Assembly: GCA_040007095.1 (NCBI GenBank) | Contig: JBDTVS010000058.1 | Location: 15,719-79,718, forward strand | Source of the DNA: Acidobacteriota bacterium | GTDB lineage: Bacteria; Acidobacteriota; Vicinamibacteria; Vicinamibacterales; CAVVIG01 | Direction: 5' to 3' | Length of the DNA: 64,000 bases | Shown: piece by piece, positions 1-64,000 of the stretch | Position numbering within the stretch: the stretch's first letter is position 1 | Layout: every line of letters begins with the position of its first letter | The notes under the pieces: generated by a model | Told to the model about the DNA's origin: nothing | The model's input: only the letters and a program-made list of their open reading frames with translations | Databases searched by the model: none | Made by a program: the position numbers and the translations under genes

Positions 1-7
1 CGACCCG

Positions 8-1636
8 CTACTCGACCACGAAATTCACGAGCACGTGGATGTTCGCCTCGACCGGCACGCCGTCCAGTCGCACCTGCGTGAATTGCCAGAGACGAAGAGC
101 CTCGACCGTCGCACTCGCGAAATCCGGATCGGCCGGAGCGAGGACCCGAAAGTCCTTGATGAATCCGTCCGTGCCGATGCGGCCATCCACCTCCACCTTG
201 CCGGAGGTGCCCGAGGCGACGTGGGCCTGCGGGTACCGCGGCCGGGCATCGGCGATCCTGAGCGGTGGCTTGATACACCCACCGGTGGTCACCTGGCTGC
301 ACCGGTCGAAGTCCGACTGGGCAACCTGCCGCGCGGCGCGGGGGGCAGTCGGAATCTCCTTGCTCGAGATGGACACCGTCTCCTGAATGCCACCGATCTG
401 CAGCGCCACATCGCGATCGAGCACCTGGCCGGCGGCGAGCGTCAGCCGACCTTGCGAAGTGTCGAAGCCTGGCAACCGCGCCCCCAGCTGGTACTCGCCG
501 GCGGGCAGACCGGTCAGCGCGAAATGACCGGCCTCGTCGCTCTGCGCCTCGTATTTCTGTTTCGTCCGGGCACTCGTCAGCACCAGTGCAACATTTGGAA
601 GGATGCGGCCGACCGCGTCGATGAGGGAACCGGAGAAGGTGGCAGTGGCCGTCTGCGCGGAAGCCACAAGGCCGGCGAGCGGCAACGTCAGGCAGACGAG
701 TGCGATGACGATCGCGACGGCGTTGCACCAGGTGATTGGCGTGCGATTGAGACGGGTATTCAACATGGCGCTGACTCTCCTTTCAAGGCTGGACGGACGA
801 GCCATGGCCGGCGCGGGAAACACCGTGGCTTCGTACCCTTTGAACGCGCGCGCGACCGCCAACAGGTGAGTGGCGTATTCCGGACCGTTCACGCCGAGGC
901 CGAGCACGGCGTCGTCGCAGGCCTGCTCGCTTTCCTGGCGCAGCCGCCTGACGACGATCCACACGAGCGGGTTGAACCAATACACCGCGCGGAGCAGCTC
1001 GGCGAGAACCTGCACGAGCCAGTCGCGGCGCAGGACGTGCGCCAGTTCGTGGCCGAGCACGATGCGGACGCGGTCCTCGGGCCACTCGAAGGCGTCCGGC
1101 GGCAGGATGACCTTCGGCGGACGCAGGCCCCACGTCGCCAGCAGCGTGGGATGGCTGCTCCGCAGGAGCAGGACCGGGCGGCGCAGCCCGTAGTCGCGCG
1201 ACAGCCGGGCGGTCAGTTCGGTCCAGGCACCGTGCTCGACTCGTGAAGAGCCCGATGCCAGCCACGCCAACCGTGCAAGCCCGACGAGCAGTAACAGGAG
1301 ACTGACCGCCGTGCCCGCCATCCACACCATGCCGAGGGCACGGGCGGCGGTCAGAGACCGGGCCGGAGCGGCGCCGGCATTTGACGCGGGACCCGCCGCC
1401 TCGTCTGCCTGCGCCATCCGAATGGGAATGAACAGCGTCAATGGCTCGGCCGATCGACCGAGCCACGCGGAGTCTACCGGCACATGCCACGACGGCACGA
1501 CGAGCTCCAGCAGCGGCGTCGCCGCCGCGCACGCGATTGTCACCGCCAGCACCCAATGCCGGACGGCCGCCGATCTCCGGCGCAGCAGCGCGGTGGCTGC
1601 CAGGCCCAACGAGACGATGAGCGACACCTTCATCAT
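8..1636 (-). CDS. BlaR1-like M56 zinc-metallopeptidase sensor fused to a CarboxypepD_reg-like domain and a TonB C-terminal domain
   Basis: 542-aa ORF. N-terminal TM helices and an HEXXH motif (GHELAHVLRRD). A mid-protein Ig-like segment (GHFALTGLPAGEYQL). C-terminal TonB_C-like segment (RPRYPQ...GKVEVDGRIGTDG). Overlaps the upstream blaI-like gene by 4 nt. Confidence 0.85.
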   Translation of the reverse strand: MMKVSLIVSLGLAATALLRRRSAAVRHWVLAVTIACAAATPLLELVVPSWHVPVDSAWLGRSAEPLTLFIPIRMAQADEAAGPASNAGAAPARSLTAARALGMVWMAGTAVSLLLLLVGLARLAWLASGSSRVEHGAWTELTARLSRDYGLRRPVLLLRSSHPTLLATWGLRPPKVILPPDAFEWPEDRVRIVLGHELAHVLRRDWLVQVLAELLRAVYWFNPLVWIVVRRLRQESEQACDDAVLGLGVNGPEYATHLLAVARAFKGYEATVFPAPAMARPSSLERRVSAMLNTRLNRTPITWCNAVAIVIALVCLTLPLAGLVASAQTATATFSGSLIDAVGRILPNVALVLTSARTKQKYEAQSDEAGHFALTGLPAGEYQLGARLPGFDTSQGRLTLAAGQVLDRDVALQIGGIQETVSISSKEIPTAPRAARQVAQSDFDRCSQVTTGGCIKPPLRIADARPRYPQAHVASGTSGKVEVDGRIGTDGFIKDFRVLAPADPDFASATVEALRLWQFTQVRLDGVPVEANIHVLVNFVVE

Positions 1637-2064
1637 CGAACGCCATCCTTTCTGGCTTTTGCGACCAGGTCAGCGATCCGTTTCAGGTCCTCGTTGGAGA
1701 GGCGCCTGGCTTCCCCGCCGAGGACGGCGGCCACGACCTGCTCCGCGGATCCATCGAAAAACGTGTCCACGAGATGGCGCAAAGCGGACTTCCGTGCCGC
1801 GGCGCGGGGGACGGCAGGCGCGTAGACGTAGCGCACGCCGTCCTCTTCGTGACGCACGTGTCCCTTTTCTTCGAGCACTCGCAGCTGGGTTCGCACCGTC
1901 GAGTAGTTGGGCGTGCCGGACAGGTCGTCCATGACCTCGCTGGCGGTGGCGCGACCGCGGCGATAGAGAATGTCCACGATCTGACGCTCCCGCCGCGACA
2001 GCGCCGGATGGGTCGAGACGCGGGTCGAGGGGTTGGATGCCGAGGGGTTGGATGTTCTGGCCAT
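1633..2064 (-). CDS. blaI: BlaI/MecI/CopY family transcriptional repressor
   Basis: 143-aa ORF with a winged-helix segment (LSRRERQIVDILYRRGRATASEVMDDL...YSTVRTQLRVLEEKGHV) typical of the family. Translationally coupled to the M56 sensor gene downstream. Confidence 0.9.
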   Translation of the reverse strand: MARTSNPSASNPSTRVSTHPALSRRERQIVDILYRRGRATASEVMDDLSGTPNYSTVRTQLRVLEEKGHVRHEEDGVRYVYAPAVPRAAARKSALRHLVDTFFDGSAEQVVAAVLGGEARRLSNEDLKRIADLVAKARKDGVR

Positions 2065-2066
2065 GT

Positions 2067-2100
2067 GTTATTTTCGTAGCATATATGCTACGAAAATAAC
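2067..2100. promoter_or_regulatory. Perfect 34-bp palindrome, candidate BlaI operator overlapping the promoter and leader
   Basis: GTTATTTTCGTAGCATA|TATGCTACGAAAATAAC is an exact reverse complement of itself. It is AT-rich in a GC-rich genome and ends 3 nt upstream of the blaI-like start codon. Confidence 0.6.
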
Positions 2101-2141
2101 ATGTCAAGCGCGGACGACGGCGGGGCGCGGGCAGATTCGAT

Positions 2142-3041
2142 TCAATGCGCGGTCGTGGAGACCGGCGTCACGCTGACCCCGACGTGCAGCGTGTGGTCCT
2201 GCCCGCCGAGCACCACACCCCGCAGCGGGCTCACGTCCGCGTAGTCGCGTCCCCACGCCAGGACCACGTGGCGCAGCGCCGGCAGCAGACCGTTGGTCGG
2301 ATCCAGATCCACCCAGCCCTGCCGGGAGCACCACACCGCGAGCCAGGCGTGCGACGCGTCGGCGCCGACCAGACGGGGCTGACCGGGCGGCGGATCGGTC
2401 AGCAGATACCCACTCACATAGCGGGCCGCCAACCCCAGCGCGCGCATGCTGGCAATCTGCAGATGCGCGAAATCCTGACAGACGCCATGCCGGTCCTCGA
2501 GCACGCGGCTCACGGGCGTGGCGATCGACGTCGCTCGCGCATCGAAAATGAATTCACGGTGAATGCGATGCATCAGGTCTACCGCGCCGGCCAGGAACGG
2601 ACGTCCCGGCTTGAACGACTTGGCGGCATACGCAGCCAGTTGCGGATCCGGGGTCGCGTACGGCGACGGATAGCTGAACTGGACGGCCTCCTGATACGCA
2701 GCGCTCCTCTTATAGAGCAGCGCGTCCCGTACGACCTCCCAGGCCTCGCTCGCGTCCGGATCGACCTTCGTCTCCGGCGGCCGCACCTCGACCAGGCTGC
2801 GGCTGACCGCGCGCATCCCTTCGTACGGCGTGAGGATGGTGAACTGATCCACCGTGTTCCCGAAGTAGTCGGTGCGCCGGTTCCGATTCGACGGGGCGGG
2901 CTCGACGATCAGATCGTGCGTGTGCAGGCGCTGGCGGGGCAATTCGCGCGGCGTGAGATACGCCACGTGCTGCGAGGTCGACGCACGGCCGGCGTGACGG
3001 TACCGCGTCTCGTGTTCGATCCGATAGAGCGCCGTGGTCAT
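2142..3041 (-). CDS. Transglutaminase family protein (bacterial transglutaminase N-terminal domain plus transglutaminase core)
   Basis: 299 aa. N-terminus 'YRIEHETRYRH' is typical of Bact_transglu_N. Core Cys motif 'GVCQDFAHLQIASMRALGLAARYVSGY', then 'SHAWLAVW' (His) and 'VDLDPTN' (Asp). Confidence 0.85.
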   Translation of the reverse strand: MTTALYRIEHETRYRHAGRASTSQHVAYLTPRELPRQRLHTHDLIVEPAPSNRNRRTDYFGNTVDQFTILTPYEGMRAVSRSLVEVRPPETKVDPDASEAWEVVRDALLYKRSAAYQEAVQFSYPSPYATPDPQLAAYAAKSFKPGRPFLAGAVDLMHRIHREFIFDARATSIATPVSRVLEDRHGVCQDFAHLQIASMRALGLAARYVSGYLLTDPPPGQPRLVGADASHAWLAVWCSRQGWVDLDPTNGLLPALRHVVLAWGRDYADVSPLRGVVLGGQDHTLHVGVSVTPVSTTAH

Positions 3042-3240
3042 CTAAGTACTCCCGGCAGCTTCGGCGATCCCGGCGGGCAGCGGCCAGCAGCCCGTGCTGA
3101 AAGTGCAGCGTCGCACCAAGGCGGACGAGTCGGGCGAGTCGGACGAGGCGCCCGGATCGCCAGGCGCGACACGCGAGAATACCGGGGATCTACGGGCCCT
3201 TACCGCGGGCTGCCAGGCAGTGGGATCGATCACGGCTGGC

Positions 3241-5826
3241 TCAGACGGCCACCGTTGCGCGCGGCAGATCGTCCACATGCGAAAAATAGCGCAGCGTCAA
3301 CGCATCGGACACCCGCGAGACCAGGCGTTCGGCGTCGAGCAGCAACTGCGCGACCGACGGCCCGCCGCCGAACAGCTCGCCTTGCGCCCCATAGACCGCG
3401 CGACAGGCGTCGTGCAGGTGATCGACCTCGCCGATCACTTCGATCAGATTGGCATCCGGCAGCAGCCGCAGATGCTTGGCCAGCTTGGCCAGTTGAAACC
3501 GGGCCGATCGTGGATGGCGCTCGTCGAACAGCACGAGGTCGACGACCGACTGCCACTCGGGATGCTGCATATGGCGCACGCGATACGTGAGCAGGCTATC
3601 CGAGAGCTCGAGCAGCCATTCGAGAATCGCAGGATCGGCCGACACCAGCTCCAGCGCGACGTCGTCGAGCGTGGTGGCGACAAAGCGCAGACGCTCGAGG
3701 TGGCGGCCGAGGCTCAGGAATCGCCAGCCGTCGTCCCGGGTCATGTGCGCCATCTCGAGGCCGCCGACCGCGACCAACGCGATGAGCGAGTTGTCGATCA
3801 GCTCGAGGGCGTCGTCGAGATCGACCGGATCCGCCGTCCAGACGGGGAACAGTTGGATCAGCCGATTGAGCAGACGCCAGTTATCGGTCGACAGCCGGTC
3901 GCGCACCGCGCCGGCGGCGCGGACCGTTTGTTCGATATTGAAGCCCAGACTCCGTTTGAGCTGGCGATCGAAGATGCCGTCGATGAGGTCGCGTACCGAA
4001 CCCGCCATGACCTTGTCCGGATCCGCGGCGGCGCTCGCCAGTGCGCGGGCCTCTCGCGGCGGCAGCAGTTGCTGCCGCTCGCAGGCCCTGAGGAACGCCG
4101 GCCGCAGTCCCCCGGGGAAGCGGCTATCGTCGGTCAGGTGGCCGAGCACGGCACGCAGAAGCCGGGCGCTGTTCTCGCTGCGCTCGGCGTACCGGCCGAG
4201 CCAGAACAGGTTCTCCGCCGCCCGGCTCGAGGTCGTCAGCTCGCCCGCGGCCTCTCGGAGCGTCGCGCGTCGTTCAACCGGCGGCGCCGGTTCGACCGGT
4301 GCGTCGGACAGGATCCACGTGTCTTTGCTGCTGCCGCCGCGCTGCCCCGACACCACCTGGCGATCGGCGCCGGCAATACGCGACAGTCCGCCCGGCATCA
4401 AGCGGTAGTCGCCGTGGCCATCGGTCAGCAGAAAGACGCGCAACATCAGCGCCCGGCTCGCCAGACGGTCCTCGTGCCAGACCGGTGCGTGCGAGAGCGG
4501 CAGGAACTCCTCGACTACGTATCCGTCCGGGCTCTCGCCCAGGCGATCGTTCCACTCGCGCCGTTCTCGCGCATCGAGCGCCGAGGCGAACACCGGTTCC
4601 ATCGACGCATTGGCAAACGCCGACTTGATCACGCCTTCAGCCAGGCGACGGCGGGCGTCCTCGAGCGCCGCCGTTTCACCACACCACCACGTCGCCAGCG
4701 CCGGCGTCTCGAGCTTTTCGCCGAGCAGCCTGGCGCAGATCGGCGGCAGGAACCCGAGCAGGGCGGGTGATTCGAGCACGGCCATGCCGAACGCATTCGC
4801 GACCAGCACGTTGCCCGCACGCCACGCTTGAAGGAGCCCCGTAATCCCGAGCGTCGATTCCGGGCGCAGTTCCAGCGGGTCGCAGTAGTCGTCGTCCAGA
4901 CGTCTGAGAATCGCGTGGACCGGACGCAAGCCGGACACCGTTTTCAGGAACACCCGGTCCTGACGCACGGTGAGATCGCCGCCCTCCACCAGCGGAAATC
5001 CCAGCTGGCGCGCGAGATACGCATGTTCGAAATAGGTCTCGTTGTAGGGCCCGGGCGTCAACAGCACGACGTGCGGCGATTGGTCCTGGACCGGCGCGCC
5101 TTCAAGCAGCGTGTCGCGCAGCGCCTGAAAAAATGGCGCCAGGGCGTGCACGCGCATCGTGCGGAAGGCGTCGGGAAAAACACGCGACATGATCGCGCGG
5201 TTCTCCAAGGCATAGCCGACGCCAGAGGGCGCCTGCGTCCGCGTGCCGACCACGCGCCAGCGGCCGTCGGGACCGCGCGCCAGATCGAAAGCGACCAGAT
5301 GTAGAAAAATGCCGTTCGCCGGTGCGACCCCGTGGCACTCGCGGAGAAACCCCGGATGTCTGAAGACCAGGGCCGGTGGGAGCAGCCCCTCGCGCAGCAA
5401 TGTCTGGGGACCGTAGAGGTCGGCGGCCACCGCGTTCAGCAACCGGGCCCGCTGGCGAAGACCCCGCGCCAACTGCTCCCACTCCACCGTCGGAACGAGC
5501 AGCGGCAGCACGTCGAGCGTCCACGGACGACCTGGCCCATCGGGCGTCGCATAGACGTTGTAGGTGACGCCGTTCTCCCCGATCTGCCGCGCGACACGCT
5601 TCTGCGCCTGGGCGAAATAGTCGGCGTTGAGATCGCCGGTCGCGGCGGCGAATTCCGCCCAGGAGGGGCGCAGCACGCGGGAGCCGGTGAGCAGCTCGTC
5701 GAAGTGACCGTCGGGGACCGAATACGCGGGCAGAAGCGGCCAGACTTCTCCGGTGAAGTGCGTCTCGTCAGGCGCAGAGTCAGGCGTGCCGAGTGATCCG
5801 GTGGAAGATTGGCTCTGGCTCTGCAT
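3241..5826 (-). CDS. Circularly permuted ATP-grasp (type 2) protein fused to an alpha-E domain
   Basis: 861 aa. The N-terminal ~480 aa match my memory of the CP_ATPgrasp_2 family (..GVTYNVY.., ..LLTPGPYNETYFEHAYLARQLG.., ..AFGMAVLESPALLGFLP..). The C-terminal ~300 aa are helical alpha-E-like (..ENLFWLGRYAERSE..). It sits between two transglutaminase genes, as in the known conserved operon. Confidence 0.8.
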   Translation of the reverse strand: MQSQSQSSTGSLGTPDSAPDETHFTGEVWPLLPAYSVPDGHFDELLTGSRVLRPSWAEFAAATGDLNADYFAQAQKRVARQIGENGVTYNVYATPDGPGRPWTLDVLPLLVPTVEWEQLARGLRQRARLLNAVAADLYGPQTLLREGLLPPALVFRHPGFLRECHGVAPANGIFLHLVAFDLARGPDGRWRVVGTRTQAPSGVGYALENRAIMSRVFPDAFRTMRVHALAPFFQALRDTLLEGAPVQDQSPHVVLLTPGPYNETYFEHAYLARQLGFPLVEGGDLTVRQDRVFLKTVSGLRPVHAILRRLDDDYCDPLELRPESTLGITGLLQAWRAGNVLVANAFGMAVLESPALLGFLPPICARLLGEKLETPALATWWCGETAALEDARRRLAEGVIKSAFANASMEPVFASALDARERREWNDRLGESPDGYVVEEFLPLSHAPVWHEDRLASRALMLRVFLLTDGHGDYRLMPGGLSRIAGADRQVVSGQRGGSSKDTWILSDAPVEPAPPVERRATLREAAGELTTSSRAAENLFWLGRYAERSENSARLLRAVLGHLTDDSRFPGGLRPAFLRACERQQLLPPREARALASAAADPDKVMAGSVRDLIDGIFDRQLKRSLGFNIEQTVRAAGAVRDRLSTDNWRLLNRLIQLFPVWTADPVDLDDALELIDNSLIALVAVGGLEMAHMTRDDGWRFLSLGRHLERLRFVATTLDDVALELVSADPAILEWLLELSDSLLTYRVRHMQHPEWQSVVDLVLFDERHPRSARFQLAKLAKHLRLLPDANLIEVIGEVDHLHDACRAVYGAQGELFGGGPSVAQLLLDAERLVSRVSDALTLRYFSHVDDLPRATVAV

Positions 5827-5835
5827 TCACCCCGC

Positions 5836-8800
5836 TCAGGTTCGAAGATCCAGCGTGAACGGAAACTCGCGACTCCGTACCGGCGGCAAGACGCGGACCC
5901 TGCCGGAGGTATGGGCCAACTGTGTGAACCGCGCCAGTCGGCGGCTTTCCGCCTCCAGGCTGTTCACCGGGAGTTGTTCGGAGTTTCGTCCGCCCGGATG
6001 CATCACATGATACTGGCATCCCGCGACGGATTGATCCATCCAGGTGTCCACGATGTCGAAGGTCAGCGGCACATGCACCGGAATCGTCGGATGCAAGCCC
6101 GACGGTGGATGCCAGGCGCGATACCGTAGCCCCGACACCAGCTCGCCCTCCCGGCCCGTCGGCTGCAGCGGCAGCGTGCGACCATTGCACGTGATCGCGA
6201 ACCGATCGCCGGTCATGCCGGTGACGAGCACCTGCAACCGCTCGACCGACGAGTCCACGTAGCGCGCCGTGCCGCTGGCGGTGACCTCCTCGCCAAGCAC
6301 GTGCCAGGGCTCGAGCGCCTGCCTGAGCGTCAGGTGAATCGCGCGCACGGCCAGCTCGCCGGCGATTGGGAAGCGGAACTCGAAGTGTGGTGCGAACCAC
6401 TCCGACGACATCGCGTAGCCGGCGCGCCGTACCTCCTCGAGCACGTCTTCGAAATCCAGCCACACGAAGTACGGGAGCATGAAGCGGTCGTGCAGCTGCG
6501 TACCCCAGCGCACCAGACCCGCTTCGTACGGCTCGCGCCAGAAGCGGGCGATCAACACCCGGAGCAGCAGTTGCTGCGCCAGACTCATGCGGGCATGGGG
6601 CGGCATCTCGAACGCGCGCAGCTCGAGTAGACCGCGACGGCCCGCGGTCGAATCCGGCGAGTAGAGCTTGTCGATGCAGAACTCCGCACGGTGCGTGTTC
6701 CCCGTCAAATCGACGAGCAGATGCCGGAGCGCCCGATCCACCAGCCACGCGGGGGCGGGCGTGCCGGGGGACGGCAGCTTCGAGAACGCAATCTCCAGCT
6801 CATACAAGCTGTCGTTCCGCGCTTCGTCCACGCGCGGCGCCTGGCTCGTCGGACCGAGAAACAGTCCCGAGAACAGATACGACAGGGACGGATGGTTGTG
6901 CCAGTAGCTGATCAGGCTGCGCAGCAAATCGGGACGACGGAGGAACGGGCTGTCGGAGGGGGACCAGCCGCCCAGGACGAAGTGGTTGCCGCCGCCTGTG
7001 CCCGTGTGCCGTCCGTCCACCATGAACTTCTCGGTGGTCAAACCCACCTGACGCGCCTCTTCATACAGCGTCGTCGTCTGCTCGACGAGCTGGTCCCAAT
7101 CGGCTGCGGGCGCCACGTTGACTTCGATCACGCCAGGGTCCGGTGTGATCTGAATGTGGGGCAGCCGCTGGTCGTGCGGCGGCTGGTAGCCTTCGAGCAT
7201 CACGCGCAGGCTGAGGCGGCGGGCGGTCGATTCAATCGCCGCGACCAGATCCAGATAGCCCTCGAGCGTCGAGATCGGCGGCATGAACACGTACAACACG
7301 CCCTTGCGCGGCTCGACACAGAGCGCCGATCGCACCACCCCGTGCGCCGATTCGCCGCGCGCGGGCGCGTCGGCGGACCGTGCGGTGGCAGCGTCAGCTG
7401 CGGTGGCGGTGCCAGGCGCGTGGGCGGGCAGTAGGCCATCAGCGGCGCCGTCAACGCCGCCTTCAGCACCGATGCCGGCGGCGGTGGCGGCGTCAGGCCC
7501 CACCCCGCCGCGCCGGACGTGTGACGATTGCGCTGCGGCGTCTGCTGAGTCCGCTCCGCCGTCTGAATCCGCTCCCGCGTGTGCCGAGTCGGCTTCGCCG
7601 TGGGCCGACTTTGGCCCGGCGAGGGCCGACTCCGCCTCGGAGGGTTCCGTCCCCGGGCGCTCCTGCATCAGCGGTTGGTCGTCGGCCGCCTGATCCGATC
7701 GCGGCGGCAACGGCGCTCGCAGCGCGAACGGATCGCGCTCGAAAACCTCGTCGCGATCGCCCTTGGCCGACCAGGGCAGCGAATCGAGCGGCAGCCGCAG
7801 TCCCATCGGCGAGTCGCCAGGAAAGAGATAGAGACGCTCGGCGCGTAGAAACCACGGCCCCGTGATCCAGGGCGTCGCGCCGCCAGCATGTTTCAGCGGC
7901 AGCGCGTAGCCGACGACCGCATCGAGCCCCTGCGTGAAGATGCGGCGCAACCGATCGCGTTCGAGCTCGTCGTCCAGCCGCGCGTCGAACGGATCGACGT
8001 TCGCCGGCAGGGTGCGCTCGCGCCATAAGTAATAGAAGACGTCTTCGTAGCCGGGTTGGACGTGGGCGGTGGTCAGGTGGAGCTCGGCCGCGAGCGTGGT
8101 GATGAACCGCGCGGCGTCGGCCGCATCGTGGCCTTCGGGATGTCGCTCGTCGGCAATGAGGGCCGGGTCGCGCCAGACGGGCTCGCCATCGGCGCGCCAG
8201 TAGCACCCGAGCGTCCAGCGCGGCAACTGCTCACCCGGATACCACTTGCCTTGACCGAAGTGCAGGAATCCGCCCGCGCCGTATCGCTTTTTCAAACGCC
8301 AGAGCAAATCGGCGGCGCGAAGCCGTTTGGTTGGTCCCTGCGCGGACAGGTTCCACTCGTCGGCATCGCGATCGGTCACCGACACGAACGTCGGCTCGCC
8401 GCCCTGTGTCAACCTGACGTCCTGCCGGCCCAGGTCGCTATCCACCGCTCTGCCAAGTTCGACAATCGCCTGCCACTGTGGGTCGGTGTACGGCTTGGTG
8501 ACGCGCGGCGATTCGTAGATCCGCCGGACCGACATCTCGTGATGGAATTCCACTTCGGATTCGCTGACGCCGCCGGTCACGGGCGCGGCGCCCGTCGGGT
8601 CCGGCGTGCAGGCGAGCGGCAGATGTCCCTCCCCGGCCAGCAGACCCGACGTGGGATCGAAGCCGATCCAGCCGGCGCCAGGCAGATAGGCCTCGCACCA
8701 GGCGTGCAGATCGGTGAAATCGTGATCGGTCCCGACCGGACCGTCGATCGCCTTGATGTCGGCCGTCAGCTGAATCAGGTAGCCCGACACGAAGCGCGCG

Positions 8801-9390
8801 GCGATCCCCAGGTGTCGAAGCAGCTGCACGAGCAGCCACGTCGTGTCACGGCATGAGCCGGACGCCAGGCCGAGCGTCTGCTCGACCGTCTGCACGCCGG
8901 GATCGAGCCTGATGACGTAATGAATGTCCCGCTGGAGTTGTCGATTGATGTCGACGAGCGCGTCGATCGTACGACGGGGCTGCCGGTCGATCGTGCCGAG
9001 GTACCCGGCGAAATGCGGAGTCAGCGGCTCGGTGCGCAAGTACGGCTGCAGTTCGTGCCGCTCCCATTCTTCGTAGACGAACGGGAACATTTCCGCGGCC
9101 GGCTCGAGGAAGAAATCGAACGGATCGTAGACGGCCATCTCGGCCACGACGTCGACCTCGACGCAGAACTCCTTGACCCTCTCGGGAAAGGTCAACCGCG
9201 CCACGTAGTTGCTCTGGGGGTCCTGCTGCCAGTTGATGAAATGTCCGGCAGGCGTGATGCGCTGCGAATAGGACAGGATCGGCGTGCGGCAGTGCGGGGC
9301 CGGACGCAGGCGCACGAGCTGGGGCGACAGCGTGACCAGCCGATCGTAGCGGTACCGCGTCACGTGATTGAGGGCGATGTGAATGCTCAT
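5836..9390 (-). CDS. Large transglutaminase-family / DUF2126 protein
   Basis: The ORF track starts at 9489. I prefer the ATG at 9388-9390 (MSIHIALNHVTRYRYDR), the canonical Bact_transglu_N start. Core Cys motif 'SGSCRDTTWLLVQLLRHLGIAARFVSGY', a long DUF2126-like C-terminal region, and an internal Ala/Asp/Gly low-complexity insert. Confidence 0.85.
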   Translation of the reverse strand: MSIHIALNHVTRYRYDRLVTLSPQLVRLRPAPHCRTPILSYSQRITPAGHFINWQQDPQSNYVARLTFPERVKEFCVEVDVVAEMAVYDPFDFFLEPAAEMFPFVYEEWERHELQPYLRTEPLTPHFAGYLGTIDRQPRRTIDALVDINRQLQRDIHYVIRLDPGVQTVEQTLGLASGSCRDTTWLLVQLLRHLGIAARFVSGYLIQLTADIKAIDGPVGTDHDFTDLHAWCEAYLPGAGWIGFDPTSGLLAGEGHLPLACTPDPTGAAPVTGGVSESEVEFHHEMSVRRIYESPRVTKPYTDPQWQAIVELGRAVDSDLGRQDVRLTQGGEPTFVSVTDRDADEWNLSAQGPTKRLRAADLLWRLKKRYGAGGFLHFGQGKWYPGEQLPRWTLGCYWRADGEPVWRDPALIADERHPEGHDAADAARFITTLAAELHLTTAHVQPGYEDVFYYLWRERTLPANVDPFDARLDDELERDRLRRIFTQGLDAVVGYALPLKHAGGATPWITGPWFLRAERLYLFPGDSPMGLRLPLDSLPWSAKGDRDEVFERDPFALRAPLPPRSDQAADDQPLMQERPGTEPSEAESALAGPKSAHGEADSAHAGADSDGGADSADAAAQSSHVRRGGVGPDAATAAGIGAEGGVDGAADGLLPAHAPGTATAADAATARSADAPARGESAHGVVRSALCVEPRKGVLYVFMPPISTLEGYLDLVAAIESTARRLSLRVMLEGYQPPHDQRLPHIQITPDPGVIEVNVAPAADWDQLVEQTTTLYEEARQVGLTTEKFMVDGRHTGTGGGNHFVLGGWSPSDSPFLRRPDLLRSLISYWHNHPSLSYLFSGLFLGPTSQAPRVDEARNDSLYELEIAFSKLPSPGTPAPAWLVDRALRHLLVDLTGNTHRAEFCIDKLYSPDSTAGRRGLLELRAFEMPPHARMSLAQQLLLRVLIARFWREPYEAGLVRWGTQLHDRFMLPYFVWLDFEDVLEEVRRAGYAMSSEWFAPHFEFRFPIAGELAVRAIHLTLRQALEPWHVLGEEVTASGTARYVDSSVERLQVLVTGMTGDRFAITCNGRTLPLQPTGREGELVSGLRYRAWHPPSGLHPTIPVHVPLTFDIVDTWMDQSVAGCQYHVMHPGGRNSEQLPVNSLEAESRRLARFTQLAHTSGRVRVLPPVRSREFPFTLDLRT

Positions 9391-9668
9391 AATGGGCGCG
9401 AAGTGTGAGCACCCATTATGCATTGGAGCCGACCGCGCCCGGCAGGTCGTTCGAGTTCGATGAGGGCGATCGTTGAAGCGATCGCTCAACCCATCGACAA
9501 TTATGTCGCAATCGTCACGAGCGACCCCGTCGCGCGTGCCCCCTCGTCTGACGAATAACCTGACGCGGCCGCCGCGACTGTCTGTGTGTTTCGCGGCTGG
9601 CTGACCGGCCGACTGGCCGCCTGGGGATGGATTGACATATGTATGTCTTCCGGTACATGGTGTCGAAC

Positions 9669-9911
9669 ATGAGGACCACCGTTCGATTGGATGAGGGACT
9701 GCTGCGCCAGGCGAAGGCCGAGGCGTCGCGAAAAGGCGAGACCGTCACGGCGCTGATCGAGCGCGGCTTACGGCTGGTACTTGCGACGCCTCGCGTCCAC
9801 GGTCGCCGTGCCCGTGTGACGCTGCCGGTGTCGCGTGCCACGGGCGGCACCCATGCCGGAGTGGACCTCGACGATTCACGTGCCGTGATGGATCTGATCG
9901 ACGGACGCTAG
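9669..9911 (+). CDS. vapB: Type II antitoxin (VapB-like)
   Basis: Start chosen at MRTTVRLDEGLLRQAKAEASRKGETVTALIERGLRLVL, a typical antitoxin N-terminus. It ends 5 nt before the PIN toxin gene. Confidence 0.7.
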   Translation: MRTTVRLDEGLLRQAKAEASRKGETVTALIERGLRLVLATPRVHGRRARVTLPVSRATGGTHAGVDLDDSRAVMDLIDGR

Positions 9912-9916
9912 AGCTG

Positions 9917-10336
9917 GTGATTCTTCCAGACGTCAACGTCCTGCTGTACGCCTTCCGCCGCGACGCCGAGCGCCACGACGAGTATCGCGCATGGCTCGAG
10001 GACGTCGTCAACGGCGAGTCCGCCTATGGCATCTCCCCTCAAGTGTTGTCGTCGGTCGTTCGCATCGCCACACACCGTCGCGTGTACGTAAATCCCAGTA
10101 CAACGCCCGAGGCTCTCGCCTTCTGCGACGCGGTCCTCCGGCCGCAACACTGCACCGTCGTCCAGCCTCGCGACCGCCATTGGAGCATCTTCACGGAGCT
10201 CTGTCGTAAGTCTCGTGCGACGGGGAACCTGGTGCAGGATGCCTGGCTCGCCGCGTTGGCCATCGAGTCGGGGTGCGAGCTCTATTTCTTGGCTGGCGGC
10301 GCCTTGCTCTTCGGCGGCACGACCTGCACTTCGTAG
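9917..10336 (+). CDS. vapC: PIN-domain VapC-like toxin with an atypical, probably replaced, C-terminus
   Basis: GTG start. 'ILPDVNVLLYAFRRD' carries the first PIN acidic residue. '..NLVQDAWLAALAIESGCEL' matches the family. The usual '..T.D.DF..' ending is absent, and the last 18 codons overlap the convergent CusF-like gene. Confidence 0.7.
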   Translation: MILPDVNVLLYAFRRDAERHDEYRAWLEDVVNGESAYGISPQVLSSVVRIATHRRVYVNPSTTPEALAFCDAVLRPQHCTVVQPRDRHWSIFTELCRKSRATGNLVQDAWLAALAIESGCELYFLAGGALLFGGTTCTS

Positions 10337-10629
10337 AGCGTCTTGAAGTCGCCCTCGTACACCTTCGCCGTGATCTCGTCGCCCACTTTCACCGTGGTCA
10401 CAACGTCGTCCTTGTCGGCGGTGTAGGTCATCGTCATCGCCGACATCCAACCCTGCACATTCTCACCATTCACGGTGAGAGTCTTCGTTTTCGCGTCGAT
10501 CTTCTCGACCTTGCCGCGGAACGGGAATGATTTTCCCTTCGGCTGGGCATGCGCCACGCTCACCAGCAGGAGCACGCTCAGCGCCGCTCCAAGCCAAGCC
10601 GCCAATCGAGTACGCTGCGATCCGCTCAT
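10282..10629 (-). CDS. CusF-like periplasmic copper-binding protein
   Basis: 115 aa. Signal peptide (..LLLVSVAHA/QP) and a 'GKVEKID...LTVNGENVQGWMSAMTMTY' Met/Trp motif typical of the CusF family. Confidence 0.75.
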   Translation of the reverse strand: MSGSQRTRLAAWLGAALSVLLLVSVAHAQPKGKSFPFRGKVEKIDAKTKTLTVNGENVQGWMSAMTMTYTADKDDVVTTVKVGDEITAKVYEGDFKTLYEVQVVPPKSKAPPAKK

Positions 10630-10925
10630 TCGTTCCTCCCTATGTGGACGGTCGGTTGATCAAAGTGTAGCCACTTGCCATCAGCGATTGCCAGCCGACT
10701 CCGTTCCCGGCGCTCGCTCGTGGCCCGGGCACTCCAGAACGGGCAGCCGCGGGTATTTCGGGAAGCGGTCATCCGACAACGAGCGGTGGCAAAGGACGAA
10801 CATCGACCCGCGCGGCGTGACCACTTCCCTGGCCTGGGTGCAGACACCGCACAGCCCGATGCCGCGTGCCGAGATCGCCCGGCCCGTGCCCTCTCGGTCC
10901 ATCGGCCCAGTATACCTGGCCGAAA

Positions 10926-10997
10926 GCGCGGCGCTCGCAATGTTCGCTGGCGCGGCCTGCTTTCAGGCCATGTCGAGAGACGGCGAACTTCCGCGAG
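10926..10997 (+). repeat. F1 repeat family, truncated copy (right arm only)
   Basis: gcgcggcgctcgcaatgttcgc..gcggcctgctttcaggcc..cgaacttccgcgagg aligns with the right arm of the copy at 18831-19108. No left arm is present. Confidence 0.6.
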
Positions 10998-11135
10998 GCA
11001 TCGCGCGACGACAATCGATCCGGACTTATTGCCACGGCGGCTGCATCGCGGGCGGCGTGCAATCTTGTACAAGAAGGGAGGCAGAAGAAGTGTACTGTCA
11101 AGGAAGGGAACACGTTCGTTCAGTAAGGAGTCACT

Positions 11136-11735
11136 ATGCAGGTTGGCATGACCATCGCGTTCGCACTGACACTGGCAGCCGGGCAAGCGCCGGTGGATGT
11201 CCGTCAGATGTACGACTCGGGCCGATACCAGGACGTGGTGAAGGCAAACGAGCAGGCGACCGCGGACGACGACCGGACCTCCCGGCTGCGATTTCTGACG
11301 GCGCAAAGCTACGCCAAGTTGAACGACGGCGACGCAGCGCGGCGCACCTATCAGCGTCTGGCCGAGGGCGGGGCGAGCCCCTGGGCCTCGATCGGAAAAT
11401 CCGCCCTGCAGTTGATGGACAAGCAACTGGACCAGTCGCTCGAATCCGCCAACCAGGCGGTGCGCGCGGGCGACTCGCTGCCCGAGGCGCACTACCAGCG
11501 CGGGATCGTCCTGATGTCGAAAATGGAGTACGGCGAGGCGGCCAGCGCGTTCGCCAAGGCGACGCAACTCGACCCGACGTTCGCTGCCGCCAACTACTAC
11601 GGCGGCCTGGCCAACTACCGCGCGAAACGAATCGACCTGATGACGAACAACTTCGAGGCCTTCGTCAAGCTGGCACCCAACGCCCCCGAACGTCAGGAGG
11701 TCGAAGCGATTCTCCGAACGGTTCGTGGCAGGTAG
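11136..11735 (+). CDS. Secreted TPR-repeat protein
   Basis: 199 aa with a short signal-like N-terminus and repeated A/Y/L helical TPR-like units (..AHYQRGIVLMSKMEYGEAASAFAKATQLDPTFAAANYYGGLANY..). Confidence 0.7.
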   Translation: MQVGMTIAFALTLAAGQAPVDVRQMYDSGRYQDVVKANEQATADDDRTSRLRFLTAQSYAKLNDGDAARRTYQRLAEGGASPWASIGKSALQLMDKQLDQSLESANQAVRAGDSLPEAHYQRGIVLMSKMEYGEAASAFAKATQLDPTFAAANYYGGLANYRAKRIDLMTNNFEAFVKLAPNAPERQEVEAILRTVRGR

Positions 11736-11756
11736 TTCAGAAGAACAAGACGGTCA

Positions 11757-11857
11757 GTGAACTCGGAACTGTGAGATGCGAATTGTCTAAGAATCTCGCA
11801 GTCCTTCTGAGTTCTAACTTTTGAGTTTTGAGTTCGGCTGCGTTTTCCAGCAGCCGG
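11757..11857 (+). repeat. F2 repeat family copy a (AT-rich, hairpin plus T-rich tract)
   Basis: gtgaactcggaact..aagaatctcgcagtccttctgagttctaacttttgagttttgagttcggctgcgttttccagcagccgg is shared with 21153-21252 and 44289-44421. It lies between two convergent genes. Confidence 0.65.
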
Positions 11858-14800
11858 CTAAAACGACTGGCCGAGTGAGAAGAACCATTGGACGCGTGAT
11901 TCGCCCGGCTTCGGGCTGACGGGTGTCGCCACGTCCGCTCGGAGCAGCGCGAACGGGGTCTGCACCCGCAGGCCGAATCCGGCGCCAGCTCGCAGACTAC
12001 CGAAGCCGAGATCGCCAATGGTTGGAAACGCGTTCCCGGCATCGAAGAAACCGACGCCCCGGAATCGCCACGCAATCGGGAACCGCAGCTCCTGGTTGAG
12101 CACCAACAGCGCATTGCCGCCCGTGGGATCGCCGAACACGTCGACGGGTCCGAGCATATCGTCCTTGAATCCGCGCACGCTGTTGCCGCCCCCCGCGTAG
12201 AACCGCTCGCTGCGAATCAAATCCTGACCGTAACCGGCGCCGAGCCCCAGTCGCCCGGACGTGGCGAAGACCAGCCGGTGTCCCAGCGTTCGATAGTAGT
12301 TCTGCTGGAAGAAGTACTTGGCGAATCGCAGGTCGGAGCCAAGCGGGCCCGCGCCGTATTCGAACGTCGACGAGAGGAGCACGCCCCGCGTCGCATCCCC
12401 CAAATCGTTCCGCGTGTCGACGAGCGCGGTCGCCGTCAGCCGTGCGATGTTCACGGTGAGATCGAACGCGAACGGGTCGTCCGGATTCGCATCAGGATCG
12501 AAGGAGTGGTTGCGCTGGAAGTTGTAGCTGTAGGCCAGTTGCAGTTTGCGGCCGGCGCGAAACCGCTGCTCCGCGGTGAACTCCGCCTTGTCGGTGATGA
12601 ACGGCTGCGTGGTCTCGGCGCCGAACCGCTCGCGCGATCGCGCAAGAAAGAGATTCGACGTCAGCGGCAGACCAAAGAATGACGGTGTGGAGAAGAACGC
12701 CCGAGCCGCTTCGAAATCTTTGGTATAGCGCAGCGCGAGACCGGTAGTGGCGGCCCGGCCGAGCACATTGCGGTAGGTCGCGTCGGCAGCCACGCCTGGC
12801 CGCAGATCCCGGGTTTCACTCGCCGGCTGCCGTTGATCGTCAACCTCGAAGCCGTAGCGAACGCGGAGCGGGGGCCATTCGTCCACGGTCACGCGTGCCT
12901 GCATTGGCTGTTCGACGACCGCCGGAGCGTCAACCGCCGGAGCATCCGCCGGAGCGTCAACCGCCGGGGCATTCGCCGGAGCATCGACTGTTGGCGCGCC
13001 AGCCGCCGGCGCCGGTTCAAGCGGGACAGCCTGTATGTCGACCTGACGAAACACGCTGGTGTCGTACAACCGCTTGCGCGCCTGCGCCCACGCCAATCGA
13101 TCGACAGGCTGGCCGACATCGAGCTTGAGCTCGCGGCTGACCAGCTCCGGGTCGGTCCGCCGCACGCCCTCGGTCGAGACGGATCGCAGGACCTGGCGCG
13201 GCCCCTGGTCGATATTGACGGTCAGGGCCACGAGCCCCGTCGCACGAGTGGCCTGACTCGTCAAGGTGACGCGCACCGCATTGAACCCGTCGGCTCGATA
13301 GGCGCTGGTCAGCGCCTGCACCGCCGTGTCGGCGGTCGCGCGAGTCCAGGCCGCCCCCGGCTCGAGCCCAAACGCCTTCCGGTCGGCCTCCGGCGTGCGC
13401 GCGCGAGCGCCCGCGACAGCAACGCTTTCGAGGTGGAAGAGCGGGCCCTCGGCAATCGTGATCGGCAGTGTCGCCGCGGCGCCATCGATCTCGGGCGCAC
13501 CAATCGTCACCGCCGCATCGAGATTCCCCTCGTTGCGATACATCGTCGTGATCGACCGCACCAGCGCCGCAGGATCGATCCAGGGCGAGGCGCCCGCGGC
13601 CGCCAACTCCTCGAGCCTGGCGCTGCTGACGCGCTCGTGGCCACTGAAGCGAAGGGTCTGGCGCGTAAAGCGGGGGCCAGGTTCGACGCGGACCACCAGA
13701 TGTTTTTCGTCGCCCGCCTTCAGCTCGATCGCGGTCGTCGCCGTCGCGAGGAGATAGCGGTCGCGAATCATCGCCGCGCGCGCCGCGTTCCTGGCTTCGT
13801 CGAGCAGAAAGCCGTCGAAGACCGCCTGGGACCAGAGACGCTCCAGTTCGCGACGAAGACTCCGGTCGTTGGCGATGCCCGAGATATCGACGAGGGTCCG
13901 GGGACCCCGATCGATGTCGTAGGTCAGATCGACCGCTGCGGCGGCCGCGGCCTCCGAGCCGGAACGGTGCGCCGAAGCGCGCGCCTCGAAATAGCCGTCC
14001 CCACGGAGCCTGGCCTCGAGCCGATCGCGATCCTGCTGCCAACGGAAGAAGTCGAACGCCTTGCCTGCGGTCAGCCGCAACTGGCGCGTGAGCTCGTCCT
14101 CGGGAAGGCCGGGCGTGCCCGTGAACCGCACCGAGGCAATCCGCGCGACGGGGCGGGAAACCGGCGGCGGACCCGTTGTGGCGCCGCCGATCGTCACATC
14201 GTGACGGAAGTCGTAGATGCGACTCTCGTTGTCCACCGAGACGAAGCGAAGCTCGATGCTCGCCTTCGGCCGATAGCCGACGATCCACGTGAGCTTGCCG
14301 CTGTCCTTGAGGCTTTGCGAGAACACCACCTCCACGTTTCGTGTGACCTGCTTGCCGAACGTGAGGCGTGAGGCCGGATCCGTCTCGCTCGCGACCAGCC
14401 CGGCGTCGAACCGGACGTCCTGGCCTCGTTCGATTCGCAGCGCATCGAGACCGAGCGCGCGGCCCGTGACGCCCAGCACTTCGCCGGAAAGATAGCCGAT
14501 CACCTGATCGCTGCCGACCGCCAGTGCGCTGGCGTTCTCTTTCTGTCCGGTGACCAGCAGCGACACGATTTCGCCCTGACTGAGGGGCGGCTCGGAGGTG
14601 AGGGTCGTTTCAAGCGTTGCGGGGGTACCCTTCAGCGCCATCGTGACGTCAACGCCCGCAATTCGCGTCAAGGCGGTGAGCGTAAGGTCGGGCTCGATTC
14701 GCGTGGGGTTGGAAAAATCGACCACGCCCGCGCCGACGATCTGGTAGACGTTGCCGCCAAGAAAAATGCGGCCGCCTTCACGGACTTCGGCCCGGCCGAG

Positions 14801-17800
14801 CAAGGTTGGCGCCGTCAGCGTGCCCCCGATCCGCACGTCCGCCGCCAGCGCCATCTTGGCGTAGTTGTTGTCCACGACGATGTCCTCGGACGTGGTGAGG
14901 CGGATGTCGAGCGTCAGCATGTCGGCAGCCGACGGAGCATCGAGCTGAACGCCGGCGGGCGACAACTGCAACGCCTGCAGAAGGCCCGAAGCCAGCGAGA
15001 TCGGCTCGCGATACGAACCGCCGAGCACGGACGCATCGCCCGAGAGCGAGAATGCGCCACGGTCCACGGCCAGGCTCAGTTCAAAATCCGCCTCGGTCTT
15101 GAGCGCTTCCGGGATCGCCAGCGCGAGACTGCGACCGCTAATCGCCAACCGCCCGCTCGTGAGCCGCAGACCCGCATGTTTCAGCGTGCCGGCGACCGAG
15201 ACCGTCCCACCGTTGGCCTGGCCCTCGACGCCGGACACCTTGAGCTCGTCCCGGGACAACACGAGACTGCCGGTGAGGTCGGTAATCGCGAGACGGGGCG
15301 ACGCGTTGCGCCATTCGACGGCTTGCAGATCGATGCGGCCGTCGAGCTGCGGATCAGCGATGGCGCCCGACGCGCGGGCGCTGACGACCGCTCGGCCTTG
15401 CGTGGCGACGCCGGGGAGAAACGCGCCAAGCGCGCGCAGATCGATGGTCCCATCGGCTGACACGTCCAGTGTGGGAGGGCCGTCGAACTGGCCGTCGAAC
15501 TGGACGCCGCCGCTCAACGAAAACCGATTGCCGGCGCCGCCCCAGTTCCACTCGACAATCTCGGCACGCCCGTTCGCCACGTCGACTCGCGTGGGCTGCT
15601 GCTGCTCAAACGGCACGCCGGCCACTCCCAGCGCGACATGATCCAGGACGAGTTGTCCGTGGACGGACGACAGCACCGGGCGATCCGCGTCGAGCGTCAA
15701 GGTGCCCGACACGAGGCCCGTTACCTGCGACAGTGTGTCAGCCGGCACGAACGGGGCCAGCACGGCCGGTGTGATCGAGTCGATCCGCGCCCTCAAGCGT
15801 CCGACTGTTTGCTGTGCCGCTGGCGCGCCCGTGAGCCAGCCTGGAACCTGCGGCGCGACGAGCGCGATCGGCACGTCGCCGGTGGCCGAAACGGTGGCGC
15901 CCTGCCAGGCCGCATCGAGACGGGAGACGGAAACGACGCCGGCGTCGTATGCCGCGCGCAGGTTCAGCGACATCGCCTCTGACCTACCGTCGATCACCAC
16001 CCGGCCTTCGTCCAGGCTCGCGACGGCGCTGAGTGCGGGACGATCGAGCGAGCCCGGTGCGCGCACGTCGACATGCACGGGCCCGGCGAGCTGCACGCGA
16101 CCGATCGAGCTCCCGGCTGGAAGAAAAGCCGACGCCACCTGCTCGAGATCGCGAGCGTCGCCATCGAGCGACACGGCGAGCGTGCCCGGCCGGTCGGCCC
16201 CGAGCTCTCCGGCGGCGTGCAGCTCACTGCCGCCAACGTTGAGGGTGAGTTCCGTGATACCGAGCGTCTTGCCGTCGTAGCTCGCCTGCCCGGGCCGCGT
16301 CGCACGCACGGGCACGTCGCCGACCGCCCCATCCAGGCGTTGAAGATCCAGGGTGGTGCGCAGGTGGGCGAGATCCTGTTGGCTGCCTTGCGCGTGCACC
16401 GTGAACGAAGCGGTGCCGGTCACGGGTGCATCCAAGGCGATGCGCATTCGCGATGCCAGGGACGCCAGGTCCGCGTCTTTCGTCTGGGTCTCAATCGCCA
16501 GGCTACCGCCGGCGTCAAGGCCCACGTTGGCAGTGCCGGTTGTAAAGAGATCGGCGAGATCGAAGCCGGCGTCCAGCCGATGATCCTTCAGGGCGAGGCG
16601 CGCTGTGACGCGGCCCAGGTCGCGATCGAGGACGTGCGTTTCGTCGAGCGCCAACTCGCCGGTGCCCTCGGGATCCTCGATGGTGCCCCGCGCGCGCCAC
16701 TCGCCGCTCAGCCTCGCGGTGATCGGCGCGAGGATCTCGTCAGGCCGGGCGCCAGGAACGGGAACGACCGTAAAATGGTCGGCCGACAAGAGCGCCGCGA
16801 GCTGGCCCGTGCGCAGGTCGTAGTCTCCGTTGCCTGTCAGAGTGCCACCGGCTTGCGTCAACCGCAGCGATTGAATGCGCGCCATCTGCGGGGTGAGCGT
16901 GAATGAGGCTTCGAGGCGATCGGCCGATTGTCCCGCGATCGACATCGCGTCGCCGACGAGCCGGCCATCCAGGGCGGGAACCTTTGCGGTGCCGGACACC
17001 GTGGCGGAGAGCGTGAGCCCGCCCGATGGCCGCAGAACCGCCGGGACAATGCCGTTCAACTGACCGAGCTCGGGCAGCTCGGCTTCGACCTGGCCGGCGA
17101 TCGTCGGGTTCTCGATGCGGCCCGAGAGCGTCAGTTCGGCGCGGCCGCCGCCGCTCACGCTCGGCGGGGACGAAGTGGTGGCGAGACCGACATCGTGCAG
17201 CGTCTGCCAGATCTCGGGCCACGAGTCCGCAGTCGCGACGAGGTTCGCGTCGATCGTCGATGCGGACGTCGATGCGGACGTCGATGCGGACGTCGATACG
17301 GACGGCGACGCCGGTGTCAGCCGCCCGGCCGCGTACCCTTCGAGGTGCACCGCATCTTCGAGCCAGTGGTCGAACGAGGCTTGCCACTCTCCCTCGCTCA
17401 GCTCGGCGTTCGCCGTGCCGTTCACGCCAAGCACGCGTACGTCGCCGGAGTTCGATCGGGTCGTCGATCGGGTCGTAGCCTCGATTTCTCCCGAAAGTCC
17501 GTCGATCGTCCACGCGGTCCACGTCGCCGTGGCTTGGCCATCAAGCAGCGCGTTCACCTTCACCGGCGTCTTCGTATCGAGCGCCTTGAGGAGGCTGGTG
17601 ACGTCCATGTCACGCCACTCGACGCGGGCTCGAGCCAGCTCCGTTCCCGGGGACGAAGAGGACAGCGAGACACGGCCACTCCCGGTCGCCGTGCCACCGA
17701 GCAAGCGAAGGTTGATGGATCCGAGCTCGACGGCGGTCCGGTCGATCTGTGCGGACGCGTCAGCGGCGACATTCGTCAAGCCCTGCCAAGCGAGGTCCTG

Positions 17801-18685
17801 CGATCCAACAGTCAGATCGGCGCGCGGTTCGTTGAGGCTGCCGGTGGCGTGTGCCTTGAAGGTCAGGTGACCGGATGGATTCGGGCCAGGCCCCAACCAG
17901 GCCGCGAGGCGGTTGAGATCCACGCTGCCGTTGGCGTCGATCGCCATCGGCAATCCCACGGAGAGCACGCCGACGGAACCTGCGGCCGTCACCGTGGCTT
18001 CGGGCGTGGACAGCTGCAACGAATCGGTCGACAGCGACGAACCGTTCCACCCGATTCGGGCAGTGAGCGCGAGCTCCGTCGTGCGGCCGCGAGCCCGAAG
18101 CGTGGCCGGACGACCGAGGGTCAGCGTGCCGGTCGCACCTCGCGCGGTCGGGAGCAAGTTGAGCGACAGGCGATCTGCCTCGCCACTCATCCCAAGCACT
18201 TCGTCCTGCCAGACGATGGACACGTTCGAGAGCGCCAGGGCACCAATCGGAAATGGCGAGGGACGCTCTGTGCCGCTCGCCGGCTTCGACTCGGGAAGGT
18301 TGGTCGAGCCATCCTGCCGCCGCAGAATGGCGATGCGGATACCGTCGCCGGACAGCGAGGAGACGCCCAGGCGGCCGCGAAGAATCGACCGCGGCAACGT
18401 CACGTCGAGCCGCGCGGCCTCGAGGAATGGATGCTGCGTATCCGTGGTCGCCGACGCCACCAACTGCTCGACGTGGACGCTCAGCGTCGCGAGGTTGTAC
18501 GAGAGGGCGGCCGTCCGTATCGTGATCCCGCGCGCCAGCAATTGCGACGCCGCCCATTGACCGACGCGGGCCTGGACCCACGGAAGGTGCGCGCCCAGCA
18601 CGATGGCTGCGAGGCACAGGCCCACTACGAGGCCTGCCAGGCCAACCCAGAGCGCGATTGATCGAAGCCTGTGGCGAGACGTCAT
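11858..18685 (-). CDS. Fusion of a TamB/AsmA-like translocation-assembly protein (N-terminal ~1500 aa) to a POTRA plus Omp85/TamA-BamA-like beta-barrel (C-terminal ~760 aa)
   Basis: Uninterrupted 2275-aa ORF. N-terminal signal-anchor, then long beta-rich repeats. DUF490-like end (..LSQGEIVSLLVTGQ...LTFGKQVTRNVEVVFSQSL...WIVGYRP..). POTRA-like units follow (..IASVRFTGTPGLPEDELTRQL..). Omp85 barrel ending in ..VQWFFSLGQSF. Confidence 0.85.
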   Translation of the reverse strand: MTSRHRLRSIALWVGLAGLVVGLCLAAIVLGAHLPWVQARVGQWAASQLLARGITIRTAALSYNLATLSVHVEQLVASATTDTQHPFLEAARLDVTLPRSILRGRLGVSSLSGDGIRIAILRRQDGSTNLPESKPASGTERPSPFPIGALALSNVSIVWQDEVLGMSGEADRLSLNLLPTARGATGTLTLGRPATLRARGRTTELALTARIGWNGSSLSTDSLQLSTPEATVTAAGSVGVLSVGLPMAIDANGSVDLNRLAAWLGPGPNPSGHLTFKAHATGSLNEPRADLTVGSQDLAWQGLTNVAADASAQIDRTAVELGSINLRLLGGTATGSGRVSLSSSSPGTELARARVEWRDMDVTSLLKALDTKTPVKVNALLDGQATATWTAWTIDGLSGEIEATTRSTTRSNSGDVRVLGVNGTANAELSEGEWQASFDHWLEDAVHLEGYAAGRLTPASPSVSTSASTSASTSASTIDANLVATADSWPEIWQTLHDVGLATTSSPPSVSGGGRAELTLSGRIENPTIAGQVEAELPELGQLNGIVPAVLRPSGGLTLSATVSGTAKVPALDGRLVGDAMSIAGQSADRLEASFTLTPQMARIQSLRLTQAGGTLTGNGDYDLRTGQLAALLSADHFTVVPVPGARPDEILAPITARLSGEWRARGTIEDPEGTGELALDETHVLDRDLGRVTARLALKDHRLDAGFDLADLFTTGTANVGLDAGGSLAIETQTKDADLASLASRMRIALDAPVTGTASFTVHAQGSQQDLAHLRTTLDLQRLDGAVGDVPVRATRPGQASYDGKTLGITELTLNVGGSELHAAGELGADRPGTLAVSLDGDARDLEQVASAFLPAGSSIGRVQLAGPVHVDVRAPGSLDRPALSAVASLDEGRVVIDGRSEAMSLNLRAAYDAGVVSVSRLDAAWQGATVSATGDVPIALVAPQVPGWLTGAPAAQQTVGRLRARIDSITPAVLAPFVPADTLSQVTGLVSGTLTLDADRPVLSSVHGQLVLDHVALGVAGVPFEQQQPTRVDVANGRAEIVEWNWGGAGNRFSLSGGVQFDGQFDGPPTLDVSADGTIDLRALGAFLPGVATQGRAVVSARASGAIADPQLDGRIDLQAVEWRNASPRLAITDLTGSLVLSRDELKVSGVEGQANGGTVSVAGTLKHAGLRLTSGRLAISGRSLALAIPEALKTEADFELSLAVDRGAFSLSGDASVLGGSYREPISLASGLLQALQLSPAGVQLDAPSAADMLTLDIRLTTSEDIVVDNNYAKMALAADVRIGGTLTAPTLLGRAEVREGGRIFLGGNVYQIVGAGVVDFSNPTRIEPDLTLTALTRIAGVDVTMALKGTPATLETTLTSEPPLSQGEIVSLLVTGQKENASALAVGSDQVIGYLSGEVLGVTGRALGLDALRIERGQDVRFDAGLVASETDPASRLTFGKQVTRNVEVVFSQSLKDSGKLTWIVGYRPKASIELRFVSVDNESRIYDFRHDVTIGGATTGPPPVSRPVARIASVRFTGTPGLPEDELTRQLRLTAGKAFDFFRWQQDRDRLEARLRGDGYFEARASAHRSGSEAAAAAAVDLTYDIDRGPRTLVDISGIANDRSLRRELERLWSQAVFDGFLLDEARNAARAAMIRDRYLLATATTAIELKAGDEKHLVVRVEPGPRFTRQTLRFSGHERVSSARLEELAAAGASPWIDPAALVRSITTMYRNEGNLDAAVTIGAPEIDGAAATLPITIAEGPLFHLESVAVAGARARTPEADRKAFGLEPGAAWTRATADTAVQALTSAYRADGFNAVRVTLTSQATRATGLVALTVNIDQGPRQVLRSVSTEGVRRTDPELVSRELKLDVGQPVDRLAWAQARKRLYDTSVFRQVDIQAVPLEPAPAAGAPTVDAPANAPAVDAPADAPAVDAPAVVEQPMQARVTVDEWPPLRVRYGFEVDDQRQPASETRDLRPGVAADATYRNVLGRAATTGLALRYTKDFEAARAFFSTPSFFGLPLTSNLFLARSRERFGAETTQPFITDKAEFTAEQRFRAGRKLQLAYSYNFQRNHSFDPDANPDDPFAFDLTVNIARLTATALVDTRNDLGDATRGVLLSSTFEYGAGPLGSDLRFAKYFFQQNYYRTLGHRLVFATSGRLGLGAGYGQDLIRSERFYAGGGNSVRGFKDDMLGPVDVFGDPTGGNALLVLNQELRFPIAWRFRGVGFFDAGNAFPTIGDLGFGSLRAGAGFGLRVQTPFALLRADVATPVSPKPGESRVQWFFSLGQSF
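12917..12987. repeat. In-frame coding tandem repeat (VDAPA(N/D)APA units) inside the Omp85-like part
   Basis: ccgccggagcgtcaac/cgccggagcatc units are reiterated. They translate on the minus strand to APANAPAVDAPADAPAVDAPAV. Confidence 0.7.
17256..17303. repeat. In-frame 12-bp tandem repeat x4 (STSA units) inside the TamB-like part
   Basis: gtcgatgcggac x3 plus gtcgatacggac. It translates on the minus strand to STSASTSASTSAST. Confidence 0.8.
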
Positions 18686-18830
18686 CGATAGCTGCGCTCA
18701 TCCGATCCTACCCGCGTTCCTTCAGTGGGCCGCCTGGTGATTGTGAGGGGCAGAATGTAACCACGGAAACACGAAGACTCGGAAACAGCGTGCGCTGTCT
18801 TGCTGGACGTAGGTCCGGCGCAGCGTATCG

Positions 18831-19108
18831 ATGCCGTTCGGAAATTCCACTACGGTTTTCGGCCTGAAACCAGGCCGCTCTGCGAACAGCTCGACGCCGG
18901 GGCCCCCGGCGCGGCAGCCGCGCTGGGGTGGGGCGCCGCGGGAACCCGCCGCTTCAGGACTTGTCGGTGGTATGCGGCAGGTCCGCGACCTGCCGCGGAT
19001 CCTGGCCTTGCGCGGCGGTTTCCCGTCTGTCGCGCGAGACGCGGCGCTCGCACCGTTCGCTTCGCGGCCTGCTTTCAGGCCGTCTCGAGAGACCGCGAAT
19101 TTCCGAGA
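18831..19108 (+). repeat. F1 repeat family, full copy A (long imperfect hairpin, variant subfamily)
   Basis: Termini atgccgttcggaaattc ... gaatttccgaga are inverted. The conserved core gcgaacagctcgacgcc / ggtttcccgtctgtcgcgcgag / gcggcgctcgcaccgttcgc is shared with copies B and C. It lies 145 bp upstream of the TamB-fusion gene start. Confidence 0.7.
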
Positions 19109-19314
19109 ATCGAGTCGTCATGCGCCGGGGCGCACCCCCCATAGCGTGAAAACGTGATCGCACACGAACGGAGTAGTGTCCGGCTTCAGCCGGACCCGGA
19201 CGTTTGCACCGTCATTTTCTGAACAGCCACACCGAATGCACCGAGGTAGAAATTTGGATTTTCCGGTGTTCTCGGTGATCTCCGTGGTTGACCTTGAAAC
19301 TTGTCGGGGTCAGG

Positions 19315-19683
19315 TCACTGATGGCGAGACGAGTCGGCCACGAGCATCGACAGGACGGTGCTGACGAAGCTCACGACCAGCGCGCCCCAGAAAGCGGCCC
19401 AGAAACCGCTGACGTGGAAGCCCAACCCGAGGCCTTCCGACAGCGAGCTGGTCAGCCACAGCATCAGGCCGTTGACGACCAGCGCGAAGATGCCGAGCGT
19501 GAGGATGATGAGCGGAAACGTCAACACCTTCGCGACGGGCCTGATGAAGGCATTGACCACGCCGAAGACGGCCGCCACCCCAAGAAACGGAAGCCAACCG
19601 CCGGCAAACGTGACACCTGGCACCACGTTCGTCGCGACCCACAGCGCCGCGGCGTTCACGAGCAATCGAACCACAAATGGCAT
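19315..19683 (-). CDS. Phage-holin-family / DUF360 (YvlD-like) small membrane protein
   Basis: 122 aa with four predicted TM helices. 'LLVNAAALWVA...VPG....GGW..FLGVAAVFGVVNAFIRP' matches the DUF360 pattern. Confidence 0.7.
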   Translation of the reverse strand: MPFVVRLLVNAAALWVATNVVPGVTFAGGWLPFLGVAAVFGVVNAFIRPVAKVLTFPLIILTLGIFALVVNGLMLWLTSSLSEGLGLGFHVSGFWAAFWGALVVSFVSTVLSMLVADSSRHQ

Positions 19684-19833
19684 GATGTGCGCCTTTCACC
19701 GGCACGACCCGCCGGCACCATCCGTCCGCCCCGCGAAGCCAGCTTACCCGTTGGAACGCATTGCAGAACTGAAATCCTGTGAACCACAAAGACACAAAGA
19801 ACAGGTCTCATTTCGCAATTTGCTCTTAGCTGG

Positions 19834-20739
19834 TTACGGCCGCGGACGATCGAGCGCGGTCCGATCCCAGCCGGCCAGCGTCGCCGCCACGTCGTAGCTG
19901 CTGCCGACAAACGTCAGGATGGCCTGCTCGGGCGAGGCGGCGGTCCTGACGGCATCGTACGGCAGGATGAACTCGCCGAGCTCGCGGTGATAGTACGCGC
20001 CCTGCGGCCCAACCGATGCCTCTTTGAAGCCCGGCGGCTCCGGAACGGCGTACGAATAGAACACCGGCTCGGGAAGCGGCCCGCCCCCCGGCCAGAATCC
20101 GTGGCTGATGACCTCGTGCGAATACGCCTCGCGCATGAACGCGGGGCCTTCGCGCGGCGGCGCCGGCTTGCCGGAGAAACGTGTCACCGCCAGATCGAAG
20201 GCGCCCCAGAAGAAATGGACCGGGCTGCTCTTCCCCACAAACGCGCACTGCGAGAGGGTGAACACGCGCGCGACCTGCGAGAAAATCCGCCAGCAGCGGT
20301 TCGCGTACACCGGATCGTATGCCGCGTGGGTCCTGTCCTGGTCGAATCGGATCGGCGAGGCGACCTCTACCGGCACCGGCCAGATCTTCACCGGCAGGCC
20401 CATCGCGGAGAGCGTCGACATCACCGCGGCGTAGAAATCGGCGACCGTCTGCGGCCGTAGCGCCAGCATCCGCGACTCGCCATCCGACGTCCGGATGACG
20501 AGCTGATGTGCGATGAAATCGAACTGGATGGTGAAGGAACGATGGCCGTGCGAAAGGGTCCGCGTGGACAACCCGGTGGGCGTGATTTGCAGCGCAATCG
20601 CCCAGGAATGATTGAGCGGCGGCGCCAGCGCGAGCGCCACCTTGCCGACCACCTGCGTCCACATGTGCACGGTCTCGCAGGTGTCCTGCCATGCCGCATA
20701 GGGCAGCGCCGGCCAGAGCTCTTCGGTCACACTCGTCAT
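19834..20739 (-). CDS. DUF5996 family protein
   Basis: 301 aa. The N-terminus 'WPALPYAAWQDTCETVHMWTQVVGKVALALAP' matches my memory of the DUF5996 signature. Confidence 0.7.
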   Translation of the reverse strand: MTSVTEELWPALPYAAWQDTCETVHMWTQVVGKVALALAPPLNHSWAIALQITPTGLSTRTLSHGHRSFTIQFDFIAHQLVIRTSDGESRMLALRPQTVADFYAAVMSTLSAMGLPVKIWPVPVEVASPIRFDQDRTHAAYDPVYANRCWRIFSQVARVFTLSQCAFVGKSSPVHFFWGAFDLAVTRFSGKPAPPREGPAFMREAYSHEVISHGFWPGGGPLPEPVFYSYAVPEPPGFKEASVGPQGAYYHRELGEFILPYDAVRTAASPEQAILTFVGSSYDVAATLAGWDRTALDRPRP

Positions 20740-20788
20740 TGGAATCGTCCTTTAGTCCTGCGCCCCGGTGTTTAGCCAGACGTTGGTC

Positions 20789-21025
20789 ATGCCTTTCGGA
20801 AATTCAAACGCGAGCATGACCGGAAAATGAGTCGCTCCGCGAACAGCTCGACGCCGCCGGAAACCGCTTCTCCGGGTCAGGTGTACAGAGGCGCAGCTCC
20901 GCGAGCTGCGCCGGACTCGGCCCTCCGTACGCGGTTTCCCGTCTGTCGCGCGAGGGCGCGGCGCTCGCAACGTTCGCTTCGCGACTCATTTTCCGGTCAT
21001 TTCCTCGTGGAGCGAATTTCCGAGA
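20789..21025 (+). repeat. F1 repeat family, full copy B
   Basis: atgcctttcggaaattc..catgaccggaaaatgagtcgc..[core]..gcgactcattttccggtcat..gaatttccgagag. The two arms are reverse complements, and the apex palindrome is ggcgcagctccgcgagctgcgcc. Confidence 0.75.
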
Positions 21026-21152
21026 GCGATAAATCGTTGGCGGGGCCTACGTTACCACGCCACTTTTCGAATCGAAACACGAGGGAACATGCCATGATCA
21101 CAGAAACGGGGCGTCCACATCGGCCCTTGTCTCGATTCACGACATGGTCTTC

Positions 21153-21252
21153 GTGAACTCAGAACTTTGAAGTAAGAATCCCCGAGCAATCTCGCGGTCG
21201 TTCTAAGTTCTGACTTTTGAATTTTCAGTTTGGCTGCGTTTTTCAGCAGCGG
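21153..21252 (+). repeat. F2 repeat family copy b
   Basis: gtgaactcagaacttt..gcaatctcgcggtcgttctaagttctgacttttgaattttcagtttggctgcgtttttcagcagcgg aligns with copies a and c. Confidence 0.65.
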
Positions 21253-21267
21253 TAAAGGATCTCCCCC

Positions 21268-21537
21268 ATGGAAAGTGCACCATGTCCTCATATCGCCTCG
21301 GTCGAAATCGTCAAACATCCCAAGAAACTGGAGTGCGTGGAGTGCGTCGCCATCGGCGCTGACTGGGTACATCTGCGCACCTGCCAGAGTTGCGGGGTGA
21401 CGCTCTGCTGTGATTCGTCGCCGAACCGCCACGCCAGCAAGCACGCGCGCAGCAGCAAGCATCCAGTGATCGCGTCCGCCCAGCCGGGCGAACGCTGGCT
21501 GTACTGCTACCCGGACGACCAGATGGCCGACTATTAG
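21268..21537 (+). CDS. UBP-type zinc-finger domain protein
   Basis: 89 aa. 'C.H......K...C.EC......WVHLR.C..CG...CCDSS.N.HA.KH...S.HPV' is the zf-UBP Cys/His pattern. Confidence 0.8.
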   Translation: MESAPCPHIASVEIVKHPKKLECVECVAIGADWVHLRTCQSCGVTLCCDSSPNRHASKHARSSKHPVIASAQPGERWLYCYPDDQMADY

Positions 21538-21807
21538 CGATTCTTCTAGTTCGTCGCGCGTTGGTCTTTCGTCGCCGCCCGACGGACTACCGACATCTCC
21601 CCCACCTTCGCATTATCAAGCTAAACGTTGTCACGCAAAGACTTACTCGTCATGAAGACTGGGCAGTGATGGCAGTCTCCCGACGGTATCCGCGTTGCTA
21701 TTACCTGGGTGGACCGCAACGGCCGGTCCTGCGCGCGGCGCTGCCGGTCGCGGTGCGAGGGGCGGCCTCGCCGCGTCGGCCATATATCCGGAGCCGTGGG
21801 AGAAGCC

Positions 21808-21981
21808 ATGAAGACTCTCGTCGTACGTCTCGCTCGTGAAACGGAAGGGCAGGATCTGATCGAGTACGCGTTCCTGACGGGCTTCCTCGCCCTGACGATG
21901 ATCGCGTCGTTCAATGCGATACAGGCCAACCTCGCCGAGGTATTCACCAGGGTCAGAGTCATACTGCTGGCTGGGTCTTAG
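21808..21981 (+). CDS. flp: Flp/Fap family type IVb pilin
   Basis: Start chosen at MKTLVVRLARETEGQDLIEYAFLTGFLALTMIASF, which contains the Flp motif G-(Q)-x-x-IEYA followed by a hydrophobic helix. 57 aa. Confidence 0.75.
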   Translation: MKTLVVRLARETEGQDLIEYAFLTGFLALTMIASFNAIQANLAEVFTRVRVILLAGS

Positions 21982-22340
21982 GAGCCCGATCTCCCCGGCT
22001 GTGTCGCGATCGGCGACTCGCTCGACGAAGTGCAGGCGTCGATTCGCGAACCGATTGACGACCCCGTGGCCGTTCTGCGAGACGAGGGGCGCCGTCCCGG
22101 AACCCGCAACGCGTGTGGAGTACGCCGACGTCGCCTGACGCGGTCAAGATTCGCGCCGCGGCCGATTCCGAGTCTGTTGGCGCCAGGCTGCTTTAGGCCT
22201 GCCAGAAAACAACTGCACGATTCTGCCTGACGACATCCCGGCTGGCGGCGTTGCGCTTGCCGCCAGGCTCGTTCCTGCCGCCTTGCCATCCGGGCGCCTC
22301 GACACCGAGAATAGCGCACCTGTTCCTGACAGACTCCAAG

Positions 22341-24518
22341 ATGACGTCAATGTTGACAACGGCCGGGTTGACCGTCGCGGTGTTGGTCCTGTCGGCCGCA
22401 TCCGCCGGCGCGCAGAGCGACAACGCGCAGGTTCGCGTCACGGTTCGCAGCGAGGGCGACGCGCTGGCGGGCGCGTCGGTCACCGCGAATGGCATGACCC
22501 TGGTCACCGATCGGCTCGGCGTCGTCACGCTGGTGGTTGCCGTCGGGACAATCGAGGGGAAGATCGAAGTACCGGTCGAGGTGACGGCCAGCAAGGACGG
22601 ATATCTTCCCGCCGCGCTCAGCCTCACGGTCACCACGGGCGAACAGCGCAGCGTCAGCCTCGAGCTTCAGCGGCTGCAGGAAGAGGTTATCGTGACGGCC
22701 GCGCGCTCGAGCACGCGGCTCGAGGATCAGCCGCTGCGCGTGGAAGTGATCGATCGCGAGGAAATCGAAGAGAAAGCCATGATGACGCCGGGTAACGTCG
22801 CGATGCTGGTCAGCGAGACCACCGGGCTGCGAATCCAGACGACTTCGCCGTCGCTCGGCGCCGCGAACGTCCGAATCCAGGGCCTCCGCGGCCGCTATTC
22901 GCAACTGCTCGCCGACGGCCTGCCCTTGTATGGGACGCAGGGGGACTCGTTCAGCCTGCTGCAGGTGCCGCCTCTCGATCTCGGCCAGGTCGAAGTGATC
23001 AAGGGCGTCGCGTCGGCGTTGTACGGCGCGTCCGCGCTCGGCGGCGTGATCAATCTCGTGTCGCGTCGTCCTCGCGAGACGGAGCACCAGCTCCTCGTCA
23101 ACACGACCTCGCAAACGGGTCGAGACATCGCGGGGTGGTACGCGCATGCGCCCGTCGGCGCGTGGGCGTGGTCGCTGCTTGGCAGCTACAACGGACAAAC
23201 GCGGCGCGACCTGGACCACGACGGCTGGTCGGACCTGCCGACCTTCAATCGCGCCGTCATCCGGCCGCGGGTGTTCTACGACAATCAGCGCGGGAGCACG
23301 GTCTTCGCCACCCTCGGCGTCATCACGGAAGACCGCGCGGGTGGGACGCAGTCGTTGAGCGTCGCGCCGGACGGGCGGCCATTTCCAGAGGAACTGGCGA
23401 CCCGCCACCTCGATGGTGGCGTTTCGGGCCGCTGGCTGCTGGGCGATCGCGTGTTGTCGATACGCGGCTCGGCGCTGCAGCAACGCCAGGAACGGCAATG
23501 GGGAGAGACCTCGGAACATGGGACGCGATCGGTCTGGTTCTCCGAGGGTTCGCTGCAGGGCACGTCGGGGCGCCACACCTGGGTCGTCGGCGCCGCGTTC
23601 CAACAGGATCGCTTGGTCCTCGACCAGCTCCCCCAGTTCGATTACCGCTTTTCGACGCCTGCCGTCTTTGCGCAGGACGAAGTGTCGTTTGGTCGAAAGT
23701 GGACGGTCGGGCTGAGCGCACGAGCGGACGTGCACTCGGAATACGGCACGCTGGCCACCCCGCGCGTCTCGTTTCTGGCGCGGCCCTGGTCCGGATGGAC
23801 GATTCGAGTGGCAGCCGGCACCGGCGCCTTTGCGCCCACGCCGTTCACTGAAGAGACCGAAGAGACCGGCCTGTCGCGTGTCTTGCCGCTGCGCGGCGTA
23901 CGAGCCGAGCACGCGCGAGGAACGTCGATCGACCTCACGCGAGTGCTGGGACCGTGGGAAGTGACGGCCACCGTGTTCGGCTCGGTCGTGGACGACCCGC
24001 TGCAACGGCGTATCGCCGACGCGAATCATGTGGCGCTGGTGAACGTGGATGGGCAGACCCGCACTGCAGGGACGGAACTGCTGGTTCGATACCGGGCCGG
24101 TGAATTCAACGCGCTGTTCACGCACGGATGGACGCGCTCGAACGAAATCGATCCGGACGATGGCCGTCGTCGCGACGTGCCGCTGACACCGAGTCACACC
24201 ATGTCCTTCTCGCTGATCTGGGAGGCGGAAGGTCGAGGACGGTTGGGTTTTGAAGCCTATTACACGGGCCGCCAATCGCTCGAGGAGAACCCGTACCGGG
24301 CCACGGGGTCGCCGTACGCGCTGATTGGAGCACTGGGGGAACGCAGGGTCGGACCGGCGAGTCTGTTCATCAACTGCGAAAATCTGCTGGACGTACGGCA
24401 GACGAAGTTCGATCCGCTCGTCTTGCCGGCGCCGCGTCCCGATGGCCGTTGGACCGTGGACGCGTGGGCGCCGCTCGACGGCCGGGTCATCAATGGCGGG
24501 ATTCGTCTGTTCTTCTGA
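22341..24518 (+). CDS. TonB-dependent receptor with an N-terminal CarboxypepD_reg-like domain
   Basis: Start chosen at MTSMLTTAGLTVAVLVLSAASAGAQ (signal peptide). Plug segment 'VIVTAARSSTRLEDQPLRVEVI..' and 'IQGLRGRYSQLLADGLPLYG'. The beta-barrel ends in ..GIRLFF. Confidence 0.85.
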   Translation: MTSMLTTAGLTVAVLVLSAASAGAQSDNAQVRVTVRSEGDALAGASVTANGMTLVTDRLGVVTLVVAVGTIEGKIEVPVEVTASKDGYLPAALSLTVTTGEQRSVSLELQRLQEEVIVTAARSSTRLEDQPLRVEVIDREEIEEKAMMTPGNVAMLVSETTGLRIQTTSPSLGAANVRIQGLRGRYSQLLADGLPLYGTQGDSFSLLQVPPLDLGQVEVIKGVASALYGASALGGVINLVSRRPRETEHQLLVNTTSQTGRDIAGWYAHAPVGAWAWSLLGSYNGQTRRDLDHDGWSDLPTFNRAVIRPRVFYDNQRGSTVFATLGVITEDRAGGTQSLSVAPDGRPFPEELATRHLDGGVSGRWLLGDRVLSIRGSALQQRQERQWGETSEHGTRSVWFSEGSLQGTSGRHTWVVGAAFQQDRLVLDQLPQFDYRFSTPAVFAQDEVSFGRKWTVGLSARADVHSEYGTLATPRVSFLARPWSGWTIRVAAGTGAFAPTPFTEETEETGLSRVLPLRGVRAEHARGTSIDLTRVLGPWEVTATVFGSVVDDPLQRRIADANHVALVNVDGQTRTAGTELLVRYRAGEFNALFTHGWTRSNEIDPDDGRRRDVPLTPSHTMSFSLIWEAEGRGRLGFEAYYTGRQSLEENPYRATGSPYALIGALGERRVGPASLFINCENLLDVRQTKFDPLVLPAPRPDGRWTVDAWAPLDGRVINGGIRLFF

Positions 24519-24699
24519 TCGAGCGGGATTGGAGACAACGCTGCGCCGCGCAGCAGGGCGATCCGGTATCAGCGGAAGCCCACAATGCACGCGCGCGCGC
24601 GTTGCACTTGTGGCGTACATGAGCCCAGGGCCACGGGCCGGGAGATCGCAGTTGTCCGTACACCACCCGTACGCTACACTCGTGGTCGAGGAGGCTGCC

Positions 24700-24981
24700 G
24701 TGCCGACATCTTCGACCACTCGCGACGACCGGATTGAGCTGCGTGCGTCCCGCGAGGAGAAGCGCATCCTCGCGGCAGCCGCCGCGTACCAACGCCTCGA
24801 TCTCACCACCTTCGTCATGCGGACGGCCCTGCCGGTCGCCGAGGAGGTCGTGGCGCGGCACGAACGCATCCGGCTGAGCGCCCGCGACAGCGGCCGCGTG
24901 CTGGATCTGCTGGAGCATCCGCCGAAACCGACGGCGGCGCTGCGTGCCGCCGCCAAGCGGCTGCGACGGCACCGCGCATGA
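24700..24981 (+). CDS. DUF1778 (TacA-like) antitoxin
   Basis: GTG start preceded by a gaggagg Shine-Dalgarno sequence. 'RIELRASREEKRILAAAAAYQRLDLTTFVMRTALPVAEEVV' is the DUF1778 pattern. Overlaps the GNAT toxin gene by 4 nt. Confidence 0.8.
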   Translation: MPTSSTTRDDRIELRASREEKRILAAAAAYQRLDLTTFVMRTALPVAEEVVARHERIRLSARDSGRVLDLLEHPPKPTAALRAAAKRLRRHRA

Positions 24982-25502
24982 CCCGCCCCGGCGTGATCTG
25001 GCGCGAAGAAGCTCTCGCGCGCCGGCACGATCGCGCCGGGTTCGACTGCGGGGTGCCCGCGCTCAACGAATACCTCCAGCGGTATGCTCGGCAAAATCAC
25101 GAAAGCGGCGGGGCCAAGACGTTTGTCGCCGTCTTGCCCAACTCGTCTGACGCAATCCTTGGCTATTACACGATCAGCCCAGGCGCCATCGACTTTGCCA
25201 AAGTTCCTGAGGCGCTGAAGAAGGGTTTGGGTCGCTACGAGGTGCCCCTGTTTCGGCTTGGTCGGCTCGCCGTGTCCGTCACGATGCAAGGCAAGGGACT
25301 CGGCGGAGAACTGCTCATCGCCGCCGGCGAACGTGTGCTCGCCGTAGCCGAGGAGGTGGGCGGCGTTGCCTTGGCCGTTGACGCCAAGGACGAGCGTGCG
25401 GCCCAATGGTACCAACGATTCGGTGCGTTACGGCTGCTCGACGATCCGCTGAAGCTCATCCTGCCCCTGGCGACAATCGCCGCCGTTCTCAAGGGCAAGT
25501 GA
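24978..25502 (+). CDS. GNAT-family acetyltransferase toxin (TacT-like)
   Basis: 174 aa. '..HDRAGFDCGVPALNEYLQRYARQN......FV........ILGYYTIS......LGRLAV....QGKGLGGELL' is typical of TacT-type toxins. Confidence 0.85.
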   Translation: MTRPGVIWREEALARRHDRAGFDCGVPALNEYLQRYARQNHESGGAKTFVAVLPNSSDAILGYYTISPGAIDFAKVPEALKKGLGRYEVPLFRLGRLAVSVTMQGKGLGGELLIAAGERVLAVAEEVGGVALAVDAKDERAAQWYQRFGALRLLDDPLKLILPLATIAAVLKGK

Positions 25503-25560
25503 CCTGCGAGGCCATTCTGCGACCTGCGCGGCTCGGTCGGCGGTCCTGGCGCTGGCGTTC

Positions 25561-26787
25561 ATGGCCCTGTTCGGTTCGATCGCGCGCGCTGATGTTCGTC
25601 ACGTCGACCCGTTGTTCATCGGCGGGACGACCGCGATTCGGGAAGAGTGTCAGCGTCTCACGGTCACGCGGCCTTCGCGGGGGTTCCTTCGTCGGGGATC
25701 GCCCCAACCGTCGCCGGCGACACTCGCTGCCTGCCTGGAACTTGTTCGATCGGCGCTGATGCAGACGGCGCCAGTCGTGCCGGAGACGGCGGGTCCGAAT
25801 CATGCCGCGTCATCCGACCTCAAATTGCGTCAACTGTTGGGCACCTACCGCGCCGTCGAGCAACTCGAACCGTGGGTAGTGTGGAGCGTAGGGTGGAGCG
25901 TAGGGTGGAGCGACAAATCGCAACCAGCCTCAGCCTTGACGCTGGAGCTTGCCTCGTTGAAAGCCGCCGCGCTGGCTGCGCTGGCCGCGGATCGGGTGGT
26001 CGGTCCAAGGTACGATGTCGTGATCGAGGGCGGCGTCGTGGACGCCGAGGGCGGTGGAGACCTCGGGCCGTCCGTCAACGCCCCGCGCCTTGGGACGACA
26101 TCAGCATTCGTTCGTCTCGAGGTCGAGACGGCGCACCTCGATATTGGCGCAGGTTGGGACGCGGGCCTGGGATTTCAAGTCGGGTGGCAGCCGATGCTGA
26201 CCATGACCACGTCAGCAAGTCGTCCCGTGCTTCCCGCCTACAGGGATGGCTTCACCACGTCGCAATCGTTTCGATTCGCGAAGTCCTCCTCCACAACCGA
26301 GACCGCCATCGTCGGGCGAGTTGGCGCAACCCGCCTCAGCCTGGCGCCGGTGCTCGATCGGAACAGCAGCCCGAATCAACTATTCGCGATTGCCGACAAC
26401 GGCATCGCCGAGTGGGCGCTCGTCTTCGACGCGGGCGTCGACTTCAGGTGGTACGACCGCGACGTGTGGCTCGAGCACCTGGCCGCCCAGACGCTCGAAC
26501 CGCTGGTCGATGTCCACGTCGGACTTCGACACGATCAGCGTTTCCACCGCGCCGGCGATCTGTCCGAGTTCGACGATCCCACGGGACGCCTGGTCTTCGG
26601 CTTCATGGTGAATCCGATTCGCATCACCGACCGGGGCGCAGGCGGCATCGGCAATACCCGGCTGACCTTCGGAGGCGGATTCGAATTCGAGGGCGCGCTG
26701 CGCGGACCCACCCGGCTGCCGTCCGGGTTCCGGATCGTGCTGGCAGGCCGGCTCGATCTCCCGAGAGCGTGGACCGCGGGGAAATGA
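25561..26787 (+). CDS. Hypothetical protein, possibly an exported beta-rich protein; start uncertain
   Basis: 408-aa ORF with balanced composition, unlike the Arg-rich alternative frame. An in-frame signal-like stretch (RSAVLALAFMALFGSIARA) straddles the first ATG. Contains a WSVG tandem repeat. Confidence 0.5.
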   Translation: MALFGSIARADVRHVDPLFIGGTTAIREECQRLTVTRPSRGFLRRGSPQPSPATLAACLELVRSALMQTAPVVPETAGPNHAASSDLKLRQLLGTYRAVEQLEPWVVWSVGWSVGWSDKSQPASALTLELASLKAAALAALAADRVVGPRYDVVIEGGVVDAEGGGDLGPSVNAPRLGTTSAFVRLEVETAHLDIGAGWDAGLGFQVGWQPMLTMTTSASRPVLPAYRDGFTTSQSFRFAKSSSTTETAIVGRVGATRLSLAPVLDRNSSPNQLFAIADNGIAEWALVFDAGVDFRWYDRDVWLEHLAAQTLEPLVDVHVGLRHDQRFHRAGDLSEFDDPTGRLVFGFMVNPIRITDRGAGGIGNTRLTFGGGFEFEGALRGPTRLPSGFRIVLAGRLDLPRAWTAGK

Positions 26788-27134
26788 GCCTCGACCCATT
26801 GTTGAAGCGCCAGCGGCCTGTCCGCCTGATTTTGTGAGGAAAAATACGTCGCGACTTTTGTGGCCTTCGTGCCCCTTGTGGTTCGGACCCAACCCGCTAC
26901 AGCGTTGTCGAAATTGCTCTACGTTATCGGTCGTTGGTCGGTCCAAGCTCGACTCGCCACAGCCGGAAATCACCGCGTTCAGAAACAGCAGAGAGCAGAC
27001 AACTGCCGAGATTGAGAGCGCGATCCACAAACCGTCGCGTCCGTTCATCGTTGAGCCGCTCAGGCGTGCCGATTCGCCGGCTCTCGTTCAGAAACGCGCG
27101 CCGTGCTTGTCATGTTCTGCTAGAGTCCGGTTGA

Positions 27135-28202
27135 ATGTCTGGGTTGTCACTGCGCGATGCTCACAGCCATCGTCACGGCTGGGTCAACTTCGGACTGGCT
27201 ATCGCGCTTGTTCTTTGCGCGTCCCCTGCCCTGCCGCAGACTGCGAATCCCTCCCAGCAATCCCTGGGCACCATCAACGGCTCGATCGTCGACGACTCGG
27301 GCGCCGCCATAAACGGGGCGACAATCACGTTGTCGCAGGACGATGTCGCGCCGGCGCGCGAGGTTCGTTCGCAACCGGACGGCCAGTTCTCGGTGCCGAA
27401 TATTTCGTCCGGGCCATTCCGCCTTACCGTGTCGGCGCCGGGCTTTGCCGATCGCACCGTGGCGGGCACCCTCAGTGCCGGCGAAGTCTCGAACCTCCCG
27501 CCCATTCGATTGACCCTCGCTCTCGGGACCGTCGTCGTGGACGTGGCGCCGACGAGATTCGAATTGGCGGAACAACAGATCAAAGAGCAGGAACAGCAGC
27601 GGCTCCTGGGCGTCTTTCCGAATTTCTTCGTCACCTACGATCCCAACGCCGTCCCACTGACGGCCGGGCAGAAGTTCGAACTGTCCTGGAAGTCCCATGT
27701 CGATCCGGTCAGGTTCGGCGTGGTCGCCATCGTCGCGGGCGTCCAGCAGGCGCGCAACGATTTCAGCGGGTTTGGCGAGGGGGTTGAAGGCTACGCCAAG
27801 CGCTACGCCGCCGCCTACGGGAATATCATGACGCAAAGCCTGATCGTTCAGGTGCTGATGCCCTCCCTGTTCAAGCAGGATCCTCGGTATTTCTACAAAG
27901 GCACCGGCAGCACGAAAGCGCGGATCGCGTACGCCATCTCGCGCGCCGTGATCAAAAAGGGCGACAACGGCCACTGGCAACCGAACTACTCGGGAATACT
28001 CGGGAGCCTCGCCGCGGGCGCGATTTCAAATTTCTACTATCCCTCGGAGGATCGCCGGGGAGCGCGACTGACGCTGGAAAATGCCGCGATCGGCATCGGC
28101 GGCGCCGCGGCGGGCCACCTCGCTCAGGAATTTCTGTTCGCGAGGCTGACAACCCACGCGCGCAAATCGAAGGGTGGAGCCACGAAGTCGCCCACGCCTT
28201 GA
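27135..28202 (+). CDS. CarboxypepD_reg-like domain protein with a C-terminal membrane-associated region
   Basis: 355 aa. Signal peptide, then 'GSIVDDSGAAINGATITL......DGQFSVPNISSGPFRLTVSAPGFA' (Ig-like regulatory domain), then a conserved hydrophobic C-terminal half. Confidence 0.7.
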   Translation: MSGLSLRDAHSHRHGWVNFGLAIALVLCASPALPQTANPSQQSLGTINGSIVDDSGAAINGATITLSQDDVAPAREVRSQPDGQFSVPNISSGPFRLTVSAPGFADRTVAGTLSAGEVSNLPPIRLTLALGTVVVDVAPTRFELAEQQIKEQEQQRLLGVFPNFFVTYDPNAVPLTAGQKFELSWKSHVDPVRFGVVAIVAGVQQARNDFSGFGEGVEGYAKRYAAAYGNIMTQSLIVQVLMPSLFKQDPRYFYKGTGSTKARIAYAISRAVIKKGDNGHWQPNYSGILGSLAAGAISNFYYPSEDRRGARLTLENAAIGIGGAAAGHLAQEFLFARLTTHARKSKGGATKSPTP

Positions 28203-28303
28203 GATAACGACAGGCTCAGGTGCGCGAGTTGTGCCAATCAATTCCCGGAACGATCGAGACGACGATAAGATGGCGAGGTGGCGTGAATTCCGATGATTGA
28301 ACC

Positions 28304-28564
28304 ATGCCGATCATTTCCGTGTTCTTCGGTATCGTCGTCCGGATGCATTACAAAGAGCACGAGCCTGGGCACTTTCATGCCGAGTATCAGGGTCAGCAGG
28401 CCAAGTTCGATTTCTCGGGAGCATTGACGATCGGCCACATTCGGTCTGCGACCGCGCTACGATTGATCCGAGAATGGGCACTCGTGCATCGAGCAGAGCT
28501 CGAGGCAAACTGGGAGCAGATGAAAGCCGGCCGGCCGCTGAATCGCATCGCACCGTTGGAGTGA
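28304..28564 (+). CDS. DUF4160 domain protein
   Basis: 86 aa. 'MPIISVFFGIVVRMHYKEHEPGHFHAEYQGQQA' is the DUF4160 signature. Confidence 0.8.
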   Translation: MPIISVFFGIVVRMHYKEHEPGHFHAEYQGQQAKFDFSGALTIGHIRSATALRLIREWALVHRAELEANWEQMKAGRPLNRIAPLE

Positions 28565-28572
28565 GGCCGCAC

Positions 28573-28857
28573 ATGGATTTCTTGCCGTCGGTTGTTGCAG
28601 CTAGGTACGATGATGAATTTCGAATTCATCTTACGTTCAACGATGACCTGCAGGGCACACTCGATCTTCAGGACTGGCTCGATGGACCGATCTTCGAGCC
28701 GTTGAAAGATCGTGAGCATTTCCGGCAGTTCTTCATCGACGGCGGAACCGTCGTCTGGCCGAATGGCGCGGACATTGCTCCGGAGACCCTGTACGAGGCG
28801 GTCAGGCAAACTGTCGCAGCCCAACATCGGGCTGGAGCCGTCGGCGCTCAGGGCTAG
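28573..28857 (+). CDS. DUF2442 domain protein
   Basis: Start chosen at MDFLPSVVAARYDDEFRIHLTFNDD..G.LDL..W......PL.D...F.QF.IDGGTVVWPNGADIAPE. This is the usual partner of DUF4160. Confidence 0.75.
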   Translation: MDFLPSVVAARYDDEFRIHLTFNDDLQGTLDLQDWLDGPIFEPLKDREHFRQFFIDGGTVVWPNGADIAPETLYEAVRQTVAAQHRAGAVGAQG

Positions 28858-28863
28858 GACGGA

Positions 28864-28951
28864 AGCGCCGCGGCTCAAGCGGACCGCATAACATCCGCTT
28901 GGAGCCGTCGCGCTTAACGGCCGGTGCGCCGCCGCGCGCGGCTCAAGCGGA
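28864..28951. repeat. Local inverted and direct repeat of the gcgcggctcaagcgga motif
   Basis: gccgcggctcaagcgga (28867-28883) pairs imperfectly with tccgcttggagccgtcgcgc. A second direct copy, gcgcgcggctcaagcgga, lies at 28934-28951. A degenerate third copy, gcgcgcggctcattcgtagcg, lies near 29703. Confidence 0.4.
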
Positions 28952-28993
28952 GCGTTGGGCCGATAAAGATGATCGATTCCGATTGAACCGACG

Positions 28994-29464
28994 ATGAAGT
29001 CGACGGTCTATCTCGAAACCACGATTGCGAGCTATCTCGTTGCTGCACCGACCCGCGATATCATCCAAGCGGCGCATCAGCAGGCGACGCGGGAATGGTG
29101 GACAACCCGGGACCGTTTCGATCTCTTCGTATCGGGACCGGTCCTGGCTGAAGCACGTCGTGGGGACACCATCGCGGCGGCTCGTCGGTTGGAAGCGCTG
29201 GCCGGCGTGCCAATCCTGTCCGTCGATCGGGCCGTGCGAACTCTGGCGAATACGCTCCTGCGAGTCGGGGCATTGCCGACGAAGGCTCGTCTCGACGCAG
29301 TCCACGTCGCGATCGCGGCGGTGAACGGCATAGATTACCTCCTCACCTGGAACCTGCGGCACCTCGCCAACGCGGCCATCCGTGGCAAAATCGAGGAAGC
29401 GTGCCGACGGGCCGGCATACAGCCACCAAATATCTGCACACCTGAACAACTGATGGAGGTCTAG
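28994..29464 (+). CDS. PIN-like toxin-family protein
   Basis: 156 aa. 'VYLETTIASYL' and 'DAVHVAIAAVNGIDYLLTWNLRHLAN' resemble a PIN-like family commonly annotated as VapC-type toxins. Confidence 0.65.
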   Translation: MKSTVYLETTIASYLVAAPTRDIIQAAHQQATREWWTTRDRFDLFVSGPVLAEARRGDTIAAARRLEALAGVPILSVDRAVRTLANTLLRVGALPTKARLDAVHVAIAAVNGIDYLLTWNLRHLANAAIRGKIEEACRRAGIQPPNICTPEQLMEV

Positions 29465-29466
29465 CT

Positions 29467-29721
29467 GTGACGCGCCGAGATCCGATCGTCGAGGAAGTCC
29501 GGCGGCATCGAGAAGCGATCGCTCGGGAACGCGGGAACACCGTGGACGCGATCGTCGCTTCATTCCAACGCGAGGAAGCGGCGAGCGGTATCACCACGGT
29601 GTCGCGTCCGCCGAAGCGTCTTGCGAAGTCGGCACCAAAACGCAAACTCCACAAAACCGATCGGCGCAAAAAAATGGAGCCGACGCGCTCTGGGTCACGA
29701 AAGCGCGCGGCTCATTCGTAG
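29467..29721 (+). CDS. Small basic protein, putative partner of the PIN-like gene
   Basis: 84-aa GTG-start ORF that begins 2 nt after the PIN-like stop. No recognisable domain. Confidence 0.45.
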   Translation: MTRRDPIVEEVRRHREAIARERGNTVDAIVASFQREEAASGITTVSRPPKRLAKSAPKRKLHKTDRRKKMEPTRSGSRKRAAHS

Positions 29722-29745
29722 CGATAGGCCGCGAACTGTAACCCT

Positions 29746-30663
29746 CTACCGCTGAGGGTTCGGCGCCGCCTCTCCTTGCTGGCCACCACCGCCTGCGCCC
29801 CGCCCGCCAGCTCCACCGGCCCGGCCAGCCCCACGTCCGCCCTGGAAATTCGCCTGCAGCAGATGCGTCAGCGTGTGCACGTAGCGGAGCTTGCCGTTCT
29901 CGACCCGGAACAGGTGCGTATCGGGCGCGCCGCTGCCGCCGGCGACGCTCCCCGCGCCGAAGGTGCAGAACGCCACCACCGAACCGATCGTCTCGTCCAC
30001 CACGAAGCGGCGGTTGGCGATGTTCACACCACTGGGAACGCCGACCTGGCACGAGTCGTCCGCTGCGCCTCTGCCCGTGTGCGCGCCGCCTTCCGTGCGA
30101 TTGCAGGGCAGGCCCCACGGCACGAGGTCCATCTTCCCTTCGAGAAACGCATCGAGGTAGGCGTTGGCCGCCGCGACCAGCGTGGTACGCGTGTCGCGCT
30201 TGTCAACCGGAATGACGTCCCATTTCTCGGTGGACGAATACTGCAGGTAGGTGTCGGCGTTGAAGAGCCAGTACCCGGTCGTCGTCCAGAGCGTTTCGAT
30301 CTCGGCGATCTTGTCGTGGTTCACACGCAGGCGCGTGCCGAGGACGTACGGCTTCTCTTTGTTGGCCACGATCGCTTCGGTAAACGTCTGGCACGTCGCC
30401 GTATCGAGCAGGCTGCGCTGGTGATCGATCTTCATCGGCGTCTTGATTACGCCGGTGTTGATGTCGGCGGGCGCCGCATTCTCCATGTAACCCAGCCCCC
30501 GCGCCAGCGGCATGTCGGACGTGTCGCCCCTGGTCTGGGCAGCGATGTAGAGATCGACGGCCCGCTGCAACCCTTCGCGCGTGCAGGACATCTGGGCGAA
30601 GCCGGTCGTGGGAACGAGCAGCGCGCCCGTGAGCACAACCCACGTCAGAGCAATGCGTTTCAT
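29746..30663 (-). CDS. Secreted hypothetical protein with a Gly/Arg-rich C-terminal tail
   Basis: 305 aa. Clear signal peptide (MKRIALTWVVLTGALLVPTTGFAQ), a globular body with four Cys, and the tail GGRGAGRAGGAGGRGAGGGGQQGE. Confidence 0.6.
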   Translation of the reverse strand: MKRIALTWVVLTGALLVPTTGFAQMSCTREGLQRAVDLYIAAQTRGDTSDMPLARGLGYMENAAPADINTGVIKTPMKIDHQRSLLDTATCQTFTEAIVANKEKPYVLGTRLRVNHDKIAEIETLWTTTGYWLFNADTYLQYSSTEKWDVIPVDKRDTRTTLVAAANAYLDAFLEGKMDLVPWGLPCNRTEGGAHTGRGAADDSCQVGVPSGVNIANRRFVVDETIGSVVAFCTFGAGSVAGGSGAPDTHLFRVENGKLRYVHTLTHLLQANFQGGRGAGRAGGAGGRGAGGGGQQGEAAPNPQR

Positions 30664-30890
30664 TGAACCTCCCCCACAAACCGAGCAACTGGCCGTACAG
30701 CGACGTCAGCGGAGCAGTATGAATATCACCATTGCCGCGATCGGCGAAACCGTGGGGCCGTTTGCTCCTGATACACTCCTGCCCTACAGTGCGGCGCTAT
30801 AGTTCGGCCCTGCAGTTCGGCACTATGGTTCCTCACGCGGCCGAGTCGCGCGTGACCTGAACTCCGGTCGGCTCCCGTTGGAGGGTCTCG

Positions 30891-31706
30891 ATGAACGCAC
30901 GATCGCTCGCTCGATGGTCGGTCCGGGCCGGCGCGGCCGTCCTGGTCGGCGCGGTCGTCCTGCTGGGCCCGGGCTCGGCGTCTGCCGACGACCTGCACGT
31001 CATGATCTCCGCAGGCTTCTATCAGGCCTACGCAAAGCTCGGCCCCGAGTTCGAGCGCGCAACCGGTCATCATCTGATCACGACGCGCGGTCCATCGATG
31101 GGCGACTCTCCGGATGCCATACCCGCCCGCTTCGCGCGCGGCGAGACCGCGGACGTCGTGATCCTGGATGGTGAGGCGGCCGACGAGCTCGCGAAGCGAG
31201 GGCTGGTGCGCGCCGGCAGCAAAGTTGAGCTCGCGTTGTCGCAAATCGGCATGGTGGTGCGCGACGGGACGCGGACGCCCGACATCAGCAGCGTCGAGGC
31301 GCTAAAGAGGACGCTGCTAGCCGCAATGTCGATCGGCTACTCGGACAGCGGCAGCGGGACGTATCTGTCGACCACCCTCTTCCCGAAGCTCGGCGTGGCG
31401 GATCAGATCGCCGCCAAAAGTCGAAAGGTGCGCGGGCCGCCATCCGGCGAACCCGTCGCCGCCCTCGTCGCGCGCGGCGAGGTGGAGATCGGGTTTCAAC
31501 AGGTCAGCGAGCTCCTCCACACTCCGGGTGTGACCTTTGTCGGGGCGCTTCCGGCCGAGGTCCAGCCCGGATTCTCGTTCGCCGGAGCGATCGTCACCGC
31601 CGCCCGACACCCCGATGCGGCACTCGCGCTGCTCCGCTTCCTCTCGTCGCCCGAGGCGGCCTCGACGATCTCGACGGCCGGGCTGACGCCGCCGACAGGA
31701 CGGTAG
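30891..31706 (+). CDS. ModA-like (molybdate/tungstate-type) periplasmic substrate-binding protein, orphan
   Basis: 271 aa. Signal peptide and family-like segments (..ADVVILDGEAADELAKRGLV.., ..IGYSDSGSGTY.., ..GEVEIGFQQVSEL..). No permease or ATPase gene is adjacent. Confidence 0.7.
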   Translation: MNARSLARWSVRAGAAVLVGAVVLLGPGSASADDLHVMISAGFYQAYAKLGPEFERATGHHLITTRGPSMGDSPDAIPARFARGETADVVILDGEAADELAKRGLVRAGSKVELALSQIGMVVRDGTRTPDISSVEALKRTLLAAMSIGYSDSGSGTYLSTTLFPKLGVADQIAAKSRKVRGPPSGEPVAALVARGEVEIGFQQVSELLHTPGVTFVGALPAEVQPGFSFAGAIVTAARHPDAALALLRFLSSPEAASTISTAGLTPPTGR

Positions 31707-31741
31707 GAAGTACGGTGGGGTGCTTAATCAGGACAAGCTGC

Positions 31742-33772
31742 TCAAGAACCCACTGCGCTGCGGAGAGGTACGCGGCGCTCTCGATTGGTTCGTCGCGGCG
31801 TCGCCGCATGCCATCTGACTCCCAGCAGCGGAACGAAGACTGCGAGAGCGATGCCGGTCGCCACCGCCCATCCGTTCGACCGTGGCGACATCTCTGGCAT
31901 GGCGTGCGACGGAATCAGGTCTTCCCCGTCGTGACGGGTCCCATCGATGCCGATTAACGCCGAACCTTCGGGAACTGTTTCGAGCAGAACCGTCTTCTCC
32001 ACCGGCTGATAGCCGTACAGCTGCACCGAAACGGTCCAGCGGAGGCGGCCGGGCAAACATGGCGGCGCTGGTGTATTGCGGCCCAACGATCTCATTGCCG
32101 CGGCCGCCATTTGATCCCCGGTAGGTTGCCTCCCTTCCCTGATGGCCCGATCGTATTCGTCGGCGGGCGAAGGGCCGGAGGACGGCTGGGAACACCCGTT
32201 GGCGTACCGGGGCCCGTCGGCACGATGAATCGCGCTCCCCGCAGGTGGCTGAGCGGGGGGGGTGTAGAGCTGCAGTACACCCGGCTCCGGCACCCTCTCC
32301 CATTTCAGAAAGCTCTCAATATCCGCGACTTTGGGGCCGAGCCCGATCGAACCTTTTGGTCTTTCGACCACGCGTTCGATTGTGTAGATTCCAATCGCAT
32401 TGCCCCCTCGGCCCGACCTTTCCTCCATACGCTCAGTCGGGGAGGGTTCGTCGCTGATCTGATCGAGCTCGATGACTGGTAGCGGCGACAAGTACGATTT
32501 GTCTTCATAGTCCCGCATGTAGGTAAGGCCCTCAATCGTATAGGTGGCCTTGAGATGCAGCTTCACCGACCCGCCACTGCCCGAAGTCCAGCTGACGACA
32601 GGTTGGTTGAAGATCACCGAGGGCGCCTCGACCTTGATTTGCATCGGGTCGGAGCGCCTCGGGGAGTCGATGATACGACCGGTGCTCTCATACTCGTACG
32701 GGTAGAAGGTCGGCGGCATGAGCGCGTCGCTGCCGAGCTTCTTGGGCCATCGCGGGAACTGGCCGGACGCTTCGTCTTCGATCATCGCTTCGTCGATCAC
32801 CGTCACCGATCTCCCCGGCGAGGGTACAGCGGTCTTGCCGGGCGGGCCACCGACTGGAAACTCGCTCGGCCCCACTGAAACGTTGGTCGGCGATTGCCAC
32901 GGGACCCAGGAACCAATGATCGGATTTCTGTCGATCAACCGGGTGAGGACGACGAGAATCCGGTCCATGTCCGGCACTCTCGTGTTCTGCGGCAGGATTG
33001 GATCCTGGTGCTTCGTGTGAAACGAGCTCAGTGACGCCTGAAACTCCTGCAGCGCCTTGATGCTATCCCGGGTCGCGCACAAGGCTTTGGCTCTGGAGAA
33101 ACTGAGATGATCCGGCAGGTGAGCGGCCGCCGGATGACCACGAAAGGTGTCCCACTCGAAGTGCGCGTAGTAATCCTGAACGAAGTGCATCAACGCGCCG
33201 GGATTTCCCTGGTCCACGGCGAGGCCCATCAGCCACTTCTTCTGCTTCGCCCGCGCCTCCTCCACCTTGGCGGCAACCTCCGCGGTACATGGCCCTCCTG
33301 CGAACTTGTACTTGTTCGGCGTGTTCTCAGGGGTCAGCGGCGGCTTCATGATGGTCGCGAGGCACTGGTGCTCGGGATTCTCGACCTGCCAGCTCCAACT
33401 GCAGCCGTTCACCAGCGTCTCGTCGGCAAACGCGTGAAGGTCGCGCCATTTGTAGGCGAGCGCAGGCTTGCTGCTGCCGAACAGGCCGAGCACCGCGTGG
33501 TTGGCGCCAAATATGCCATCCCACGTCGTCGCCTCCATCGGCGATGTCACGGGCCACCAGTCGAGCGCATAGGCACCGCTCGCAATTTGGAACGCCTGGC
33601 GTTTCGTGAACCCCACTTGAAGGGCCAGGTAGTAGGTCCATGCGTAGTGGTCGAACTCGTATGCACGGACCGGCTGGACCGACACGTCCGAGCAGAGGAA
33701 CGCAAGAAGTAAGAGGGCGCAGATGGCCGGCGAGCGCCTGCGCGACGGGGCACGTGTGATTGGGTTGATCAT
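31742..33772 (-). CDS. Type I membrane protein: signal peptide, large ectodomain with an HxxxD....H motif (possible zinc phospholipase C / P1-nuclease-like fold), C-terminal TM anchor and a 20-aa cytoplasmic tail
   Basis: 676 aa. Signal 'ICALLLLAFLCSDVSVQPVRA'. 'FDHYAWTYYLAL' and 'ALMHFVQDYYAHFEW' His/Asp motifs. The C-terminal helix VATGIALAVFVPLLGVRWHA is paralogous to the TM helix of the next gene. Confidence 0.65.
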   Translation of the reverse strand: MINPITRAPSRRRSPAICALLLLAFLCSDVSVQPVRAYEFDHYAWTYYLALQVGFTKRQAFQIASGAYALDWWPVTSPMEATTWDGIFGANHAVLGLFGSSKPALAYKWRDLHAFADETLVNGCSWSWQVENPEHQCLATIMKPPLTPENTPNKYKFAGGPCTAEVAAKVEEARAKQKKWLMGLAVDQGNPGALMHFVQDYYAHFEWDTFRGHPAAAHLPDHLSFSRAKALCATRDSIKALQEFQASLSSFHTKHQDPILPQNTRVPDMDRILVVLTRLIDRNPIIGSWVPWQSPTNVSVGPSEFPVGGPPGKTAVPSPGRSVTVIDEAMIEDEASGQFPRWPKKLGSDALMPPTFYPYEYESTGRIIDSPRRSDPMQIKVEAPSVIFNQPVVSWTSGSGGSVKLHLKATYTIEGLTYMRDYEDKSYLSPLPVIELDQISDEPSPTERMEERSGRGGNAIGIYTIERVVERPKGSIGLGPKVADIESFLKWERVPEPGVLQLYTPPAQPPAGSAIHRADGPRYANGCSQPSSGPSPADEYDRAIREGRQPTGDQMAAAAMRSLGRNTPAPPCLPGRLRWTVSVQLYGYQPVEKTVLLETVPEGSALIGIDGTRHDGEDLIPSHAMPEMSPRSNGWAVATGIALAVFVPLLGVRWHAATPRRTNRERRVPLRSAVGS

Positions 33773-33795
33773 GGGAGGTCGCCCGTTGCGTTGCT

Positions 33796-34788
33796 CTACG
33801 GGTCCGGTCGTAGTGACGGAGCCGGGGGCAGTCTCGCGTACTCAGCCTTCAATATCTCTGCGTGCCTTGCGGTCTCGGCCGGATCCAGACGGGGAACGGC
33901 CGCCTCATCTTCCGCCGAGATTCCCAAATAGCCCCGGCCACTTGCCCGGGTGGGCAACGGGCGCGAATCAGGCAAGCCGGACGATCCAGTCGATCCGGGA
34001 AGCGCGGATTCCCCGGAGCGCAGCGCATACCATCCGACCGCCAGAAGAGGAACGAGGACCGCGAGCGCGATACCGGTCGCCACACCCCGTCTGGTCGGCG
34101 GCAGCGACATCTTCGGGATCCAGCCCTGAACGCCTATCCCGCCCCAGGCCGGAGCACCTTGTATCTCTCCCCTGAGGAAGCCGAAGTCGATCGTGGTCCC
34201 GGGCGCCAGCTTGATCGTTTTTCCGGGTTCGACGCGGTGCGCGACACCGCCGGGAACCGTTGCCGACCAGGCGTGATCCGTCAGATTCTTGAGGCCGAGC
34301 AGTGCAGGGTCATTCGGGCGGCCGGCCACCTGCGCCGCCGGAGCGCCGGGGCGCCCACTCCGCATCCCCATGACATCCCGTGCGGTGAGCCTCCGCCCTG
34401 CCTTGAGGAGGATTCCCGATCCCGCCGGAGTGCTGAGGACGAAGCCGCTCTGCCCGTCTCGCACTGTTCCTGCGAGCGGACCGAAGTCGATCCGTAGACC
34501 GCTCTCGAGTTTCACGGTTTTCCCCGGCTCGATTTTCCTCCGTCCACCCTCAGGCGCTGGTGCCGACCAGGCATTGCGGCAGAGGTTCTTCAGTCCCAGA
34601 ATGCTGGGATTCGTGGGGTGGCCCGTGACCTCGGCAAATGCCTTGTCAGTTCCGTGGCTCCCCAACTCGACGAACTCCTCCGCGGCGACGGTCGTTCCAT
34701 CCCGAACCTTCAGGGCGCGGCCCGAAGAGAGCCGTATGATGAAAACCTCTTGCGCGCTCACGGCAATCAGGCTATCACGATGCTCCAT
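33796..34788 (-). CDS. Membrane protein with two tandem FHA-like modules (cytoplasmic), one TM helix and a ~75-aa external tail
   Basis: 330 aa. Two ~95-aa repeats each contain ..AEV.GHP.(N/D)P..LGLKNL....W.A..P.G....(I/V)EPGKT(V/I)KL..G..IDFG. These are homologous to the kinase C-terminus. TM helix VATGIALAVLVPLLAVGWYA. Confidence 0.7.
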   Translation of the reverse strand: MEHRDSLIAVSAQEVFIIRLSSGRALKVRDGTTVAAEEFVELGSHGTDKAFAEVTGHPTNPSILGLKNLCRNAWSAPAPEGGRRKIEPGKTVKLESGLRIDFGPLAGTVRDGQSGFVLSTPAGSGILLKAGRRLTARDVMGMRSGRPGAPAAQVAGRPNDPALLGLKNLTDHAWSATVPGGVAHRVEPGKTIKLAPGTTIDFGFLRGEIQGAPAWGGIGVQGWIPKMSLPPTRRGVATGIALAVLVPLLAVGWYALRSGESALPGSTGSSGLPDSRPLPTRASGRGYLGISAEDEAAVPRLDPAETARHAEILKAEYARLPPAPSLRPDP

Positions 34789-34933
34789 CGGCGAACCGCT
34801 CCGGAGGGGACCTAATCAAATCGTCTCCGCCGACAGGGATGGGCTCGCGTCGGGAAGGCGCGACCGAGAGGTGGTCGTGAAAAGGCCTGGATACCGGTTA
34901 CAATCCGCCCGCTCCCGCATTCGGGATGTGACA

Positions 34934-35116
34934 ATGCCGCAGTGTCCCTTCTGTCAATCCGATCTGGGCTCTGGACGCGCCGGGCGCTCTTGCCCGGCCT
35001 GCGGCAAGCCGCTTCCTCAGACGTGGAGTGCAGTGACACCGCGGGTCGGGCAGTTGACGGTGGGCGGTGTGATCGTCACGCTCCTCTGGGTCGTGCTGGT
35101 CAATTCGCGCTGCTGA
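34934..35116 (+). CDS. Zinc-ribbon plus single-TM mini-protein
   Basis: 60 aa from an internal ATG: MPQCPFCQSDL....RSCPACGKPL (CxxC..CxxC), followed by the hydrophobic helix LTVGGVIVTLLWVVLV. It is divergent from the 330-aa gene and sits 35 nt upstream of the next FHA-like gene. Confidence 0.5.
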   Translation: MPQCPFCQSDLGSGRAGRSCPACGKPLPQTWSAVTPRVGQLTVGGVIVTLLWVVLVNSRC

Positions 35117-35150
35117 GCGCGGGACGGATCGAACGTCATGGGGACACAGC

Positions 35151-36257
35151 ATGAGCACGGCTGATACGTTCACTTTGCGACTGAAGTCAGGTCGCACGCT
35201 ATCGTTGCGAGATGGCGTCACGCTGAAAGCCGACGACCTCCTCGGGGTCACATCCACACGTGCTGACGGCGTGGTCGCCGAGGTTTCGCCGAGCCCGCAC
35301 GATCCCAGCGTGCTCGGCCTGATGAACCAGACGCGACACGCGTGGTCCGCCACACTGTCCGACGGCAGTCTGCGCCAGGTCGACCCCGGCAAGAGCATCA
35401 AGTTGGCGGACGGCACGGCGCTCACGATCGCGTCGACGCGCGTCGCTGTCCGACAACGCACTGGCGGATTCGTCCTGAGCATCCCGACCGTTGGCGATAT
35501 TCCACTCAAGAGCGGGACGCGGCTGAAAGCCGGCGAACTGCTCGGTGTGGCCGCGAGCCCCACGGGCGTGGTAGCGGAGGTCGGACGCCACCCGAAAGAT
35601 CCTGCCATTCTGGGCCTCAGGAATCTCACGAATCTTCCCTGGTCCGCCCGCCTCCCGGACGGAAGCCAACGACGCGTCGAACCCGGCAAGAGCATCTCCC
35701 TGACAGGCAGAACGACCATCACCTTCAGCCACGTCGAAGCAACGATCGAAGAACCGATAGCCACGCCCGGGCGGCGATCGCTGGGCCTCAAACCGTACTT
35801 CGATGAGCAGCGGGCGCAGTCGTCGGCGGCACATCCGGTGCGCTCCACGCCGCGGCCGGAGCAGCGCTCGGGATTTGACTGGCAGAATTTTCGACCGGAC
35901 CTTCTGAGCAGCGCGGTCGCCATCGGCTTCGCCGTGCTGACGCGGAGCGTCGTGCCCGTCATCATCTCGATGCTATTGGTCGGCGGCATGCGTCATTTCG
36001 GCCAGGGGATCGATCGAGCGCTCTCGCCGTTCTGGCGACTTCGGGACGTCATCCCTCGACCGCTGCGGATGGGTCTCGGCTGGATCGTTCCAATAGGTGT
36101 GGGCTATTTGATGACGGCATCCCCGACGCTGCAGAACGGGATTGCGCGTTTGCCATTCGGCGCGCCCGAGATCTCCGTCTTCACTGCCACCGCAGTGATC
36201 GCCGCGCCGCTCGCATATTTCCTCGTCCGTGAACCTCAGCGGGGAGCCACGTCGTGA
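35151..36257 (+). CDS. Membrane protein with two tandem FHA-like modules and a C-terminal multi-TM region
   Basis: 368 aa. The repeats contain ..VVAEV...P.DP..LGL.N.T...WSA.L.DGS.R.V(D/E)PGKSI.L. The C-terminal ~130 aa hold about three hydrophobic helices. The stop overlaps the next gene's start by 4 nt. Confidence 0.7.
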   Translation: MSTADTFTLRLKSGRTLSLRDGVTLKADDLLGVTSTRADGVVAEVSPSPHDPSVLGLMNQTRHAWSATLSDGSLRQVDPGKSIKLADGTALTIASTRVAVRQRTGGFVLSIPTVGDIPLKSGTRLKAGELLGVAASPTGVVAEVGRHPKDPAILGLRNLTNLPWSARLPDGSQRRVEPGKSISLTGRTTITFSHVEATIEEPIATPGRRSLGLKPYFDEQRAQSSAAHPVRSTPRPEQRSGFDWQNFRPDLLSSAVAIGFAVLTRSVVPVIISMLLVGGMRHFGQGIDRALSPFWRLRDVIPRPLRMGLGWIVPIGVGYLMTASPTLQNGIARLPFGAPEISVFTATAVIAAPLAYFLVREPQRGATS

Positions 36258-37591
36258 GCCCGTCGCTGGGTAAGGATGGTGAGACGTTGAGGCATCGGGT
36301 GCGCGGGCCGTGGGCCCTGGTCGTGAGTCTCTTTCTTCTGGCGCTGACGCCGCGTGTCTTTGCCGACTCGTGCTTCGAGCGGGCCACGTCGATTCGTCAA
36401 GGAAGCATTCCGTACGGCCAGCCCGATGGCGATTGTGATGCGGGCGGAAAAGCAGGTGCGTACTTCTCGTGGTTTGCCGCGGGCGCGGCAGCTGCAGCCG
36501 CGGCACGGGCGGCGGCTCGCCGGACGCAACAGGGCAAGGCCGAGCGGCCCAACCATTGGCCCACCAACCTGACAGGACCGACGGCGTTCTGCGAACTGGG
36601 CACGGCGATCGCCCAGGAGGACTATCTGCAGACGAAAGTGCCGACGCAGGGAGGGGGCGAGCGCGACCTCAACGATATCGAGAAGACGCTGTACCTCTAC
36701 GAGCGGATGCGGGAAGCCGCGAGGGTGTATGGCCTGAAGGCGCCGACCGAGGGATTCGATTTCATGGACAAATACAAGGTCGGGTTGAGCCGTCGCGATA
36801 CGCTCGTCTCCTGGGGCGTCATCGCCGGTGCCACCCTGCTCGGCGGTTTGGCCGGGAGCGCGGTTTTTGGTCCTGCCGGGTACCTGATCGGTCCCTCACT
36901 CGGGGGACTGGCTGGCACACTCGCGGGAATACTTGGCACGGTCACCGGGGCCTTGGCTTCCGGAGCCGCAGCGCTCCTGTCGGGTTTCGCGACCAACGTG
37001 GGCGATGCGGCTGACCGGTCGATGGACCGGTTCACCGACAAGCAGATTCAGCTCGGTGGCACCGGAATCGGCGCGGTTATCGGCGGCCTGGTCGGAACCC
37101 TGGGGGGTCCTCCCGGCGTGGCGGTCGGGATCGCGGGTGGCGGAATTCTGGGCACCATGCTGTCGCGGCTGTTCACCGGTGGCGACCAGGAGGAGGTCGA
37201 CAGTCTCAAAATGAGCGGAGTCGGCCACTGTGGAGAGTGGTCGCTGGCCTTCAGCAGGCTGCTCAAATGCGCCGGCGTGGCGCAGCAGAAGGTGGCCTAT
37301 GCCGATCACAAACCGGATTCTGTTGCGAGCTACGGCTTTGGCGGGACCGACACGACCGTGATCGTCAAGGACGGCGACGGCAAGAATCGGGTCTTCGACA
37401 TCTTTCGAGAGATGTATGAATCGAAGAACAAAAATCTTCCGTCCGACAAGAGCGTCTTCTCGAATCTGCCAATGACCGCCGGGGATCTTCAACCTTACGA
37501 CTCGATCGACCAGACGCCCAGGGTCTGGCAAAAGGCGATGAAAAAGGAGTTCATCAAGGACAACCAGGGCAACGTGCTCTGGCAGCAGTAA
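36254..37591 (+). CDS. Exported glycine-zipper membrane protein with a C-terminal transglutaminase/papain-like Cys motif (candidate effector)
   Basis: 445 aa. Signal peptide (..LLALTPRVFA). Two long GxxxG-rich blocks (GGLAGSAVFGPAGYLIGPSLGGLAGTLAGILGTVTGALASGAA; GGTGIGAVIGGLVGTLGGPPGVAVGIAGGGILG). 'GVGHCGEWSLAFSRLLKCAGV' resembles the transglutaminase-core Cys motif seen in the genes at 2142 and 5836. Confidence 0.6.
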   Translation: MSPSLGKDGETLRHRVRGPWALVVSLFLLALTPRVFADSCFERATSIRQGSIPYGQPDGDCDAGGKAGAYFSWFAAGAAAAAAARAAARRTQQGKAERPNHWPTNLTGPTAFCELGTAIAQEDYLQTKVPTQGGGERDLNDIEKTLYLYERMREAARVYGLKAPTEGFDFMDKYKVGLSRRDTLVSWGVIAGATLLGGLAGSAVFGPAGYLIGPSLGGLAGTLAGILGTVTGALASGAAALLSGFATNVGDAADRSMDRFTDKQIQLGGTGIGAVIGGLVGTLGGPPGVAVGIAGGGILGTMLSRLFTGGDQEEVDSLKMSGVGHCGEWSLAFSRLLKCAGVAQQKVAYADHKPDSVASYGFGGTDTTVIVKDGDGKNRVFDIFREMYESKNKNLPSDKSVFSNLPMTAGDLQPYDSIDQTPRVWQKAMKKEFIKDNQGNVLWQQ

Positions 37592-37672
37592 GCGACTGCC
37601 GGAGTCCGATGATATGCTTTCCGCCATTCTGCAATACGCCGCAGCAGTCATTTCGCCGGGAGAAGTCCGCGC

Positions 37673-38284
37673 GTGACAGCCGCGATCTGGCGCCGACCCT
37701 CAATACTTCTGGCGTTCTTCGCCGCGTCGACCTCGGGGCTGGCCATCCTGCTGTACGCCGCCCGCCTGATGACGCTGACCTACGCCGTCTGGATCCTGGC
37801 GCCGCTGACTGCCCTGTTGTTCATCGCGCTGCTGGCGGCGACGGGGCTGAACCCGGAAGACCAGCTGGTTGACCGTCTGCGCGGCGGGCTGATCGCGGGC
37901 TTCATTGGCTTGGTGGCGTACGACATCGTTCGGCTCTTGATCCTGTTGGCGGGAGTGCCCTTCAATCCGTTTCGGCCGATCGAGGTGTACGGACTCCTCA
38001 TCCTTGACCGCTTCGATGACACACTGCTGACGAAGTCGGTTGGCTGGGCCTTTCACATATGGAATGGCCTGTCGTTCGCAGCGATGTATACGCTGGCGGT
38101 CGGACGGGGGCGCGTGCTGTGGGGACTGCTCTGGGGGCTGACGCTGGAGGTGGCGATGCTCTCGAGCTACCCGTCCATCTTTCAGCTATCGGTGAACCGG
38201 CCGTTCGTGATTGTGAGCCTCACGGGACATTTCTTTTACGGCCTCGCCATTGGCATCGCGGCGCGCCGGTTCGTTCGATCCTGA
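37673..38284 (+). CDS. Polytopic membrane protein of unknown function
   Basis: 203 aa with about six hydrophobic helices. No recognisable motif. Confidence 0.6.
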   Translation: MTAAIWRRPSILLAFFAASTSGLAILLYAARLMTLTYAVWILAPLTALLFIALLAATGLNPEDQLVDRLRGGLIAGFIGLVAYDIVRLLILLAGVPFNPFRPIEVYGLLILDRFDDTLLTKSVGWAFHIWNGLSFAAMYTLAVGRGRVLWGLLWGLTLEVAMLSSYPSIFQLSVNRPFVIVSLTGHFFYGLAIGIAARRFVRS

Positions 38285-38695
38285 TTAGAGCTTCCCGTCC
38301 AGAGGCCTTTGGGCTCGACGCGCACCACCCACACCGATAGGCTCGGCACGTCAGTCAGCAAGAGCCGGACAGCGTCGACGATCCCGCGGCCGCGCTGGGT
38401 CATCTTCACGAGTGTGCGTGACTTTCGCGTCTTGGAATTCAGATTGACCTCGGCGGGACTCGACCCTGCTCCACCACAGCCGCCGCTGTTTGCAAACCCC
38501 GCCACCATTCTCGTTGCGCCTTCTTGGATCGGATGCGTATGATACACGTGCCAAATCAAGCATTCGCGTTGAACCCTCGACGCAGGCCGAAGCCGCAGAG
38601 GTAAAGGCCCAGCTTCACAACCGCCGCGCTGCATGGCGGCGACGTAGTCGTTCGAAGGGTTTCCCGCTCACGATCCGGATTGAGAGGACCTGACT

Positions 38696-39388
38696 ATGGC
38701 TCTGAGACCAGGCGGCGAACTAGCGACCCGGCCACTCCATTTCATCTGGATCTGCGATTGTTCCGGATCGATGGCGGTCGACGGCAAGATCCAGTCGTTG
38801 AACAACGCGATCCGCGAAGCCGTTCCGCACATGCAGAAGATCGCCGACGAGAATCCCAACGCTCAGGTGCTGGTGCGTTCGTTGATGTTCTCGACCGGCG
38901 CCAGTTGGCATGTGTCGCAACCGACGCCGATCGCCAGCTTCACCTGGTCTGATTTGACCGCCGACGGCGTCACCGACATGGGTCAGGCACTCTCGTCGGT
39001 CGCGAAGGAACTGCGCATTCCACCGATGACCGATCGCGCGCTGCCACCGGTGCTGGTGCTGATTTCCGACGGCCGTCCCACCGACGACTGGAACGCGGGG
39101 CTCAAGGAACTGATGTCGCTTCCCTGGGGAAAGAAATCGGTGCGCGTCGCGATTGCGATTGGCGACGATGCGGACCTCGACGTGCTGCAGGAATTTATCG
39201 GTCCAACCGGTCCGGCGCCGCTGCAGGCGAACAATCCAGAAGCGCTCGTCGGGTACATCAGGTGGGTATCGACGGTCGTGCTGCAATCGGTGTCGCAGCC
39301 CGCGAGCCAGGTCGATCCGAACGCCGCACTGATCCCCGAGGCGCCAAGCGCAGACGATCTCGGCGCGGCCGCGGCCACCATCTGGTAA
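38696..39388 (+). CDS. vWA domain protein (TerY-like)
   Basis: 230 aa. MIDAS motif 'FIWICDCSGSM', '..VTDMGQAL..' and '..VLVLISDGRPTD..'. No signal or TM segment. Its TAA stop overlaps the PP2C ATG (TAATG). Confidence 0.85.
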   Translation: MALRPGGELATRPLHFIWICDCSGSMAVDGKIQSLNNAIREAVPHMQKIADENPNAQVLVRSLMFSTGASWHVSQPTPIASFTWSDLTADGVTDMGQALSSVAKELRIPPMTDRALPPVLVLISDGRPTDDWNAGLKELMSLPWGKKSVRVAIAIGDDADLDVLQEFIGPTGPAPLQANNPEALVGYIRWVSTVVLQSVSQPASQVDPNAALIPEAPSADDLGAAAATIW

Positions 39389-40467
39389 TGAACGGCGGCG
39401 TTTCAGCGTGGCAGCTGATCGGTGAGTGCGTTCGTGGCGCGTCCCACGTGCGGAACGTTTCGCCGAATCAGGATGCGATTGCGTGGCGAGTCGATTCGAC
39501 GACGAACCGTGCGGCCATCATGGCCGTGTCCGACGGTCACGGCAGCGCGAAGTGCTTTCGAAGCGATGCGGGGTCCAGGCTCGCCGTGAACGCGGCCCTT
39601 CGCATCCTGGAAAGTTTTGCATGCAATCCCGCGCCGGTGGATCTGACGGCAGTGGATGGTCAGGCGGCGGATGGTACCGCGGCGGATGCCAAGGCGAACG
39701 ATGGCATCGAAGCCGGGCGCAATGGGCCTGATGGGAACGGGGCCGCGCCCGATCGCCACTCCCGACTGGCTCAGAACATCGTCCTCGAATGGCAGAAGGA
39801 TGTCGACGCGGCGCTAGAGGAGCATCCGCTTTCAACCGAGGAGATGGAGTCGCTCGAGGCGCGAGAGGGCGCCGCGGCTCGTCAGGCCGTGGACCGCAAT
39901 CCTCGCCTGGCTTACGGCGCCACGCTGCTTGCCGCGGTGATTACCGATGCCTACATCCTCTACCTTCAGCTCGGCGACGGCGACATCGTCACCGTCTCGG
40001 ATACGGGGGCCGCGAGCCGGCCGCTCGAACACGATCAGCGGTTGTTCGCGAACGAGACGACGTCGCTCTGCGCCCGAGACGCCTGGCGCGAGATTCGCGT
40101 TCGCTGCGACGAACCGGCCGAACCGGCGCCCGCGTTGATCCTGCTGTCAACCGACGGCTACGCCAATTCCTTCAGAACCGATGCGGGATTTCTGGCGGTG
40201 GGATCGGATCTGCTCGAGATCATCCGCGCCGAAGGGCTCGACAGCGTCGGCGGTCATCTGGAGGGCTGGCTGACCGAGACGTCCCAGGGCGGCAGCGGCG
40301 ATGACATTACACTTGGCATTCTGTGCCGGATGGACGCGGTCGCGTCGTCCAGTAGGTCGTCCAGTAGGTCGTCCAGTAGGTCGTCCAGCAGGTCGTCCAG
40401 CAGATCGCCCGGCGACGACCCGGCGATCCCGCCCGGACCCGCGGACACAACCGAAGTGGCCCGTTGA
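39388..40467 (+). CDS. PP2C-family Ser/Thr protein phosphatase with a C-terminal (SSSR)5 tail
   Basis: Start chosen at MNGGVSAWQLIGECVRGASHVRN..NQDA. Motifs '..AVSDGHGS..' and '..LLSTDGY..' match PP2C metal-binding signatures. Confidence 0.85.
   Translation: MNGGVSAWQLIGECVRGASHVRNVSPNQDAIAWRVDSTTNRAAIMAVSDGHGSAKCFRSDAGSRLAVNAALRILESFACNPAPVDLTAVDGQAADGTAADAKANDGIEAGRNGPDGNGAAPDRHSRLAQNIVLEWQKDVDAALEEHPLSTEEMESLEAREGAAARQAVDRNPRLAYGATLLAAVITDAYILYLQLGDGDIVTVSDTGAASRPLEHDQRLFANETTSLCARDAWREIRVRCDEPAEPAPALILLSTDGYANSFRTDAGFLAVGSDLLEIIRAEGLDSVGGHLEGWLTETSQGGSGDDITLGILCRMDAVASSSRSSSRSSSRSSSRSSSRSPGDDPAIPPGPADTTEVAR
40344..40403. repeat. In-frame 12-bp tandem repeat x5 encoding (SSSR)5
   Basis: gtcgtccagtag x3 followed by gtcgtccagcag x2. 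Confidence 0.85.
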
Positions 40468-41786
40468 ACCAGATCCTCGAGACCAATCAGATCGTACGGA
40501 CCAGCCCTTCGGCCCTGCAGTGCCGGGTTCTGCGGCTGCTCGGGGGCGGCGGACAGGGCGAAGTCTATCTGGCCGATCTCCACGGCAAGCTGGTCGCCTT
40601 GAAGTGGTATCGGCCGATCGCGGCCACGCCACGGCAGCAGACCGGACTCGAAGAGCTCGTGAGGAAGGGGTCTCCAGACGAGCGGTTTCTCTGGCCGCTC
40701 GAGCTGGCGTTCGACCCCCAGACTCCCGGATTCGGGTACGTGATGCTGCTGCGCGAGCCGCGCTTCAAGAGCCTCTACGATCTGATGAAGTGCCGGATCG
40801 CGCCGAGCTTTCGCACGCTCGCCACGGTCGGCCTGTCGCTGTCGGACGCGTTCCTCCGCTTGCATTCCCAGGGCCTCTGCTACCGGGACATCAATTTCGG
40901 CAACGTGTTCTTCGATCCCGATACCGGCGAGGTTCTGATTTGCGATAACGACAACGTCGCGGTTGACGGAGAAGACGAGGGCGTGCTCGGCACGCCGCGT
41001 TTCATGGCGCCCGAGATCGTGCGCGGCGACGCCAGGCCGACGTCGCAATCCGATTTGTTCTCGCTGGCCGTGCTGCTCTTCTACATCTTCATGGTGCACC
41101 ACCCGCTCGAAGGTGCCCAGGAAGCGTCGATCAAGGCGCTCGATGCGCCGGCGATGAAGTGGCTGTACGGCACCAAGCCGGTATTCATCTTCGATCCCGT
41201 CGATCGATGCAATGCGCCGGTGCCCGGACTGCACGACAACGCGGTGATCTACTGGTCGATCTACCCGCAGTTTTTCCGCGACCTCTTCACCAAGGCGTTC
41301 ACCGACGGGATCCGTGATCCGCGCAACGGCAGGGTGCGCGAGAGTGAATGGCGCGCCACGATGGTCCGGCTGCGGGACTCGATCGTTTATTGTCCCGCCT
41401 GCAATGAGCAGAACTTCTACGACGGCGACGCGCTGAAAGCGTCCGGCGGCAAGGCACCAGCATGCTGGGCCTGTCAGAAGGAGGTTCGCCTGCCGCCGCG
41501 AATCCGGATCGGCAAGAGCACAATCGTGATGCTCAACCACGACACGCGCCTGTTCCCGCACCATGTGGACGACCGCTGCGGCTACGATTTCTCCGAGCCG
41601 ATCGCGGAGGTGGCGAAGCATCCGACCGACGCGCGGATCTGGGGGCTCAAGAACGTCTCGAAGACACAATGGACCGGCCAGATCGCCGACGGCACGACCA
41701 GGGATGTGCCGCCAGGACGCAGCGTAACGCTGGCGGCCGGGACACGGATCAATTTCGGTCAGCGAGAGGGCGAGATTCGGGTGTGA
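40464..41786 (+). CDS. Ser/Thr protein kinase with a C-terminal zinc ribbon and an FHA-like module
   Basis: 440 aa. The TTG start overlaps the PP2C stop. Gly-loop LGGGGQGEVY, VALK lysine, catalytic YRDINFGN, DND (DFG-equivalent), GTPRFMAPE. Then CPAC...CWAC, then a module containing ..AEVAKHPTDARIWGLKNVSKTQW......V.PGRSVTL..G..INFG. Confidence 0.9.
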   Translation: MNQILETNQIVRTSPSALQCRVLRLLGGGGQGEVYLADLHGKLVALKWYRPIAATPRQQTGLEELVRKGSPDERFLWPLELAFDPQTPGFGYVMLLREPRFKSLYDLMKCRIAPSFRTLATVGLSLSDAFLRLHSQGLCYRDINFGNVFFDPDTGEVLICDNDNVAVDGEDEGVLGTPRFMAPEIVRGDARPTSQSDLFSLAVLLFYIFMVHHPLEGAQEASIKALDAPAMKWLYGTKPVFIFDPVDRCNAPVPGLHDNAVIYWSIYPQFFRDLFTKAFTDGIRDPRNGRVRESEWRATMVRLRDSIVYCPACNEQNFYDGDALKASGGKAPACWACQKEVRLPPRIRIGKSTIVMLNHDTRLFPHHVDDRCGYDFSEPIAEVAKHPTDARIWGLKNVSKTQWTGQIADGTTRDVPPGRSVTLAAGTRINFGQREGEIRV

Positions 41787-41941
41787 GCCTGATGCCGTTG
41801 GGAAATTCCGTAACGGTTTGTGGCCTGAGACCAGGGCGCTCCAGGCAAGCGACGAGCAACGTGAGCAGGCGATAGACAGCGGACCAGAATGTTTATGTGA
41901 TTCGTTTCGGTTCCCACACCGAACGGTTTTGCGGATCAGCC

Positions 41942-42805
41942 ATGGATAATCAGCCACGACAGAGCCTTCGCGACCTCGTTGCCAAGCACGGCAAGAACGT
42001 CTGTGACGACCCACGGCGATGCGAAGCGTTGTTGCGGGACGCCTGCGGGGCGCACAAACGCGAACTGAACATCCTGATGAACGCGCTCCGCGAGCGCGTG
42101 CCGACGGACCTGCAGACGGGCGATCCCAGACTGCCGCAGGACATCCTGTTGTCGCGGCTCACGACCCGGCTGACGGACCTCGGGCTGGCCGAGGATGCGG
42201 CGCGATGGTCGGTGGATTCATGGGCCCTCGCGCTCGGCGTGATCGCGAAGCCGCGTCCCGATGCGCCGGCGGCGGCGCCATCCCAAGGTCCGACCGGGAC
42301 AACGCAGCGCACAGCGACGCCGAAGCCGCCGAAGCCGACGACACCGGTGGTCGCGGCGAAACCCGTGGTCGCGGTGAAGCGTCCGTCGAGCGCATCACCT
42401 TCGTCGAGTGGATCATCGTCGCCGGGCACTGGCACCTTCGCAAGCCGCTCGACGCCGTCGACGCCCACCGTCTCCTCCGGACCCAGTCGTGCGGGCGCGT
42501 CACCGCCGCCGGCAAGCAACCCCGCGAAGAGCGGTGGCTCTTCCGGATCGGGCGGAGCCCTCCAAGGCTTGTGGGAGTTTGGAGGGTTCCTCCTCTCGAT
42601 TCCGCTGCTGTTCGGATCGGCCATCGTTGTCGCCGGAGCGATGTTCTGGACGCTCTCTCAGATGGGATATGAGTACAAGCAGCTGTCGTCCACCGCTCAA
42701 GCCCTGATAGGCATCCTTTTCCTCGGATTGACGGTCCTCGTGATGGGGGCCATCGTAGCCCTATTCGAAAAGCTCAAGGAGCTGTTTACGCAGTCTCCGA
42801 AGTAG
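41942..42805 (+). CDS. Membrane protein: N-terminal helical domain, long Ser/Thr/Pro-rich linker, two C-terminal TM helices
   Basis: Start chosen at MDNQPRQSLRDLVAKHGKNVCDDPRRCEALLRDACGAHKRELNILMNALRERVP. A ~110-aa S/T/P/A low-complexity stretch follows, then two hydrophobic helices. Confidence 0.6.
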   Translation: MDNQPRQSLRDLVAKHGKNVCDDPRRCEALLRDACGAHKRELNILMNALRERVPTDLQTGDPRLPQDILLSRLTTRLTDLGLAEDAARWSVDSWALALGVIAKPRPDAPAAAPSQGPTGTTQRTATPKPPKPTTPVVAAKPVVAVKRPSSASPSSSGSSSPGTGTFASRSTPSTPTVSSGPSRAGASPPPASNPAKSGGSSGSGGALQGLWEFGGFLLSIPLLFGSAIVVAGAMFWTLSQMGYEYKQLSSTAQALIGILFLGLTVLVMGAIVALFEKLKELFTQSPK

Positions 42806-43068
42806 GGACGTTCGAACGACCTCTCTGCTTTCATAGCCGGCCGGAATCGAACGAAAGACTGAGCCGGGATTCCACGTGCCATTGGTGCCGTCGTAGGGTT
42901 CGAAGACGGGCGCTGCCGTGTCTTTGTAGATGATGCAGCACGATGCGGCCGGGCTGACGGGGCCGACCCACGGACATGCCCACGCGCCCTCCGACGCATC
43001 CTCGGTCCCGTGGTTGGCGTGCCGGCACGAGCCGCAGGTGTCAGCCGCGACGTTGTGGGTCAACGTTC

Positions 43069-43306
43069 ATGCCTTCCGGAAATTCAAGCGCGAGCATGAC
43101 CAAAAAATAAGTCGCTTTGCGAACAGCTCGGCGCCGCGGGAAACCGCTGCTCCGGGTTGTGGATACAGCAGGCGCAGCTCCGCGAGCTGCGCCGGACTTG
43201 GCCCTTCGTGCGCGCTTTCCCGTCTGTCGCAAGCGTCGCGGCGCTCGCAACGTTCGCTCTCGCGACCCATTTTCCGGTCATTTCGTCAGTGCAGTAATTT
43301 CCGAAA
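43069..43306 (+). repeat. F1 repeat family, full copy C
   Basis: atgccttccggaaattc..catgaccaaaaaataagtcgc..[core, apex ggcgcagctccgcgagctgcgcc]..gcgacccattttccggtcat..aatttccgaaa. It lies 213 bp upstream of cpsB. Confidence 0.75.
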
Positions 43307-43518
43307 GGCCTGCTCATTATCACCGCGTTCGGCCACTTCGCTGTGCGCCTGGCCTGAATCGGCAGCAGCGCGGGCTGGACATCGTATGCTGTACGAGTGC
43401 CAGCACAGAGCAGGAACACCACTTTGCGCGACGCTCTCAAGGTTCGGTCCGCGGTCGATTTTCGGCCAGTGTGTCCAAAGGAATCTAACAAAGCCTCATA
43501 GGTACGGGAAGGATTGAG

Positions 43519-44280
43519 ATGGGGTACGTAGACATCCATAGCCACGTGCTCTACGGGCTGGACGATGGAGCGGAGACGCGCGAGGAGAGCGTGCAGATGC
43601 TCGAACTGGCCGTCCGGTCGGGCACGACTGATATCGTCGCGACGCCGCATGCGAATGGGCGATACCGATTCGCGCCCCACTTGATCGCGGAACAGATCGC
43701 CGAGCTCAGCGCCGGGACCGAGCTGCGTATCTATCCAGGCTGCGATTTTCATCTGCAGTTCGACAACATCGAGGATGCGGTCGCCCATCCCGAGAAGTAC
43801 ACTATCAATCACAAGGGCTATCTGCTGGTCGAGTTCCCCGATGTCGGTTTCTTCACCGAAACCGACGCGATTCTCGGCCGGCTGCTCGACGGCGGCATGG
43901 TGCCCATCGTCACGCACCCCGAGCGCAACCGGGAGTTGCGTCGCCACCTGGACGATATCGCGCGGTGGGTCCAGATCGGTTGCTACGTGCAAGTGACCGC
44001 GGGATCGTACACAGGGACGTTCGGCAAGGGCGCACGACAGACTGCGAACGAGCTGATGCATCGCGGCCTGACGCACTTCGTGGCAAGCGATGCGCACGAT
44101 GTCCAGTTCCGGTCGCCAAGCCTGCTCGAGGCGTACACCTTGCTCGCCGACGAGTGGGGCGAGGATCTGATCCGGCCGCTGTTCGTGGAAAACCCGAGAG
44201 CAGTGTTGACAGGGGCCGCGGTGGACTTCGAACTGCCACCGACCAGCGTCCGGCGGCGGAAGTGGTATCAGTTCTGGTGA
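43519..44280 (+). CDS. cpsB: PHP-family protein-tyrosine phosphatase (CpsB/CapC type)
   Basis: 253 aa. 'VDIHSHVLYGLDDGA', '..ATPH..' and '..VASDAHD..' are the CpsB metal-binding His/Asp motifs. Confidence 0.85.
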   Translation: MGYVDIHSHVLYGLDDGAETREESVQMLELAVRSGTTDIVATPHANGRYRFAPHLIAEQIAELSAGTELRIYPGCDFHLQFDNIEDAVAHPEKYTINHKGYLLVEFPDVGFFTETDAILGRLLDGGMVPIVTHPERNRELRRHLDDIARWVQIGCYVQVTAGSYTGTFGKGARQTANELMHRGLTHFVASDAHDVQFRSPSLLEAYTLLADEWGEDLIRPLFVENPRAVLTGAAVDFELPPTSVRRRKWYQFW

Positions 44281-44288
44281 GCTCTTCC

Positions 44289-44421
44289 GTGAAGAATGAG
44301 CTTTGATCCAGAGGTCGCAAAGAACTCCTCCTGTTCTTGCGTTCTCCAGCAATCTTGCAGCTTTCTAACTTCTGCCTTCTGAGTTTTGAGTTTCAGTTCG
44401 GCGGCGTCTTTTCAGCAGCCG
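44289..44421 (+). repeat. F2 repeat family copy c
   Basis: ..gcaatcttgcagctttctaacttctgccttctgagttttgagtttcagttcggcggcgtcttttcagcagccg aligns with copies a and b. It lies between convergent genes. Confidence 0.6.
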
Positions 44422-44772
44422 TTAGGATGTTGCGGCTTCAGTGGCGGGTCGTCGCCAATCGCGGTATTGCAGGCGGCAGCTGTAGCACCGGTTAAGCGGG
44501 GCCCCGGTCAGCCTGAGCAGCAGGCTGAGGGGATGGCGCGACATCGAATCGATCCGATCGCGCTTCTTCATCCGGTGCACGTTCGGCGTGCCGCAGCGGA
44601 TGCAGTGCGAGTAGCGGGAAAAGGCGAACGTGAGGATGCCGCCGCTGCGCAGGCGCGACCGCTTCAGACGACGGCCGCATTTCCTGCAGCGGAAGACGTC
44701 GGAATAGAGGAGCTTCTGCGCCAGCGTTCGATGCGTCCGCATCATGTGCCTCGCGCAGTCGGGGCATTGCAT
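44422..44772 (-). CDS. Double zinc-ribbon small protein
   Basis: 116 aa from an internal ATG: MQCPDCARH...FRCRKCGRRL...YSHCIRCGTP...NRCYSCRLQY (four CxxC pairs). The longer ORF upstream is Arg/Gly-rich shadow sequence opposite the lipoprotein gene. Confidence 0.5.
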   Translation of the reverse strand: MQCPDCARHMMRTHRTLAQKLLYSDVFRCRKCGRRLKRSRLRSGGILTFAFSRYSHCIRCGTPNVHRMKKRDRIDSMSRHPLSLLLRLTGAPLNRCYSCRLQYRDWRRPATEAATS

Positions 44773-44868
44773 GGCGGCGGAATAATACCTCGGGATCGAC
44801 GCGGCAGACTGCGTGCACGTCGTATTTATTGACGGTCCCTGCGAGCTACACTGGGACGGCCGTAACTC

Positions 44869-45621
44869 ATGCACGCCATTGCGCGATTGTGGTTCGCCAG
44901 TTTCCTCGTATTTACCTGTGCATCGTGTGCCGGCAATTCCGCCGCTGCGCCCACGGCATCGCCGACGCCCACGACTACAACGACCGTCCGCACCACAACG
45001 ACTGTGCCCGCCACGACGACTGTGCCAGCCCCGGTCCCAACGCCTGCACCGACGTCGCCCGGCCCGCTCGCCCTCAGCAGGAGTCTCTGGCAGACAATCA
45101 GCACGCCGCAGAATTTTCCGCTGGCCAACGACGCCAGCGGCAGCTTGACGTTCGACTTCCCGTCGGCGCCCAGCTCGATGGGTTACGTGTACAGCACGCG
45201 CCCTCCCAGCACGATCTCCGGCCGAGTCGTGGTGTCGCTGCAGGTGACGACGACGGGCGCGCCGGTGTTCAACTACGCGGCGCCCGACAACACGTGCGTG
45301 GTGCCCGCGAAGGTGCGACCGTTTTTCTGGGCGCACCAGAACTCGTTTGCAGAGTTCGACCGGTGGTGGGCCAACCCGATTGCCTACCAACTGGCGGGCG
45401 GATCCACGACGATCATCGTGCCGCTCGTCCCGGAACAGTGGTCGAGCGTGAACGGCAAGTTCGGCAATGCCGATGCGGGCGCGCTTGCCGGGTTCCAGGC
45501 CGCGATCAAGTCCGTCAGCAGCCTCGGCCTGACGTTCGGCGGCGGCTGCTTCTTCGGACACGGCGTCGACGTGTCCGGCGGGACTGCCAGATTCGTGCTG
45601 TCAGGCTATAGCCTGGAGTGA
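44869..45621 (+). CDS. Lipoprotein with a Thr/Pro-rich linker, function unknown
   Basis: 250 aa. Lipobox-like 'FLVFTCASCAG', a PT-rich linker (TPTTTTTVRTTTTVPATTTVPAPVPTPAPT), then a globular domain. Confidence 0.6.
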   Translation: MHAIARLWFASFLVFTCASCAGNSAAAPTASPTPTTTTTVRTTTTVPATTTVPAPVPTPAPTSPGPLALSRSLWQTISTPQNFPLANDASGSLTFDFPSAPSSMGYVYSTRPPSTISGRVVVSLQVTTTGAPVFNYAAPDNTCVVPAKVRPFFWAHQNSFAEFDRWWANPIAYQLAGGSTTIIVPLVPEQWSSVNGKFGNADAGALAGFQAAIKSVSSLGLTFGGGCFFGHGVDVSGGTARFVLSGYSLE

Positions 45622-45834
45622 CCAAGTGCGGCTACTGGACTCCCGGCGCCCTGCCGCGGGGGAAGCGCTGCGGCCCACGTTTCACAACAAATTTCTCGGC
45701 AGACGCCTATTCATTTCCTCAGGGAACGGCCAAGCGGCTCTTTGGTACATTGACGTCTTTAAGGCGTTGTTCTTGAGACAGACGCGTGCTACCATGTCGC
45801 CCTAAATCGTCCTAAGCCAAGCTGAGCCTGACTT

Positions 45835-46782
45835 ATGAACTACTTGCTCGACGACGTGGCCAAGATCCTGGCGAAACCGGCGCTGCCGCGGCGGGAGACG
45901 TTCCGTCTCCTTGGTGGCGTACTGGCGGCAGCCTTTGCGAGCCGCTTCGGCATTCAGCCCGTCGCTGCGACGGGATACGGATGCTCGCACCAGCAAACGG
46001 CGGCAGGGATGTTCGATTGCGGAATTGGCAGCGCCCATCAGGCCTGCTGTCCGCCTGGGACGTGCTGTGCGTCCCATGGCAATGTGGCGACGTGCTGCCC
46101 CAGGGGTTCGTGCATCTGCGGCAACGGGTTGTGCGGGTCGTCGACCGGAGGGAATTGTCCGAGCGGGTGCAGCCGCTGTGAAGAAGGTCATCACGACGAT
46201 CAGGATCATTCCGGCGATCATCAGGACGATCACCAGAACGATCCTCACGACAACCATCAGAACGATCCGCACGATAATCACCAGAACGATCCTCACAACA
46301 ACCAACAGAACAATCAACAAAACAACCAGCAGAACAATTCGCACAACAACCAGCAGAACGACCCTCGCAACAACCAACAAAACGATTCTCACAACAGTCA
46401 ACAGAACACTCAGCAGAGTGATCCTCACGACAACCACCCGGATCTGCACCAGGAGCCATCCAAGGACGTCCGCAAGGATGCGCCGAGCGACCTGCACCAA
46501 GATCCGCCCAAGGATGTCCGTCAGGACTCCTACAAGGATGTCCGCAAGGATTCACCCAACGACGTACGCAAGGATCCGCCAAAGGATGTGACATCCAACG
46601 ATCTGCACAAGGATCCGCCTAAGGATGCGCGCCAGGACCCCTACAAGGATCTCCGCAAGGATTCATTCAGCGACAGGCGCAAGGACTCACCCAAGGATGC
46701 GCACCAGGATTCATCCAAGAATGTTCGCAAAGATGCGCCCAAGGACGGCAACGACCACAAGGATGATCAAGGGCGTCATTAG
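45835..46782 (+). CDS. Probable Tat-exported Cys-rich protein with an extreme His/Asp/Asn/Gln and KD-rich repetitive tail
   Basis: 315 aa. 'PRRETFRLLGGVLAAAFA' is Tat-signal-like. A 17-Cys module follows (..CCPPGTCCASHGNVATCCPRGSCICGNGLCG..CPSGCSRC). Then DNHQNDPH-type and KDVRKD(S/P)P-type repeats. Confidence 0.6.
   Translation: MNYLLDDVAKILAKPALPRRETFRLLGGVLAAAFASRFGIQPVAATGYGCSHQQTAAGMFDCGIGSAHQACCPPGTCCASHGNVATCCPRGSCICGNGLCGSSTGGNCPSGCSRCEEGHHDDQDHSGDHQDDHQNDPHDNHQNDPHDNHQNDPHNNQQNNQQNNQQNNSHNNQQNDPRNNQQNDSHNSQQNTQQSDPHDNHPDLHQEPSKDVRKDAPSDLHQDPPKDVRQDSYKDVRKDSPNDVRKDPPKDVTSNDLHKDPPKDARQDPYKDLRKDSFSDRRKDSPKDAHQDSSKNVRKDAPKDGNDHKDDQGRH
46190..46760. repeat. Degenerate in-frame coding tandem repeats (~24-bp units) within the low-complexity protein gene
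   Basis: caccagaacgatcctcacgacaac-type units come first, then aaggatgtccgcaaggattcaccc-type units. The region is visibly AT-richer than its surroundings. Confidence 0.7.
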
Positions 46783-46840
46783 TGGCGCACTGTTCGTCCT
46801 CCGTCTGAAAAGACGTGCTGGGTGCTAAGCTGAGGCCCTC

Positions 46841-49561
46841 ATGGGGCGCTCCGCGCTACTACTTGGCCTGCTGACACTTGCCGTCGGGTACGCCGTTGTC
46901 ACCCATGGTGGCGACGTACCCGACGATTCGTACAGGTCCCTCCTGTTCGTCGGCCTGACCGCCATCGTCGGTGCCCTGACCGTATTCCGCGTCAAACTCT
47001 TTTCAACACCCGAGCGCACCCTCGACATCGCGATCTTTGCTTTTCCCGTCTATGTCGCCTTCCAGCTCGTGCCTCTCCCGTTGGCCTTGCTGCATGTCGT
47101 ATCCCCTGTTCGCGCCGAAGTTACAGAGGCCCTAGGGGGCGTTATGGCGCTCCCGCGTTTTGCACCGCTAACGATCTCACCTGCCACCACGTGGGTGTAT
47201 CTGTCGCGGATTACCGGCTACGCCCTCATCTTTCTTCTCGTGCGTCAGATCGCCCGCAGGTCCAGGTTCAGCGTCTGGACGCCAGCCATCCCCTTGATAG
47301 TCATCGGAGCATTGGAGACGGCGTGGGCGCTGACGTTATCCCAGGTAGAAGGCACGCCGTTCGCCGGCACGTATCAAAGCAGGAACCATTTCGCGGGCCT
47401 GCTCGAGATGATCCTGCCGTTTGCGCTCGCGTACGGCTTCGCTCTTCTTTCTCGTGACCACCGTCGAAGCAGCCTCCCCGGTGTGGCGATCGTCGGTGCG
47501 TTCGTCCTCTTCGCAGCCGCGGCCGCAATGTTCGTCGCCATCACGCTGTCTGTCTCCAAGATGGGACTGTTCTCCTCGCTCGGATCGCTGTTCGTGATGG
47601 GCATCCTGGGAATGCAATGGCGGCCTTCCAAGGGACCCCGGTGGCCGGTGGTCGCGGGACTTGTCGTGCTCGGCCTTTGCGCCATCGTCTTCCTGACGCC
47701 CACCAAGTTCGTGGAGCAGTTCGGAGCAGTCCTTTCGGATCGGACGACGGAGGGACGGCTACCGATTGCGAAAGACACGCTGCGGCTGTTCGCGGCCTAC
47801 CCGATCTTCGGCTGCGGCCTCGGCGCTTTCTATCCGGGGCTGACGCGTTACCAGGTCTCGGGGTTGCACGTCGCCTGGGTGAACGCGCACAACGACTACC
47901 TGCAGCTCCTCTCGGAACTGGGCGTCATCGGATTCCTGATTCCGGCCGTGCTCGTCTGCACCGTGTTCACCCGCAGTGTGCTCACGGCTCTCTCGAGAAG
48001 CGCGTCGGAGACGTGGGAACCCGGTTCCGTCGACCACCGCGAAAGGCGGTTCCTCGGCCTGGGCTGTGCGGGTGGCCTCACGGCGATTCTGATTCACAGC
48101 GCCGGCGACTACAACACCTACGTCCTGTCCAATGCGATGGTGTTGGCGTGGATCATGGGAATCGCGGCAAGCCTTTCTCCCGTCAAGAGGCTCCGTACGC
48201 AACACTCGAGCCTTTCAGCCGCTCTCCTCTCCAGCATTCCCAATGTTCTCCGAGGCGGCGCGCGGGATCCTCGCCGCGTGCCGATCGAGGCCGCTGGTTT
48301 CGGCAGCCGGATTTCTCTAACAGGTTCGTCGCTCGTGCTTGCTCTTGGCGCCATCTTGAGCCTGTATGCAGGGGGCTGGTTGGTGTTCCTCAACTCCTTT
48401 CACGACGACTTGTCGGCTGAACAAAAGTTCTGCCGGTTCGGAATCTGCGACACCGACGCCGCCGTGGCCGTCATACAACGCGAGCACGGCCGCCGCTCCG
48501 ACGAGACGCTGAAAGCCGCTCGATTCCTCGAATACCTGGCGCGCGATCCGGCGTCGCCTTCCCGTTGGGACGATGTGGGCGAGTCGATGCAGAAGGGGGA
48601 CCGAACACTGGCGGCACGCTACAGCTTTGCCAGGTCGGTCGCGCTCGGTCCAAATTCGCCGGCGACGTTGCTGATGGCGGCCGACTTTCACTTCGACATC
48701 GGGGAGACCCGCACCGCGTTCGATTTTCTGTCGCGCACTCTGCGGGTTGGCAGCGACGAGATCGCCAAAGTGGTTGCTATCGATCTCGAGTTCAGAAAGA
48801 TCCCCGTGGGCGAGGCACTGCGCGCGGTCTCGCCAACCCGGAGGTTTTCGCGCATCTATTGGGAGGAACTAAGCAGCGCGGAAACGGATGCGCCGGAGAA
48901 GACGGCCACTCTCTGGGAATGGATGGTGTCACGCGGATACGGTGACGACCAACTGGCGTGCAAGCACACCAACTTCTTGCTGGGTGCCAACCGTCCGGGA
49001 CTCGCCTGGCAGTCCTGGGCGCTCTACGCCGGCGAGCGAAGCAAGGGATATCCGGACACAAATCGGATCTTCAACGGGGACTTCGAATCGGATCCGACTG
49101 GTTGCAGGTTCGACTGGACGATCCAGCCAACGGGCGGAGCGGCGATCGAGTTCGATCGCAGCGTAGCGTATTCAGGCGGGCGTTCGCTGCGGGTTCAGTT
49201 CGACGGGACGGCGAACCCGAGCGACGTGGGAATGGAAGAGGAGGTCGGTCTCGAACCCGGGAGATATCGATTGAGCGGTTACATTCGAACGAAGGAGCTG
49301 TCGACCGACGAGGGAGTGTTTCTCGGCGTTGTCAACGCGGACAAGCGAGCGCCGATCAACGCGGTGACCGAGACATTGCGCGGCACGAATGGGTGGACCC
49401 GGGTCGAAAGCGTGTTCGACGCGCCGTCGGAGGGGGGACTGGTTAGAGTGCTCCTAACTCGAAAGCCCTCGCTGAAGTTCGACAGTTTGCTTCAAGGCAC
49501 GGCCTGGCTTGACCGAGTGAGCATTAGGCCTCAGGGGTTGGAACCGACCACGAAAGAGTGA
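46841..49561 (+). CDS. O-antigen ligase (Wzy_C) family polytopic membrane protein fused to a helical-repeat region and a C-terminal CBM4_9-like carbohydrate-binding domain
   Basis: 906 aa with about 12 TM helices and 'WVNAHNDYLQLLSELGVIGF' (Wzy_C motif). The C-terminal 'NGDFESDP.....W.......IEFD.....SGGRSLRVQFDG' is typical of a CBM/galactose-binding-like fold. Confidence 0.8.
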   Translation: MGRSALLLGLLTLAVGYAVVTHGGDVPDDSYRSLLFVGLTAIVGALTVFRVKLFSTPERTLDIAIFAFPVYVAFQLVPLPLALLHVVSPVRAEVTEALGGVMALPRFAPLTISPATTWVYLSRITGYALIFLLVRQIARRSRFSVWTPAIPLIVIGALETAWALTLSQVEGTPFAGTYQSRNHFAGLLEMILPFALAYGFALLSRDHRRSSLPGVAIVGAFVLFAAAAAMFVAITLSVSKMGLFSSLGSLFVMGILGMQWRPSKGPRWPVVAGLVVLGLCAIVFLTPTKFVEQFGAVLSDRTTEGRLPIAKDTLRLFAAYPIFGCGLGAFYPGLTRYQVSGLHVAWVNAHNDYLQLLSELGVIGFLIPAVLVCTVFTRSVLTALSRSASETWEPGSVDHRERRFLGLGCAGGLTAILIHSAGDYNTYVLSNAMVLAWIMGIAASLSPVKRLRTQHSSLSAALLSSIPNVLRGGARDPRRVPIEAAGFGSRISLTGSSLVLALGAILSLYAGGWLVFLNSFHDDLSAEQKFCRFGICDTDAAVAVIQREHGRRSDETLKAARFLEYLARDPASPSRWDDVGESMQKGDRTLAARYSFARSVALGPNSPATLLMAADFHFDIGETRTAFDFLSRTLRVGSDEIAKVVAIDLEFRKIPVGEALRAVSPTRRFSRIYWEELSSAETDAPEKTATLWEWMVSRGYGDDQLACKHTNFLLGANRPGLAWQSWALYAGERSKGYPDTNRIFNGDFESDPTGCRFDWTIQPTGGAAIEFDRSVAYSGGRSLRVQFDGTANPSDVGMEEEVGLEPGRYRLSGYIRTKELSTDEGVFLGVVNADKRAPINAVTETLRGTNGWTRVESVFDAPSEGGLVRVLLTRKPSLKFDSLLQGTAWLDRVSIRPQGLEPTTKE

Positions 49562-49753
49562 TGGGCGATGGCCGGGCCAGTCGCTCAACGCCATGATCCG
49601 ACCAGCTTGAAGCTCAGCGTGCTCAGCAACCCGCAGTTCACGTGGTAAATCAATCAGCCCTGTCTCGACCGACCTATAATGGGCTGCGCTAATGTGCCTG
49701 AACGGGGTAGACGCAAATGAAGCCGCTGGGATGGCAGATATAGCACTGAACCG

Positions 49754-50686
49754 GTGATGCTGAGTCTAGTCATTCCTGTCTTCAAGAATGAGCGCTCGAT
49801 TCCGGACTTGGTCGAGGCAGTGGGAGAACTTGCCCGCTGTCTGCCTGGCGGTTTCGAGGCGATATTCGTAGACGACGGTGGGCCTGATCGAAGCCGCCAA
49901 CTGCTGGCAAATCTGCTTCCAAGCGCTGGATTTCGAGCGCGGCTCGTCATGCTCTCACGAAACTTCGGGTCGTTCGCGGCAATTCGAGCTGGTCTTGCCG
50001 AGGGTTCCGGTGACTATTTCGCCGTCATGTCTGCAGACCTCCAAGAACCGACGACGATCGTAACTGAGTTCTTGAGGTTGCTTGAAGGGCAAATGCACGA
50101 CGTCGTCGTGGGAACCAGGGAGCAGCGAGTCGATCCGCTGTTGAGCCGGGTGGCATCGAGCTTGTTCTGGCGGATTTACCGGCTCGCGGTTCAACGCGAC
50201 GTGCCCGCGGGTGGTGTCGATGTCTTCGGCTGCACGCGGGCATTTCGAGACGAAGTTCTCGCGCTATCGGAGAGAAATTCGACGCTCGTTGGCCTCATCT
50301 TCTGGTTGGGCTGTCGCCGAGCAGAGATTAAATATTCTCGATTGCCTCGGCGCCACGGCGTAAGTGCGTGGTCCTTTTGGCGAAAGGTACGCTACCTCCT
50401 CGACAGCACGTTCGCCTTTTCCGACCTGCCAATCCGCCTTCTGAGTCTGGCAGGGATATCCGGGATGGGGGTGTCACTGCTTCTTGCGGCGGTCGTCCTT
50501 GCGGCAAGAATCAGGGGCAACGTCCAAGTACCAGGTTACACCGCAACAGTCCTTGTTGTGATGTTCTTCGGCGGACTCAACTCGTTCGGGATCGGTGTCC
50601 TCGGCGAGTACCTTTGGCGGACGTTCGAAAATACGAAGCGTCGACCGGATTATGTCGTGCTCAAAACTGAGAATTACGGAGCATAG
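49754..50686 (+). CDS. Family 2 glycosyltransferase (polyprenyl-phosphate sugar transferase type, GtrB/ArnC-like)
   Basis: 310 aa. 'LSLVIPVFKNE', 'FVDDGGPD', 'RNFGSFAAIRAGL' and 'MSADLQEP', plus two C-terminal TM helices. Confidence 0.85.
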   Translation: MMLSLVIPVFKNERSIPDLVEAVGELARCLPGGFEAIFVDDGGPDRSRQLLANLLPSAGFRARLVMLSRNFGSFAAIRAGLAEGSGDYFAVMSADLQEPTTIVTEFLRLLEGQMHDVVVGTREQRVDPLLSRVASSLFWRIYRLAVQRDVPAGGVDVFGCTRAFRDEVLALSERNSTLVGLIFWLGCRRAEIKYSRLPRRHGVSAWSFWRKVRYLLDSTFAFSDLPIRLLSLAGISGMGVSLLLAAVVLAARIRGNVQVPGYTATVLVVMFFGGLNSFGIGVLGEYLWRTFENTKRRPDYVVLKTENYGA

Positions 50687-50689
50687 ATC

Positions 50690-51676
50690 ATGACGCTTGA
50701 ACGGACGTCCGGTGGCTGGTTCCGGCATCCGGCTGCAATTGTCGAGTCATCACAAATCGGGGAGCGAACGCGCGTATGGGCGTTCGCCCATGTGTTGCCC
50801 GGCGCACGGGTCGGCGCCGACTGCAACATTTGCGACCACGTGTTCGTAGAGAACGAAGTAATAGTGGGCGACCGTGTCACCGTCAAATGTGGTGTGCAGT
50901 TATGGGACGGAGTAACGATTGAGGACGACGTCTTTATTGGCCCAAACGCCACTTTCACGAATGATATCTTCCCTCGCAGTCGGATTCAGCAGAAGAGGCC
51001 TACGCCCACTGTCTTGCGACGTGGTGCTTCGATCGGTGCCAATGCAACTGTCGTTTGTGGCGTGACTATTGGGGCGAACGCAATGGTTGGCTCGGGTGCG
51101 GTAGTTACGCACAATGTCCCGGCTAATGCCATCGTCGTTGGCAATCCCGCGTTCATCCATGGCTACGTTGCCGTTGAGAAGGGGGTTCAGGCGCCAGAGA
51201 CGGCGCTTCCTGTCGAACCTTTCCAGACGCTTGCCGTCGGGGGCGTTACGATGTACCGATTGCCGGAGTTCGCTGACCTTCGGGGCGGCTTGGTAGTAGG
51301 GGAAATCGGCAAGCAGCTGCCGTTTGAGCCGAAGCGTTTCTTTGTGGTACACGCCGTCCCTACCCGCCAAGCACGCGGCGAGCATGCACACCGAAACATT
51401 CACCAGTTTATTGTGTGCCTACACGGCGAATGCTCCGTTGTCATCGACGACGGGTTCGCACGCCAAGAAATTCGGCTATCCGAGTTGTGTGTCGGCGTCC
51501 ACGTCCCGCCCATGGTGTGGGCGGTCCAGTACAAGTTCTCGCCGGATGCACTGGTTCTTGTCTTGGCGTCGGGCATTTACGACGCTGCGGAGTACGTCCG
51601 CGATTACGACGAGTTTATCGCACTTGCCACTGATAGCCGAGTAAGGGGGATGGAGAATACAGATTCTGCCCGATGA
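50690..51676 (+). CDS. WxcM-like bifunctional protein: N-terminal hexapeptide-repeat acetyltransferase plus C-terminal FdtA-type sugar 3,4-ketoisomerase (cupin)
   Basis: 328 aa. LbH repeats (..IGERTRVWAFAHVLPGARVGADCNICDHVFVENEVIVGDRVTV..). The C-terminal 'DLRGGL.V.E....LPFEPKRFF.V..VP....RGEHAH' is the FdtA/WxcM C-terminal pattern. Confidence 0.8.
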   Translation: MTLERTSGGWFRHPAAIVESSQIGERTRVWAFAHVLPGARVGADCNICDHVFVENEVIVGDRVTVKCGVQLWDGVTIEDDVFIGPNATFTNDIFPRSRIQQKRPTPTVLRRGASIGANATVVCGVTIGANAMVGSGAVVTHNVPANAIVVGNPAFIHGYVAVEKGVQAPETALPVEPFQTLAVGGVTMYRLPEFADLRGGLVVGEIGKQLPFEPKRFFVVHAVPTRQARGEHAHRNIHQFIVCLHGECSVVIDDGFARQEIRLSELCVGVHVPPMVWAVQYKFSPDALVLVLASGIYDAAEYVRDYDEFIALATDSRVRGMENTDSAR

Positions 51677-51758
51677 GACGCAGGAATTCCGGATCAGACT
51701 GAAGACGAGAGCGCTCGCCGGGGCCTCACCGTTCCTCGCGATCGAGCAGGCATAGCAG

Positions 51759-53324
51759 CTACGGGGGTGGGCGGATCGCGGTGGGAACCTTGTGGGGCCA
51801 ATGTGAATAGAGCTCGTAGCGCCGTGGCTTGGTCGGCACGCGGGAGAGGAATGCGGCCTGTGCCGACGGCAGCGTGAACTGATCGATGAGATGCCAACCC
51901 AGAGCGGCAAAGAACTCGCGGCGGTTCGTGGACTCACCCTCATTGACGAGCGCGTAGTCGAGGTCGGCGAACATGGCGGCCTCCGCGTCGGAGCCGATAT
52001 ACCCGTAAGGGCGCACCATCCTCCAGCCGAATTGCCGACCGACGTAGTAGAACTCCCATGGCTCGAGATAAATCCGCTGAAAACGGAGTTCAGGCAGGCG
52101 CGCCGCGGCTTCTACGAGTAACTCGGGACTACGGGCGTGCCGAGCGGCGAGCGCCAACGCCGGCCGAGCGACCAGTGAGATGCCCCCGGCCCAGACAACC
52201 GCAATGGCCATGACGGCCGCGCCCCACGAGCGTAACCAGGAGACTGCCGCCACGCGCCAGCCCTCCCCTATCAGACCGATCAGGTACGGCAAGAGGTACA
52301 CGACACGGTGGACATACACATGAGTCGGGAGGATCGAAATGGTAGCAACGGCGGCGGAGATGGCAAGGACCCGGTTTCTACGGTTAAAGGCCGCGGCCAC
52401 TGCTGCGATCGGTAGACACGGGCTCTGCTCGTAGGAAAGCACTAAATTCAAGACAGAGGCGGGGAAGTAGGTCCAGGGGCTCCCGGAGTCGGAATTGGCC
52501 TGCTTCGAGACGAGGGCGTCTGCCGCCAGTGAGGGGAGTTGATTCCAAACGGGGACCAGGCACAGCGCGAGGCTGATCAGCCCTCCGGCCGCGAAGGCCA
52601 AGCACCACCGCAGCATTGTTCGCTTCGGAACACGCAGCGGGGCGCACACTAGAATCCCCTCCGCGGCGACGAGAGGAAGTAAGAAGATCCCGGATGGCCA
52701 GACGAAACAGGCCACCACCAACAAACCGCCAAGCACAGCCCAACATCGCGAGACACCGCCACTGTCTACCGAGGTGATTTGCCTGCGCCTCAGTACGACG
52801 CAGGCCGCCATTACCAGCGCGATGACAAAGCAGTCGACGCGTCCACCGCGATAGCCTTGCACAAAGATCGGATCGAGGAATAAAGTTACGGCAAGGACCA
52901 GTGCCGGGACGATCCGGACGCGCCGAGAGCGTAGCCATAGGAAAGTGAAGTACCCCGCGACAAGAGCGCCCAGCAGGGTCGATAGCCGCGGTCCAACATT
53001 GGACGGGGCGAGCCAGCGGTACGCGCGCTCCTGTAGGATCGGTCCGAGGTAATTGACGAAGGCTACAGGACGCTGCTTGGCGGTCCAGTTGAGGGACCAC
53101 GTCGGATCGGGTGCGACGACGCTTCGGCCGAGATCCACAATCTGCACTTCATCCTGCCAGATCGTCGGCGAGATCGTGATCGTCAAGAGATGAACGGAAG
53201 CCAAGAGGGCGAGCGTCACTATCGGCAGCCAGGGGCGCCGATTGAGCGTGAGCGTGCCGACTCGGTACAGTCGGACGATCAGCCCGGGTGGTTGGTCTGG
53301 CGTCGGAAGCCGGTGCCGCCGCAT
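51759..53324 (-). CDS. Polytopic membrane protein, putative GT-C-fold (ArnT/PMT-like) glycosyltransferase
   Basis: 521 aa with about 11-12 TM helices. An acidic 'WQDEVQ' motif follows the first helix. The ~130-aa C-terminal domain is soluble. Confidence 0.5.
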   Translation of the reverse strand: MRRHRLPTPDQPPGLIVRLYRVGTLTLNRRPWLPIVTLALLASVHLLTITISPTIWQDEVQIVDLGRSVVAPDPTWSLNWTAKQRPVAFVNYLGPILQERAYRWLAPSNVGPRLSTLLGALVAGYFTFLWLRSRRVRIVPALVLAVTLFLDPIFVQGYRGGRVDCFVIALVMAACVVLRRRQITSVDSGGVSRCWAVLGGLLVVACFVWPSGIFLLPLVAAEGILVCAPLRVPKRTMLRWCLAFAAGGLISLALCLVPVWNQLPSLAADALVSKQANSDSGSPWTYFPASVLNLVLSYEQSPCLPIAAVAAAFNRRNRVLAISAAVATISILPTHVYVHRVVYLLPYLIGLIGEGWRVAAVSWLRSWGAAVMAIAVVWAGGISLVARPALALAARHARSPELLVEAAARLPELRFQRIYLEPWEFYYVGRQFGWRMVRPYGYIGSDAEAAMFADLDYALVNEGESTNRREFFAALGWHLIDQFTLPSAQAAFLSRVPTKPRRYELYSHWPHKVPTAIRPPP

Positions 53325-53580
53325 TTTATCCGATAGAGGTGACCGTCCAAGGCCCAGGACCTGCTGTCAAGTACTGAACCGGTAGACTGTCACAGTCTCT
53401 CATGAAGAGATCCATTCGATCGGTTCGGATTGGCAAGCATTGTTCGGAACCGATCGAGCCACTGAATCTGGGCGGCGAAATATAGTTCTTGCGGAATGCC
53501 AAGGCAAGGTCGTCCTTTCGTATCCCCGTTCACAAGGACGAGAACTGCGGTCCTGAAAAGCCAATCACCTCTGAATGGTG

Positions 53581-54153
53581 TCATCGTTCAGACTTCACTC
53601 GGAAACCGAGGGAGGCGTTTAGAAAACCGAACCATTCGTGCGTGACCGCCATCGCATCTGTCCTATTGCGCCACCAGCGTTCGGGCTCAAATGGATCGTC
53701 AGGAGTGAAGCGAACGACCGCTTGGGCGTCGCCCCCGACAAGGCTGTGCCATAGTGCCCTCACGCGTCGAGTGTGATACTTCGACGTGACCAGGATGACG
53801 CGGTCATCAGCCGGATGCAGCTCGCTGGCGATGGCTCGGAGCTCGTCAACCGTGTTCACGGGTCGCTGCGGGAGCACGCGAATGTCGTTGCCAGGTACGC
53901 CAAGGCGCTCGATCACCTGACGGCTATAGTCGGCTTCGAACGGTCGAACGATTCCCAGGCGCATCAGCGCCAAGTCTTCCTTGGAGGGCACCGCGCCCTG
54001 AGTCAACCATATTTCCTTCGTCCAGCCCTGGCGATATATGCGTGCGGCCTCCATAGCACGGAACGGCAAATGGCCACCCAACACGACCACTGCCCGGGCC
54101 GGTTGAAGCGGATCCTCGATCACAAGCCATGTGCCGGCACTCTTCAACGCCAA
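53581..54153 (-). CDS. DUF218 (YdcF/ElyC/SanA) family protein; start codon uncertain
   Basis: 190 aa from a TTG start. 'VVVLGG', '..IWLTQG..' and '..ILVTSKYHTRR..' are DUF218 motifs. An in-frame TM helix is encoded upstream of the first ATG/GTG/TTG. Confidence 0.8.
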   Translation of the reverse strand: MALKSAGTWLVIEDPLQPARAVVVLGGHLPFRAMEAARIYRQGWTKEIWLTQGAVPSKEDLALMRLGIVRPFEADYSRQVIERLGVPGNDIRVLPQRPVNTVDELRAIASELHPADDRVILVTSKYHTRRVRALWHSLVGGDAQAVVRFTPDDPFEPERWWRNRTDAMAVTHEWFGFLNASLGFRVKSER

Positions 54154-54269
54154 CAGCGCCAGCGTTAGTACAACGGCCAGCGAAACGATCGAAACCGCCA
54201 GTCGGCCGCGGAACGCCCTAACCCGGGCCAGCGGCGTACCGGCTGATTCGTTGAAACATTGAAAACAAT

Positions 54270-55727
54270 CTAAAACACCGCGACTGGAGTCGTAGCGGCA
54301 GCGAGGGCCAGGACTGCTTCTGCGCCTACACCCACATCGGAAGCCACCCTGCCTGCCTCGTCCAGGATGACGGCCGACGGCGTACCCCCGGCGCCAAACC
54401 GCGCACCCACGCTGAAGGCCGAATCGAGCAAGACGCGCGAGCGGAAGCCTTGTTCGCGGTTCGCCTTCGGAGAGCCGGCGGAGATCACGACCAGTTCCGG
54501 CGCATCCTCCGGACGATTCGTCTCCCAGACTTTCACTTTGTCCAGCATCCCCGCGCAGAACCCGCAGGACGGATTCCAGAACAGCAGCAGCGTCCGATGC
54601 CCCAGGATAGTCGCAAGATCGAACGTTCCGCCATTGAGATCCCGAACCGGCAGGAAAGGCACACGTTCGCCCTTCATTAGCGTTGGTGGCCCGGTCGCAT
54701 CCTTGACGAGGGCGCGAATGGCCTCGGCGCCGACAGCCAGCGGCCTTGCGATTGCACCATCGATTACGAGCACGGCACTCGGAGTGATCTCAGCGCGATA
54801 CGATTCAGCAACCTCGCGATTCAGTTGAAGCAGAATGTTCTGGACCTTGTGGGTCCTGCCCTTCGCGCGATTCACGTCGGCCTTGCCTTGGCTGATTGGG
54901 ACGACCACCAGACGCTCGGCGTGCTCTCTCTGCCAGCGTCCGACGTCCGGAAGAATCGCATCGCACGCGCCGCAACCCGGCTCGCTGAAGAACAGCAGAA
55001 CCCCTTTACCACTCTCACTCAGCGCTTGGAGCGTTACGGTCTCGCCGTCAAGACCGGTCAAGCTGAAACGGGGAGCCGCGCTCCTGGCTGGAAGCCCGGC
55101 CACCTGGGGCTGCTCCGCGGTCGGGACAACGCCCAGCTTCACCTCGATCGCGTCGAGGCGCTCAAGCGTTCGGCCATTCTGGCGAAGCACGTGATACAGG
55201 GTGAAAGCACCGACAATCCCTTGTGCCACGACAACCAGCGCAAGGACAATAGCTGCAGTCCCCGCCCGGCTGAAAGCATCGAAAGTCCGGCCGAAGCCGG
55301 ACTCCATGTAGGCAGTATCTGCGTAGGCCTGGCTCCGCCAAAGGACGAGAGCGGCAACGCCCGCGAGGGCGAAATTTCGAAATAGGGTGGGCCAGCCAAC
55401 CGGCGACGAATGTAGCTGCCCGAAACAGCGGCAATTGGGCCTTCGTCCTCGAATCATGCTGACGGAGATGGCCGCGACGAATAAGACTAACAACCCGAGG
55501 GCGCCGCTCGCCCCCAACCAAGCCCAGCCGGCGGAAACCAACCCCGCCGCGCAGGCCAATTCTGCGAGCGGCAGTAGGAGCGCAAACGCCGTAGTCAAAA
55601 AGGCCGGCACACCGAATTCGCCTACAGACTTCCGGGAACCCGACGGATCCGAAAGCTTGGCCACACCCGCCACAGTAAACACGGCGGCGAGCAGCAAACG
55701 CGCAACTAACAGAAATGTATCGAACAA
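54270..55727 (-). CDS. MauE/DoxX-like membrane domain fused to two thioredoxin-fold (TlpA/redoxin-like) domains
   Basis: 485 aa. Four N-terminal TM helices resemble the MauE pattern (..AGVAKL.DP...). Two redox motifs: 'FFSEPGCGACD' and 'LFWNPSCGFCA'. Confidence 0.8.
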   Translation of the reverse strand: MFDTFLLVARLLLAAVFTVAGVAKLSDPSGSRKSVGEFGVPAFLTTAFALLLPLAELACAAGLVSAGWAWLGASGALGLLVLFVAAISVSMIRGRRPNCRCFGQLHSSPVGWPTLFRNFALAGVAALVLWRSQAYADTAYMESGFGRTFDAFSRAGTAAIVLALVVVAQGIVGAFTLYHVLRQNGRTLERLDAIEVKLGVVPTAEQPQVAGLPARSAAPRFSLTGLDGETVTLQALSESGKGVLLFFSEPGCGACDAILPDVGRWQREHAERLVVVPISQGKADVNRAKGRTHKVQNILLQLNREVAESYRAEITPSAVLVIDGAIARPLAVGAEAIRALVKDATGPPTLMKGERVPFLPVRDLNGGTFDLATILGHRTLLLFWNPSCGFCAGMLDKVKVWETNRPEDAPELVVISAGSPKANREQGFRSRVLLDSAFSVGARFGAGGTPSAVILDEAGRVASDVGVGAEAVLALAAATTPVAVF

Positions 55728-55830
55728 TTGACCAACCCCACCATCAATCCAGTCACACGAGAACTAGACTGAAGTTCCACACGCTCAAGTCGAAGATCTC
55801 CTGATTGCGGTAGCACTTAGTCGCGGAGCT

Positions 55831-56338
55831 TCAGTACACGTTACTGACTACGCGATGTGTTTCAGCAAGGCCAATGCGCGCCGCTGCCCTGGTGTAGGGA
55901 ACGTCGTGGCGGTGAACGTCCCGGAGGTCTTCCGCCAGGGTCCGCGTCTGCCACCACCGCGTCGGGGCGAGTTTGGTCTGCGGGGCGATCACGCGCGCCG
56001 CGACTATAGCGGTGACGAGGTCGGCTTCCGGGCACCGGCGCGCCGACAGTAGCCGCGAGAACCCGAGGCGATCCATCGCCGTGAGCACGGCGTGGCCATC
56101 CCCATGCGGGCGCGACGACAATCTCGAACTGATCCGCGGACACCAGCGTCTCGCCCTGCAGCGCCCGCCGAATCAACGCGATGATCGGGTCGGGCAAATG
56201 CGACCGGTTCCCGACCGTCTCCTTGCGCACACGGGGGCCGTCGCGATAACTTCGGCACAGTAGATGGCTGTGGTACGTCTTCCCTTTGTGATGGCGCGTG
56301 GTCGTCACCACGTGGACCGCGCCGCGGCGCTGGGGCAT
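55831..56338 (-). pseudogene. IS1634-family transposase remnant (N-terminal ~170 codons, frameshifted and truncated)
   Basis: 'GKTYHSHLLCRSYRDGPRVRKETVGNRSHLPDPIIALIRRALQGE' continues after a frame change near 56125 as 'RPHGDGHAVLTAMDRLGFSRLLSARRCPEADLVTAIVAARVIAPQTKLA'. The DDE catalytic region is missing. Confidence 0.7.
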
Positions 56339-56471
56339 GGACGGGACTCTACACGAGTCCGGCGGCGAGTACAAGAGCCATTACTCACTACATCTTGACA
56401 CTTGAAAATGTCACAATTGTCACGATTCTGGCCAGACAGTTATCGGAAGTGACCCCAAGTCTCGCGGAACT

Positions 56472-57860
56472 TCAGACTAGACGCTTGCAGCGGTGTGCCA
56501 GTGAAGCCCCTCCAACGGCGCCTCCACGAAACCTCTCGACGAGCATGCCAAGCGCATAAACGGTTAGCGCTGATGCCACCAGTGCTGGCAAAACCGTGTC
56601 CATCCTCTCGCCGCCCTCAGTTAACGTCGCCGTGGCGATCGCAAGCGCCCAGAAGCCACCAAGGTTGTCTTGCGGGCCAGCCATCTTCATTTCCATTCGC
56701 CCGCACACGTAGCCGATCACACCTAACCCGACGACCACCAGAACTGGACCGCCATTTGCATACAGCTCAAAAGGATACGGTAATCCGACACTTGTCTCGC
56801 CACCCCATCGCAAGCCCGTAAATCGGGCGACAAACGCGCTTCCGCCGGCCGTCACCGGCTTATCAGCCCACAGAAGCCGGGGTACGAAGGTATAAAGGAC
56901 GGACCACAACGTGTCTCCACGAGCGTAAGGCTCGACCGCCGGCTGATAGCGTACCTGTGCCGCAAGGATATTCGTCATGTCGACCCGAGTCATGATCGAC
57001 TGCATGACTGATTCAGCCGTCGGAACACTGAGATGTTTCAGATACTCAGCGAAAAATGTATTCGCCTGCTCCATCAGCGGCAGTCCCGCCAGCAAGCCGT
57101 CGCGAATCATCTGCCGGGTCTCAAACCAGGCGGCACCCGCAGAAAACATCCCCGCCGCGACCGCCGGGATTACGAAACACAGCCTTAGGATGTTTGGCAA
57201 CGTAAGCCCGGAAAGCGCCAGCCAAATCACAAGCAGCGGAAAAACCGTCTTTAGTCGAACGAAAGAAAACCCGCTTGCCAACGAACCCACGACCGATAGC
57301 AACGCAAACATCACCACTGCACTAACAAATCGACTCCAGCGTCCGCTTCGAATCGCCGCCACCAAGAGAATGCACAAGCCGATCTTTCCCAACGTCGCCG
57401 CGCAATGAACAGCTGTCGACACGGTGCGAACCGAAGCCACAAATGGCAAGGCAAGCTCAGCGGCAGCGCCCGCGCAAAAAGTCAACCACCCCATATCTTC
57501 GTTGATATGGTTAGAAGATTTGAATGGATCGACCTCTGCCCCAAGCGATGCGCGATCCCTAGTGGGCGTCCACCCCAAGTAGATGCCTCCAGCCATCGCC
57601 AGTAGACCACATATCGAATATGAGACAACCTCCGGATGCTCAGCCGTGACCCATGGCGTCGATTGACCGGACACTGTAGCGAAGACGAACCCAAACAACG
57701 TTGCGCTCGCCACCATGAACACGTTGAGAATATTAAGTCCGAAGAGAGCGCTCCTTCGATGAGCCAATAACACTCCGTACGCAATAATGACCAGAATGCA
57801 TCCTGCAAACCTCAATAGGTCAAAATCGTCCATCTCGTACCCGTACTTCTCGGTCAGCAA
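56472..57860 (-). CDS. Polytopic membrane protein, candidate O-antigen/EPS polymerase (Wzy-like)
   Basis: 462 aa with about 10-12 TM helices. Located inside a glycosyltransferase operon. No diagnostic motif recognised. Confidence 0.45.
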   Translation of the reverse strand: MLTEKYGYEMDDFDLLRFAGCILVIIAYGVLLAHRRSALFGLNILNVFMVASATLFGFVFATVSGQSTPWVTAEHPEVVSYSICGLLAMAGGIYLGWTPTRDRASLGAEVDPFKSSNHINEDMGWLTFCAGAAAELALPFVASVRTVSTAVHCAATLGKIGLCILLVAAIRSGRWSRFVSAVVMFALLSVVGSLASGFSFVRLKTVFPLLVIWLALSGLTLPNILRLCFVIPAVAAGMFSAGAAWFETRQMIRDGLLAGLPLMEQANTFFAEYLKHLSVPTAESVMQSIMTRVDMTNILAAQVRYQPAVEPYARGDTLWSVLYTFVPRLLWADKPVTAGGSAFVARFTGLRWGGETSVGLPYPFELYANGGPVLVVVGLGVIGYVCGRMEMKMAGPQDNLGGFWALAIATATLTEGGERMDTVLPALVASALTVYALGMLVERFRGGAVGGASLAHRCKRLV

Positions 57861-59091
57861 GAAGCCTCGCTAGCTCCCGCGCCTGGTCGTCGAGATTAAA
57901 GTGCTGCAGCACAATCCGACGTCCTGCCTCACCCATTTCCATCCGAAGCTGCGAATTCCTGGCTAGTCGCTTGATTGCCGCTGCCATCTCTCCCGGATTG
58001 TTCTTGTCCACAAGAATTCCGGATTGTCCGTCAAGAATCACTTCAACGGCGCCTCCGCTGCGCGTGCAAACTACAGGCACAGCGCGTTCCCCAGCTTCAG
58101 CCACCACCAACCCGAATCCTTCCTCGTGTCGTGAAGCCATCACAAATATGTCGATTGCCTCAAAGAAGTCCTGGGACCTCGATAACCAACCGGCAAACCC
58201 CACAAGTGTCCTTATCCCGTCCCGCTCCAGACGTCTTTGCAAATGAGAAAAGAACGGCTCCTGTTGCTTACCACCTATTACGAGCCTCAGATTCGCGCAC
58301 TCCTGAGTCAATAGTCGAAAGGCCTCCAGAACATCCTCGTGCCCTTTGTGAGCACTCATTTGACCCGTTATACCCACTACAAGCACCGTCTCTGGCCAAC
58401 CGAACTGTCCGCAGAGTCGGTCGCTTCGTCGTCGAGGCAGCGTCAATCCGGACACCTCAACGCCATTGTGAAGAACCATGTCTCGACTGCTCAGGTTACC
58501 CAACCGCGAAAGCCTCTCTCTGACGTTTGTCGAGATACAAATGAAGCGTCCTATGGCCAATCGCCACAAGCAAAATGACAACTTCTGAAATAGAATGGCT
58601 GGCGGCGGATCGTGCATATGGCACACTACTTTGCGCCGTAGCATTATCAGCAATGGCCACAGCAAAATCACCTCGTGATAGTTCGCTACGAAAATGACAT
58701 CTGGCCTCATTCGCCGAGTGAGGCGGATGACATCATAATAAGCAATCGGCAGCTTCACGAGACACGAAAGTGTCATCCTCAGGTTGCGCCGGTCGAGCCG
58801 ACGAGAAAACATTCCCAACCAAGTGGCTGAGTGCTGTATCCCCAACTCAGTCAGTCGACGCGGGAACTCACCATCATTCCATCGGGTATTAATAAAATGG
58901 CATACCGCCACGCGCGACATGTGCCGGAATAGTCCTAGTGTGACATTTTGCAAACCAAAGCAAAACCCACTTGGAACCACAGCAAGGATGCGCAGGTCCC
59001 GCTGACACTCAGCGGGTCGATTCTCACTATCGTCAGCTGAGGACGGTCCACTGCGGACCTTCCGCGACCAAACGCAGCAATCACGCATCAA
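57820..59091 (-). CDS. GT4-family (GT-B fold) glycosyltransferase
   Basis: 423 aa. 'LRILAVVPSG' N-terminus and the C-terminal 'ASRHEEGFGLVVAEAGERAVPVVCTRSGGAVEVI.DG.SGILV' motif (E-x7-E region). Confidence 0.85.
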   Translation of the reverse strand: MMRDCCVWSRKVRSGPSSADDSENRPAECQRDLRILAVVPSGFCFGLQNVTLGLFRHMSRVAVCHFINTRWNDGEFPRRLTELGIQHSATWLGMFSRRLDRRNLRMTLSCLVKLPIAYYDVIRLTRRMRPDVIFVANYHEVILLWPLLIMLRRKVVCHMHDPPPAILFQKLSFCLWRLAIGRFICISTNVRERLSRLGNLSSRDMVLHNGVEVSGLTLPRRRSDRLCGQFGWPETVLVVGITGQMSAHKGHEDVLEAFRLLTQECANLRLVIGGKQQEPFFSHLQRRLERDGIRTLVGFAGWLSRSQDFFEAIDIFVMASRHEEGFGLVVAEAGERAVPVVCTRSGGAVEVILDGQSGILVDKNNPGEMAAAIKRLARNSQLRMEMGEAGRRIVLQHFNLDDQARELARLLADREVRVRDGRF

Positions 59092-59968
59092 AAAACTCGC
59101 TCGGCCACGAATCTGGCTGTAGGTTTATCGGAAGCGCGGAAGTTTGAATGGGCACATACTCTATGCGACTGACATCATCGAAGTATCCTAAATAGTTCAT
59201 TTCCCGATGAGATGACTTGGCGGCTTTGATTATCAATCGCTCTCGCCCGCCCAGCCAACATCCATGATGGAACATCCCAACCTCAGGTGGGCATTCGATA
59301 AAACCCCAAAGGGAAGCCGAGAAATCGTGCACGTGACACATTTTAAGGAACTTCGAGACACGCGACTCATTCCATGACACAGTTCGCCGCATTGTGAAGA
59401 CAATGCCAGGCTCAAGAAACCCGAAGTGGCAAAATCGCACAACGTCGGGAAGGACCCTGCGATTCCAGGTCTTCACGTAATTGTAGGCGTGTACACGCAT
59501 CCCGCGCGGGCGCGCGACCGCTAACAAGTCAAGAATCTGCGGCAAGGTGGACGGATCATAGAACTCGTCGGCATCGACGATCAGAAAGTAATCGGGCGGC
59601 GCGTGGAAGGCGCGGATCCGGTCTAACGACGAACCATGCGACATGATTCCCCGTTCTGGACGGCAGAGGTGCGCAAGCATCTCCGAGTTTCTTGCCGACG
59701 CCTCGTCTGGCCAGCGCCGAACAATCAAGTGAATCTTACCCTCCGGATCGGGAAACTCGGCCACGCGCTGCAGCGTCTGATCGGGTGCGACCTCGGTCCC
59801 GTACCAGTCGCGGTCGTACTGAGTCAGGACGCTGATACCTGAGCAGAATGGATACAGCGTCTTCAATTGGTTGCAGATGAACACCTCCTCGTTTAAAGCA
59901 AGAATGATCGCGTGGATCCGAAGACGCAAGGTTGCGCTGCGCACGCCTACTGTCGGGCCTTGTAACAC
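59081..59968 (-). CDS. GT2-like (GT-A fold) glycosyltransferase
   Basis: 295 aa. 'IHAIILALNEE' and 'YFLIVDADEFY' (DxD motif). Confidence 0.7.
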   Translation of the reverse strand: MLQGPTVGVRSATLRLRIHAIILALNEEVFICNQLKTLYPFCSGISVLTQYDRDWYGTEVAPDQTLQRVAEFPDPEGKIHLIVRRWPDEASARNSEMLAHLCRPERGIMSHGSSLDRIRAFHAPPDYFLIVDADEFYDPSTLPQILDLLAVARPRGMRVHAYNYVKTWNRRVLPDVVRFCHFGFLEPGIVFTMRRTVSWNESRVSKFLKMCHVHDFSASLWGFIECPPEVGMFHHGCWLGGRERLIIKAAKSSHREMNYLGYFDDVSRIEYVPIQTSALPINLQPDSWPSEFFDA

Positions 59969-61158
59969 GCGTAGACAGTCTGAACTGTCGACGCGATCGA
60001 GTTACGACGGCAAAAGTCAGATAAATCATTCGTCGCCGGCCGCCTGGCGTTAACGGCGACCAACGCCGTCGCGAGCGCCTCCGGATCGCCAAACCGGTAG
60101 CAAGCGCTGCGCTCCGCTGCTCTAGGTAAATCCTCGACGCAACCGCATGCGCTACTCACAATACAAGGCAAGCCACTTGCCATCGCTTCATTCACGACGA
60201 GCCCCCAGGTTTCTCCGTGGTCGCTTGGCAGAACCAGACAATCCGCCGCAACGTAAGCCCACGAAATCGTCGTCTGATTGAGAAATCCCGCAAAAGAAGC
60301 CTTGGGCAACGCGGAGCCCCTATTCCCTGTCTCGGCGCCTGCTGCTTCTGCATCGACGACGACTTGACAAGCATCCCGAATATCTTTCGCCAATTCGCCC
60401 GACCCGACAAATAGCAAATGAATGTTTGGCAACCGCTCGGTCGCTATCAGTAGACGGGCTGCCTTTACGAGATCGAGCGGCCGCTTCTTCGAAATGAACT
60501 TACCGCAGAACAGGACACAAAACGCGTCTTCTCGAATTTGCCATCGCTCCCTAATCTCCGCTCGCTTTCCTCGAAGCACGTCGGCCTGTCGAGCGAATCG
60601 TTCATTGTCTACCGCATACGGTGCGTGGTACAGGTTGTCATCGGACACGCCATATCTCTGGTAGAGTCGGCGGTTCGCCGCACCAATGTAGAGGAAGCGG
60701 TCCACGCGTTGGAAGAACTCCCGGAGAACCAATTTCTTCAGACCATGCTTCCAAAGAGCCTTCGGGGCCAGATCGTTACTCTCCCCCCGTAGCCACACTT
60801 CCGCGCCGATCGCTCGTGCCTCCCACACTGCCTGCCAATATGCGGCTACTTGCCACCCTTGCACCCATAGCGCCTCCGTCCCACTGGACCGCAGGCGCCT
60901 GCGTAGGCTCTCTCGAAGACGGCACTTTAGAAAGGACCCCGGCGACGCGGCGGCGGCAACGTCAAGAAATTTGTGCGGATATCCAGAGAGCGTGTCGATA
61001 TCCCACGCGAAGGCTCTACCAAACTCCCGATCTTGGCTGATTCGGGTTCCGTGGTCGGTTAGATACCAGACCTCGAACGGCACGCGGCCATCTAGCGCAA
61101 GAGCCTGCCACAGCGGCACTTGGTATTGGATCGGATGCGTGGAAATAATGGCCAGCAA
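59947..61158 (-). CDS. GT4-family (GT-B fold) glycosyltransferase
   Basis: 403 aa. The C-terminal 'LPSDHGETWGLVVNEAMASGLPCIVSSACGCVEDL' motif. Confidence 0.85.
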   Translation of the reverse strand: MLAIISTHPIQYQVPLWQALALDGRVPFEVWYLTDHGTRISQDREFGRAFAWDIDTLSGYPHKFLDVAAAASPGSFLKCRLRESLRRRLRSSGTEALWVQGWQVAAYWQAVWEARAIGAEVWLRGESNDLAPKALWKHGLKKLVLREFFQRVDRFLYIGAANRRLYQRYGVSDDNLYHAPYAVDNERFARQADVLRGKRAEIRERWQIREDAFCVLFCGKFISKKRPLDLVKAARLLIATERLPNIHLLFVGSGELAKDIRDACQVVVDAEAAGAETGNRGSALPKASFAGFLNQTTISWAYVAADCLVLPSDHGETWGLVVNEAMASGLPCIVSSACGCVEDLPRAAERSACYRFGDPEALATALVAVNARRPATNDLSDFCRRNSIASTVQTVYACYKARQ

Positions 61159-61222
61159 GTGTGCTCCTTAGAAACTCGTTCAATGTGGGTTCGGCCGGAC
61201 AAGACGTAAGGCTGCGACCCAC

Positions 61223-61633
61223 ATGGATGCGACGGTGGGCGCCGATGCTCAAGATCGACATGGGCGCCATCCCGTGTGTCAGCATCGCTCGAGTGACGAG
61301 GTGCCGAAGCGATCAACGCAATCGCCGCGCATGCGTGGGCGACGCGGGCGCCGCCTGATGCGACAACGCGGCGAGCGAATCGAGCGCTCCTTCGCGCATC
61401 TGTATGACGGGGGCATGGGTCGCACGCACCTGCGCGGTCACACGAACATCCTGAAGCGCCTGCTGATTCATGCGGGCGGCTTCAATCTTGGGCTCATCAT
61501 GCGTCAATTGATCGGACTCGGCACGCCACGCGGCCTGCAGGGCCGTCTGCGCGTCATGATCGCCACGTTCTTGGTACTCATGAGAGCTATCCGCCGTCGT
61601 GTAGTGGCGATCGGCTCGTCGCTTCAACCCTAG
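61223..61633 (+). pseudogene. IS5/IS1182-type transposase C-terminal remnant
   Basis: 'RGRRLMRQRGERIERSFAHLYDGGMGRTHLRGHTNILKRLLIHAGGFNLGLIMRQLIGLGTPRGLQG' is the conserved C-terminal end of this transposase type. The upstream frame changes near 61325, and no N-terminal or DDE part is present. Confidence 0.65.
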
Positions 61634-61714
61634 TGATCTGGCGCGGTCAGATCTCAATGACCACGCTCTTTGTCAATTCGTCAGCAGCGACAACTTTCAC
61701 TACGGGCCGCTAGA

Positions 61715-62734
61715 CTAGGCGTGAACGCCCGAACCACGCGGAATCGCCAACATGAATAGCTGATCCGGTGCATTAGGGGCAGTCGCTATCGCTTGCATCT
61801 CAGGCTCACCCGCCAAGAGTTCAATGGCACCGTCAAACGCGTTCCATGATTTCCATAAGCGACTAGCCCACCGAGCGAGACGGGATTGTGCCCGTGTTCC
61901 GCGATTCATGTCCCAGAACTTCATTTCATACATTGGACGCAGAAGATCACACACCTCCGCTAATGTGTGCCCGTACGTCCCGATAAATCGTGGGTGTAGT
62001 TCCACAAACAAAAGCGGCCGTTCACGTTCTATTGTCTCTAGGGCACCACTCAAAATATCGTACTCGAAACCTTCGCAATCGATCTTAATGAGGCCGACCA
62101 TACGTCGTCCTTTGAGCTCGTCGTCCAGTCGAACGACCGGGACAGTGATAGTTGGACGGCAGTCGTCGTCCACTTCCCTCGATTCCCGCGCACCTACAAC
62201 AATACTTCCATTCAAGGACACGTGGAACGCCAACTCACTGGAACTGGAGCCACAAGCGACATTCCGTGTCTCGACGTTCCCCATGCGATTGTTTCTCACA
62301 TTGCGTGATAGAAGGTCATAGATTTCTGGATTTGGCTCGAAGGCGAGTATCGACGCACGCGAGACACTGCGAAAGTCAGCCACATACGCACCCATGTTGG
62401 CCCCGACGTCGACGATCAACGAGTTCGATTCCCTTGGGCACACGTCCGACACAATATGGAAGAACTCTGGATTCTGACGATGCGGTCCGTTGAGTATTGG
62501 TGCAGACGCTGAGGAAGCCTGGCTCAGCCACGAAGCTGGAATACTCAGAAACAAGCCTTTTCCCCAGGGAACCTCGATCGATTCTGCTTGCCTAAAGAGA
62601 AAGAACAGGAGCGGATTGTACCTGTGTCCAAGTGGGAGAAGCCGATTGAGATATCTCACTGCGGACACCTTTGCAGCACGCCACTTGCTACGTGTGATCA
62701 CCATCGCTCTCCGTCGCCACGTCCGTGAGGACAA
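61715..62734 (-). CDS. FkbM-family methyltransferase
   Basis: 339 aa. 'LIVDVGANMGAY', 'ILAFEP.PE.Y..L..N' and 'LIKIDCEGFEYDIL.G' are FkbM motifs. Confidence 0.85.
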   Translation of the reverse strand: MSSRTWRRRAMVITRSKWRAAKVSAVRYLNRLLPLGHRYNPLLFFLFRQAESIEVPWGKGLFLSIPASWLSQASSASAPILNGPHRQNPEFFHIVSDVCPRESNSLIVDVGANMGAYVADFRSVSRASILAFEPNPEIYDLLSRNVRNNRMGNVETRNVACGSSSSELAFHVSLNGSIVVGARESREVDDDCRPTITVPVVRLDDELKGRRMVGLIKIDCEGFEYDILSGALETIERERPLLFVELHPRFIGTYGHTLAEVCDLLRPMYEMKFWDMNRGTRAQSRLARWASRLWKSWNAFDGAIELLAGEPEMQAIATAPNAPDQLFMLAIPRGSGVHA

Positions 62735-62752
62735 TGCTGGTACAGCATGACG

Positions 62753-63553
62753 CTACGGTTTCAAGAAATGAATAATCGGATCCCTATGATTCGTACCCAC
62801 ATCCGGATCGACGATTTCGTAGCCAGTTGCGATGAGCATGCTGCAGGTCCTTTCTGTTCCCGCGTTATAGAACCTGCCCGGCCTCGGCTCTTCGTCTTTG
62901 TCGGCAGCCAGTGGTAACCAAGGCTCAGCGAATACTTTGCTTTCTAGTAGTTGGACTAACCACTTCACAGGAAGGAATCGTCGACCTGACCTAGGTACGA
63001 GGAATTGCGAAATACTCAAGGACTCTTGCATTGCGACGGCGGCGTTGTATTTCTCGTAATCGGCAACCATCCAGAAGCAATGGCTTCCTTTTCTTAGCTT
63101 GGAATAAATACTGGCCGCGTATTGAGTGATTCCACCAAACGAAAGGTGGCACAAACAGCCAAATGAGAACATGTAATTGAAAAAATCATTGGGCAACATT
63201 TCGCACTTGAGATCGTCGACCTGAACATACTTCACATTGTGAGGATCGCCGAGGTATTCAAAGAAGTGGTTGTGCTCAGCCGACAAAGCGTCGAGGACCC
63301 AGACCTCTCTCGAGCCAAGGAGCGCCTTTGTCCAGGCTCCTTTCCCAGGGCCAATTTCCAGCGCGACTGTTTCAGGTGTCACGTATGGACGGATGCACCG
63401 CAGATAAGTCGCGTGCAATACGCTCATAAAGTTAAGCGTACCGTAATTGGAGGGGGACATGGGAATCAGGGGGTCGCCCTCGTAGTATCCTCCATGCCAC
63501 AGATTCTGAAAGGACTTCAGCTCAATCGACGATCTATCCTCTGTCAACGTCAC
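62753..63553 (-). CDS. Class I SAM-dependent methyltransferase
   Basis: 266 aa. Motif I 'VALEIGPGKGAWTKAL'. Located in an operon with sugar-modifying enzymes. Confidence 0.7.
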   Translation of the reverse strand: MTLTEDRSSIELKSFQNLWHGGYYEGDPLIPMSPSNYGTLNFMSVLHATYLRCIRPYVTPETVALEIGPGKGAWTKALLGSREVWVLDALSAEHNHFFEYLGDPHNVKYVQVDDLKCEMLPNDFFNYMFSFGCLCHLSFGGITQYAASIYSKLRKGSHCFWMVADYEKYNAAVAMQESLSISQFLVPRSGRRFLPVKWLVQLLESKVFAEPWLPLAADKDEEPRPGRFYNAGTERTCSMLIATGYEIVDPDVGTNHRDPIIHFLKP

Positions 63554-63614
63554 ACTCCCAAAATAGCCGTTAACACATTCTTACTTGAGCGCAGCGCCAC
63601 ACGCCCGCAGCCAT

Positions 63615-64000
63615 TCAGGTCGCATGAGGAGAACGTTGCCGTTCTAGCACTCGCGCCGGCACGCCTGCAATCACCCGGCCGGCCGGGAAGCTTTTAGTGA
63701 CGACGGCGCCCGCTGCCACCACGCAGCCGTCGCCCAACTCGACGTTTCGTAGGATGACCGCTTTCGCTCCTATCCAGCAGCGACTTCCGATTTTAACGTA
63801 ACCTCTCTGCATCGACGCTGCCTTCGGAGCGACTCCGTCGCCAAAACTGTGATCGCTGTCAGTGATGTAGGCGTCTGGCCCAAACAGATTGTCGTCGCCA
63901 ATTTCGATCATCCCGCACGAGTCAATCATCACATTTCTGTTGAAGTAGTTACCGTTACCTATTCGAATACGAACGCCATCGCTGTCGGTATCATCTGGCC
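63615..64000 (-). CDS. Hexapeptide-repeat (LbH) acetyltransferase; 5' end lies beyond the window
   Basis: 'IGSRCWIGAKAVILRNVELGDGCVVAAGAVVTKSFPAGRVIAGVPARV' is the LbH pattern. The reading frame stays open to the window edge. Confidence 0.75.
   Translation of the reverse strand, partial: PDDTDSDGVRIRIGNGNYFNRNVMIDSCGMIEIGDDNLFGPDAYITDSDHSFGDGVAPKAASMQRGYVKIGSRCWIGAKAVILRNVELGDGCVVAAGAVVTKSFPAGRVIAGVPARVLERQRSPHAT

What the first reader, a model, noticed from the sequence alone, without database searches (positions are those of the whole stretch)
31742..42805. Eleven-gene membrane signalling or conflict-type island built around a vWA / PP2C / Ser-Thr-kinase triad
A translationally coupled triad lies at 38696-41786: vWA, then PP2C (stop/start TAATG), then kinase (TTG start overlapping the PP2C TGA). 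Comparative genomics has named this arrangement the TerY-phosphorylation triad; the E. coli yegL-yegK-yegI genes are of this type. The unusual part is the surrounding gene set.
- Two membrane proteins each carry two copies of the kinase's own C-terminal module.
- A type I membrane protein shares its TM anchor with one of those two proteins.
- A zinc-ribbon/TM mini-protein is present.
- An exported glycine-zipper protein carries a transglutaminase-like Cys motif.
- A six-helix membrane protein is present.
- Another membrane protein has a long Ser/Thr/Pro-rich linker, which is an obvious phospho-acceptor.
This reads as one phospho-relay. The kinase and phosphatase would set the phosphorylation state of S/T-rich tails, the FHA-like modules would read it, and membrane proteins would execute the response. 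I do not know of a described system with this full composition.
Basis: partly seen in the sequence, partly recalled or inferred. Interest (0 to 1): 0.85.

Follow-up and report, generated by a model that had tools for sequence, protein, structure and literature searches.

The report
Kinase switch with FHA-like membrane partners
An Acidobacteriota genome carries a known type of three-gene phosphorylation switch (vWA protein, PP2C phosphatase, Ser/Thr kinase), here extended by membrane proteins that repeat the kinase's own FHA-like tail domain; these extras recur beside the switch in other bacteria, so this is probably one larger, undescribed membrane-directed signalling or defence system.

Summary
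I find ten real genes at 31742-42805, not eleven.

- **Core:** a translationally coupled vWA/PP2C/Ser-Thr-kinase triad sits at 38696-41786.
- **Shared module:** the kinase's C-terminal ~95-aa module occurs twice in each of two neighbouring membrane proteins.
- **Fold:** AlphaFold2 (pLDDT 94) plus Foldseek show the module has an FHA fold. No Pfam FHA model detects it, and the canonical phosphothreonine-binding motifs are not evident.
- **Kinase-centred neighbourhoods:** in 80 genome loci holding the closest kinases, only vWA, PP2C, the kinase and a fourth partner are conserved. That partner is the N-terminal seven-helix domain of the 287-aa downstream protein. It occurs in about 70 loci, carries many different C-termini, and has no PDB match. 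None of the other flanking genes occurs there.
- **Reverse test:** of eight contexts of tandem-module proteins, six (the window included) lie within about 5 kb of a triad or its vWA gene. Two cassettes recur: tandem-module protein → 676-aa-like exported protein, and tandem-module/4-TM protein → DUF6789 → glycine-rich exported protein.

Verdict: a rare expanded variant of the TerY-P-type triad, most likely a phosphorylation switch docked to membrane partners through FHA-like modules. The biological role (defence or envelope signalling) is unresolved. It is a new variant of a known kind, of moderate to high interest.

The parts
31742..33772 (-). g1: 676-aa type I membrane protein (signal peptide, large extracytoplasmic part, C-terminal TM anchor). 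It is the downstream partner of g2.
   Evidence: Hydrophobic segments lie at aa 14-32 and 634-652. Homologues follow g2-like genes in L085/L086 (43% over 453 aa) and L100 (29% over 459 aa). The orthologues give sub-threshold DUF6765 matches. There is no Pfam, NCBIfam, PADLOC or PDB match for g1 itself.
33796..34788 (-). g2: 330-aa protein with two cytoplasmic FHA-like modules (34459-34749 and 34159-34449), one TM helix and a short outer tail.
   Evidence: The module HMM scores 2.9e-41 and 1.8e-40. BLASTP to the kinase C-terminus gives E 2e-12 and 8e-12. The TM is at aa 235-253. Orthologues are P0124 (41%) and P0129 (46%).
34934..35116 (+). g3: 60-aa zinc-ribbon (CxxC...CxxC) plus single-TM mini-protein, immediately upstream of g4.
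   Evidence: Read from the sequence. The TM is at aa 38-56. Homologues lie upstream of g4-like genes in L082 (47% over 47 aa, E 3e-7) and L089. Zn_ribbon_3 is only sub-threshold (E 0.089).
35151..36257 (+). g4: 368-aa protein with two FHA-like modules (35163-35453 and 35463-35750), a linker, and a C-terminal multi-TM domain.
   Evidence: The module HMM scores 4.2e-41 and 2.5e-39. Full-length orthologues are P0127 (40%), P0145 (35%) and P0133 (32%). The C-terminal TM domain also occurs alone, upstream of DUF6789 genes, in L090 and L092-L095.
36254..37591 (+). g5: 445-aa exported protein with a glycine-rich hydrophobic middle and a C-terminal domain carrying an invariant GxCGExSxAF motif. Its start overlaps the g4 stop by 4 nt.
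   Evidence: Orthologues occur in L083/L084 (54% and 36%) and L099 (28% over 371 aa). The alignment is A10. One orthologue gives sub-threshold Gly-zipper_Omp and Transglut_core matches. PDB sequence searches returned only glycine-rich or low-complexity matches with no usable structural assignment (best E 0.0032 to a Na+/H+ exchanger over the Gly-rich stretch).
37673..38284 (+). g6: 203-aa polytopic membrane protein of family DUF6789.
   Evidence: Pfam PF20587 scores E 3.7e-6, 27.5 bits against a cut-off of 27.1. Orthologues directly follow g4-like genes in L082 (69%), L083 (56%) and L099, and occur in ten metagenome contigs.
38696..39388 (+). g7: TerY/YegL-like stand-alone vWA protein with a DxSxS MIDAS motif.
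   Evidence: Pfam VWA E 3.1e-4 (sub-threshold) and PADLOC TerY E 0.0049. It is 30% identical to E. coli YegL (E 7e-9). Homologues occur in 61 of 81 kinase loci.
39388..40467 (+). g8: PP2C phosphatase (PP2C_2) with a C-terminal (SSRS)n tail encoded by a 12-bp tandem repeat at 40344-40400.
   Evidence: PF13672 E 3.5e-42. The TAATG start/stop overlap is, the tandem repeat and the tail sequence. Homologues occur in 66 of 81 loci.
40464..41786 (+). g9: Ser/Thr kinase with a kinase domain, a four-Cys zinc ribbon (41391-41474) and a C-terminal FHA-like module (41490-41783).
   Evidence: Pkinase E 3.4e-16. The family is 63-69% identical over the full length across several phyla. K47, D142, N147, D161/D163, C310, C313, C334 and C337 are invariant. 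The module model has pLDDT 94.3, and its top Foldseek PDB hits are almost all FHA domains.
41942..42805 (+). g10: 287-aa protein with a conserved N-terminal seven-helix domain (41942-42244), a Ser/Thr/Pro-rich linker and a C-terminal TM hairpin.
   Evidence: The N-domain is found in 70 of 81 kinase loci, often in two copies. It is fused to FGE-sulfatase, DUF1566, GerE, MCPsignal, RDD, WD40, LRR and TM C-termini. The AF2 model has pLDDT 94.2 and no significant PDB or BFVD match. The linker is 48% S/T/P and the TMs are at aa 231-249 and 269-287 of the 302-aa ORF.
34789..34933 (.). Divergent intergenic region between g2 (-) and g3 (+), presumably holding the promoters of both arms.
   Evidence: Inferred from gene arrangement. 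One sigma-70-like match lies at 34877-34904(+), but one match is no more than chance expects (1 found, 1.9 expected).

Best explanation
This is an expanded member of the TerY-P-type phosphorylation triad (stand-alone vWA protein, PP2C phosphatase, Ser/Thr kinase). It belongs to the widespread kinase family whose C-terminus is a zinc ribbon followed by a divergent FHA-fold module.

**Shown**
- The three core genes are translationally coupled.
- The kinase and phosphatase keep their catalytic motifs.
- The kinase family almost always travels with one or more proteins carrying a conserved seven-helix N-domain (g10 here) fused to variable C-termini.
- In a minority of lineages, including this one, the triad is flanked by membrane proteins with two cytoplasmic copies of the kinase's FHA-fold module.
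- Each of these proteins is paired with its own extracytoplasmic or membrane partner: g2 with g1, and g3-g4 with DUF6789 g6 and the glycine-rich exported g5.

**Inferred**
- The kinase and PP2C set the phosphorylation state of Ser/Thr-rich segments. Candidates are the g10 linker, the (SSRS)n tail of the PP2C, the vWA protein and the kinase itself.
- The FHA-fold modules, on the kinase and in tandem on the membrane proteins, dock onto those sites, or onto one shared partner.
- The soluble switch is thereby coupled to membrane proteins that either sense an envelope event or carry out a membrane response.
- The closest experimentally studied logic is the archaeal ArnA (zinc finger + FHA) / ArnB (vWA) pair, controlled by the ArnC/D kinases and PP2A.
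- The biological role is most likely a stress or conflict (defence-type) response at the envelope. The data do not separate this from ordinary envelope signalling.
For: **Triad identity and coupling**

**Kinase family**
- 5501 relatives score below 1e-10, at 63-69% full-length identity across Acidobacteriota, Chloroflexota, cyanobacteria and proteobacteria.
- Catalytic residues and zinc-ribbon cysteines are invariant.

**Module**
- It has an FHA fold: pLDDT 94.3; the top 50 PDB hits are almost all FHA domains, most at probability 0.95-1.00; best TM 0.68.
- It is found in 1218 protein clusters, 28 of them with E below 1e-30, essentially the tandem-copy proteins.

**Conserved fourth partner**
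- The g10 N-domain occurs in 70 of 81 loci. In ORF clustering it ranks with the three triad genes as the only conserved real-gene families (kinase 82 loci, g10 family 72, PP2C 68, vWA 62; the next real family has 11).
- Its C-termini are variable.

**Reciprocal neighbourhoods of tandem-module proteins**
- L099: g4-like, g6-like, g5-like, vWA, PP2C, kinase, g10-like, in nearly the window's order.
- L083: triad plus g10-like, followed by two tandem-module/DUF6789 cassettes and a g5-like gene.
- L100: g2-like, g1-like, vWA, PP2C, kinase, g10-like.
- L101: g2-like beside the triad.
- L087: g4-like divergent from a vWA gene 64% identical to g7.

**Fusions and precedent**
- The module is fused to other membrane machines, which fits a docking role. 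Examples are canonical FHA + PrsW protease + module, tandem modules + PrsW, and TraG/VirD4 + tandem modules.
- ArnA/ArnB is the experimental precedent (PMC6509490).
- Related TerY-P-like modules are reported as stand-alone anti-phage systems (PMC10542128).
Against: - None of g1-g6 occurs in the 80 loci with the most similar kinases, so the core works without them.
- One tandem-module locus (L085) has no triad within 10 kb, and another (L082) has none on the side that could be read.
- The module has no Pfam FHA match in any of 25 copies, even at E up to 10. No GR/SxxH/NG signature is evident. Phosphopeptide binding is therefore unproven.
- No PADLOC defence model matches beyond generic kinase similarity and a weak TerY hit.
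- The flanks here are ordinary genes (solute-binding protein, CpsB, O-antigen ligase), not a defence island.
- The contexts examined were the best-scoring relatives of g2 and g4, so they are a small and biased sample.
- No expression, interaction or phosphorylation data exist.
Confidence: 0.5

Rival explanations
1. Ordinary envelope or physiological signalling, not defence. The triad is a regulatory switch whose outputs are transcription, regulated intramembrane proteolysis or envelope remodelling. The tandem-module proteins act as membrane sensors that feed the kinase.
For: - The g10 family includes GerE/LuxR HTH and MCP-signal C-termini.
- The module is fused to PrsW-type intramembrane proteases.
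- The window's neighbours are exopolysaccharide genes (CpsB, Wzy_C) and a solute-binding protein.
- There is no PADLOC or PHROGs signal.
- The ArnA/ArnB precedent is a regulatory module, not an immune one (PMC6509490).
Against: - The distribution is patchy across phyla, with kinases 55-69% identical and a star-like tree, which suggests horizontal spread.
- The interchangeable C-termini and accessory cassettes resemble conflict systems.
- A serine recombinase lies next to the L100 island.
- Related TerY-P-like triads are reported to protect against phage (PMC10542128).
Confidence: 0.3
2. The flanking cassettes are functionally independent membrane systems. They share a mobile domain with the kinase and sit nearby by shared ancestry or hitch-hiking. 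On this reading, only triad plus g10 is 'the system'.
For: - g1-g6 occur in 0 of the 80 closest kinase loci.
- The g4 C-terminal-domain/DUF6789 pair exists without modules.
- L085 has g2-like and g1-like genes with no triad within 10 kb.
- Kinases of the extended islands do not form one clade.
Against: - Six of eight tandem-module contexts, the window included, lie within about 5 kb of a triad or its vWA gene, although the kinases there are only 54-63% identical to one another.
By inference, chance adjacency is very unlikely.
- Gene order is nearly the same in L099 and the window.
- Sharing a rare domain specifically with the adjacent kinase argues for a functional link.
Confidence: 0.15
3. 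The FHA-fold module is not a phospho-reader. It could be a homotypic oligomerisation unit or a domain that binds another ligand, such as the vWA MIDAS face, a nucleic acid or a small molecule. The kinase and membrane proteins would then assemble through module-module or module-vWA contacts, independent of phosphorylation.
For: - Canonical FHA motifs are absent, and the module has its own invariant signature: P45, G52, L53, N55, W61, P75 and nearly invariant G68/G76.
- Some proteins carry a canonical FHA domain as well as the module, which suggests the two do different jobs.
- The literature has described the equivalent region of related kinases as 'beta-strand-rich' or 'OB-fold', with a possible nucleic-acid role (PMC7159879 and PMC10542128).
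Against: - The fold matches are almost all phosphopeptide-binding FHA domains.
- The module is always encoded with or next to a kinase/phosphatase pair and Ser/Thr-rich segments.
Confidence: 0.3

Closest known systems
TerY-P (TerY-phosphorylation) triad, including E. coli yegL-pphC-yegI
   Same: - Both have a stand-alone vWA protein, a PP2C and a Ser/Thr kinase encoded in that order.
- The kinase has a Cys-rich element after the catalytic domain.
- All three proteins show detectable pairwise homology.
- YegI and PphC are active enzymes (bioRxiv 10.1101/819920 and 10.1101/303594).
   Different: - Identity is only 24-30%.
- YegI continues into two TM helices and a different C-terminal region, not an FHA-fold module.
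- E. coli has yegJ inserted in the operon and no g10-type or tandem-module partners.
- Described TerY-P contexts are mostly DNA-processing or restriction genes (PMC4978471, PMC10542128), not membrane proteins.
Gao et al. 2020 TerY-P anti-phage system and CoCoNuT-linked TerY-P (as summarised in PMC10542128)
   Same: The three-gene logic is the same, and the kinase C-terminus carries an extra small domain after or in place of a zinc ribbon.
   Different: - PADLOC gives only a weak TerY hit (E 0.0049). The kinase's best PADLOC matches are generic kinase models such as mad6 and PD-T4-6.
- The C-terminal domain here is FHA-fold, not the reported OB-fold.
- No nuclease or McrBC partners are present.
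Sulfolobus ArnA (zinc finger + FHA) / ArnB (vWA) module with the ArnC/ArnD kinases and PP2A
   Same: A zinc-binding element followed by an FHA fold works with a vWA protein under kinase and phosphatase control. The FHA domain binds the phosphorylated C-terminus of the vWA protein (PMC6509490).
   Different: - Here the zinc ribbon and FHA fold are fused to the kinase itself, and the FHA fold is highly divergent.
- The phosphatase is PP2C, not PP2A.
- Homology to ArnA or ArnB was not tested.
- The output in Sulfolobus is archaellum gene expression.
Other bacterial vWA/STK/FHA/PP2C operons: Deinococcus DRA0331-0334 (bioRxiv 10.64898/2026.01.23.701218) and the PpkA/PppA/Fha1 pathway of the P. aeruginosa type VI secretion system (the latter from my own knowledge)
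   Same: They combine the same four domain types to control a cellular machine through phospho-dependent FHA binding.
   Different: - Those systems use canonical FHA domains on separate soluble proteins.
- None has tandem kinase-type FHA-fold modules on membrane proteins or the seven-helix adaptor family.
Actinobacterial kinase + zinc ribbon + 'beta-strand-rich domain' linked to PP2C and vWA in GAP1-N2 GTPase neighbourhoods (Kaur et al. 2020, PMC7159879)
   Same: The kinase architecture and the triad appear to be the same.
   Different: The genomic partners differ (GTPase-centred systems there). As far as the text I could read goes, the beta-rich domain was not assigned to the FHA fold, and its tandem stand-alone membrane forms were not described.

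Membership tests
TerY-P triad | Stand-alone TerY/YegL-like vWA protein with a MIDAS motif | tested here: met
   A DxSxS motif (DCSGS) is present. Pfam VWA E 3.1e-4 is below the cut-off and PADLOC TerY E 0.0049 is weak. BLASTP to YegL gives 30% identity, E 7e-9. The feature is met, but the family scores are weak.
TerY-P triad | PP2C-family phosphatase encoded adjacent to the vWA gene | tested here: met
   PF13672 E 3.5e-42. The start codon overlaps the vWA stop (TAATG).
TerY-P triad | Eukaryote-type Ser/Thr kinase adjacent, with a zinc ribbon after the kinase domain | tested here: met
   Pkinase E 3.4e-16. K47, D142 and N147 are invariant, as are C310, C313, C334 and C337. The TTG start overlaps the PP2C stop.
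TerY-P anti-phage system (PADLOC model set) | Matches to the system's own profile HMMs for all components | tested here: not met
   There is only a weak TerY hit for g7, none for g8, and g9 matches generic kinase models.
TerY-P anti-phage system (PADLOC model set) | Protection against phage | not testable with these tools
   This needs heterologous expression and phage challenge.
FHA domain (PF00498) | Eleven-stranded beta-sandwich FHA fold | tested here: met
   The AF2 model has pLDDT 94.3 and ten strands. The Foldseek PDB top 50 are almost all FHA domains, most at probability 0.95-1.00, with TM up to 0.68 and best E 4.8e-3.
FHA domain (PF00498) | Sequence match to the family profile | tested here: not met
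   No FHA or Yop-YscD_cpl hit appears for g2, g4 or g9, or for any of 25 module copies at E up to 10.
FHA domain (PF00498) | Conserved phosphothreonine-binding residues (GR, SxxH, NG loops) | tested here: inconclusive
   These motifs are not recognisable in the alignments. The module conserves P45, G52, L53, N55, W61, G68, P75 and G76 instead. hhalign aligned only the C-terminal 28 columns. No structural superposition was available.
FHA domain (PF00498) | Binds phosphopeptides | not testable with these tools
   This needs a biochemical assay.
ArnA/ArnB-type module | A zinc-binding element and an FHA fold in one polypeptide, with a vWA partner encoded nearby | tested here: met
   The zinc ribbon (aa 310-337) and FHA fold (aa 343-440) are in g9, and the vWA gene g7 lies two genes upstream. 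This shows architectural similarity only.
ArnA/ArnB-type module | Sequence homology to ArnA or ArnB, and a phosphorylated C-terminal helical bundle on the vWA protein | not tested
   No ArnA or ArnB sequences were compared.
DUF6789 (g6) | Pfam profile match above the gathering score | tested here: met
   27.5 bits against 27.1, E 3.7e-6.
Transglutaminase-like/papain-like fold (g5 C-terminal domain) | Profile match and a Cys-His-Asp triad | tested here: inconclusive
   g5 itself has no Pfam hit. The L083 orthologue matches Transglut_core at E 0.003, below the cut-off. The Cys motif is invariant, but no His after it is conserved in three orthologues.

The most novel reading that the evidence does not exclude
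The kinase-type FHA-fold module may act as a shared docking code. It would plug a horizontally mobile vWA/PP2C/kinase switch into interchangeable membrane effectors or sensors: DUF6789 proteins with glycine-rich exported proteins, g1-type exported proteins, PrsW intramembrane proteases, and even a TraG/VirD4 coupling protein. The seven-helix g10 domain, which has no structural relative in the PDB, would recruit variable recognition domains. Together these would form a previously undescribed modular membrane-directed immune or stress system, spread across Acidobacteriota, Chloroflexota, cyanobacteria and proteobacteria.
Probability: 0.3. Interest if true: 0.75.

Novelty: new variant of a known kind. 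Interest (0 to 1): 0.6.

Why it matters
TerY-P-type triads are common in bacteria, and some protect against phage. What they sense and what they act on is largely unknown, including for the E. coli YegL/PphC/YegI genes.

This locus and its relatives offer three concrete handles:
- **A candidate reader domain.** The module is a divergent FHA fold that Pfam did not detect here, and it occurs in about 1200 protein clusters.
- **A conserved fourth component.** It carries a seven-helix domain with no solved structural relative, fused to swappable C-termini.
- **Candidate membrane partners.** These recur next to the triad.

If the docking model is right, it points to testable substrates and outputs for a whole family of bacterial Ser/Thr switches. 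It would also define two new domain families.

Tried and rejected
**Look-ups and scans that gave nothing**
- Exact-sequence look-ups of the window's own kinase, vWA and g4 found no record.
- The word-indexed homologue search with g4 found only itself and one kinase. The exhaustive profile search was needed to find relatives.
The scan with g4 + P0127 matched 69 stretches, none of them relatives.
- The context of P0135 (trypsin-like protease + tandem modules) was a 2.5-kb contig and uninformative.

**Searches that gave no assignment**
- PDB sequence searches with the module profile, g1, g5 and the g1 and g5 family profiles gave nothing usable. The only hits were glycine-rich or low-complexity matches.
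- Pfam at E up to 10 on 25 module copies gave no FHA hit.
I treat this as a lead only.
- NCBIfam, PADLOC and PHROGs gave no specific assignment for g1-g6 or g10.
- Foldseek of the g10 N-domain against the PDB and BFVD gave no significant match.
- Rfam found nothing at 30000-44000.
- Promoter and terminator scans were at or below chance.

**Readings considered and rejected**
- The flanking ORFs are not spurious high-GC ORFs, because orthologues exist.
- The island is not phage-derived. There are no specific PHROGs matches and no integrase in the window.
- The lineage-specific neighbour clusters in the 80 loci (a histidine kinase, an MreB-like protein, DUF4157-like proteins) are not system components. 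Each occurs in at most 11 related genomes.
- I could not obtain the original TerY-P paper (PMC4104200 is not held).

Full report
**1. What is there**

The window is a high-GC stretch (about 0.53-0.69 along the window, about 0.61-0.66 across the finding). It comes from an Acidobacteriota metagenome-assembled genome; the g4, kinase and g10 proteins are identical to NCBI records on a 151,624-bp contig.

Between 31742 and 42805 I find ten genes that are supported by homologues or family matches.

| Gene | Coordinates | Size / identity |
|---|---|---|
| g1 | 31742-33772 (-) | 676 aa |
| g2 | 33796-34788 (-) | 330 aa |
| g3 | 34934-35116 (+) | 60 aa |
| g4 | 35151-36257 (+) | 368 aa |
| g5 | 36254-37591 (+) | 445 aa |
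| g6 | 37673-38284 (+) | 203 aa |
| g7 | 38696-39388 (+) | vWA |
| g8 | 39388-40467 (+) | PP2C |
| g9 | 40464-41786 (+) | kinase, 440 aa |
| g10 | 41942-42805 (+) | 287 aa; NCBI's start, 15 codons inside the longest ORF |

I could not find the eleventh gene of the title.

The flanks look like ordinary genes:
- a solute-binding protein at 30891-31706;
- DUF4160 and PIN toxin-antitoxin-like genes at 28.3-29.5 kb;
- CpsB at 43519-44280;
- a Wzy_C protein at 46841-49561.

**2. The observation checks out**

*The triad.*
- Pfam gives PP2C_2 at 3.5e-42 and Pkinase at 3.4e-16.
- The VWA match is sub-threshold (E 3.1e-4), but the protein has an intact DxSxS motif.
- The vWA stop and PP2C start overlap as TAATG.
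- The kinase TTG start overlaps the PP2C TGA.
- More than a hundred homologues begin MNQIL at that position, which backs the TTG start.

*The shared module.*
- The kinase C-terminus (aa 343-440) is repeated twice in g2 and twice in g4, with BLASTP E 1e-9 to 2e-12.
- An HMM of the five copies scores each at about 1e-40.

*The other genes.*
- g1 and g2 share a TM anchor, 59% identical over 32 aa. Positive charges flank it on opposite sides, so the two helices would lie antiparallel in the membrane. This is my inference.
- g3 is a CxxC...CxxC zinc ribbon plus one TM.
- g6 is DUF6789, just above Pfam's cut-off.
- The g10 linker is 48% Ser/Thr/Pro.
- The PP2C ends in SSSRSSSRSSSRSSSRSSSRS, encoded by a 12-bp tandem repeat.
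- The transglutaminase-like reading of g5 is the weakest item. The GxCGExSxAF motif is invariant in three orthologues. One orthologue gives sub-threshold Transglut_core (E 0.003) and Gly-zipper_Omp (E 0.0027) matches. No histidine is conserved after the cysteine.

**3. The kinase family and its real core**

The kinase belongs to a very large and unusually conserved family.
- It has 5501 relatives below 1e-10.
- The best 120 are 63-69% identical over all 440 residues, apart from one 504-aa outlier at 50%.
- They come from Acidobacteriota, Chloroflexota, cyanobacteria and other phyla.
- The catalytic Lys and Asp, four zinc-ribbon cysteines and much of the C-terminal module are invariant.

I fetched 80 genome loci around the closest relatives, each with up to 10 kb on both sides. 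I then searched them with all ten window proteins and clustered all their ORFs. A module HMM was also run over the ORFs.
- Only four families are conserved: the kinase (82 loci counting the window), the g10-type family (72), PP2C (68) and vWA (62).
- The next real family occurs in only 11 loci and reflects local synteny.
- g1, g3, g5 and g6 have no homologue in any of the 80 loci.
- The g2/g4 hits there are almost all the kinase's own C-terminus. In L018, L070 and L071 the module HMM also finds other single-module proteins (section 6). tblastn additionally hits second sites in L012, L035, L043, L064 and L065, which the clustering places in the kinase family.

So the usual system is the triad plus one to three proteins that carry the g10 N-terminal domain.

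**4. The fourth component**

The g10 N-domain is about 100 aa, with the consensus PRQKL.ELI..YGRSLCDDPRRCEALL...WAVESWALALGV. It is fused to very different C-termini:
- TM hairpins, as in g10;
- FGE-sulfatase;
- DUF1566;
- GerE HTH;
- MCP-signal;
- RDD;
- beta-helix, WD40 and LRR repeats;
- zinc ribbons.

AlphaFold2 with a 30-sequence alignment predicts a seven-helix bundle at pLDDT 94.2. Foldseek finds nothing significant in the PDB (best E 3.4) or in BFVD (best E 1.2).

A constant head on variable tails is the pattern of an adaptor. It could recruit different sensing or output domains to a common core. That reading is an inference.

**5. The module is an FHA fold**

- AlphaFold2 on a 25-sequence alignment gives pLDDT 94.3 and an all-beta sandwich.
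- The top 50 Foldseek PDB hits are almost all FHA domains, including DgcB, MEK1, MDC1, APLF, GarA, FhaA and Ki67. Most have probability 0.95-1.00 and TM 0.5-0.68, but modest E-values (4.8e-3 or weaker).
- At the sequence level the module is invisible to Pfam's FHA models, even at E up to 10 in all 25 copies.
- The profile has no PDB sequence hit.
- The GR, SxxH and NG signatures of phosphothreonine-binding FHA domains are not recognisable. The module conserves P45, G52-L53-x-N55, W61, G68 and P75-G76 instead.

My conclusion is FHA fold yes, phosphopeptide reader plausible but unproven.

Earlier literature described this region of related kinases as a 'beta-strand-rich domain' (PMC7159879). In TerY-P-like defence modules it was called an OB-fold (PMC10542128).

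**6. Do the flanking genes belong?**

An exhaustive profile search found the module in 1218 protein clusters. Only 28 score below 1e-30, which are essentially the proteins with two copies.

Their architectures place the modules on the cytoplasmic side of membrane proteins:
- tandem modules + one TM + a variable tail (like g2);
- tandem modules + a 4-TM domain (like g4);
- exported domain + TM + tandem modules (for example a trypsin-like protease);
- tandem modules + PrsW intramembrane protease;
- TraG/VirD4 coupling protein + tandem modules;
- tandem modules + HEAT repeats.

In cyanobacterial triad loci there are also proteins with a canonical FHA domain, a PrsW protease and one module.

I looked up the genomic places of seven tandem-module proteins.

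| Locus (query protein) | Gene content |
|---|---|
| L099 (P0133) | g4-like, g6-like, g5-like (28% over 371 aa), vWA (72%), PP2C (46%), kinase (58-60%), g10-like (57%), all on one strand and in nearly the window's order |
| L083/L084 (P0145) | vWA, vWA, PP2C, kinase (56%), g10-like; then a 455-aa tandem-module protein with a DUF6789 paralogue; then g4-like, g6-like (56%), g5-like (54% and 36%) |
| L100 (P0129) | g2-like (46%), g1-like (29% over 459 aa), vWA (70%), PP2C (50%), kinase (63%), g10-like (52%) |
| L101-L103 (P0139) | g2-like, a 420-aa protein and a g10-like protein, convergent with vWA-PP2C-kinase |
| L087 (P0137) | g4-like, divergent from a vWA gene 64% identical to g7 |
| L085/L086 (P0124) | g2-like followed by g1-like (43% over 453 aa); no triad within 10 kb |
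| L082 (P0127) | g3-like (47%), g4-like (40%), g6-like (69%); the contig ends there and no triad lies upstream |
| L104 (P0135) | contig too short to say |

Counting the window, six of eight informative contexts put a tandem-module protein within about 5 kb of a triad or its vWA gene.

Chance adjacency is therefore very unlikely. This is an inference, not a formal test.

The kinases of these extended islands are only 54-63% identical to each other. They are scattered in a poorly resolved neighbour-joining tree. The cassettes are therefore either old and often lost, or they move between triads.

Two gene strings recur:
- g2 → g1;
- g3 → g4 → DUF6789 (g6), with or without g5.

The second string has a module-less ancestor-like form: a g4 C-terminal TM domain protein → DUF6789 → g5-like N-terminus. 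It occurs in several soil metagenome contigs.

**7. How it most likely works**

*Shown.*
- The gene content, the coupling, the domain folds and the co-occurrence.

*Inferred.*
- The kinase and PP2C form an on/off switch on Ser/Thr-rich segments. Candidates are the g10 linker, the PP2C's own (SSRS)n tail, the vWA protein and the kinase.
- The FHA-fold modules dock to those sites or to a shared partner. This ties the soluble triad to membrane proteins, whose partners face the periplasm or the membrane.

The best experimental precedent is Sulfolobus ArnA/ArnB. There a zinc-finger-FHA protein binds the phosphorylated C-terminus of a vWA protein, under the control of the ArnC/D kinases and PP2A (PMC6509490). 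Here the zinc ribbon and FHA fold are fused to the kinase, and the vWA gene lies two genes upstream.

The direction of information flow cannot be decided from sequence. The membrane proteins could be sensors feeding the kinase, or effectors released by it.

The biological role is also open.
- *For a conflict or defence role:*
  - the distribution across phyla is patchy;
  - the partners are swappable;
  - a recombinase lies next to one island;
  - related TerY-P-like triads are reported to act against phage.
- *For regulatory signalling:*
  - there is no PADLOC signal;
  - the g10 family includes HTH and MCP-type tails;
  - the module is fused to PrsW proteases;
  - the window's neighbours are ordinary genes.

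**8. Comparison with what is known**

The triad itself is known. It corresponds to TerY-P and to E. coli YegL/PphC/YegI, at 24-30% identity.

The kinase + zinc ribbon + beta-rich domain architecture has also been mentioned before.

I could not find three things described in the searchable literature:
- the assignment of that domain to the FHA fold;
- its tandem stand-alone membrane forms and their recurrent linkage to the triad;
- the seven-helix adaptor family as a near-constant fourth component.

The original TerY-P paper was not available to me. Part of this may therefore already be noted there.

I rate the finding a new variant of a known kind.

**9. Verdict**

The flanking genes do travel with triads, but only in a minority of lineages, and the phospho-reader role of the modules is not established.

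Interest is 0.6. A specialist would find the recurrent membrane cassettes and the two unannotated domain families useful, and they make the long-open question of triad inputs and outputs more testable. The system is still an elaboration of a known theme.

Noticed in passing
window 40344-40407: A 12-bp tandem repeat (4.8 copies, 97% matches) encodes the SSSR-repeat C-terminal tail of the PP2C phosphatase. It could be a length-variable, phosphorylatable tail.
   Followed up: partly
window 33796-34788 and 31742-33772 (TM segments, g2 aa 224-255 and g1 aa 625-656): The shared TM anchor of g1 and g2 (59% identity) is flanked by positive charges on opposite sides. The two helices would therefore insert in opposite orientations and could pair antiparallel.
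   Followed up: no
window 28304-28564 and 28994-29464: A DUF4160 gene (E 2.6e-16) and a weak PIN-domain gene (E 7.5e-4), each with a small adjacent ORF, look like toxin-antitoxin pairs. They lie about 2-3 kb left of the island.
   Followed up: partly
window 45835-46782: A 315-aa ORF has a Cys-rich N-terminus and then long low-complexity repeats (HQNDPHDN..., KDVRKD...). ORFs on the opposite strand overlap it. Its function is unknown.
   Followed up: no
window 11858-18685(-), 5836-9489(-), 22347-25415(-): Three very long ORFs of 2275, 1217 and 1022 aa. The 1022-aa ORF has no Pfam match at E 1e-3. The other two were not examined.
   Followed up: no
window 43519-44280 and 46841-49561: A CpsB/CapC-type tyrosine phosphatase and a Wzy_C (O-antigen ligase-like) protein lie to the right of the island and suggest an exopolysaccharide locus.
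   Followed up: partly
L018 8010-9635; L071 15252-16883 and 16880-18508: Cyanobacterial triad loci encode proteins that combine a canonical FHA domain, a PrsW intramembrane metalloprotease and one kinase-type module. In L071 there are two such genes in tandem; the second was identified only by its module match.
   Followed up: partly
L083 1-1294: An FHA-FHA-ABC-transporter fusion protein is encoded directly upstream of a duplicated vWA gene and the PP2C-kinase pair.
   Followed up: no
L100 38-1819: A large serine recombinase (Resolvase + Recombinase domains) lies next to the g2-like/g1-like/triad island, hinting that the island is mobile.
   Followed up: no
L009, L015, L021, L031, L046, L056, L060 (e.g. 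L015 2-601): Triad loci of Pyrinomonadaceae share neighbours with a motif that, from memory, resembles the DUF4157-type zincin motif (HELWHVLQQ). No family search was run on them. They appear lineage-specific.
   Followed up: no
L082 7646-8398 and L085 17839-18489: Peptidase_C70/C39_2 cysteine-protease genes, each followed by a 96-aa ORF, recur a few kb from tandem-module genes in two contigs.
   Followed up: no

What the first reader, a model, noticed from the sequence alone, without database searches (positions are those of the whole stretch)
33796..36257. One ~95-aa FHA-like module occurs five times in three proteins, including the kinase C-terminus
Four copies lie in two divergently transcribed membrane proteins: aa ~14-110 and ~113-205 of the 330-aa protein, and aa ~6-100 and ~103-195 of the 368-aa protein. 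The fifth copy is the last ~95 aa of the kinase (nt 41496-41783). All share the pattern h.L...G..L.L..G..L.a.-l........A-V..HP.DP..LGL(K/R)N(L/V)(S/T)...W.A...DG....V.PG+.I.L..G..I.FG...G.I. The spacing of the 'LGLKNLS..W' and 'PGK.I.L..G..I.FG' elements parallels the 'D.GS.NGT' and 'L..GD.I..G' strands of FHA domains. I therefore infer a divergent phospho-threonine-binding FHA-like fold. Sharing a reader module between a kinase and its neighbouring membrane proteins implies competition or scaffolding on the same phospho-sites.
Basis: partly seen in the sequence, partly recalled or inferred. Interest (0 to 1): 0.8.

Follow-up and report, generated by a model that had tools for sequence, protein, structure and literature searches.

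The report
Unannotated FHA-fold docking module, five copies
A ~100-residue domain that no database annotates is repeated five times in a bacterial kinase and two neighbouring membrane proteins; it is predicted to fold like the phosphopeptide-binding FHA domain but lacks FHA's phosphate-binding residues, and probably tethers the kinase to its membrane partners.

Summary
One ~100-aa module occurs exactly five times in the window: twice in tandem in each of two divergently transcribed membrane proteins, and once at the C-terminus of a Ser/Thr kinase, directly after a zinc ribbon.

The fold call is supported. AlphaFold2 models are confident (pLDDT 93 and 92). For the kinase module, 49 of the top 50 PDB matches are FHA domains.

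The phospho-threonine claim is not shown. Pfam FHA models miss the module even at E<=10, and the profile-profile signal is weak. The FHA Arg, Ser and His equivalents are not conserved. The conserved set is instead GL(K/R)N-L-(S/T)xxxW and PG(R/K)(S/T).

The locus is a TerY-P-like vWA-PP2C-kinase triad. The module family has at least 1,232 clusters and is fused to kinases, vWA proteins, PrsW and trypsin-like proteases and other membrane proteins. Extra module-bearing genes recur next to related kinases.

Best reading: a divergent FHA-fold docking domain that links the soluble kinase to membrane clients. The closest precedent is archaeal ArnA (zinc ribbon + FHA) with ArnB (vWA). A candidate ligand is the vWA partner's conserved C-terminal (S/T)xxDVW tail.

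I class it as a new variant of a known kind, of moderate interest.

The parts
33796..34788 (-). Protein A (330 aa): two tandem N-terminal modules, one transmembrane segment, short tail
   Evidence: ORF; module HMM; hydrophobic segment aa 233-258. An A-type orthologue with the same architecture is P0169/L088.
34456..34755 (-). Module copy A1 (A aa 12-111)
   Evidence: HMM domain 144 bits; AF2 strands in FHA order.
34159..34455 (-). Module copy A2 (A aa 112-210)
   Evidence: HMM domain 140 bits; AF2 model.
34015..34092 (-). Transmembrane segment of A (aa 233-258); basic residues lie on the module side
   Evidence: Hydropathy. Near-identical to the C-terminal TM of the 676-aa protein.
35151..36257 (+). 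Protein B (368 aa): two tandem N-terminal modules plus a C-terminal membrane domain
   Evidence: ORF; identical to P0166; hydrophobic segments aa 251-280 and 340-359. B-type orthologue P0172/L087 is 40% identical over the full length.
35157..35456 (+). Module copy B1 (B aa 3-102)
   Evidence: HMM domain 143 bits.
35460..35750 (+). Module copy B2 (B aa 104-200)
   Evidence: HMM domain 136 bits.
38696..39388 (+). vWA (TerY-like) protein, 230 aa, with a DxSxS MIDAS motif and a flexible C-terminal tail ending in ...AAATIW
   Evidence: Pfam VWA E=3e-4, below the gathering score; PADLOC TerY E=0.005. 54 of 56 homologues end in DVW.
39388..40467 (+). PP2C-type phosphatase. The likely ATG at 39388 overlaps the vWA stop. 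The C-terminus carries an (SSSR)5 repeat.
   Evidence: PF13672 E=4.5e-42; ORF.
40464..41786 (+). Ser/Thr kinase, 440 aa: kinase domain + zinc ribbon + module. The start overlaps the PP2C stop.
   Evidence: Pkinase E=3.4e-16. 100% identical to an NCBI Acidobacteriota MAG protein, and a family 65-69% identical across phyla.
41391..41474 (+). Zinc ribbon CxxC...CxxC (kinase aa 310-337), immediately before the module
   Evidence: Sequence; Cys positions conserved in 116 homologues; modelled at pLDDT >90.
41487..41780 (+). Module copy K (kinase aa 342-439)
   Evidence: HMM domain 144 bits; AF2 pLDDT 93; Foldseek FHA hits.
41897..42805 (+). 302-aa membrane protein (true start probably ATG 41942). 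Its N-terminal ~105-aa domain is a fourth conserved component of these kinase loci.
   Evidence: tblastn hits in 69 of 89 loci, always on the kinase strand.
31742..33772 (-). 676-aa exported or membrane protein downstream of A; forms a conserved gene pair with A-type proteins
   Evidence: 43% identical homologue directly after the A-type orthologue in L088/L089.
37673..38284 (+). DUF6789 membrane protein; forms a conserved pair with B-type proteins
   Evidence: PF20587; 69% identical homologue directly after the B-type orthologue in L087.

Best explanation
The module is a divergent member of the FHA fold, an 11-strand beta-sandwich, and serves as a cytoplasmic docking domain of a TerY-P-like signalling system.

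The system has four recurring parts: a vWA protein, a PP2C phosphatase, a Ser/Thr kinase, and a fourth small membrane protein. The soluble kinase carries one module fused behind a zinc ribbon. Client proteins anchored in the membrane (here A and B) carry one or two copies on their cytoplasmic side.

I propose that the module binds a short peptide on a system component, most likely one phosphorylated by the kinase and reset by the PP2C. It would do so through a non-canonical site built from GL(K/R)N-L-(S/T)xxxW and PG(R/K)(S/T). In this way the kinase and its membrane clients would assemble on the same partner.

The prime candidate ligand is the flexible C-terminal (S/T)xxDVW tail of the vWA protein. 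The precedent is archaeal ArnA (zinc ribbon + FHA) binding the phosphorylated C-terminus of the vWA protein ArnB.

What is shown: the repeat, its significance, the fold prediction, the family's distribution and fusions, the recurring gene neighbourhood, and the loss of the canonical FHA residues.

What is inferred: peptide binding, phospho-dependence, the ligand's identity, and the placement of the conserved residues on the FHA binding face. That placement comes from strand order only, because no model coordinates were available.
For: Repeat and significance.

Fold:
- Kinase module: AF2 pLDDT 93.4; 49 of the top 50 Foldseek PDB hits are FHA domains (DgcB, MEK1, CEP170, APLF, MDC1, Rv0020c, GarA, ArnA), with probabilities mostly 0.9-1.0.
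- Tandem pair of A: pLDDT 92.2, pTM 0.83, with FHA hits at probability 0.9-0.97.
- Collinear hhalign match to an FHA profile, P=6.6e-4 against >=0.03 in 31 controls. The FHA profile itself retrieves 68 distinct PDB FHA-domain sequences.

Cytoplasmic side: proteins such as P0173, P0180 and P0185 have an N-terminal exported domain, a TM segment, a basic stretch, and then the tandem modules.

System context:
- vWA, PP2C_2 and Pkinase lie on one strand with overlapping stops and starts.
- The same gene order is seen in L001-L006.
- 12 of 86 other kinase loci carry extra module genes. These include vWA-module fusions, FHA(PF00498)-PrsW-module fusions and second kinases.
- Tandem-module proteins P0173 and P0174 sit beside vWA-PP2C-kinase triads.

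Candidate ligand: 54 of 56 vWA partners end in DVW, and 39 of 56 have S/T at -6, so that Asp is at +3.

Precedent: ArnA's zinc ribbon and FHA bind the vWA protein ArnB, and the complex is stabilised by C-terminal pThr (bioRxiv 10.64898/2026.08.11.744115).

Prior description: Kaur et al. [quoted passage not shown]
Against: - The canonical phosphate-contacting residues are not conserved. The Arg column is mostly Gln in kinases. The Ser equivalent is absent from client-type modules. The His equivalent is hydrophobic.
- No Pfam FHA hit appears at any threshold. hhalign probability is only 22-36% and covers only strands 5-10.
- In Microcystis and Nostoc a canonical FHA and the module coexist in one protein. 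The module may therefore do something other than read pThr.
- Ser is as common as Thr at position -6 of the vWA tail, whereas canonical FHA domains prefer pThr.
- The window's own vWA tail reads ATIW rather than DVW.
- One A-type orthologue (L088) has no kinase within 10 kb.
- No binding was tested, and residue placement on the model could not be inspected.
Confidence: 0.5

Rival explanations
1. Phospho-independent adaptor. The module mediates module-to-module (homotypic or heterotypic) association and recruits membrane clients to the kinase without any phosphate reading. This is how effector-associated domains work in bacterial conflict systems. The tandem pairs would then be covalent pseudo-dimers of the same interface.
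For: - The same domain sits on several components of one locus.
- The canonical FHA phospho-binding residues are lost.
- A canonical FHA and the module coexist in FHA-PrsW-module proteins.
- The tandem pair models as one rigid unit with pTM 0.83.
- Homotypic effector-associated domains are an established theme in related vWA-containing systems (PMC7159879).
Against: - The conserved surface residues are polar and basic (K/R, N, S/T, R/K-S/T) rather than a hydrophobic patch.
- Kinase-type and client-type modules differ sharply in the strand 3-5 loops, so they are not simple copies of one interface.
- A kinase and a PP2C in every locus argue that phosphorylation controls something in the complex.
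- The high pTM may only reflect the very short linker.
Confidence: 0.3
2. Acidic C-terminal tail receptor. The module binds the vWA protein's ...DDVW-COOH tail directly, through its conserved basic residues and a Trp pocket. Phosphorylation would not be needed, or would only tune affinity.
For: - DVW-COOH is present in 54 of 56 vWA partners, at the end of a Pro-rich linker.
- The module has about 90% conserved basic positions, in GL(K/R)N and PG(R/K)(S/T).
Against: - Nothing assigns this tail to the module rather than to the PP2C, the zinc ribbon or the 302-aa protein's N-domain.
- In ArnA/ArnB the vWA protein contacts the zinc ribbon.
- The window's own tail is ATIW.
Confidence: 0.12
3. Nucleic-acid or other non-protein ligand binding. 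This follows the suggestion in the literature that C-terminal extensions of TerY-P-like kinases (zinc ribbon, 'OB-fold') bind oligonucleotides.
For: - The CoCoNuT paper makes this suggestion for TerY-P kinases (PMC11090510).
- A zinc ribbon directly precedes the module.
- JGI labels relatives 'DNA-binding helix-hairpin-helix protein with protein kinase domain'.
Against: - Foldseek lists no OB-fold protein among the top 50 hits, which are FHA domains except one.
- The module is mostly on membrane-anchored proteins and on vWA and protease fusions.
- The JGI label is a COG name, not evidence.
Confidence: 0.05

Closest known systems
Canonical FHA domain (Pfam PF00498; e.g. Rad53 FHA1, GarA, DgcB, the two FHA domains of Rv1747)
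   Same: Predicted fold and strand order. The C-terminal 'v..G....L..GD.I.iG'-like motif is shared. The size is about 100 aa. It occurs on kinases (as in Rad53 and Chk2) and in tandem on the cytoplasmic side of membrane proteins (as in Rv1747; own knowledge). It sits beside a Ser/Thr kinase and a PP2C.
   Different: Pfam FHA and Yop-YscD models do not detect it at any threshold. The Gly-Arg, Ser-x-x-His and Asn-Gly signature is replaced by GL(K/R)N-L-(S/T)xxxW, (N/H)PxDP and PG(R/K)(S/T). Strand 4 is replaced by a short helix in the models. pThr binding is unproven.
ArnA (zinc ribbon + FHA) / ArnB (vWA) / ArnC,D kinases / PP2A switch of Sulfolobus acidocaldarius
   Same: A zinc ribbon lies directly N-terminal to an FHA(-like) domain. 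There is a vWA partner with a functionally important C-terminal tail. A kinase and a phosphatase act on the same operon-level module. The ArnA FHA (5a8i) is among the Foldseek hits.
   Different: Here the zinc-ribbon-FHA-like unit is fused to the kinase itself. The phosphatase is PP2C, not PP2A. Extra copies of the module sit on membrane proteins. There is no detectable sequence similarity to ArnA. The organism is bacterial.
TerY-P triad (Anantharaman et al. 2012; as described in PMC11090510) and the E. coli YegL-PphC-YegI operon (bioRxiv 10.1101/819920)
   Same: A vWA protein, a PP2C phosphatase and a eukaryotic-like Ser/Thr kinase in one operon. The kinase is extended at its C-terminus by a zinc ribbon.
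   Different: The PADLOC TerY model hits only weakly (E=0.005), and the kinase's best PADLOC hits are mad6 and PD-T4-6 models. YegI has a TM hairpin instead of the module. The published descriptions stop at 'zinc ribbon', 'beta-strand-rich domain' or 'OB-fold' and do not report sharing of the module with membrane clients.
[quoted passage not shown]
   Same: Probably the same or a closely related architecture.
   Different: That paper reports it for actinobacterial GAP1-N2 GTPase neighbourhoods and leaves the domain unassigned. Here the domain gets a fold assignment, a family census and a set of partner architectures. Identity of the two domains was not tested.

Membership tests
FHA domain (PF00498) | 11-stranded beta-sandwich with FHA topology | tested here: met
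   AF2 pLDDT 93.4 and 92.2. For the kinase-module model, 49 of the top 50 Foldseek PDB hits are FHA domains, TM to target 0.55-0.64. For the tandem model of A only the high-probability hits (0.87-0.97) are FHA domains; the rest of its top 50 are unrelated proteins at low probability. Strand order comes from DSSP. Strand 4 appears as a short helix.
FHA domain (PF00498) | Match to the family HMM (PF00498, or the related PF16697 Yop-YscD_cpl) | tested here: not met
   The five window copies have no hit. No FHA family is among those listed for 128 module proteins. None of 40 isolated modules hits at E<=10. The same scan finds PF00498 at E=3.6e-17 in the N-terminus of a neighbouring protein, so the test works.
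FHA domain (PF00498) | Profile-profile similarity to FHA | tested here: inconclusive
   hhalign probability 22-36%, P=4e-4 to 1e-3, collinear over strands 5-10 only. It exceeds the reversed control and 30 shuffled controls.
FHA domain (PF00498) | Conserved Gly-Arg at the strand 3/4 loop (phosphate contact) | tested here: not met
   The Gly is kept in client modules but is Asp in kinases. The nearest basic column reads Q71/R23/K16 in 120 kinases and is R/K in 61% of 129 family members.
FHA domain (PF00498) | Conserved Ser-x-x-His before strand 5 | tested here: not met
   Ser is present in 109 of 120 kinase modules but is D/G in client modules. The His position is V/I/F throughout.
FHA domain (PF00498) | Conserved Asn in the strand 6/7 loop | tested here: inconclusive
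   An invariant Asn exists in GLKN at the end of strand 6. hhalign aligns it to the FHA Asp two to three positions upstream of the canonical Asn. No coordinates were available to settle the register.
FHA domain (PF00498) | Binds phospho-threonine peptides | not testable with these tools
   Needs binding assays or a co-structure.
TerY-P-like triad | vWA protein with a MIDAS motif in the operon | tested here: met
   Pfam VWA E=3e-4, below the gathering score. A DCSGS motif is visible in the sequence. PADLOC TerY E=0.005. vWA homologues occur in 61 of 89 related loci.
TerY-P-like triad | PP2C phosphatase and an active-looking Ser/Thr kinase with a C-terminal zinc ribbon, co-oriented | tested here: met
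   PP2C_2 E=4.5e-42; Pkinase E=3.4e-16. The Lys, YRD..N, DND and APE motifs are present in the sequence and the family consensus. CxxC...CxxC is conserved. Stops and starts overlap.
TerY-P anti-phage system as modelled in PADLOC | Proteins match the system's HMMs | tested here: not met
   There is only a weak TerY hit. The PP2C has no hit. The kinase's best hits are mad6 and PD-T4-6 models. A defence role is therefore not established.
ArnA/ArnB-type zinc-ribbon-FHA : vWA switch | Zinc ribbon adjacent to the FHA(-like) domain, plus a vWA partner | tested here: met
   The zinc ribbon (aa 310-337) directly precedes the module (aa 342-439). The vWA gene lies two genes upstream.
ArnA/ArnB-type zinc-ribbon-FHA : vWA switch | Phosphorylated C-terminal tail of the vWA partner stabilises the complex | not testable with these tools
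   A conserved C-terminal (S/T)xxDVW tail exists. Its phosphorylation and binding are untested.

The most novel reading that the evidence does not exclude
The module founds a new FHA-fold family that has abandoned the canonical pThr pocket. It would use a different conserved surface, GL(K/R)N-L-(S/T)xxxW plus PG(R/K)(S/T), to capture a short C-terminal motif: the vWA partner's (S/T)xxDVW tail, possibly as pSer. By placing the same receptor on the kinase and on an interchangeable set of membrane proteases, transporters and sensors, it would wire one kinase/phosphatase/vWA core to variable membrane clients. That would be an adaptor logic not yet described for bacterial Ser/Thr signalling or for TerY-P-type conflict systems.
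Probability: 0.25. Interest if true: 0.75.

Novelty: new variant of a known kind. Interest (0 to 1): 0.55.

Why it matters
TerY-P-type vWA-PP2C-kinase triads are widespread. They have been linked to stress responses and phage defence, but it is not known how the kinase finds its partners.

This analysis assigns a fold to the unassigned C-terminal domain of one large kinase family. That family is 65-69% identical across Acidobacteriota, Chloroflexota and Cyanobacteria, and slightly more distant copies occur in Gammaproteobacteria.

It also shows that the same domain marks a variable set of membrane proteins in the same loci. This turns the partner question into concrete experiments on defined peptides, residues and protein pairs.

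The domain has no Pfam or NCBIfam model despite at least 1,232 sequence clusters, so it would be a useful new family entry.

It is also an example of an FHA fold that has replaced the canonical phosphate-binding residues. That bears on how far fold alone predicts phosphopeptide reading.

Tried and rejected
- PDB sequence search with the five-copy profile found nothing even at E<=10.
- Pfam and NCBIfam scans of the nine locus proteins gave no hit on the module.
- A Pfam scan of 40 isolated modules at E<=10 returned only scattered chance hits and no FHA family.
- Foldseek against the viral BFVD library gave nothing meaningful: best E=0.1 with low TM.
- PADLOC gave no system-level match, so I do not call this a defence system.
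- A homology search with full-length protein B found only itself plus one kinase matched through the module. A and B as whole proteins are rare. Relatives were reached only with the profile search.
I scanned genomes with the kinase C-terminus instead.
- I tested whether the Ser/Thr-rich linker of the 302-aa protein is a general phospho-substrate feature. It is not: the median maximum S/T content among 69 homologues is unremarkable.
- I looked for model coordinates to map the conserved residues in 3D. None are exposed, so loop assignments rest on DSSP strand order.
- Rfam found nothing in the window.
It was accepted only after it retrieved 68 distinct PDB FHA-domain sequences, including the proteins it was meant to represent.
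Full report
**1. The observation**

Protein A (330 aa) is at 33796-34788 on the minus strand. Protein B (368 aa) is at 35151-36257 on the plus strand, transcribed divergently from A. The 440-aa kinase is at 40464-41786 on the plus strand.

All ten pairs among the five proposed segments align by BLASTP at 30-47% identity and 48-82 bits. Eleven columns are invariant. Copy 1 of A is closest to copy 1 of B, and copy 2 of A to copy 2 of B. The tandem duplication therefore predates the split between A and B.

An HMM built from the five segments was run on every stop-to-stop frame of the 64-kb window. It finds exactly these five domains (136-144 bits each) and nothing else below E=2.5.

**2. Fold**

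Pfam, NCBIfam and a PDB sequence search give nothing for the module.

I modelled kinase residues 297-440 (zinc ribbon plus module) with AlphaFold2, using a 109-sequence alignment. The result was pLDDT 93.4 and pTM 0.85. After the zinc ribbon the model is all-beta, with ten strands in the order expected for FHA and a short helix where FHA has strand 4.

Foldseek against the PDB returned FHA domains for 49 of the top 50 hits. These include DgcB, MEK1, CEP170, APLF, MDC1, Rv0020c/FhaA, GarA, Ki67, PNKP, Chk2 and ArnA. Probabilities were mostly 0.9-1.0, and TM scores normalised to the target were 0.55-0.64. E-values were only 5e-3 to 0.1.

The tandem pair of protein A (aa 1-215) also models confidently: pLDDT 92.2 and pTM 0.83. 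Its high-probability hits are again FHA domains: APLF, TIFA, DgcB and Pellino.

**3. Is it a canonical FHA?**

I built an FHA reference alignment from ten sequences recalled from memory. It shows the invariant G-R and S and the nearly invariant H and N. It retrieves 68 distinct PDB FHA-domain sequences, including the proteins it was meant to represent.

hhalign of a 129-member module alignment against this reference gives only 27% probability (P=6.6e-4). The match is collinear over strands 5-10. It aligns LkNLS...W with l.D.S.NG.T, and V.PGrSv.La.Gt.I.FG with v..g....L..GD.I.iG. A reversed FHA profile scores P=0.03, and thirty column-shuffled profiles score P>=0.06. The signal is therefore weak but real.

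Column statistics argue against a canonical site:
- The basic column in strand 3, nearest the FHA Arg, reads Q71/R23/K16 in 120 kinases. It is R/K in 61% of the 129-member family alignment.
- The Ser equivalent is Ser in 109 of 120 kinase modules, but Asp or Gly in membrane-protein modules.
- The His equivalent is V/I/F.

The family-wide conserved set is different. It comprises (N/H)PxDP; GL(K/R)N-L-(S/T)xxxW with invariant Asn and Trp; and PG(R/K)(S/T), which is 92% basic. By strand parity the latter two motifs lie in the 6/7 and 8/9 loops, at the same end of the sandwich as the FHA peptide site. That placement is inference, because the tools expose no coordinates.

Kinase-type modules additionally carry a near-invariant PHH...YDFS in the loops that form the pThr pocket in FHA. 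Client-type modules have D(L/I)PGL there. The two subtypes therefore differ exactly where canonical FHA binds its ligand, and they share the other half of the domain.

None of 40 isolated modules hits Pfam FHA or Yop-YscD, even at E<=10.

**4. The family**

An exhaustive profile search of 1.84 billion representative proteins finds 1,232 clusters at E<=1e-3 and 639 at E<=1e-10.

Among the best 150 hits, the module positions are as follows:

| Arrangement | Proteins |
|---|---|
| Single, C-terminal | 81 |
| Single, N-terminal | 32 |
| Tandem, N-terminal | 21 |
| Tandem, C-terminal | 9 |

Fusion partners among 128 of these proteins are vWA (12), protein kinase (7), PrsW intramembrane protease (5), trypsin-like protease (3), a T4SS coupling protein, WD40, HEAT and RDD.

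Where a protein has an exported N-terminal domain, the modules follow a TM segment and a basic stretch (P0173, P0180, P0185). The module is therefore cytoplasmic.

**5. Context**

The window comes from an Acidobacteriota MAG.

Downstream of B, on the same strand, lie:
- a 445-aa membrane protein
- DUF6789
- a vWA protein with a DxSxS motif
- a PP2C_2 phosphatase
- the kinase
- a 302-aa membrane protein

The vWA/PP2C and PP2C/kinase junctions overlap. This is the TerY-P-like triad described in the literature (PMC11090510). The E. coli analogue is YegL-PphC-YegI (bioRxiv 10.1101/819920).

Kaur et al. [quoted passage not shown]

The kinase family is about 440 aa and 65-69% identical across Acidobacteriota, Chloroflexota and Cyanobacteria. 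Copies whose C-terminal region is 56-58% identical also occur in Gammaproteobacteria. A scan of 185,579 species genomes found 262 stretches that encode a relative of the kinase C-terminus.

**6. Recurrence of module sharing**

In 86 other kinase loci, 12 carry additional module-bearing genes within the available flank. Many of these contigs are short. The extra genes include:
- vWA-module fusions (L001, L011, L051)
- FHA(PF00498)-PrsW-module proteins in Microcystis and Nostoc
- second kinases
- unannotated membrane proteins

Microcystis has four module-bearing genes in 10 kb.

Starting instead from tandem-module proteins:
- P0173 lies directly upstream of a vWA-PP2C-kinase (440 aa) triad.
- P0174 lies in a locus that mirrors the window. 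It has a divergent single-module gene, the tandem protein, a vWA ending in DDVW, a PP2C, a kinase with zinc ribbon and module, and a homologue of the 302-aa protein.
- The A-type orthologue P0169 has no kinase within 10 kb.
- Two further cases are cut off by contig ends.

A is paired with the 676-aa protein, and B with DUF6789, in other genomes too.

**7. Mechanism**

The module behaves as a mobile cytoplasmic docking domain that marks both the kinase and its membrane clients.

The closest worked-out precedent is Sulfolobus ArnA (zinc ribbon + FHA). It binds the vWA protein ArnB through the zinc ribbon, and the complex is stabilised by pThr in ArnB's C-terminal tail. The sites are written by the kinases ArnC and ArnD and erased by PP2A (bioRxiv 10.64898/2026.08.11.744115).

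Here the same zinc-ribbon-FHA(-like) unit is fused to the kinase. The vWA partners have a striking conserved feature: a Pro-rich flexible linker ending in DVW-COOH in 54 of 56 cases. S/T is at -6 in 39 of 56, which places Asp at +3, the pTxxD pattern of Rad53 FHA1 (own knowledge).

I therefore propose that the module binds such a tail, or another kinase-made phospho-site, and that kinase and clients assemble on it, with the PP2C resetting the state.

The main rival is a phospho-independent module-module adaptor. It is favoured by the loss of the canonical residues, by the coexistence of a true FHA with the module in one protein, and by the rigid tandem model. A direct acidic-tail receptor and nucleic-acid binding are less likely alternatives.

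**8. Verdict**

The FHA-like fold is supported. pThr reading is unproven, and the canonical site is not retained.

This is a new, unannotated, divergent branch of a known fold inside a known type of operon. Sharing of the module between the kinase and its membrane clients has, as far as the searched literature shows, not been described.

Noticed in passing
window 39359-39385 (end of the vWA gene 38696-39388); homologues in L001-L086: The vWA partner ends in a Pro-rich flexible linker followed by a conserved C-terminal motif. 54 of 56 homologues end in DVW-COOH, and 39 of 56 have S/T at -6 (consensus (S/T)xxDVW). The window copy ends in AAATIW. It looks like a short linear docking motif.
   Followed up: partly
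window 41897-42805 (probable start ATG 41942): The N-terminal ~105 aa of the 302-aa membrane protein form a domain found in 69 of 89 related kinase loci. It is always on the kinase strand and is fused to variable C-termini (TM segments, beta-helix and others). It has no Pfam match and appears to be a fourth core component of the system.
   Followed up: partly
window 34015-34092 and 31811-31876 (both minus strand): The TM segment of protein A and the C-terminal TM of the downstream 676-aa protein share VATGIALAV(L/F)VPLL(A/G)V.W.A, with about 78% DNA identity over 87 nt. The 676-aa homologue in L088 lacks this segment, so it looks like a local segmental copy.
   Followed up: partly
window 31742-34788; L088 10001-12719; L087 9784-11303: Two conserved gene pairs: an A-type tandem-module protein followed by a homologue of the 676-aa exported protein (43% identity), and a B-type protein followed by DUF6789 (69% identity). 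In the window a 445-aa Gly-rich membrane protein (36254-37591) with no homologue in any fetched locus is inserted between B and DUF6789.
   Followed up: partly
L024 14338-15975; L009 7995-9632: Microcystis and Nostoc encode proteins with a canonical FHA (PF00498, E~4e-17), a PrsW intramembrane protease and the module at the C-terminus, a few kb from the kinase. A true FHA and the FHA-like module therefore coexist in one polypeptide.
   Followed up: partly
window ~40380-40440 (C-terminus of the PP2C): The PP2C ends in a perfect (SSSR)5 peptide repeat, a Ser-rich tail next to a Ser/Thr kinase gene. The opposite strand reads (DDLL)n in a spurious ORF.
   Followed up: no
window 50000-64000: GC content falls from about 0.65 to 0.53-0.58, and AT skew is strongly positive (0.17-0.18) at 52-58 kb, where several long minus-strand ORFs lie. 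This may be a compositionally distinct region. Rfam finds no RNA family anywhere in the window.
   Followed up: no
kinase 40464-41786, activation segment: The segment between DND and APE (VAVDGEDEGVLGTPRFMAPE) is acidic and has almost no Ser/Thr. The kinase may therefore not need activation-loop phosphorylation.
   Followed up: no

Follow-up and report, generated by a model that had tools for sequence, protein, structure and literature searches.

What does the gene at 36254-37591 (+ strand) encode, and is its product the effector of the signalling genes that surround it? The original prediction for this part of the window (the whole 64,000-nucleotide stretch of DNA that was analysed) was an exported glycine-zipper protein with a transglutaminase-like cysteine motif, expressed together with signalling proteins. 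The reading that best explains the evidence, to which we assign a probability of about 0.5, is a membrane-tethered thiol enzyme that would use a Cys-Asp pair and act as the output of a signalling cluster.

The open reading frame has a coding-type GC3 of 0.76, encodes a protein of 445 amino acids (here P0001) and is a real gene. Its GTG start overlaps the TGA stop of the upstream gene, and the sequence GGGGAG lies 8 nt upstream of the start; the start/stop coupling that had been described is therefore present, although the junction is GTGA and not of the ATGA type. Codon 12 (36287) is an in-frame TTG that lines up with Met1 of an orthologue and, as far as the sequence tells, would be an equally good start. 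Because of the GTGA overlap, and because a sequence scan of 35151-38284 detected no intergenic terminator-like site, this stretch was read as an operon. The only sigma-70-like match is a weak one at 34877-34904, and a 60-amino acid ORF encoding a zinc ribbon plus a transmembrane segment (34934-35116, +) may, on weak evidence, be the operon's first gene. No paralogue of P0001 was found in its own genome, a scan of viral contigs gave no matches, and neither did scans of genome and metagenome contigs for the locus with a two-sequence alignment. The gene was present in none of 460 genomes of the same phylum (60 relatives and 400 others), which suggests that it was acquired.

Word-indexed homologue searches with P0001 were swamped by glycine-rich words and found two, one and three proteins. 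An exhaustive HMM search detected the module in 99 of 1.8 billion cluster representatives when the cutoff was E ≤ 1e-3, and in 57 when it was E < 1e-10; nearly all of the matches cover two separate stretches of P0001 with a short linker between them. Judged from these alignments, residues 99-180 and 311-445 form one module of ~215 residues that is split in P0001. Its N-terminal part (aa 99-180; 36548-36793, +) is helical, carries the conserved residues W102, P103, F112, G116, Y159, L161 and R180, and was modelled with a pLDDT of 88-95 over aa 100-165. Its C-terminal part (aa 311-445; 37184-37588, +) appears from the alignments, a profile match and the model to be a transglutaminase-like core, with a DxE..LK motif, a G-H-C326-G-E-W helix and strands at 345-351, 366-372 and 378-381. 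The protein had been thought to possess a globular part at its C-terminus only; this view was abandoned, as the conserved module also includes aa 99-180 and is interrupted by the glycine zipper.

An alignment of 37 family members (A2), too diverse for pattern scanning, showed F112, G116, G324, C326, D366, T367, R379, D382 and K435 to be invariant; a larger alignment contained 48 sequences, and residue counts from it are given per 47 aligned members. The proteins that carry the module (~57 cluster representatives) are mostly secreted and multidomain, with CarboxypepD_reg, PKD, vWA, PDZ or coiled-coil tails and varied gene neighbours. P0001 had no match in Pfam, NCBIfam or PADLOC, and no Pfam model covered the module in the other family members scanned. 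The family is rare, unnamed and described in none of these three libraries.

Several lines of evidence bear on the fold. A single-sequence search of the PDB with P0001 returned noise only. In a profile search of the PDB the top four chains were all of the transglutaminase fold (best E 0.15): PNGase came first, with both PNGase alignments located at the catalytic Cys (GRCGEW versus GNCGEW), and the four also included a transglutaminase-like protein and a protein-glutamine gamma-glutamyltransferase, ranks 3 and 4 matching the same query stretch. One family member, P0035, reached the Pfam cutoff for Transglut_core (PF01841; 23.3 bits, cutoff 23). An AlphaFold model built from 10 sequences places Cys326 at the N-terminus of a helix (326-339) that precedes the three strands, and the two parts of the core in this model had pLDDT values of 88-95 and 62-95. 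Foldseek gave a best E of 0.039 (LapG), and nearly all of its top 20 matches came from the transglutaminase-like superfamily; the leading ones were LapG, TglA, a transglutaminase-like protein, N-acetyltransferases, PNGase, NTAQ1, TG2, factor XIII and menin, and in BFVD a phage transglutaminase was found at rank two. Every structural and profile match points to the transglutaminase fold, and none is individually significant. The proposal that the Cys motif sits on a transglutaminase/papain-like core is supported by the PDB ranking, the P0035 match, the model and the Foldseek matches. A further claim, that the motif mirrors the two transglutaminase-core proteins of the same window (2142-3041 and 5836-9489, - strand, ~30 kb from the P0001 gene), was rejected: hhalign against these genuine cores found the right register over 30 columns, but the score was not significant (P=0.089).

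Compared with the transglutaminase-like or papain-like superfamily (PF01841; PNGase, LapG-type proteins, arylamine N-acetyltransferases, NTAQ1), the module shares the G-x-C at the N-terminus of a helix, the three strands and the Asp that ends the third. It differs in having Asp366-Thr367 at the position of the catalytic His, in an additional N-terminal helical lobe (aa 99-180) with invariant residues of its own, and in the 130-residue membrane insertion that its domain holds, while P0001 itself has no significant sequence match in the superfamily. LapG-type proteinases are periplasmic Cys-His-Asp proteases, whereas P0001 lacks the His and its structural match to them is weak. Taken together, we hold it to be quite probable that the domain has a transglutaminase-like fold and constitutes a new family. 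The family would then lie within the transglutaminase-like superfamily, keeping the nucleophilic Cys and the Asp and replacing the His with an Asp-Thr pair.

The candidate active site was analysed in the 48-sequence alignment. The motif GVGHCGEW is present in P0001 as first described, within GVGHCGEWSLAFSRLLKCAGV, and its Cys326 (TGT, 37229-37231, +), the candidate nucleophile, is invariant in the 47 aligned family members, as is G324 of the G-x-C context; the cysteine is therefore conserved in orthologues, as the original prediction needed it to be. Thr367 and Asp382 are also found in 47/47 and Asp366 in 44/47, almost every family member has Arg379 and Lys435, and P0001 retains all six of Cys326, Asp366, Thr367, Arg379, Asp382 and Lys435. 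No conserved His was detected anywhere in the module, the sole His-rich column being position 389 (His in 28/48 sequences, Glu in P0001). Of the downstream residues proposed to complete a triad, the Asp of RVFD (Asp382; 37397-37399, +) stood, being invariant and located where strand 378-381 ends, in the place of the triad Asp; the His of YADHKPD (His352) did not, its column being variable and also holding K, S, N and D, and no Cys-His-Asp triad is present. Strand 366-372, behind the Cys helix, bears no conserved His and begins with Asp366-Thr367 (37349-37354, +), which would occupy the strand position of the transglutaminase His, as mapped by strand order and motif alignment and not by coordinates.

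These residues can be understood in two ways. According to the preferred reading, Cys326 would be activated by Asp366 rather than by a His, making the protein a thiol enzyme (an amidase, protease or transamidase). The precedent for this chemistry is the microbial transglutaminase of Streptomyces mobaraensis, in which Cys64-Asp255 is taken as the catalytic diad and the D255A mutant is inactive (PMC2777024). It is a thiol transamidase in which Asp, not His, is the assumed partner of Cys, and the only precedent that we found; the likeness is one of mechanism only, as that protein is a secreted soluble enzyme of different fold and sequence for which no homology to P0001 was shown. A thiol enzyme without a His is unusual, and the domain could be a binding scaffold. 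Under this second view the module lost its His and became a non-catalytic binding domain, like menin or erythrocyte protein 4.2, and the zipper hairpins would serve to tether partners from the kinase/phosphatase cluster to the membrane. It would explain why no His is conserved in the module, the Foldseek matches include menin, whose transglutaminase-like fold is inactive, and the vWA and beta-rich domains of the cluster suggest complex assembly. A similar suggestion was made for kinase-PP2C-vWA sets (PMC7159879). Nevertheless, the nucleophile position holds an invariant Cys, and Asp366/Thr367, Arg379, Asp382 and Lys435 are conserved with it across ~50% sequence divergence and many architectures, a pattern that has the look of an active site. 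Secreted proteins seldom retain a lone Cys that has no function, so that its retention in this family also speaks against a scaffold, which we regard as unlikely. Whether the thiol enzyme is active appears evenly balanced. If it is, His-independent thiol catalysis would be extended to the transglutaminase-like fold; even if it is not, the corrected domain boundaries and proposed triad are still useful.

The glycine zipper occupies an insertion (aa 181-310; 36794-37183, +) into a loop of the module. Only a small subgroup has it, and 30 of the 37 sequences in alignment A2 show a gap there. The two zipper runs of the original prediction are indeed present, as Gly-rich hydrophobic stretches at aa 185-245 and 265-305 that comprise four segments. 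Fifteen G(i)/G(i+4) pairs were counted, compared with 8.0 +/- 2.1 in composition-preserving shuffles (p about 0.001), indicating that the glycine periodicity is real and not merely compositional; spacing was enriched at i+3, i+4 and i+7, and consecutive (G/A/S)xxxGxxxG motifs were found. The insertion can be read as two helical hairpins with a polar loop (246-264) between them, the model placing helices here with low confidence (30-55). Its length varies and its sequence is poorly conserved: P0003 and P0004 have one such hairpin where P0001 has two. The hairpins would insert into the membrane and hold the enzyme there, and may in addition bring about oligomerisation.

The periodicity on four hydrophobic segments also lends itself to the view first taken of this protein, in which a signal from the kinase cluster causes the zipper helices to oligomerise into a pore, as an abortive-infection-type or competition effector, and the Cys domain is an accessory. 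The type VII secretion effector TelE and the type VI secretion effector Tde1 require their glycine zippers for membrane action and translocation, respectively, and such motifs have been connected with membrane insertion (PMC10434224, PMC10240207); P0001 resembles these and VacA-type GxxxGxxxG zippers in its repeated GxxxG on hydrophobic helices. The kinase of the cluster, moreover, matches defence-associated kinase models in PADLOC, and the absence of the gene from the 460 genomes would fit an acquired effector. However, in contrast to those systems the zipper of P0001 interrupts an enzyme-like domain from within, its copy number differs between orthologues, and a secretion-system context is missing. 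What is conserved is the enzyme-like module and not the zipper; PADLOC gave no match for P0001 or its membrane neighbours; no immunity-like partner, secretion-system or polymorphic-toxin marker was found nearby; and by a rough hydropathy computation the hydrophobicity of the zipper segments is no more than marginal. A role as a pore-forming effector is possible but unsupported, and the toxin view as a whole seems distinctly unlikely.

The side of the membrane on which the module resides was addressed from the N-terminus. By inspection, P0001 begins with a probable signal peptide (aa 1-37; 36254-36364, +) consisting of an RHRVR n-region, an WALVVSLFLLAL h-region and TPRVFA/D, with predicted cleavage at VFA/DSC (the slash marks the junction); the A/DxC junction is common to six homologues (P0003, P0004, P0052, P0053, P0069 and P0075), which agrees with the signal peptide that had been predicted. 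The leader that follows (aa 38-96; 36365-36541, +) contains a Cys40...Cys61 loop, an Ala-rich hydrophobic helix at aa ~67-85, which is probably a stop-transfer anchor, and the basic patch RAAARRTQQGK. Unrelated proteins begin with the same leader, every homologue that bears it has the basic patch behind the Ala-rich helix, and the AlphaFold model has a helix at 59-93; the hydropathy of the Ala-rich segment is only marginal, the Hessa-scale values being no more than a rough guide. A signal peptide followed by a Cys-Cys loop (29 residues), an Ala-rich helix and basic residues would have the module face the cytoplasm, so that most likely only ~29 residues remain outside the cell and the enzyme module lies on the cytoplasmic face. 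Accepting this layout, export of the catalytic module is doubtful.

A cytoplasmic module sits awkwardly with the rest of the family, in most of whose members the module stands directly behind the signal peptide, implying an extracytoplasmic location. Cys113 and Cys339, a pair specific to the subgroup in the 48-sequence alignment, could moreover form a disulfide, which would argue for the periplasm. Both observations would suit an envelope enzyme that has nothing to do with the signalling genes: its module would be periplasmic as a whole and act on an envelope protein or polymer in the manner of LapG-type proteases, the Ala-rich helix would not be transmembrane, the zipper hairpin would dip into the membrane from outside, and the triad neighbourhood would be due to chance. 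That periplasmic LapG is the top Foldseek match, and that most family members are plainly secreted with varied tails and neighbours, is consistent with this model. It does not readily accommodate the start/stop overlap with the upstream gene, the recurrence of the same seven gene types at a second locus (see below) or the basic patch behind the Ala-rich helix in all leader-bearing homologues. Furthermore, a four-Cys zinc ribbon, usually a cytoplasmic feature, forms the C-terminus of P0035, P0064 and P0070, which are members of the subgroup. We consider an envelope enzyme very unlikely.

The remaining evidence concerns the neighbouring genes. The upstream gene (35151-36257, +) encodes a 368-residue protein with two ~95-residue beta-rich domain copies and a C-terminus with multiple transmembrane segments. 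It had been called FHA-like, an identity that found no support: none of nine repeat copies matched Pfam FHA at E ≤ 10, and a profile search of the PDB gave no match. Downstream lies a conserved neighbour, a 203-residue DUF6789 membrane protein (37673-38284, +), followed by genes for a vWA protein (38696-39388, +; Pfam VWA E 3e-4, below cutoff), a PP2C phosphatase joined to it by a TAATG junction (39388-40467, +; PP2C_2 4.5e-42) and a Ser/Thr kinase that also carries a zinc ribbon and a single beta-rich domain (40464-41786, +; Pkinase 3.4e-16). These three adjacent genes form a triad beside the P0001 gene, as in the TerY-phosphorylation triad and in E. coli yegL-yegK-yegI, where vWA, PP2C and Ser/Thr kinase genes are likewise adjacent and translationally coupled. 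We know of no biological role or output for vWA-PP2C-kinase triads. E. coli YegI and YegK have been characterised biochemically (bioRxiv 10.1101/819920, 10.1101/303594), and the papers cited on such triads make no mention of a transglutaminase-like glycine-zipper partner, a DUF6789 protein or double beta-rich membrane proteins.

At the one other orthologous locus examined (L001), vWA, PP2C, kinase and DUF6789 genes (the last 56% identical at the protein level), double beta-rich proteins and a post-kinase gene were again found, so that seven gene types are shared at 36-62% protein identity, with a different gene order (n=2 loci). Family members without the insertion showed no kinase linkage and no common neighbour theme. 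The connection to the signalling genes claimed by the original prediction was thus seen at two loci and not around the insertion-less members. Following the preferred reading of a membrane-tethered thiol enzyme, a cleaved signal peptide, a disulfide loop and an Ala-rich stop-transfer helix would leave the module on the cytoplasmic face, where it could be controlled by the adjacent vWA-PP2C-kinase triad and the membrane proteins with beta-rich domains. That P0001 is the functional output of the kinase cluster is a tentative suggestion. A stronger version, in which a kinase-gated conflict or stress system has P0001 as its executioner, appears very improbable; here, the triggered triad would cause the zipper hairpins of the Cys-Asp transglutaminase-like enzyme to oligomerise at the inner membrane, leading to membrane perforation or to covalent cross-linking or cleavage of a target, and TerY-phosphorylation triads, so far without a function, would gain a new effector class. 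In either case P0001 combines two uncommon features, a membrane hairpin inside the domain and a conserved place beside a vWA-PP2C-kinase triad, and it offers a concrete candidate with which to ask what these triads control.

Two more genes flank the cluster. The post-kinase gene (41897-42805, +), which has a counterpart in L001, encodes a helical domain, a Ser/Thr/Pro-rich linker and two transmembrane helices, and a divergently transcribed paralogue at 33796-34788 (- strand) carries two beta-rich domains and one transmembrane helix.

P0001, the 445-residue product of the open reading frame at 36254-37591 (+ strand; GC at third positions 0.76, typical of the window's genes), probably adopts the transglutaminase-like fold (probability about 0.8), in a new form that lacks the catalytic His and carries a glycine-zipper membrane insertion inside the domain. 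The original prediction for this gene was largely right in what it observed and partly right in how it interpreted it. P0001 has no match in Pfam, NCBIfam or PADLOC, and a word-indexed search returned a single relative, the orthologue P0003 from an ENA metagenome, which shares 54% of its residues with P0001 across aa 25-163 and 36% across aa 267-445, its Gly-rich middle being much shorter. Running the two-sequence profile in an exhaustive HMM search gave 99 matches at E<=1e-3, 57 of them at E<1e-10. Nearly all cover two stretches of P0001, approximately aa 99-180 and 311-445, and in most the intervening linker is only 6-12 residues. Because the matches join both stretches through a short linker, they constitute one module of ~215 residues, and the separate C-terminal globular part originally proposed does not hold. 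In most family members the module lies straight behind a signal peptide, and the tails after it differ (CarboxypepD_reg, PKD, vWA, PDZ-like, long coiled coils, Cys-rich regions); no Pfam model covered the module itself in any member scanned. One member (metagenome locus L014, 126-1409) has an in-frame stop inside the N-terminal part of the module and is a pseudogene unless that stop is a sequencing error. The module was found neither in 60 close relatives nor in 400 genomes sampled across the same phylum, and P0001 has no paralogue in its own genome; absence from these 460 genomes and a single copy at home fit horizontal acquisition of the island.

A search of 177,635 PDB sequences with the family profile ranked yeast and mouse-type peptide:N-glycanase top, at the catalytic GRCGEW motif (E 0.15), followed by a transglutaminase-like protein and a protein-glutamine gamma-glutamyltransferase, none of these top four being individually significant. 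The homologue P0035 scored 23.3 bits against Pfam Transglut_core (cutoff 23) over the Cys helix. An AlphaFold model from the two-sequence alignment had a pLDDT of 37, and a 10-sequence alignment, with homologues added from a Planctomycetaceae MAG and eight metagenome contigs, gave 88-95 for aa 100-165, 62-95 for aa 320-445, 56-77 for the leader and 30-55 for the insertion. Here, Cys326 opens a helix (326-339) that is followed by strands 345-351, 366-372 and 378-381, with Asp382 closing the third, so that in the predicted structure the order of elements is that of a transglutaminase core. The window's own transglutaminase proteins follow the order C...ARYVSGY...SHAWLAV...WVDLDP; mapped by element order rather than by coordinates, Asp366-Thr367 would occupy the place of the transglutaminase His. 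Foldseek comparison of the model with the PDB, the structural check proposed at the outset, returned nothing below E=0.001, yet the entries listed come almost purely from the transglutaminase-like superfamily (LapG, TglA, a transglutaminase-like axonemal protein, arylamine N-acetyltransferases, a putative protease, PNGase, NTAQ1, GdmF, TG2, factor XIII, menin, pseudomurein endoisopeptidase and Josephin-type enzymes). A phage transglutaminase took second place in BFVD. When the family was aligned by hhalign with the genuine transglutaminase cores of the window and of L001, the metagenome locus encoding P0003, the Cys helices fell in register but without significance (P=0.089), and the argument from mirroring of the window's two transglutaminase Cys motifs is rejected. 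The fold assignment is likely because several weak signals agree, no single test being significant.

The GVGHCGEWSLAFSRLLKCAGV motif lies at aa 322-342. Nine positions are invariant in a 37-sequence alignment (F112, G116, G324, C326, D366, T367, R379, D382, K435), and a further set is at least 90% conserved (W102, P103, Y159, L161, R180, D311, E313, L318, K319, E328, D351, F381, P406, W425, K431); P0001 keeps all of them. With 48 sequences, C326, T367 and D382 were each present in 47/47, D366 in 44/47, R379 in 45/47 and K435 in 46/47. A Cys that varies among orthologues had been named beforehand as a refuting finding; Cys326 does not vary. The proposed Cys-His-Asp triad fared differently: Cys326 and Asp382 are invariant, but the His352 column is variable (K, S, N, D) and the triad does not exist. 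The sole His-rich column is position 389 (His in 28/48; Glu in P0001). Cys enzymes rarely do without His, but there is a precedent: microbial transglutaminase is held to use Cys64 and Asp255 as its catalytic diad, and its D255A variant has no activity (PMC2777024). Invariant Cys326, Thr367 and Asp382, near-invariant Asp366, Arg379 and Lys435, and Glu328 (~90%) look like an active site; other thiol chemistries, such as Cys-Lys-acid triads, are possible. A rival reading takes P0001 as a binding scaffold. Most likely, P0001 would be a membrane-tethered Cys-Asp thiol enzyme serving as an output of the adjacent vWA-PP2C-kinase cluster.

Between conserved Arg180 and Asp311, aa 181-310 form an insertion limited to a subgroup (P0001, P0003, P0004, P0006, P0007, P0010, P0025, P0026, P0035, P0051, P0064, P0070, P0072) and variable in length: P0003 and P0004 have one hairpin each, P0001 has two. 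It contains two hydrophobic Gly-rich stretches, aa 185-245 and 265-305. Gly-Gly pairs at i+4 number 15 across aa 185-305, compared with 8.0 +/- 2.1 in composition-preserving shuffles (p ~0.001), and spacings of 3 and 7 are likewise raised, indicating a true helical glycine zipper; the GxxxG runs reported earlier thus carry periodicity beyond composition. As an alternative, P0001 could be a zipper pore. Since the two halves of the module must share one side, the insertion must cross the membrane an even number of times or never.

In acgtcGTGAgc the GTG start of P0001 and the TGA stop of the upstream gene overlap, and GGGGAG precedes the start by 8 nt, so the overlap stands and the claimed ATGA is in fact GTGA. 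An in-frame TTG at codon 12, aligning with the orthologue's Met1, is an equally plausible start, and the two genes are tightly packed whichever is used. The N-terminus has the predicted shape of a signal peptide (RHRVR, WALVVSLFLLAL, VFA|DSC) and begins a leader (36254-36541, aa 1-96) in which the signal peptide and a conserved A|DxC junction are followed by a second Cys (DPDC), then by a hydrophobic helix rich in Ala and Gly and by a basic patch. P0003 and P0004 retain this leader, which also heads the otherwise unrelated proteins P0052, P0053, P0069, P0075 and P0093; it looks like an undescribed, portable anchoring module whose tiny ectodomain is stapled by a disulfide. If the signal peptide is cleaved and the next helix, backed by basic residues, stops transfer, ~29 residues would remain outside and the module would lie in the cytoplasm, a placement we somewhat favour. 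The C-termini of insertion carriers P0035, P0064 and P0070 form a four-Cys zinc ribbon (W.C.CG..N....C..C), which suggests that in this subgroup the chain ends in the cytoplasm and speaks against P0001 being a periplasmic enzyme unrelated to the cluster. That alternative gains from most of the family being plainly secreted, which, like the marginal hydrophobicity of P0001's Ala- and Gly-rich helices, also weighs against a cytoplasmic module. Moreover, an extra pair, Cys113/Cys339 (codons 36590-36592 and 37268-37270), is confined to the leader-bearing subgroup (P0001, P0003, P0004, P0035, P0051), other members having A, H, Q or D, and G; it may be a disulfide, as a periplasmic enzyme might contain, or a metal site, and bears on the module's membrane side.

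The first operon gene may be a 60-aa ORF (34934-35116, +) encoding a CxxC...CxxC zinc ribbon and one TM helix, just 5' of which lies the only sigma-70-like promoter match in 34700-38800 (34877-34904). It is followed by the upstream gene (35151-36257, +; 368 aa), with two ~95-aa beta-rich domains and a multi-TM tail, then P0001 and a DUF6789 membrane protein (37673-38284, +); in a consensus scan, the genes from 35151 to 38284 have nothing resembling a terminator between them. After a 412-nt gap come vWA, PP2C and kinase genes (all +), the kinase carrying a zinc ribbon and one beta-rich domain, and finally a helical, Ser/Thr/Pro-rich, two-TM protein (+). A double-beta-rich paralogue (33796-34788, -) is divergently transcribed. 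The beta-rich domain thus occurs in five copies in three window proteins (35151-36257, 33796-34788 and the kinase C-terminus, 41496-41783, +) and also in L001 at 6796-8163 (-) and 8287-9381 (+). It matches neither Pfam FHA at E<=10 nor any PDB profile, leaving the 'FHA-like' label of the upstream gene unproven. L001 carries all gene types of the series at 36-62% identity, in a different order and with an extra DUF6789/beta-rich pair; the P0001-type gene is linked to the vWA-PP2C-kinase cluster in two loci; beside insertion-less family members no kinase linkage was found, and their neighbours varied. The DUF6789 protein always accompanies double-beta-rich membrane proteins; L001 has two such pairs, their DUF6789 genes lying at 9378-10004 and 6122-6799 (-). 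A classical Bact_transglu_N/Transglut_core gene pair lies 2-30 kb from the cluster both in the window (2142-3041 and 5836-9489, both -) and in the unrelated contig L001 (13210-14951, -), which may be coincidence.
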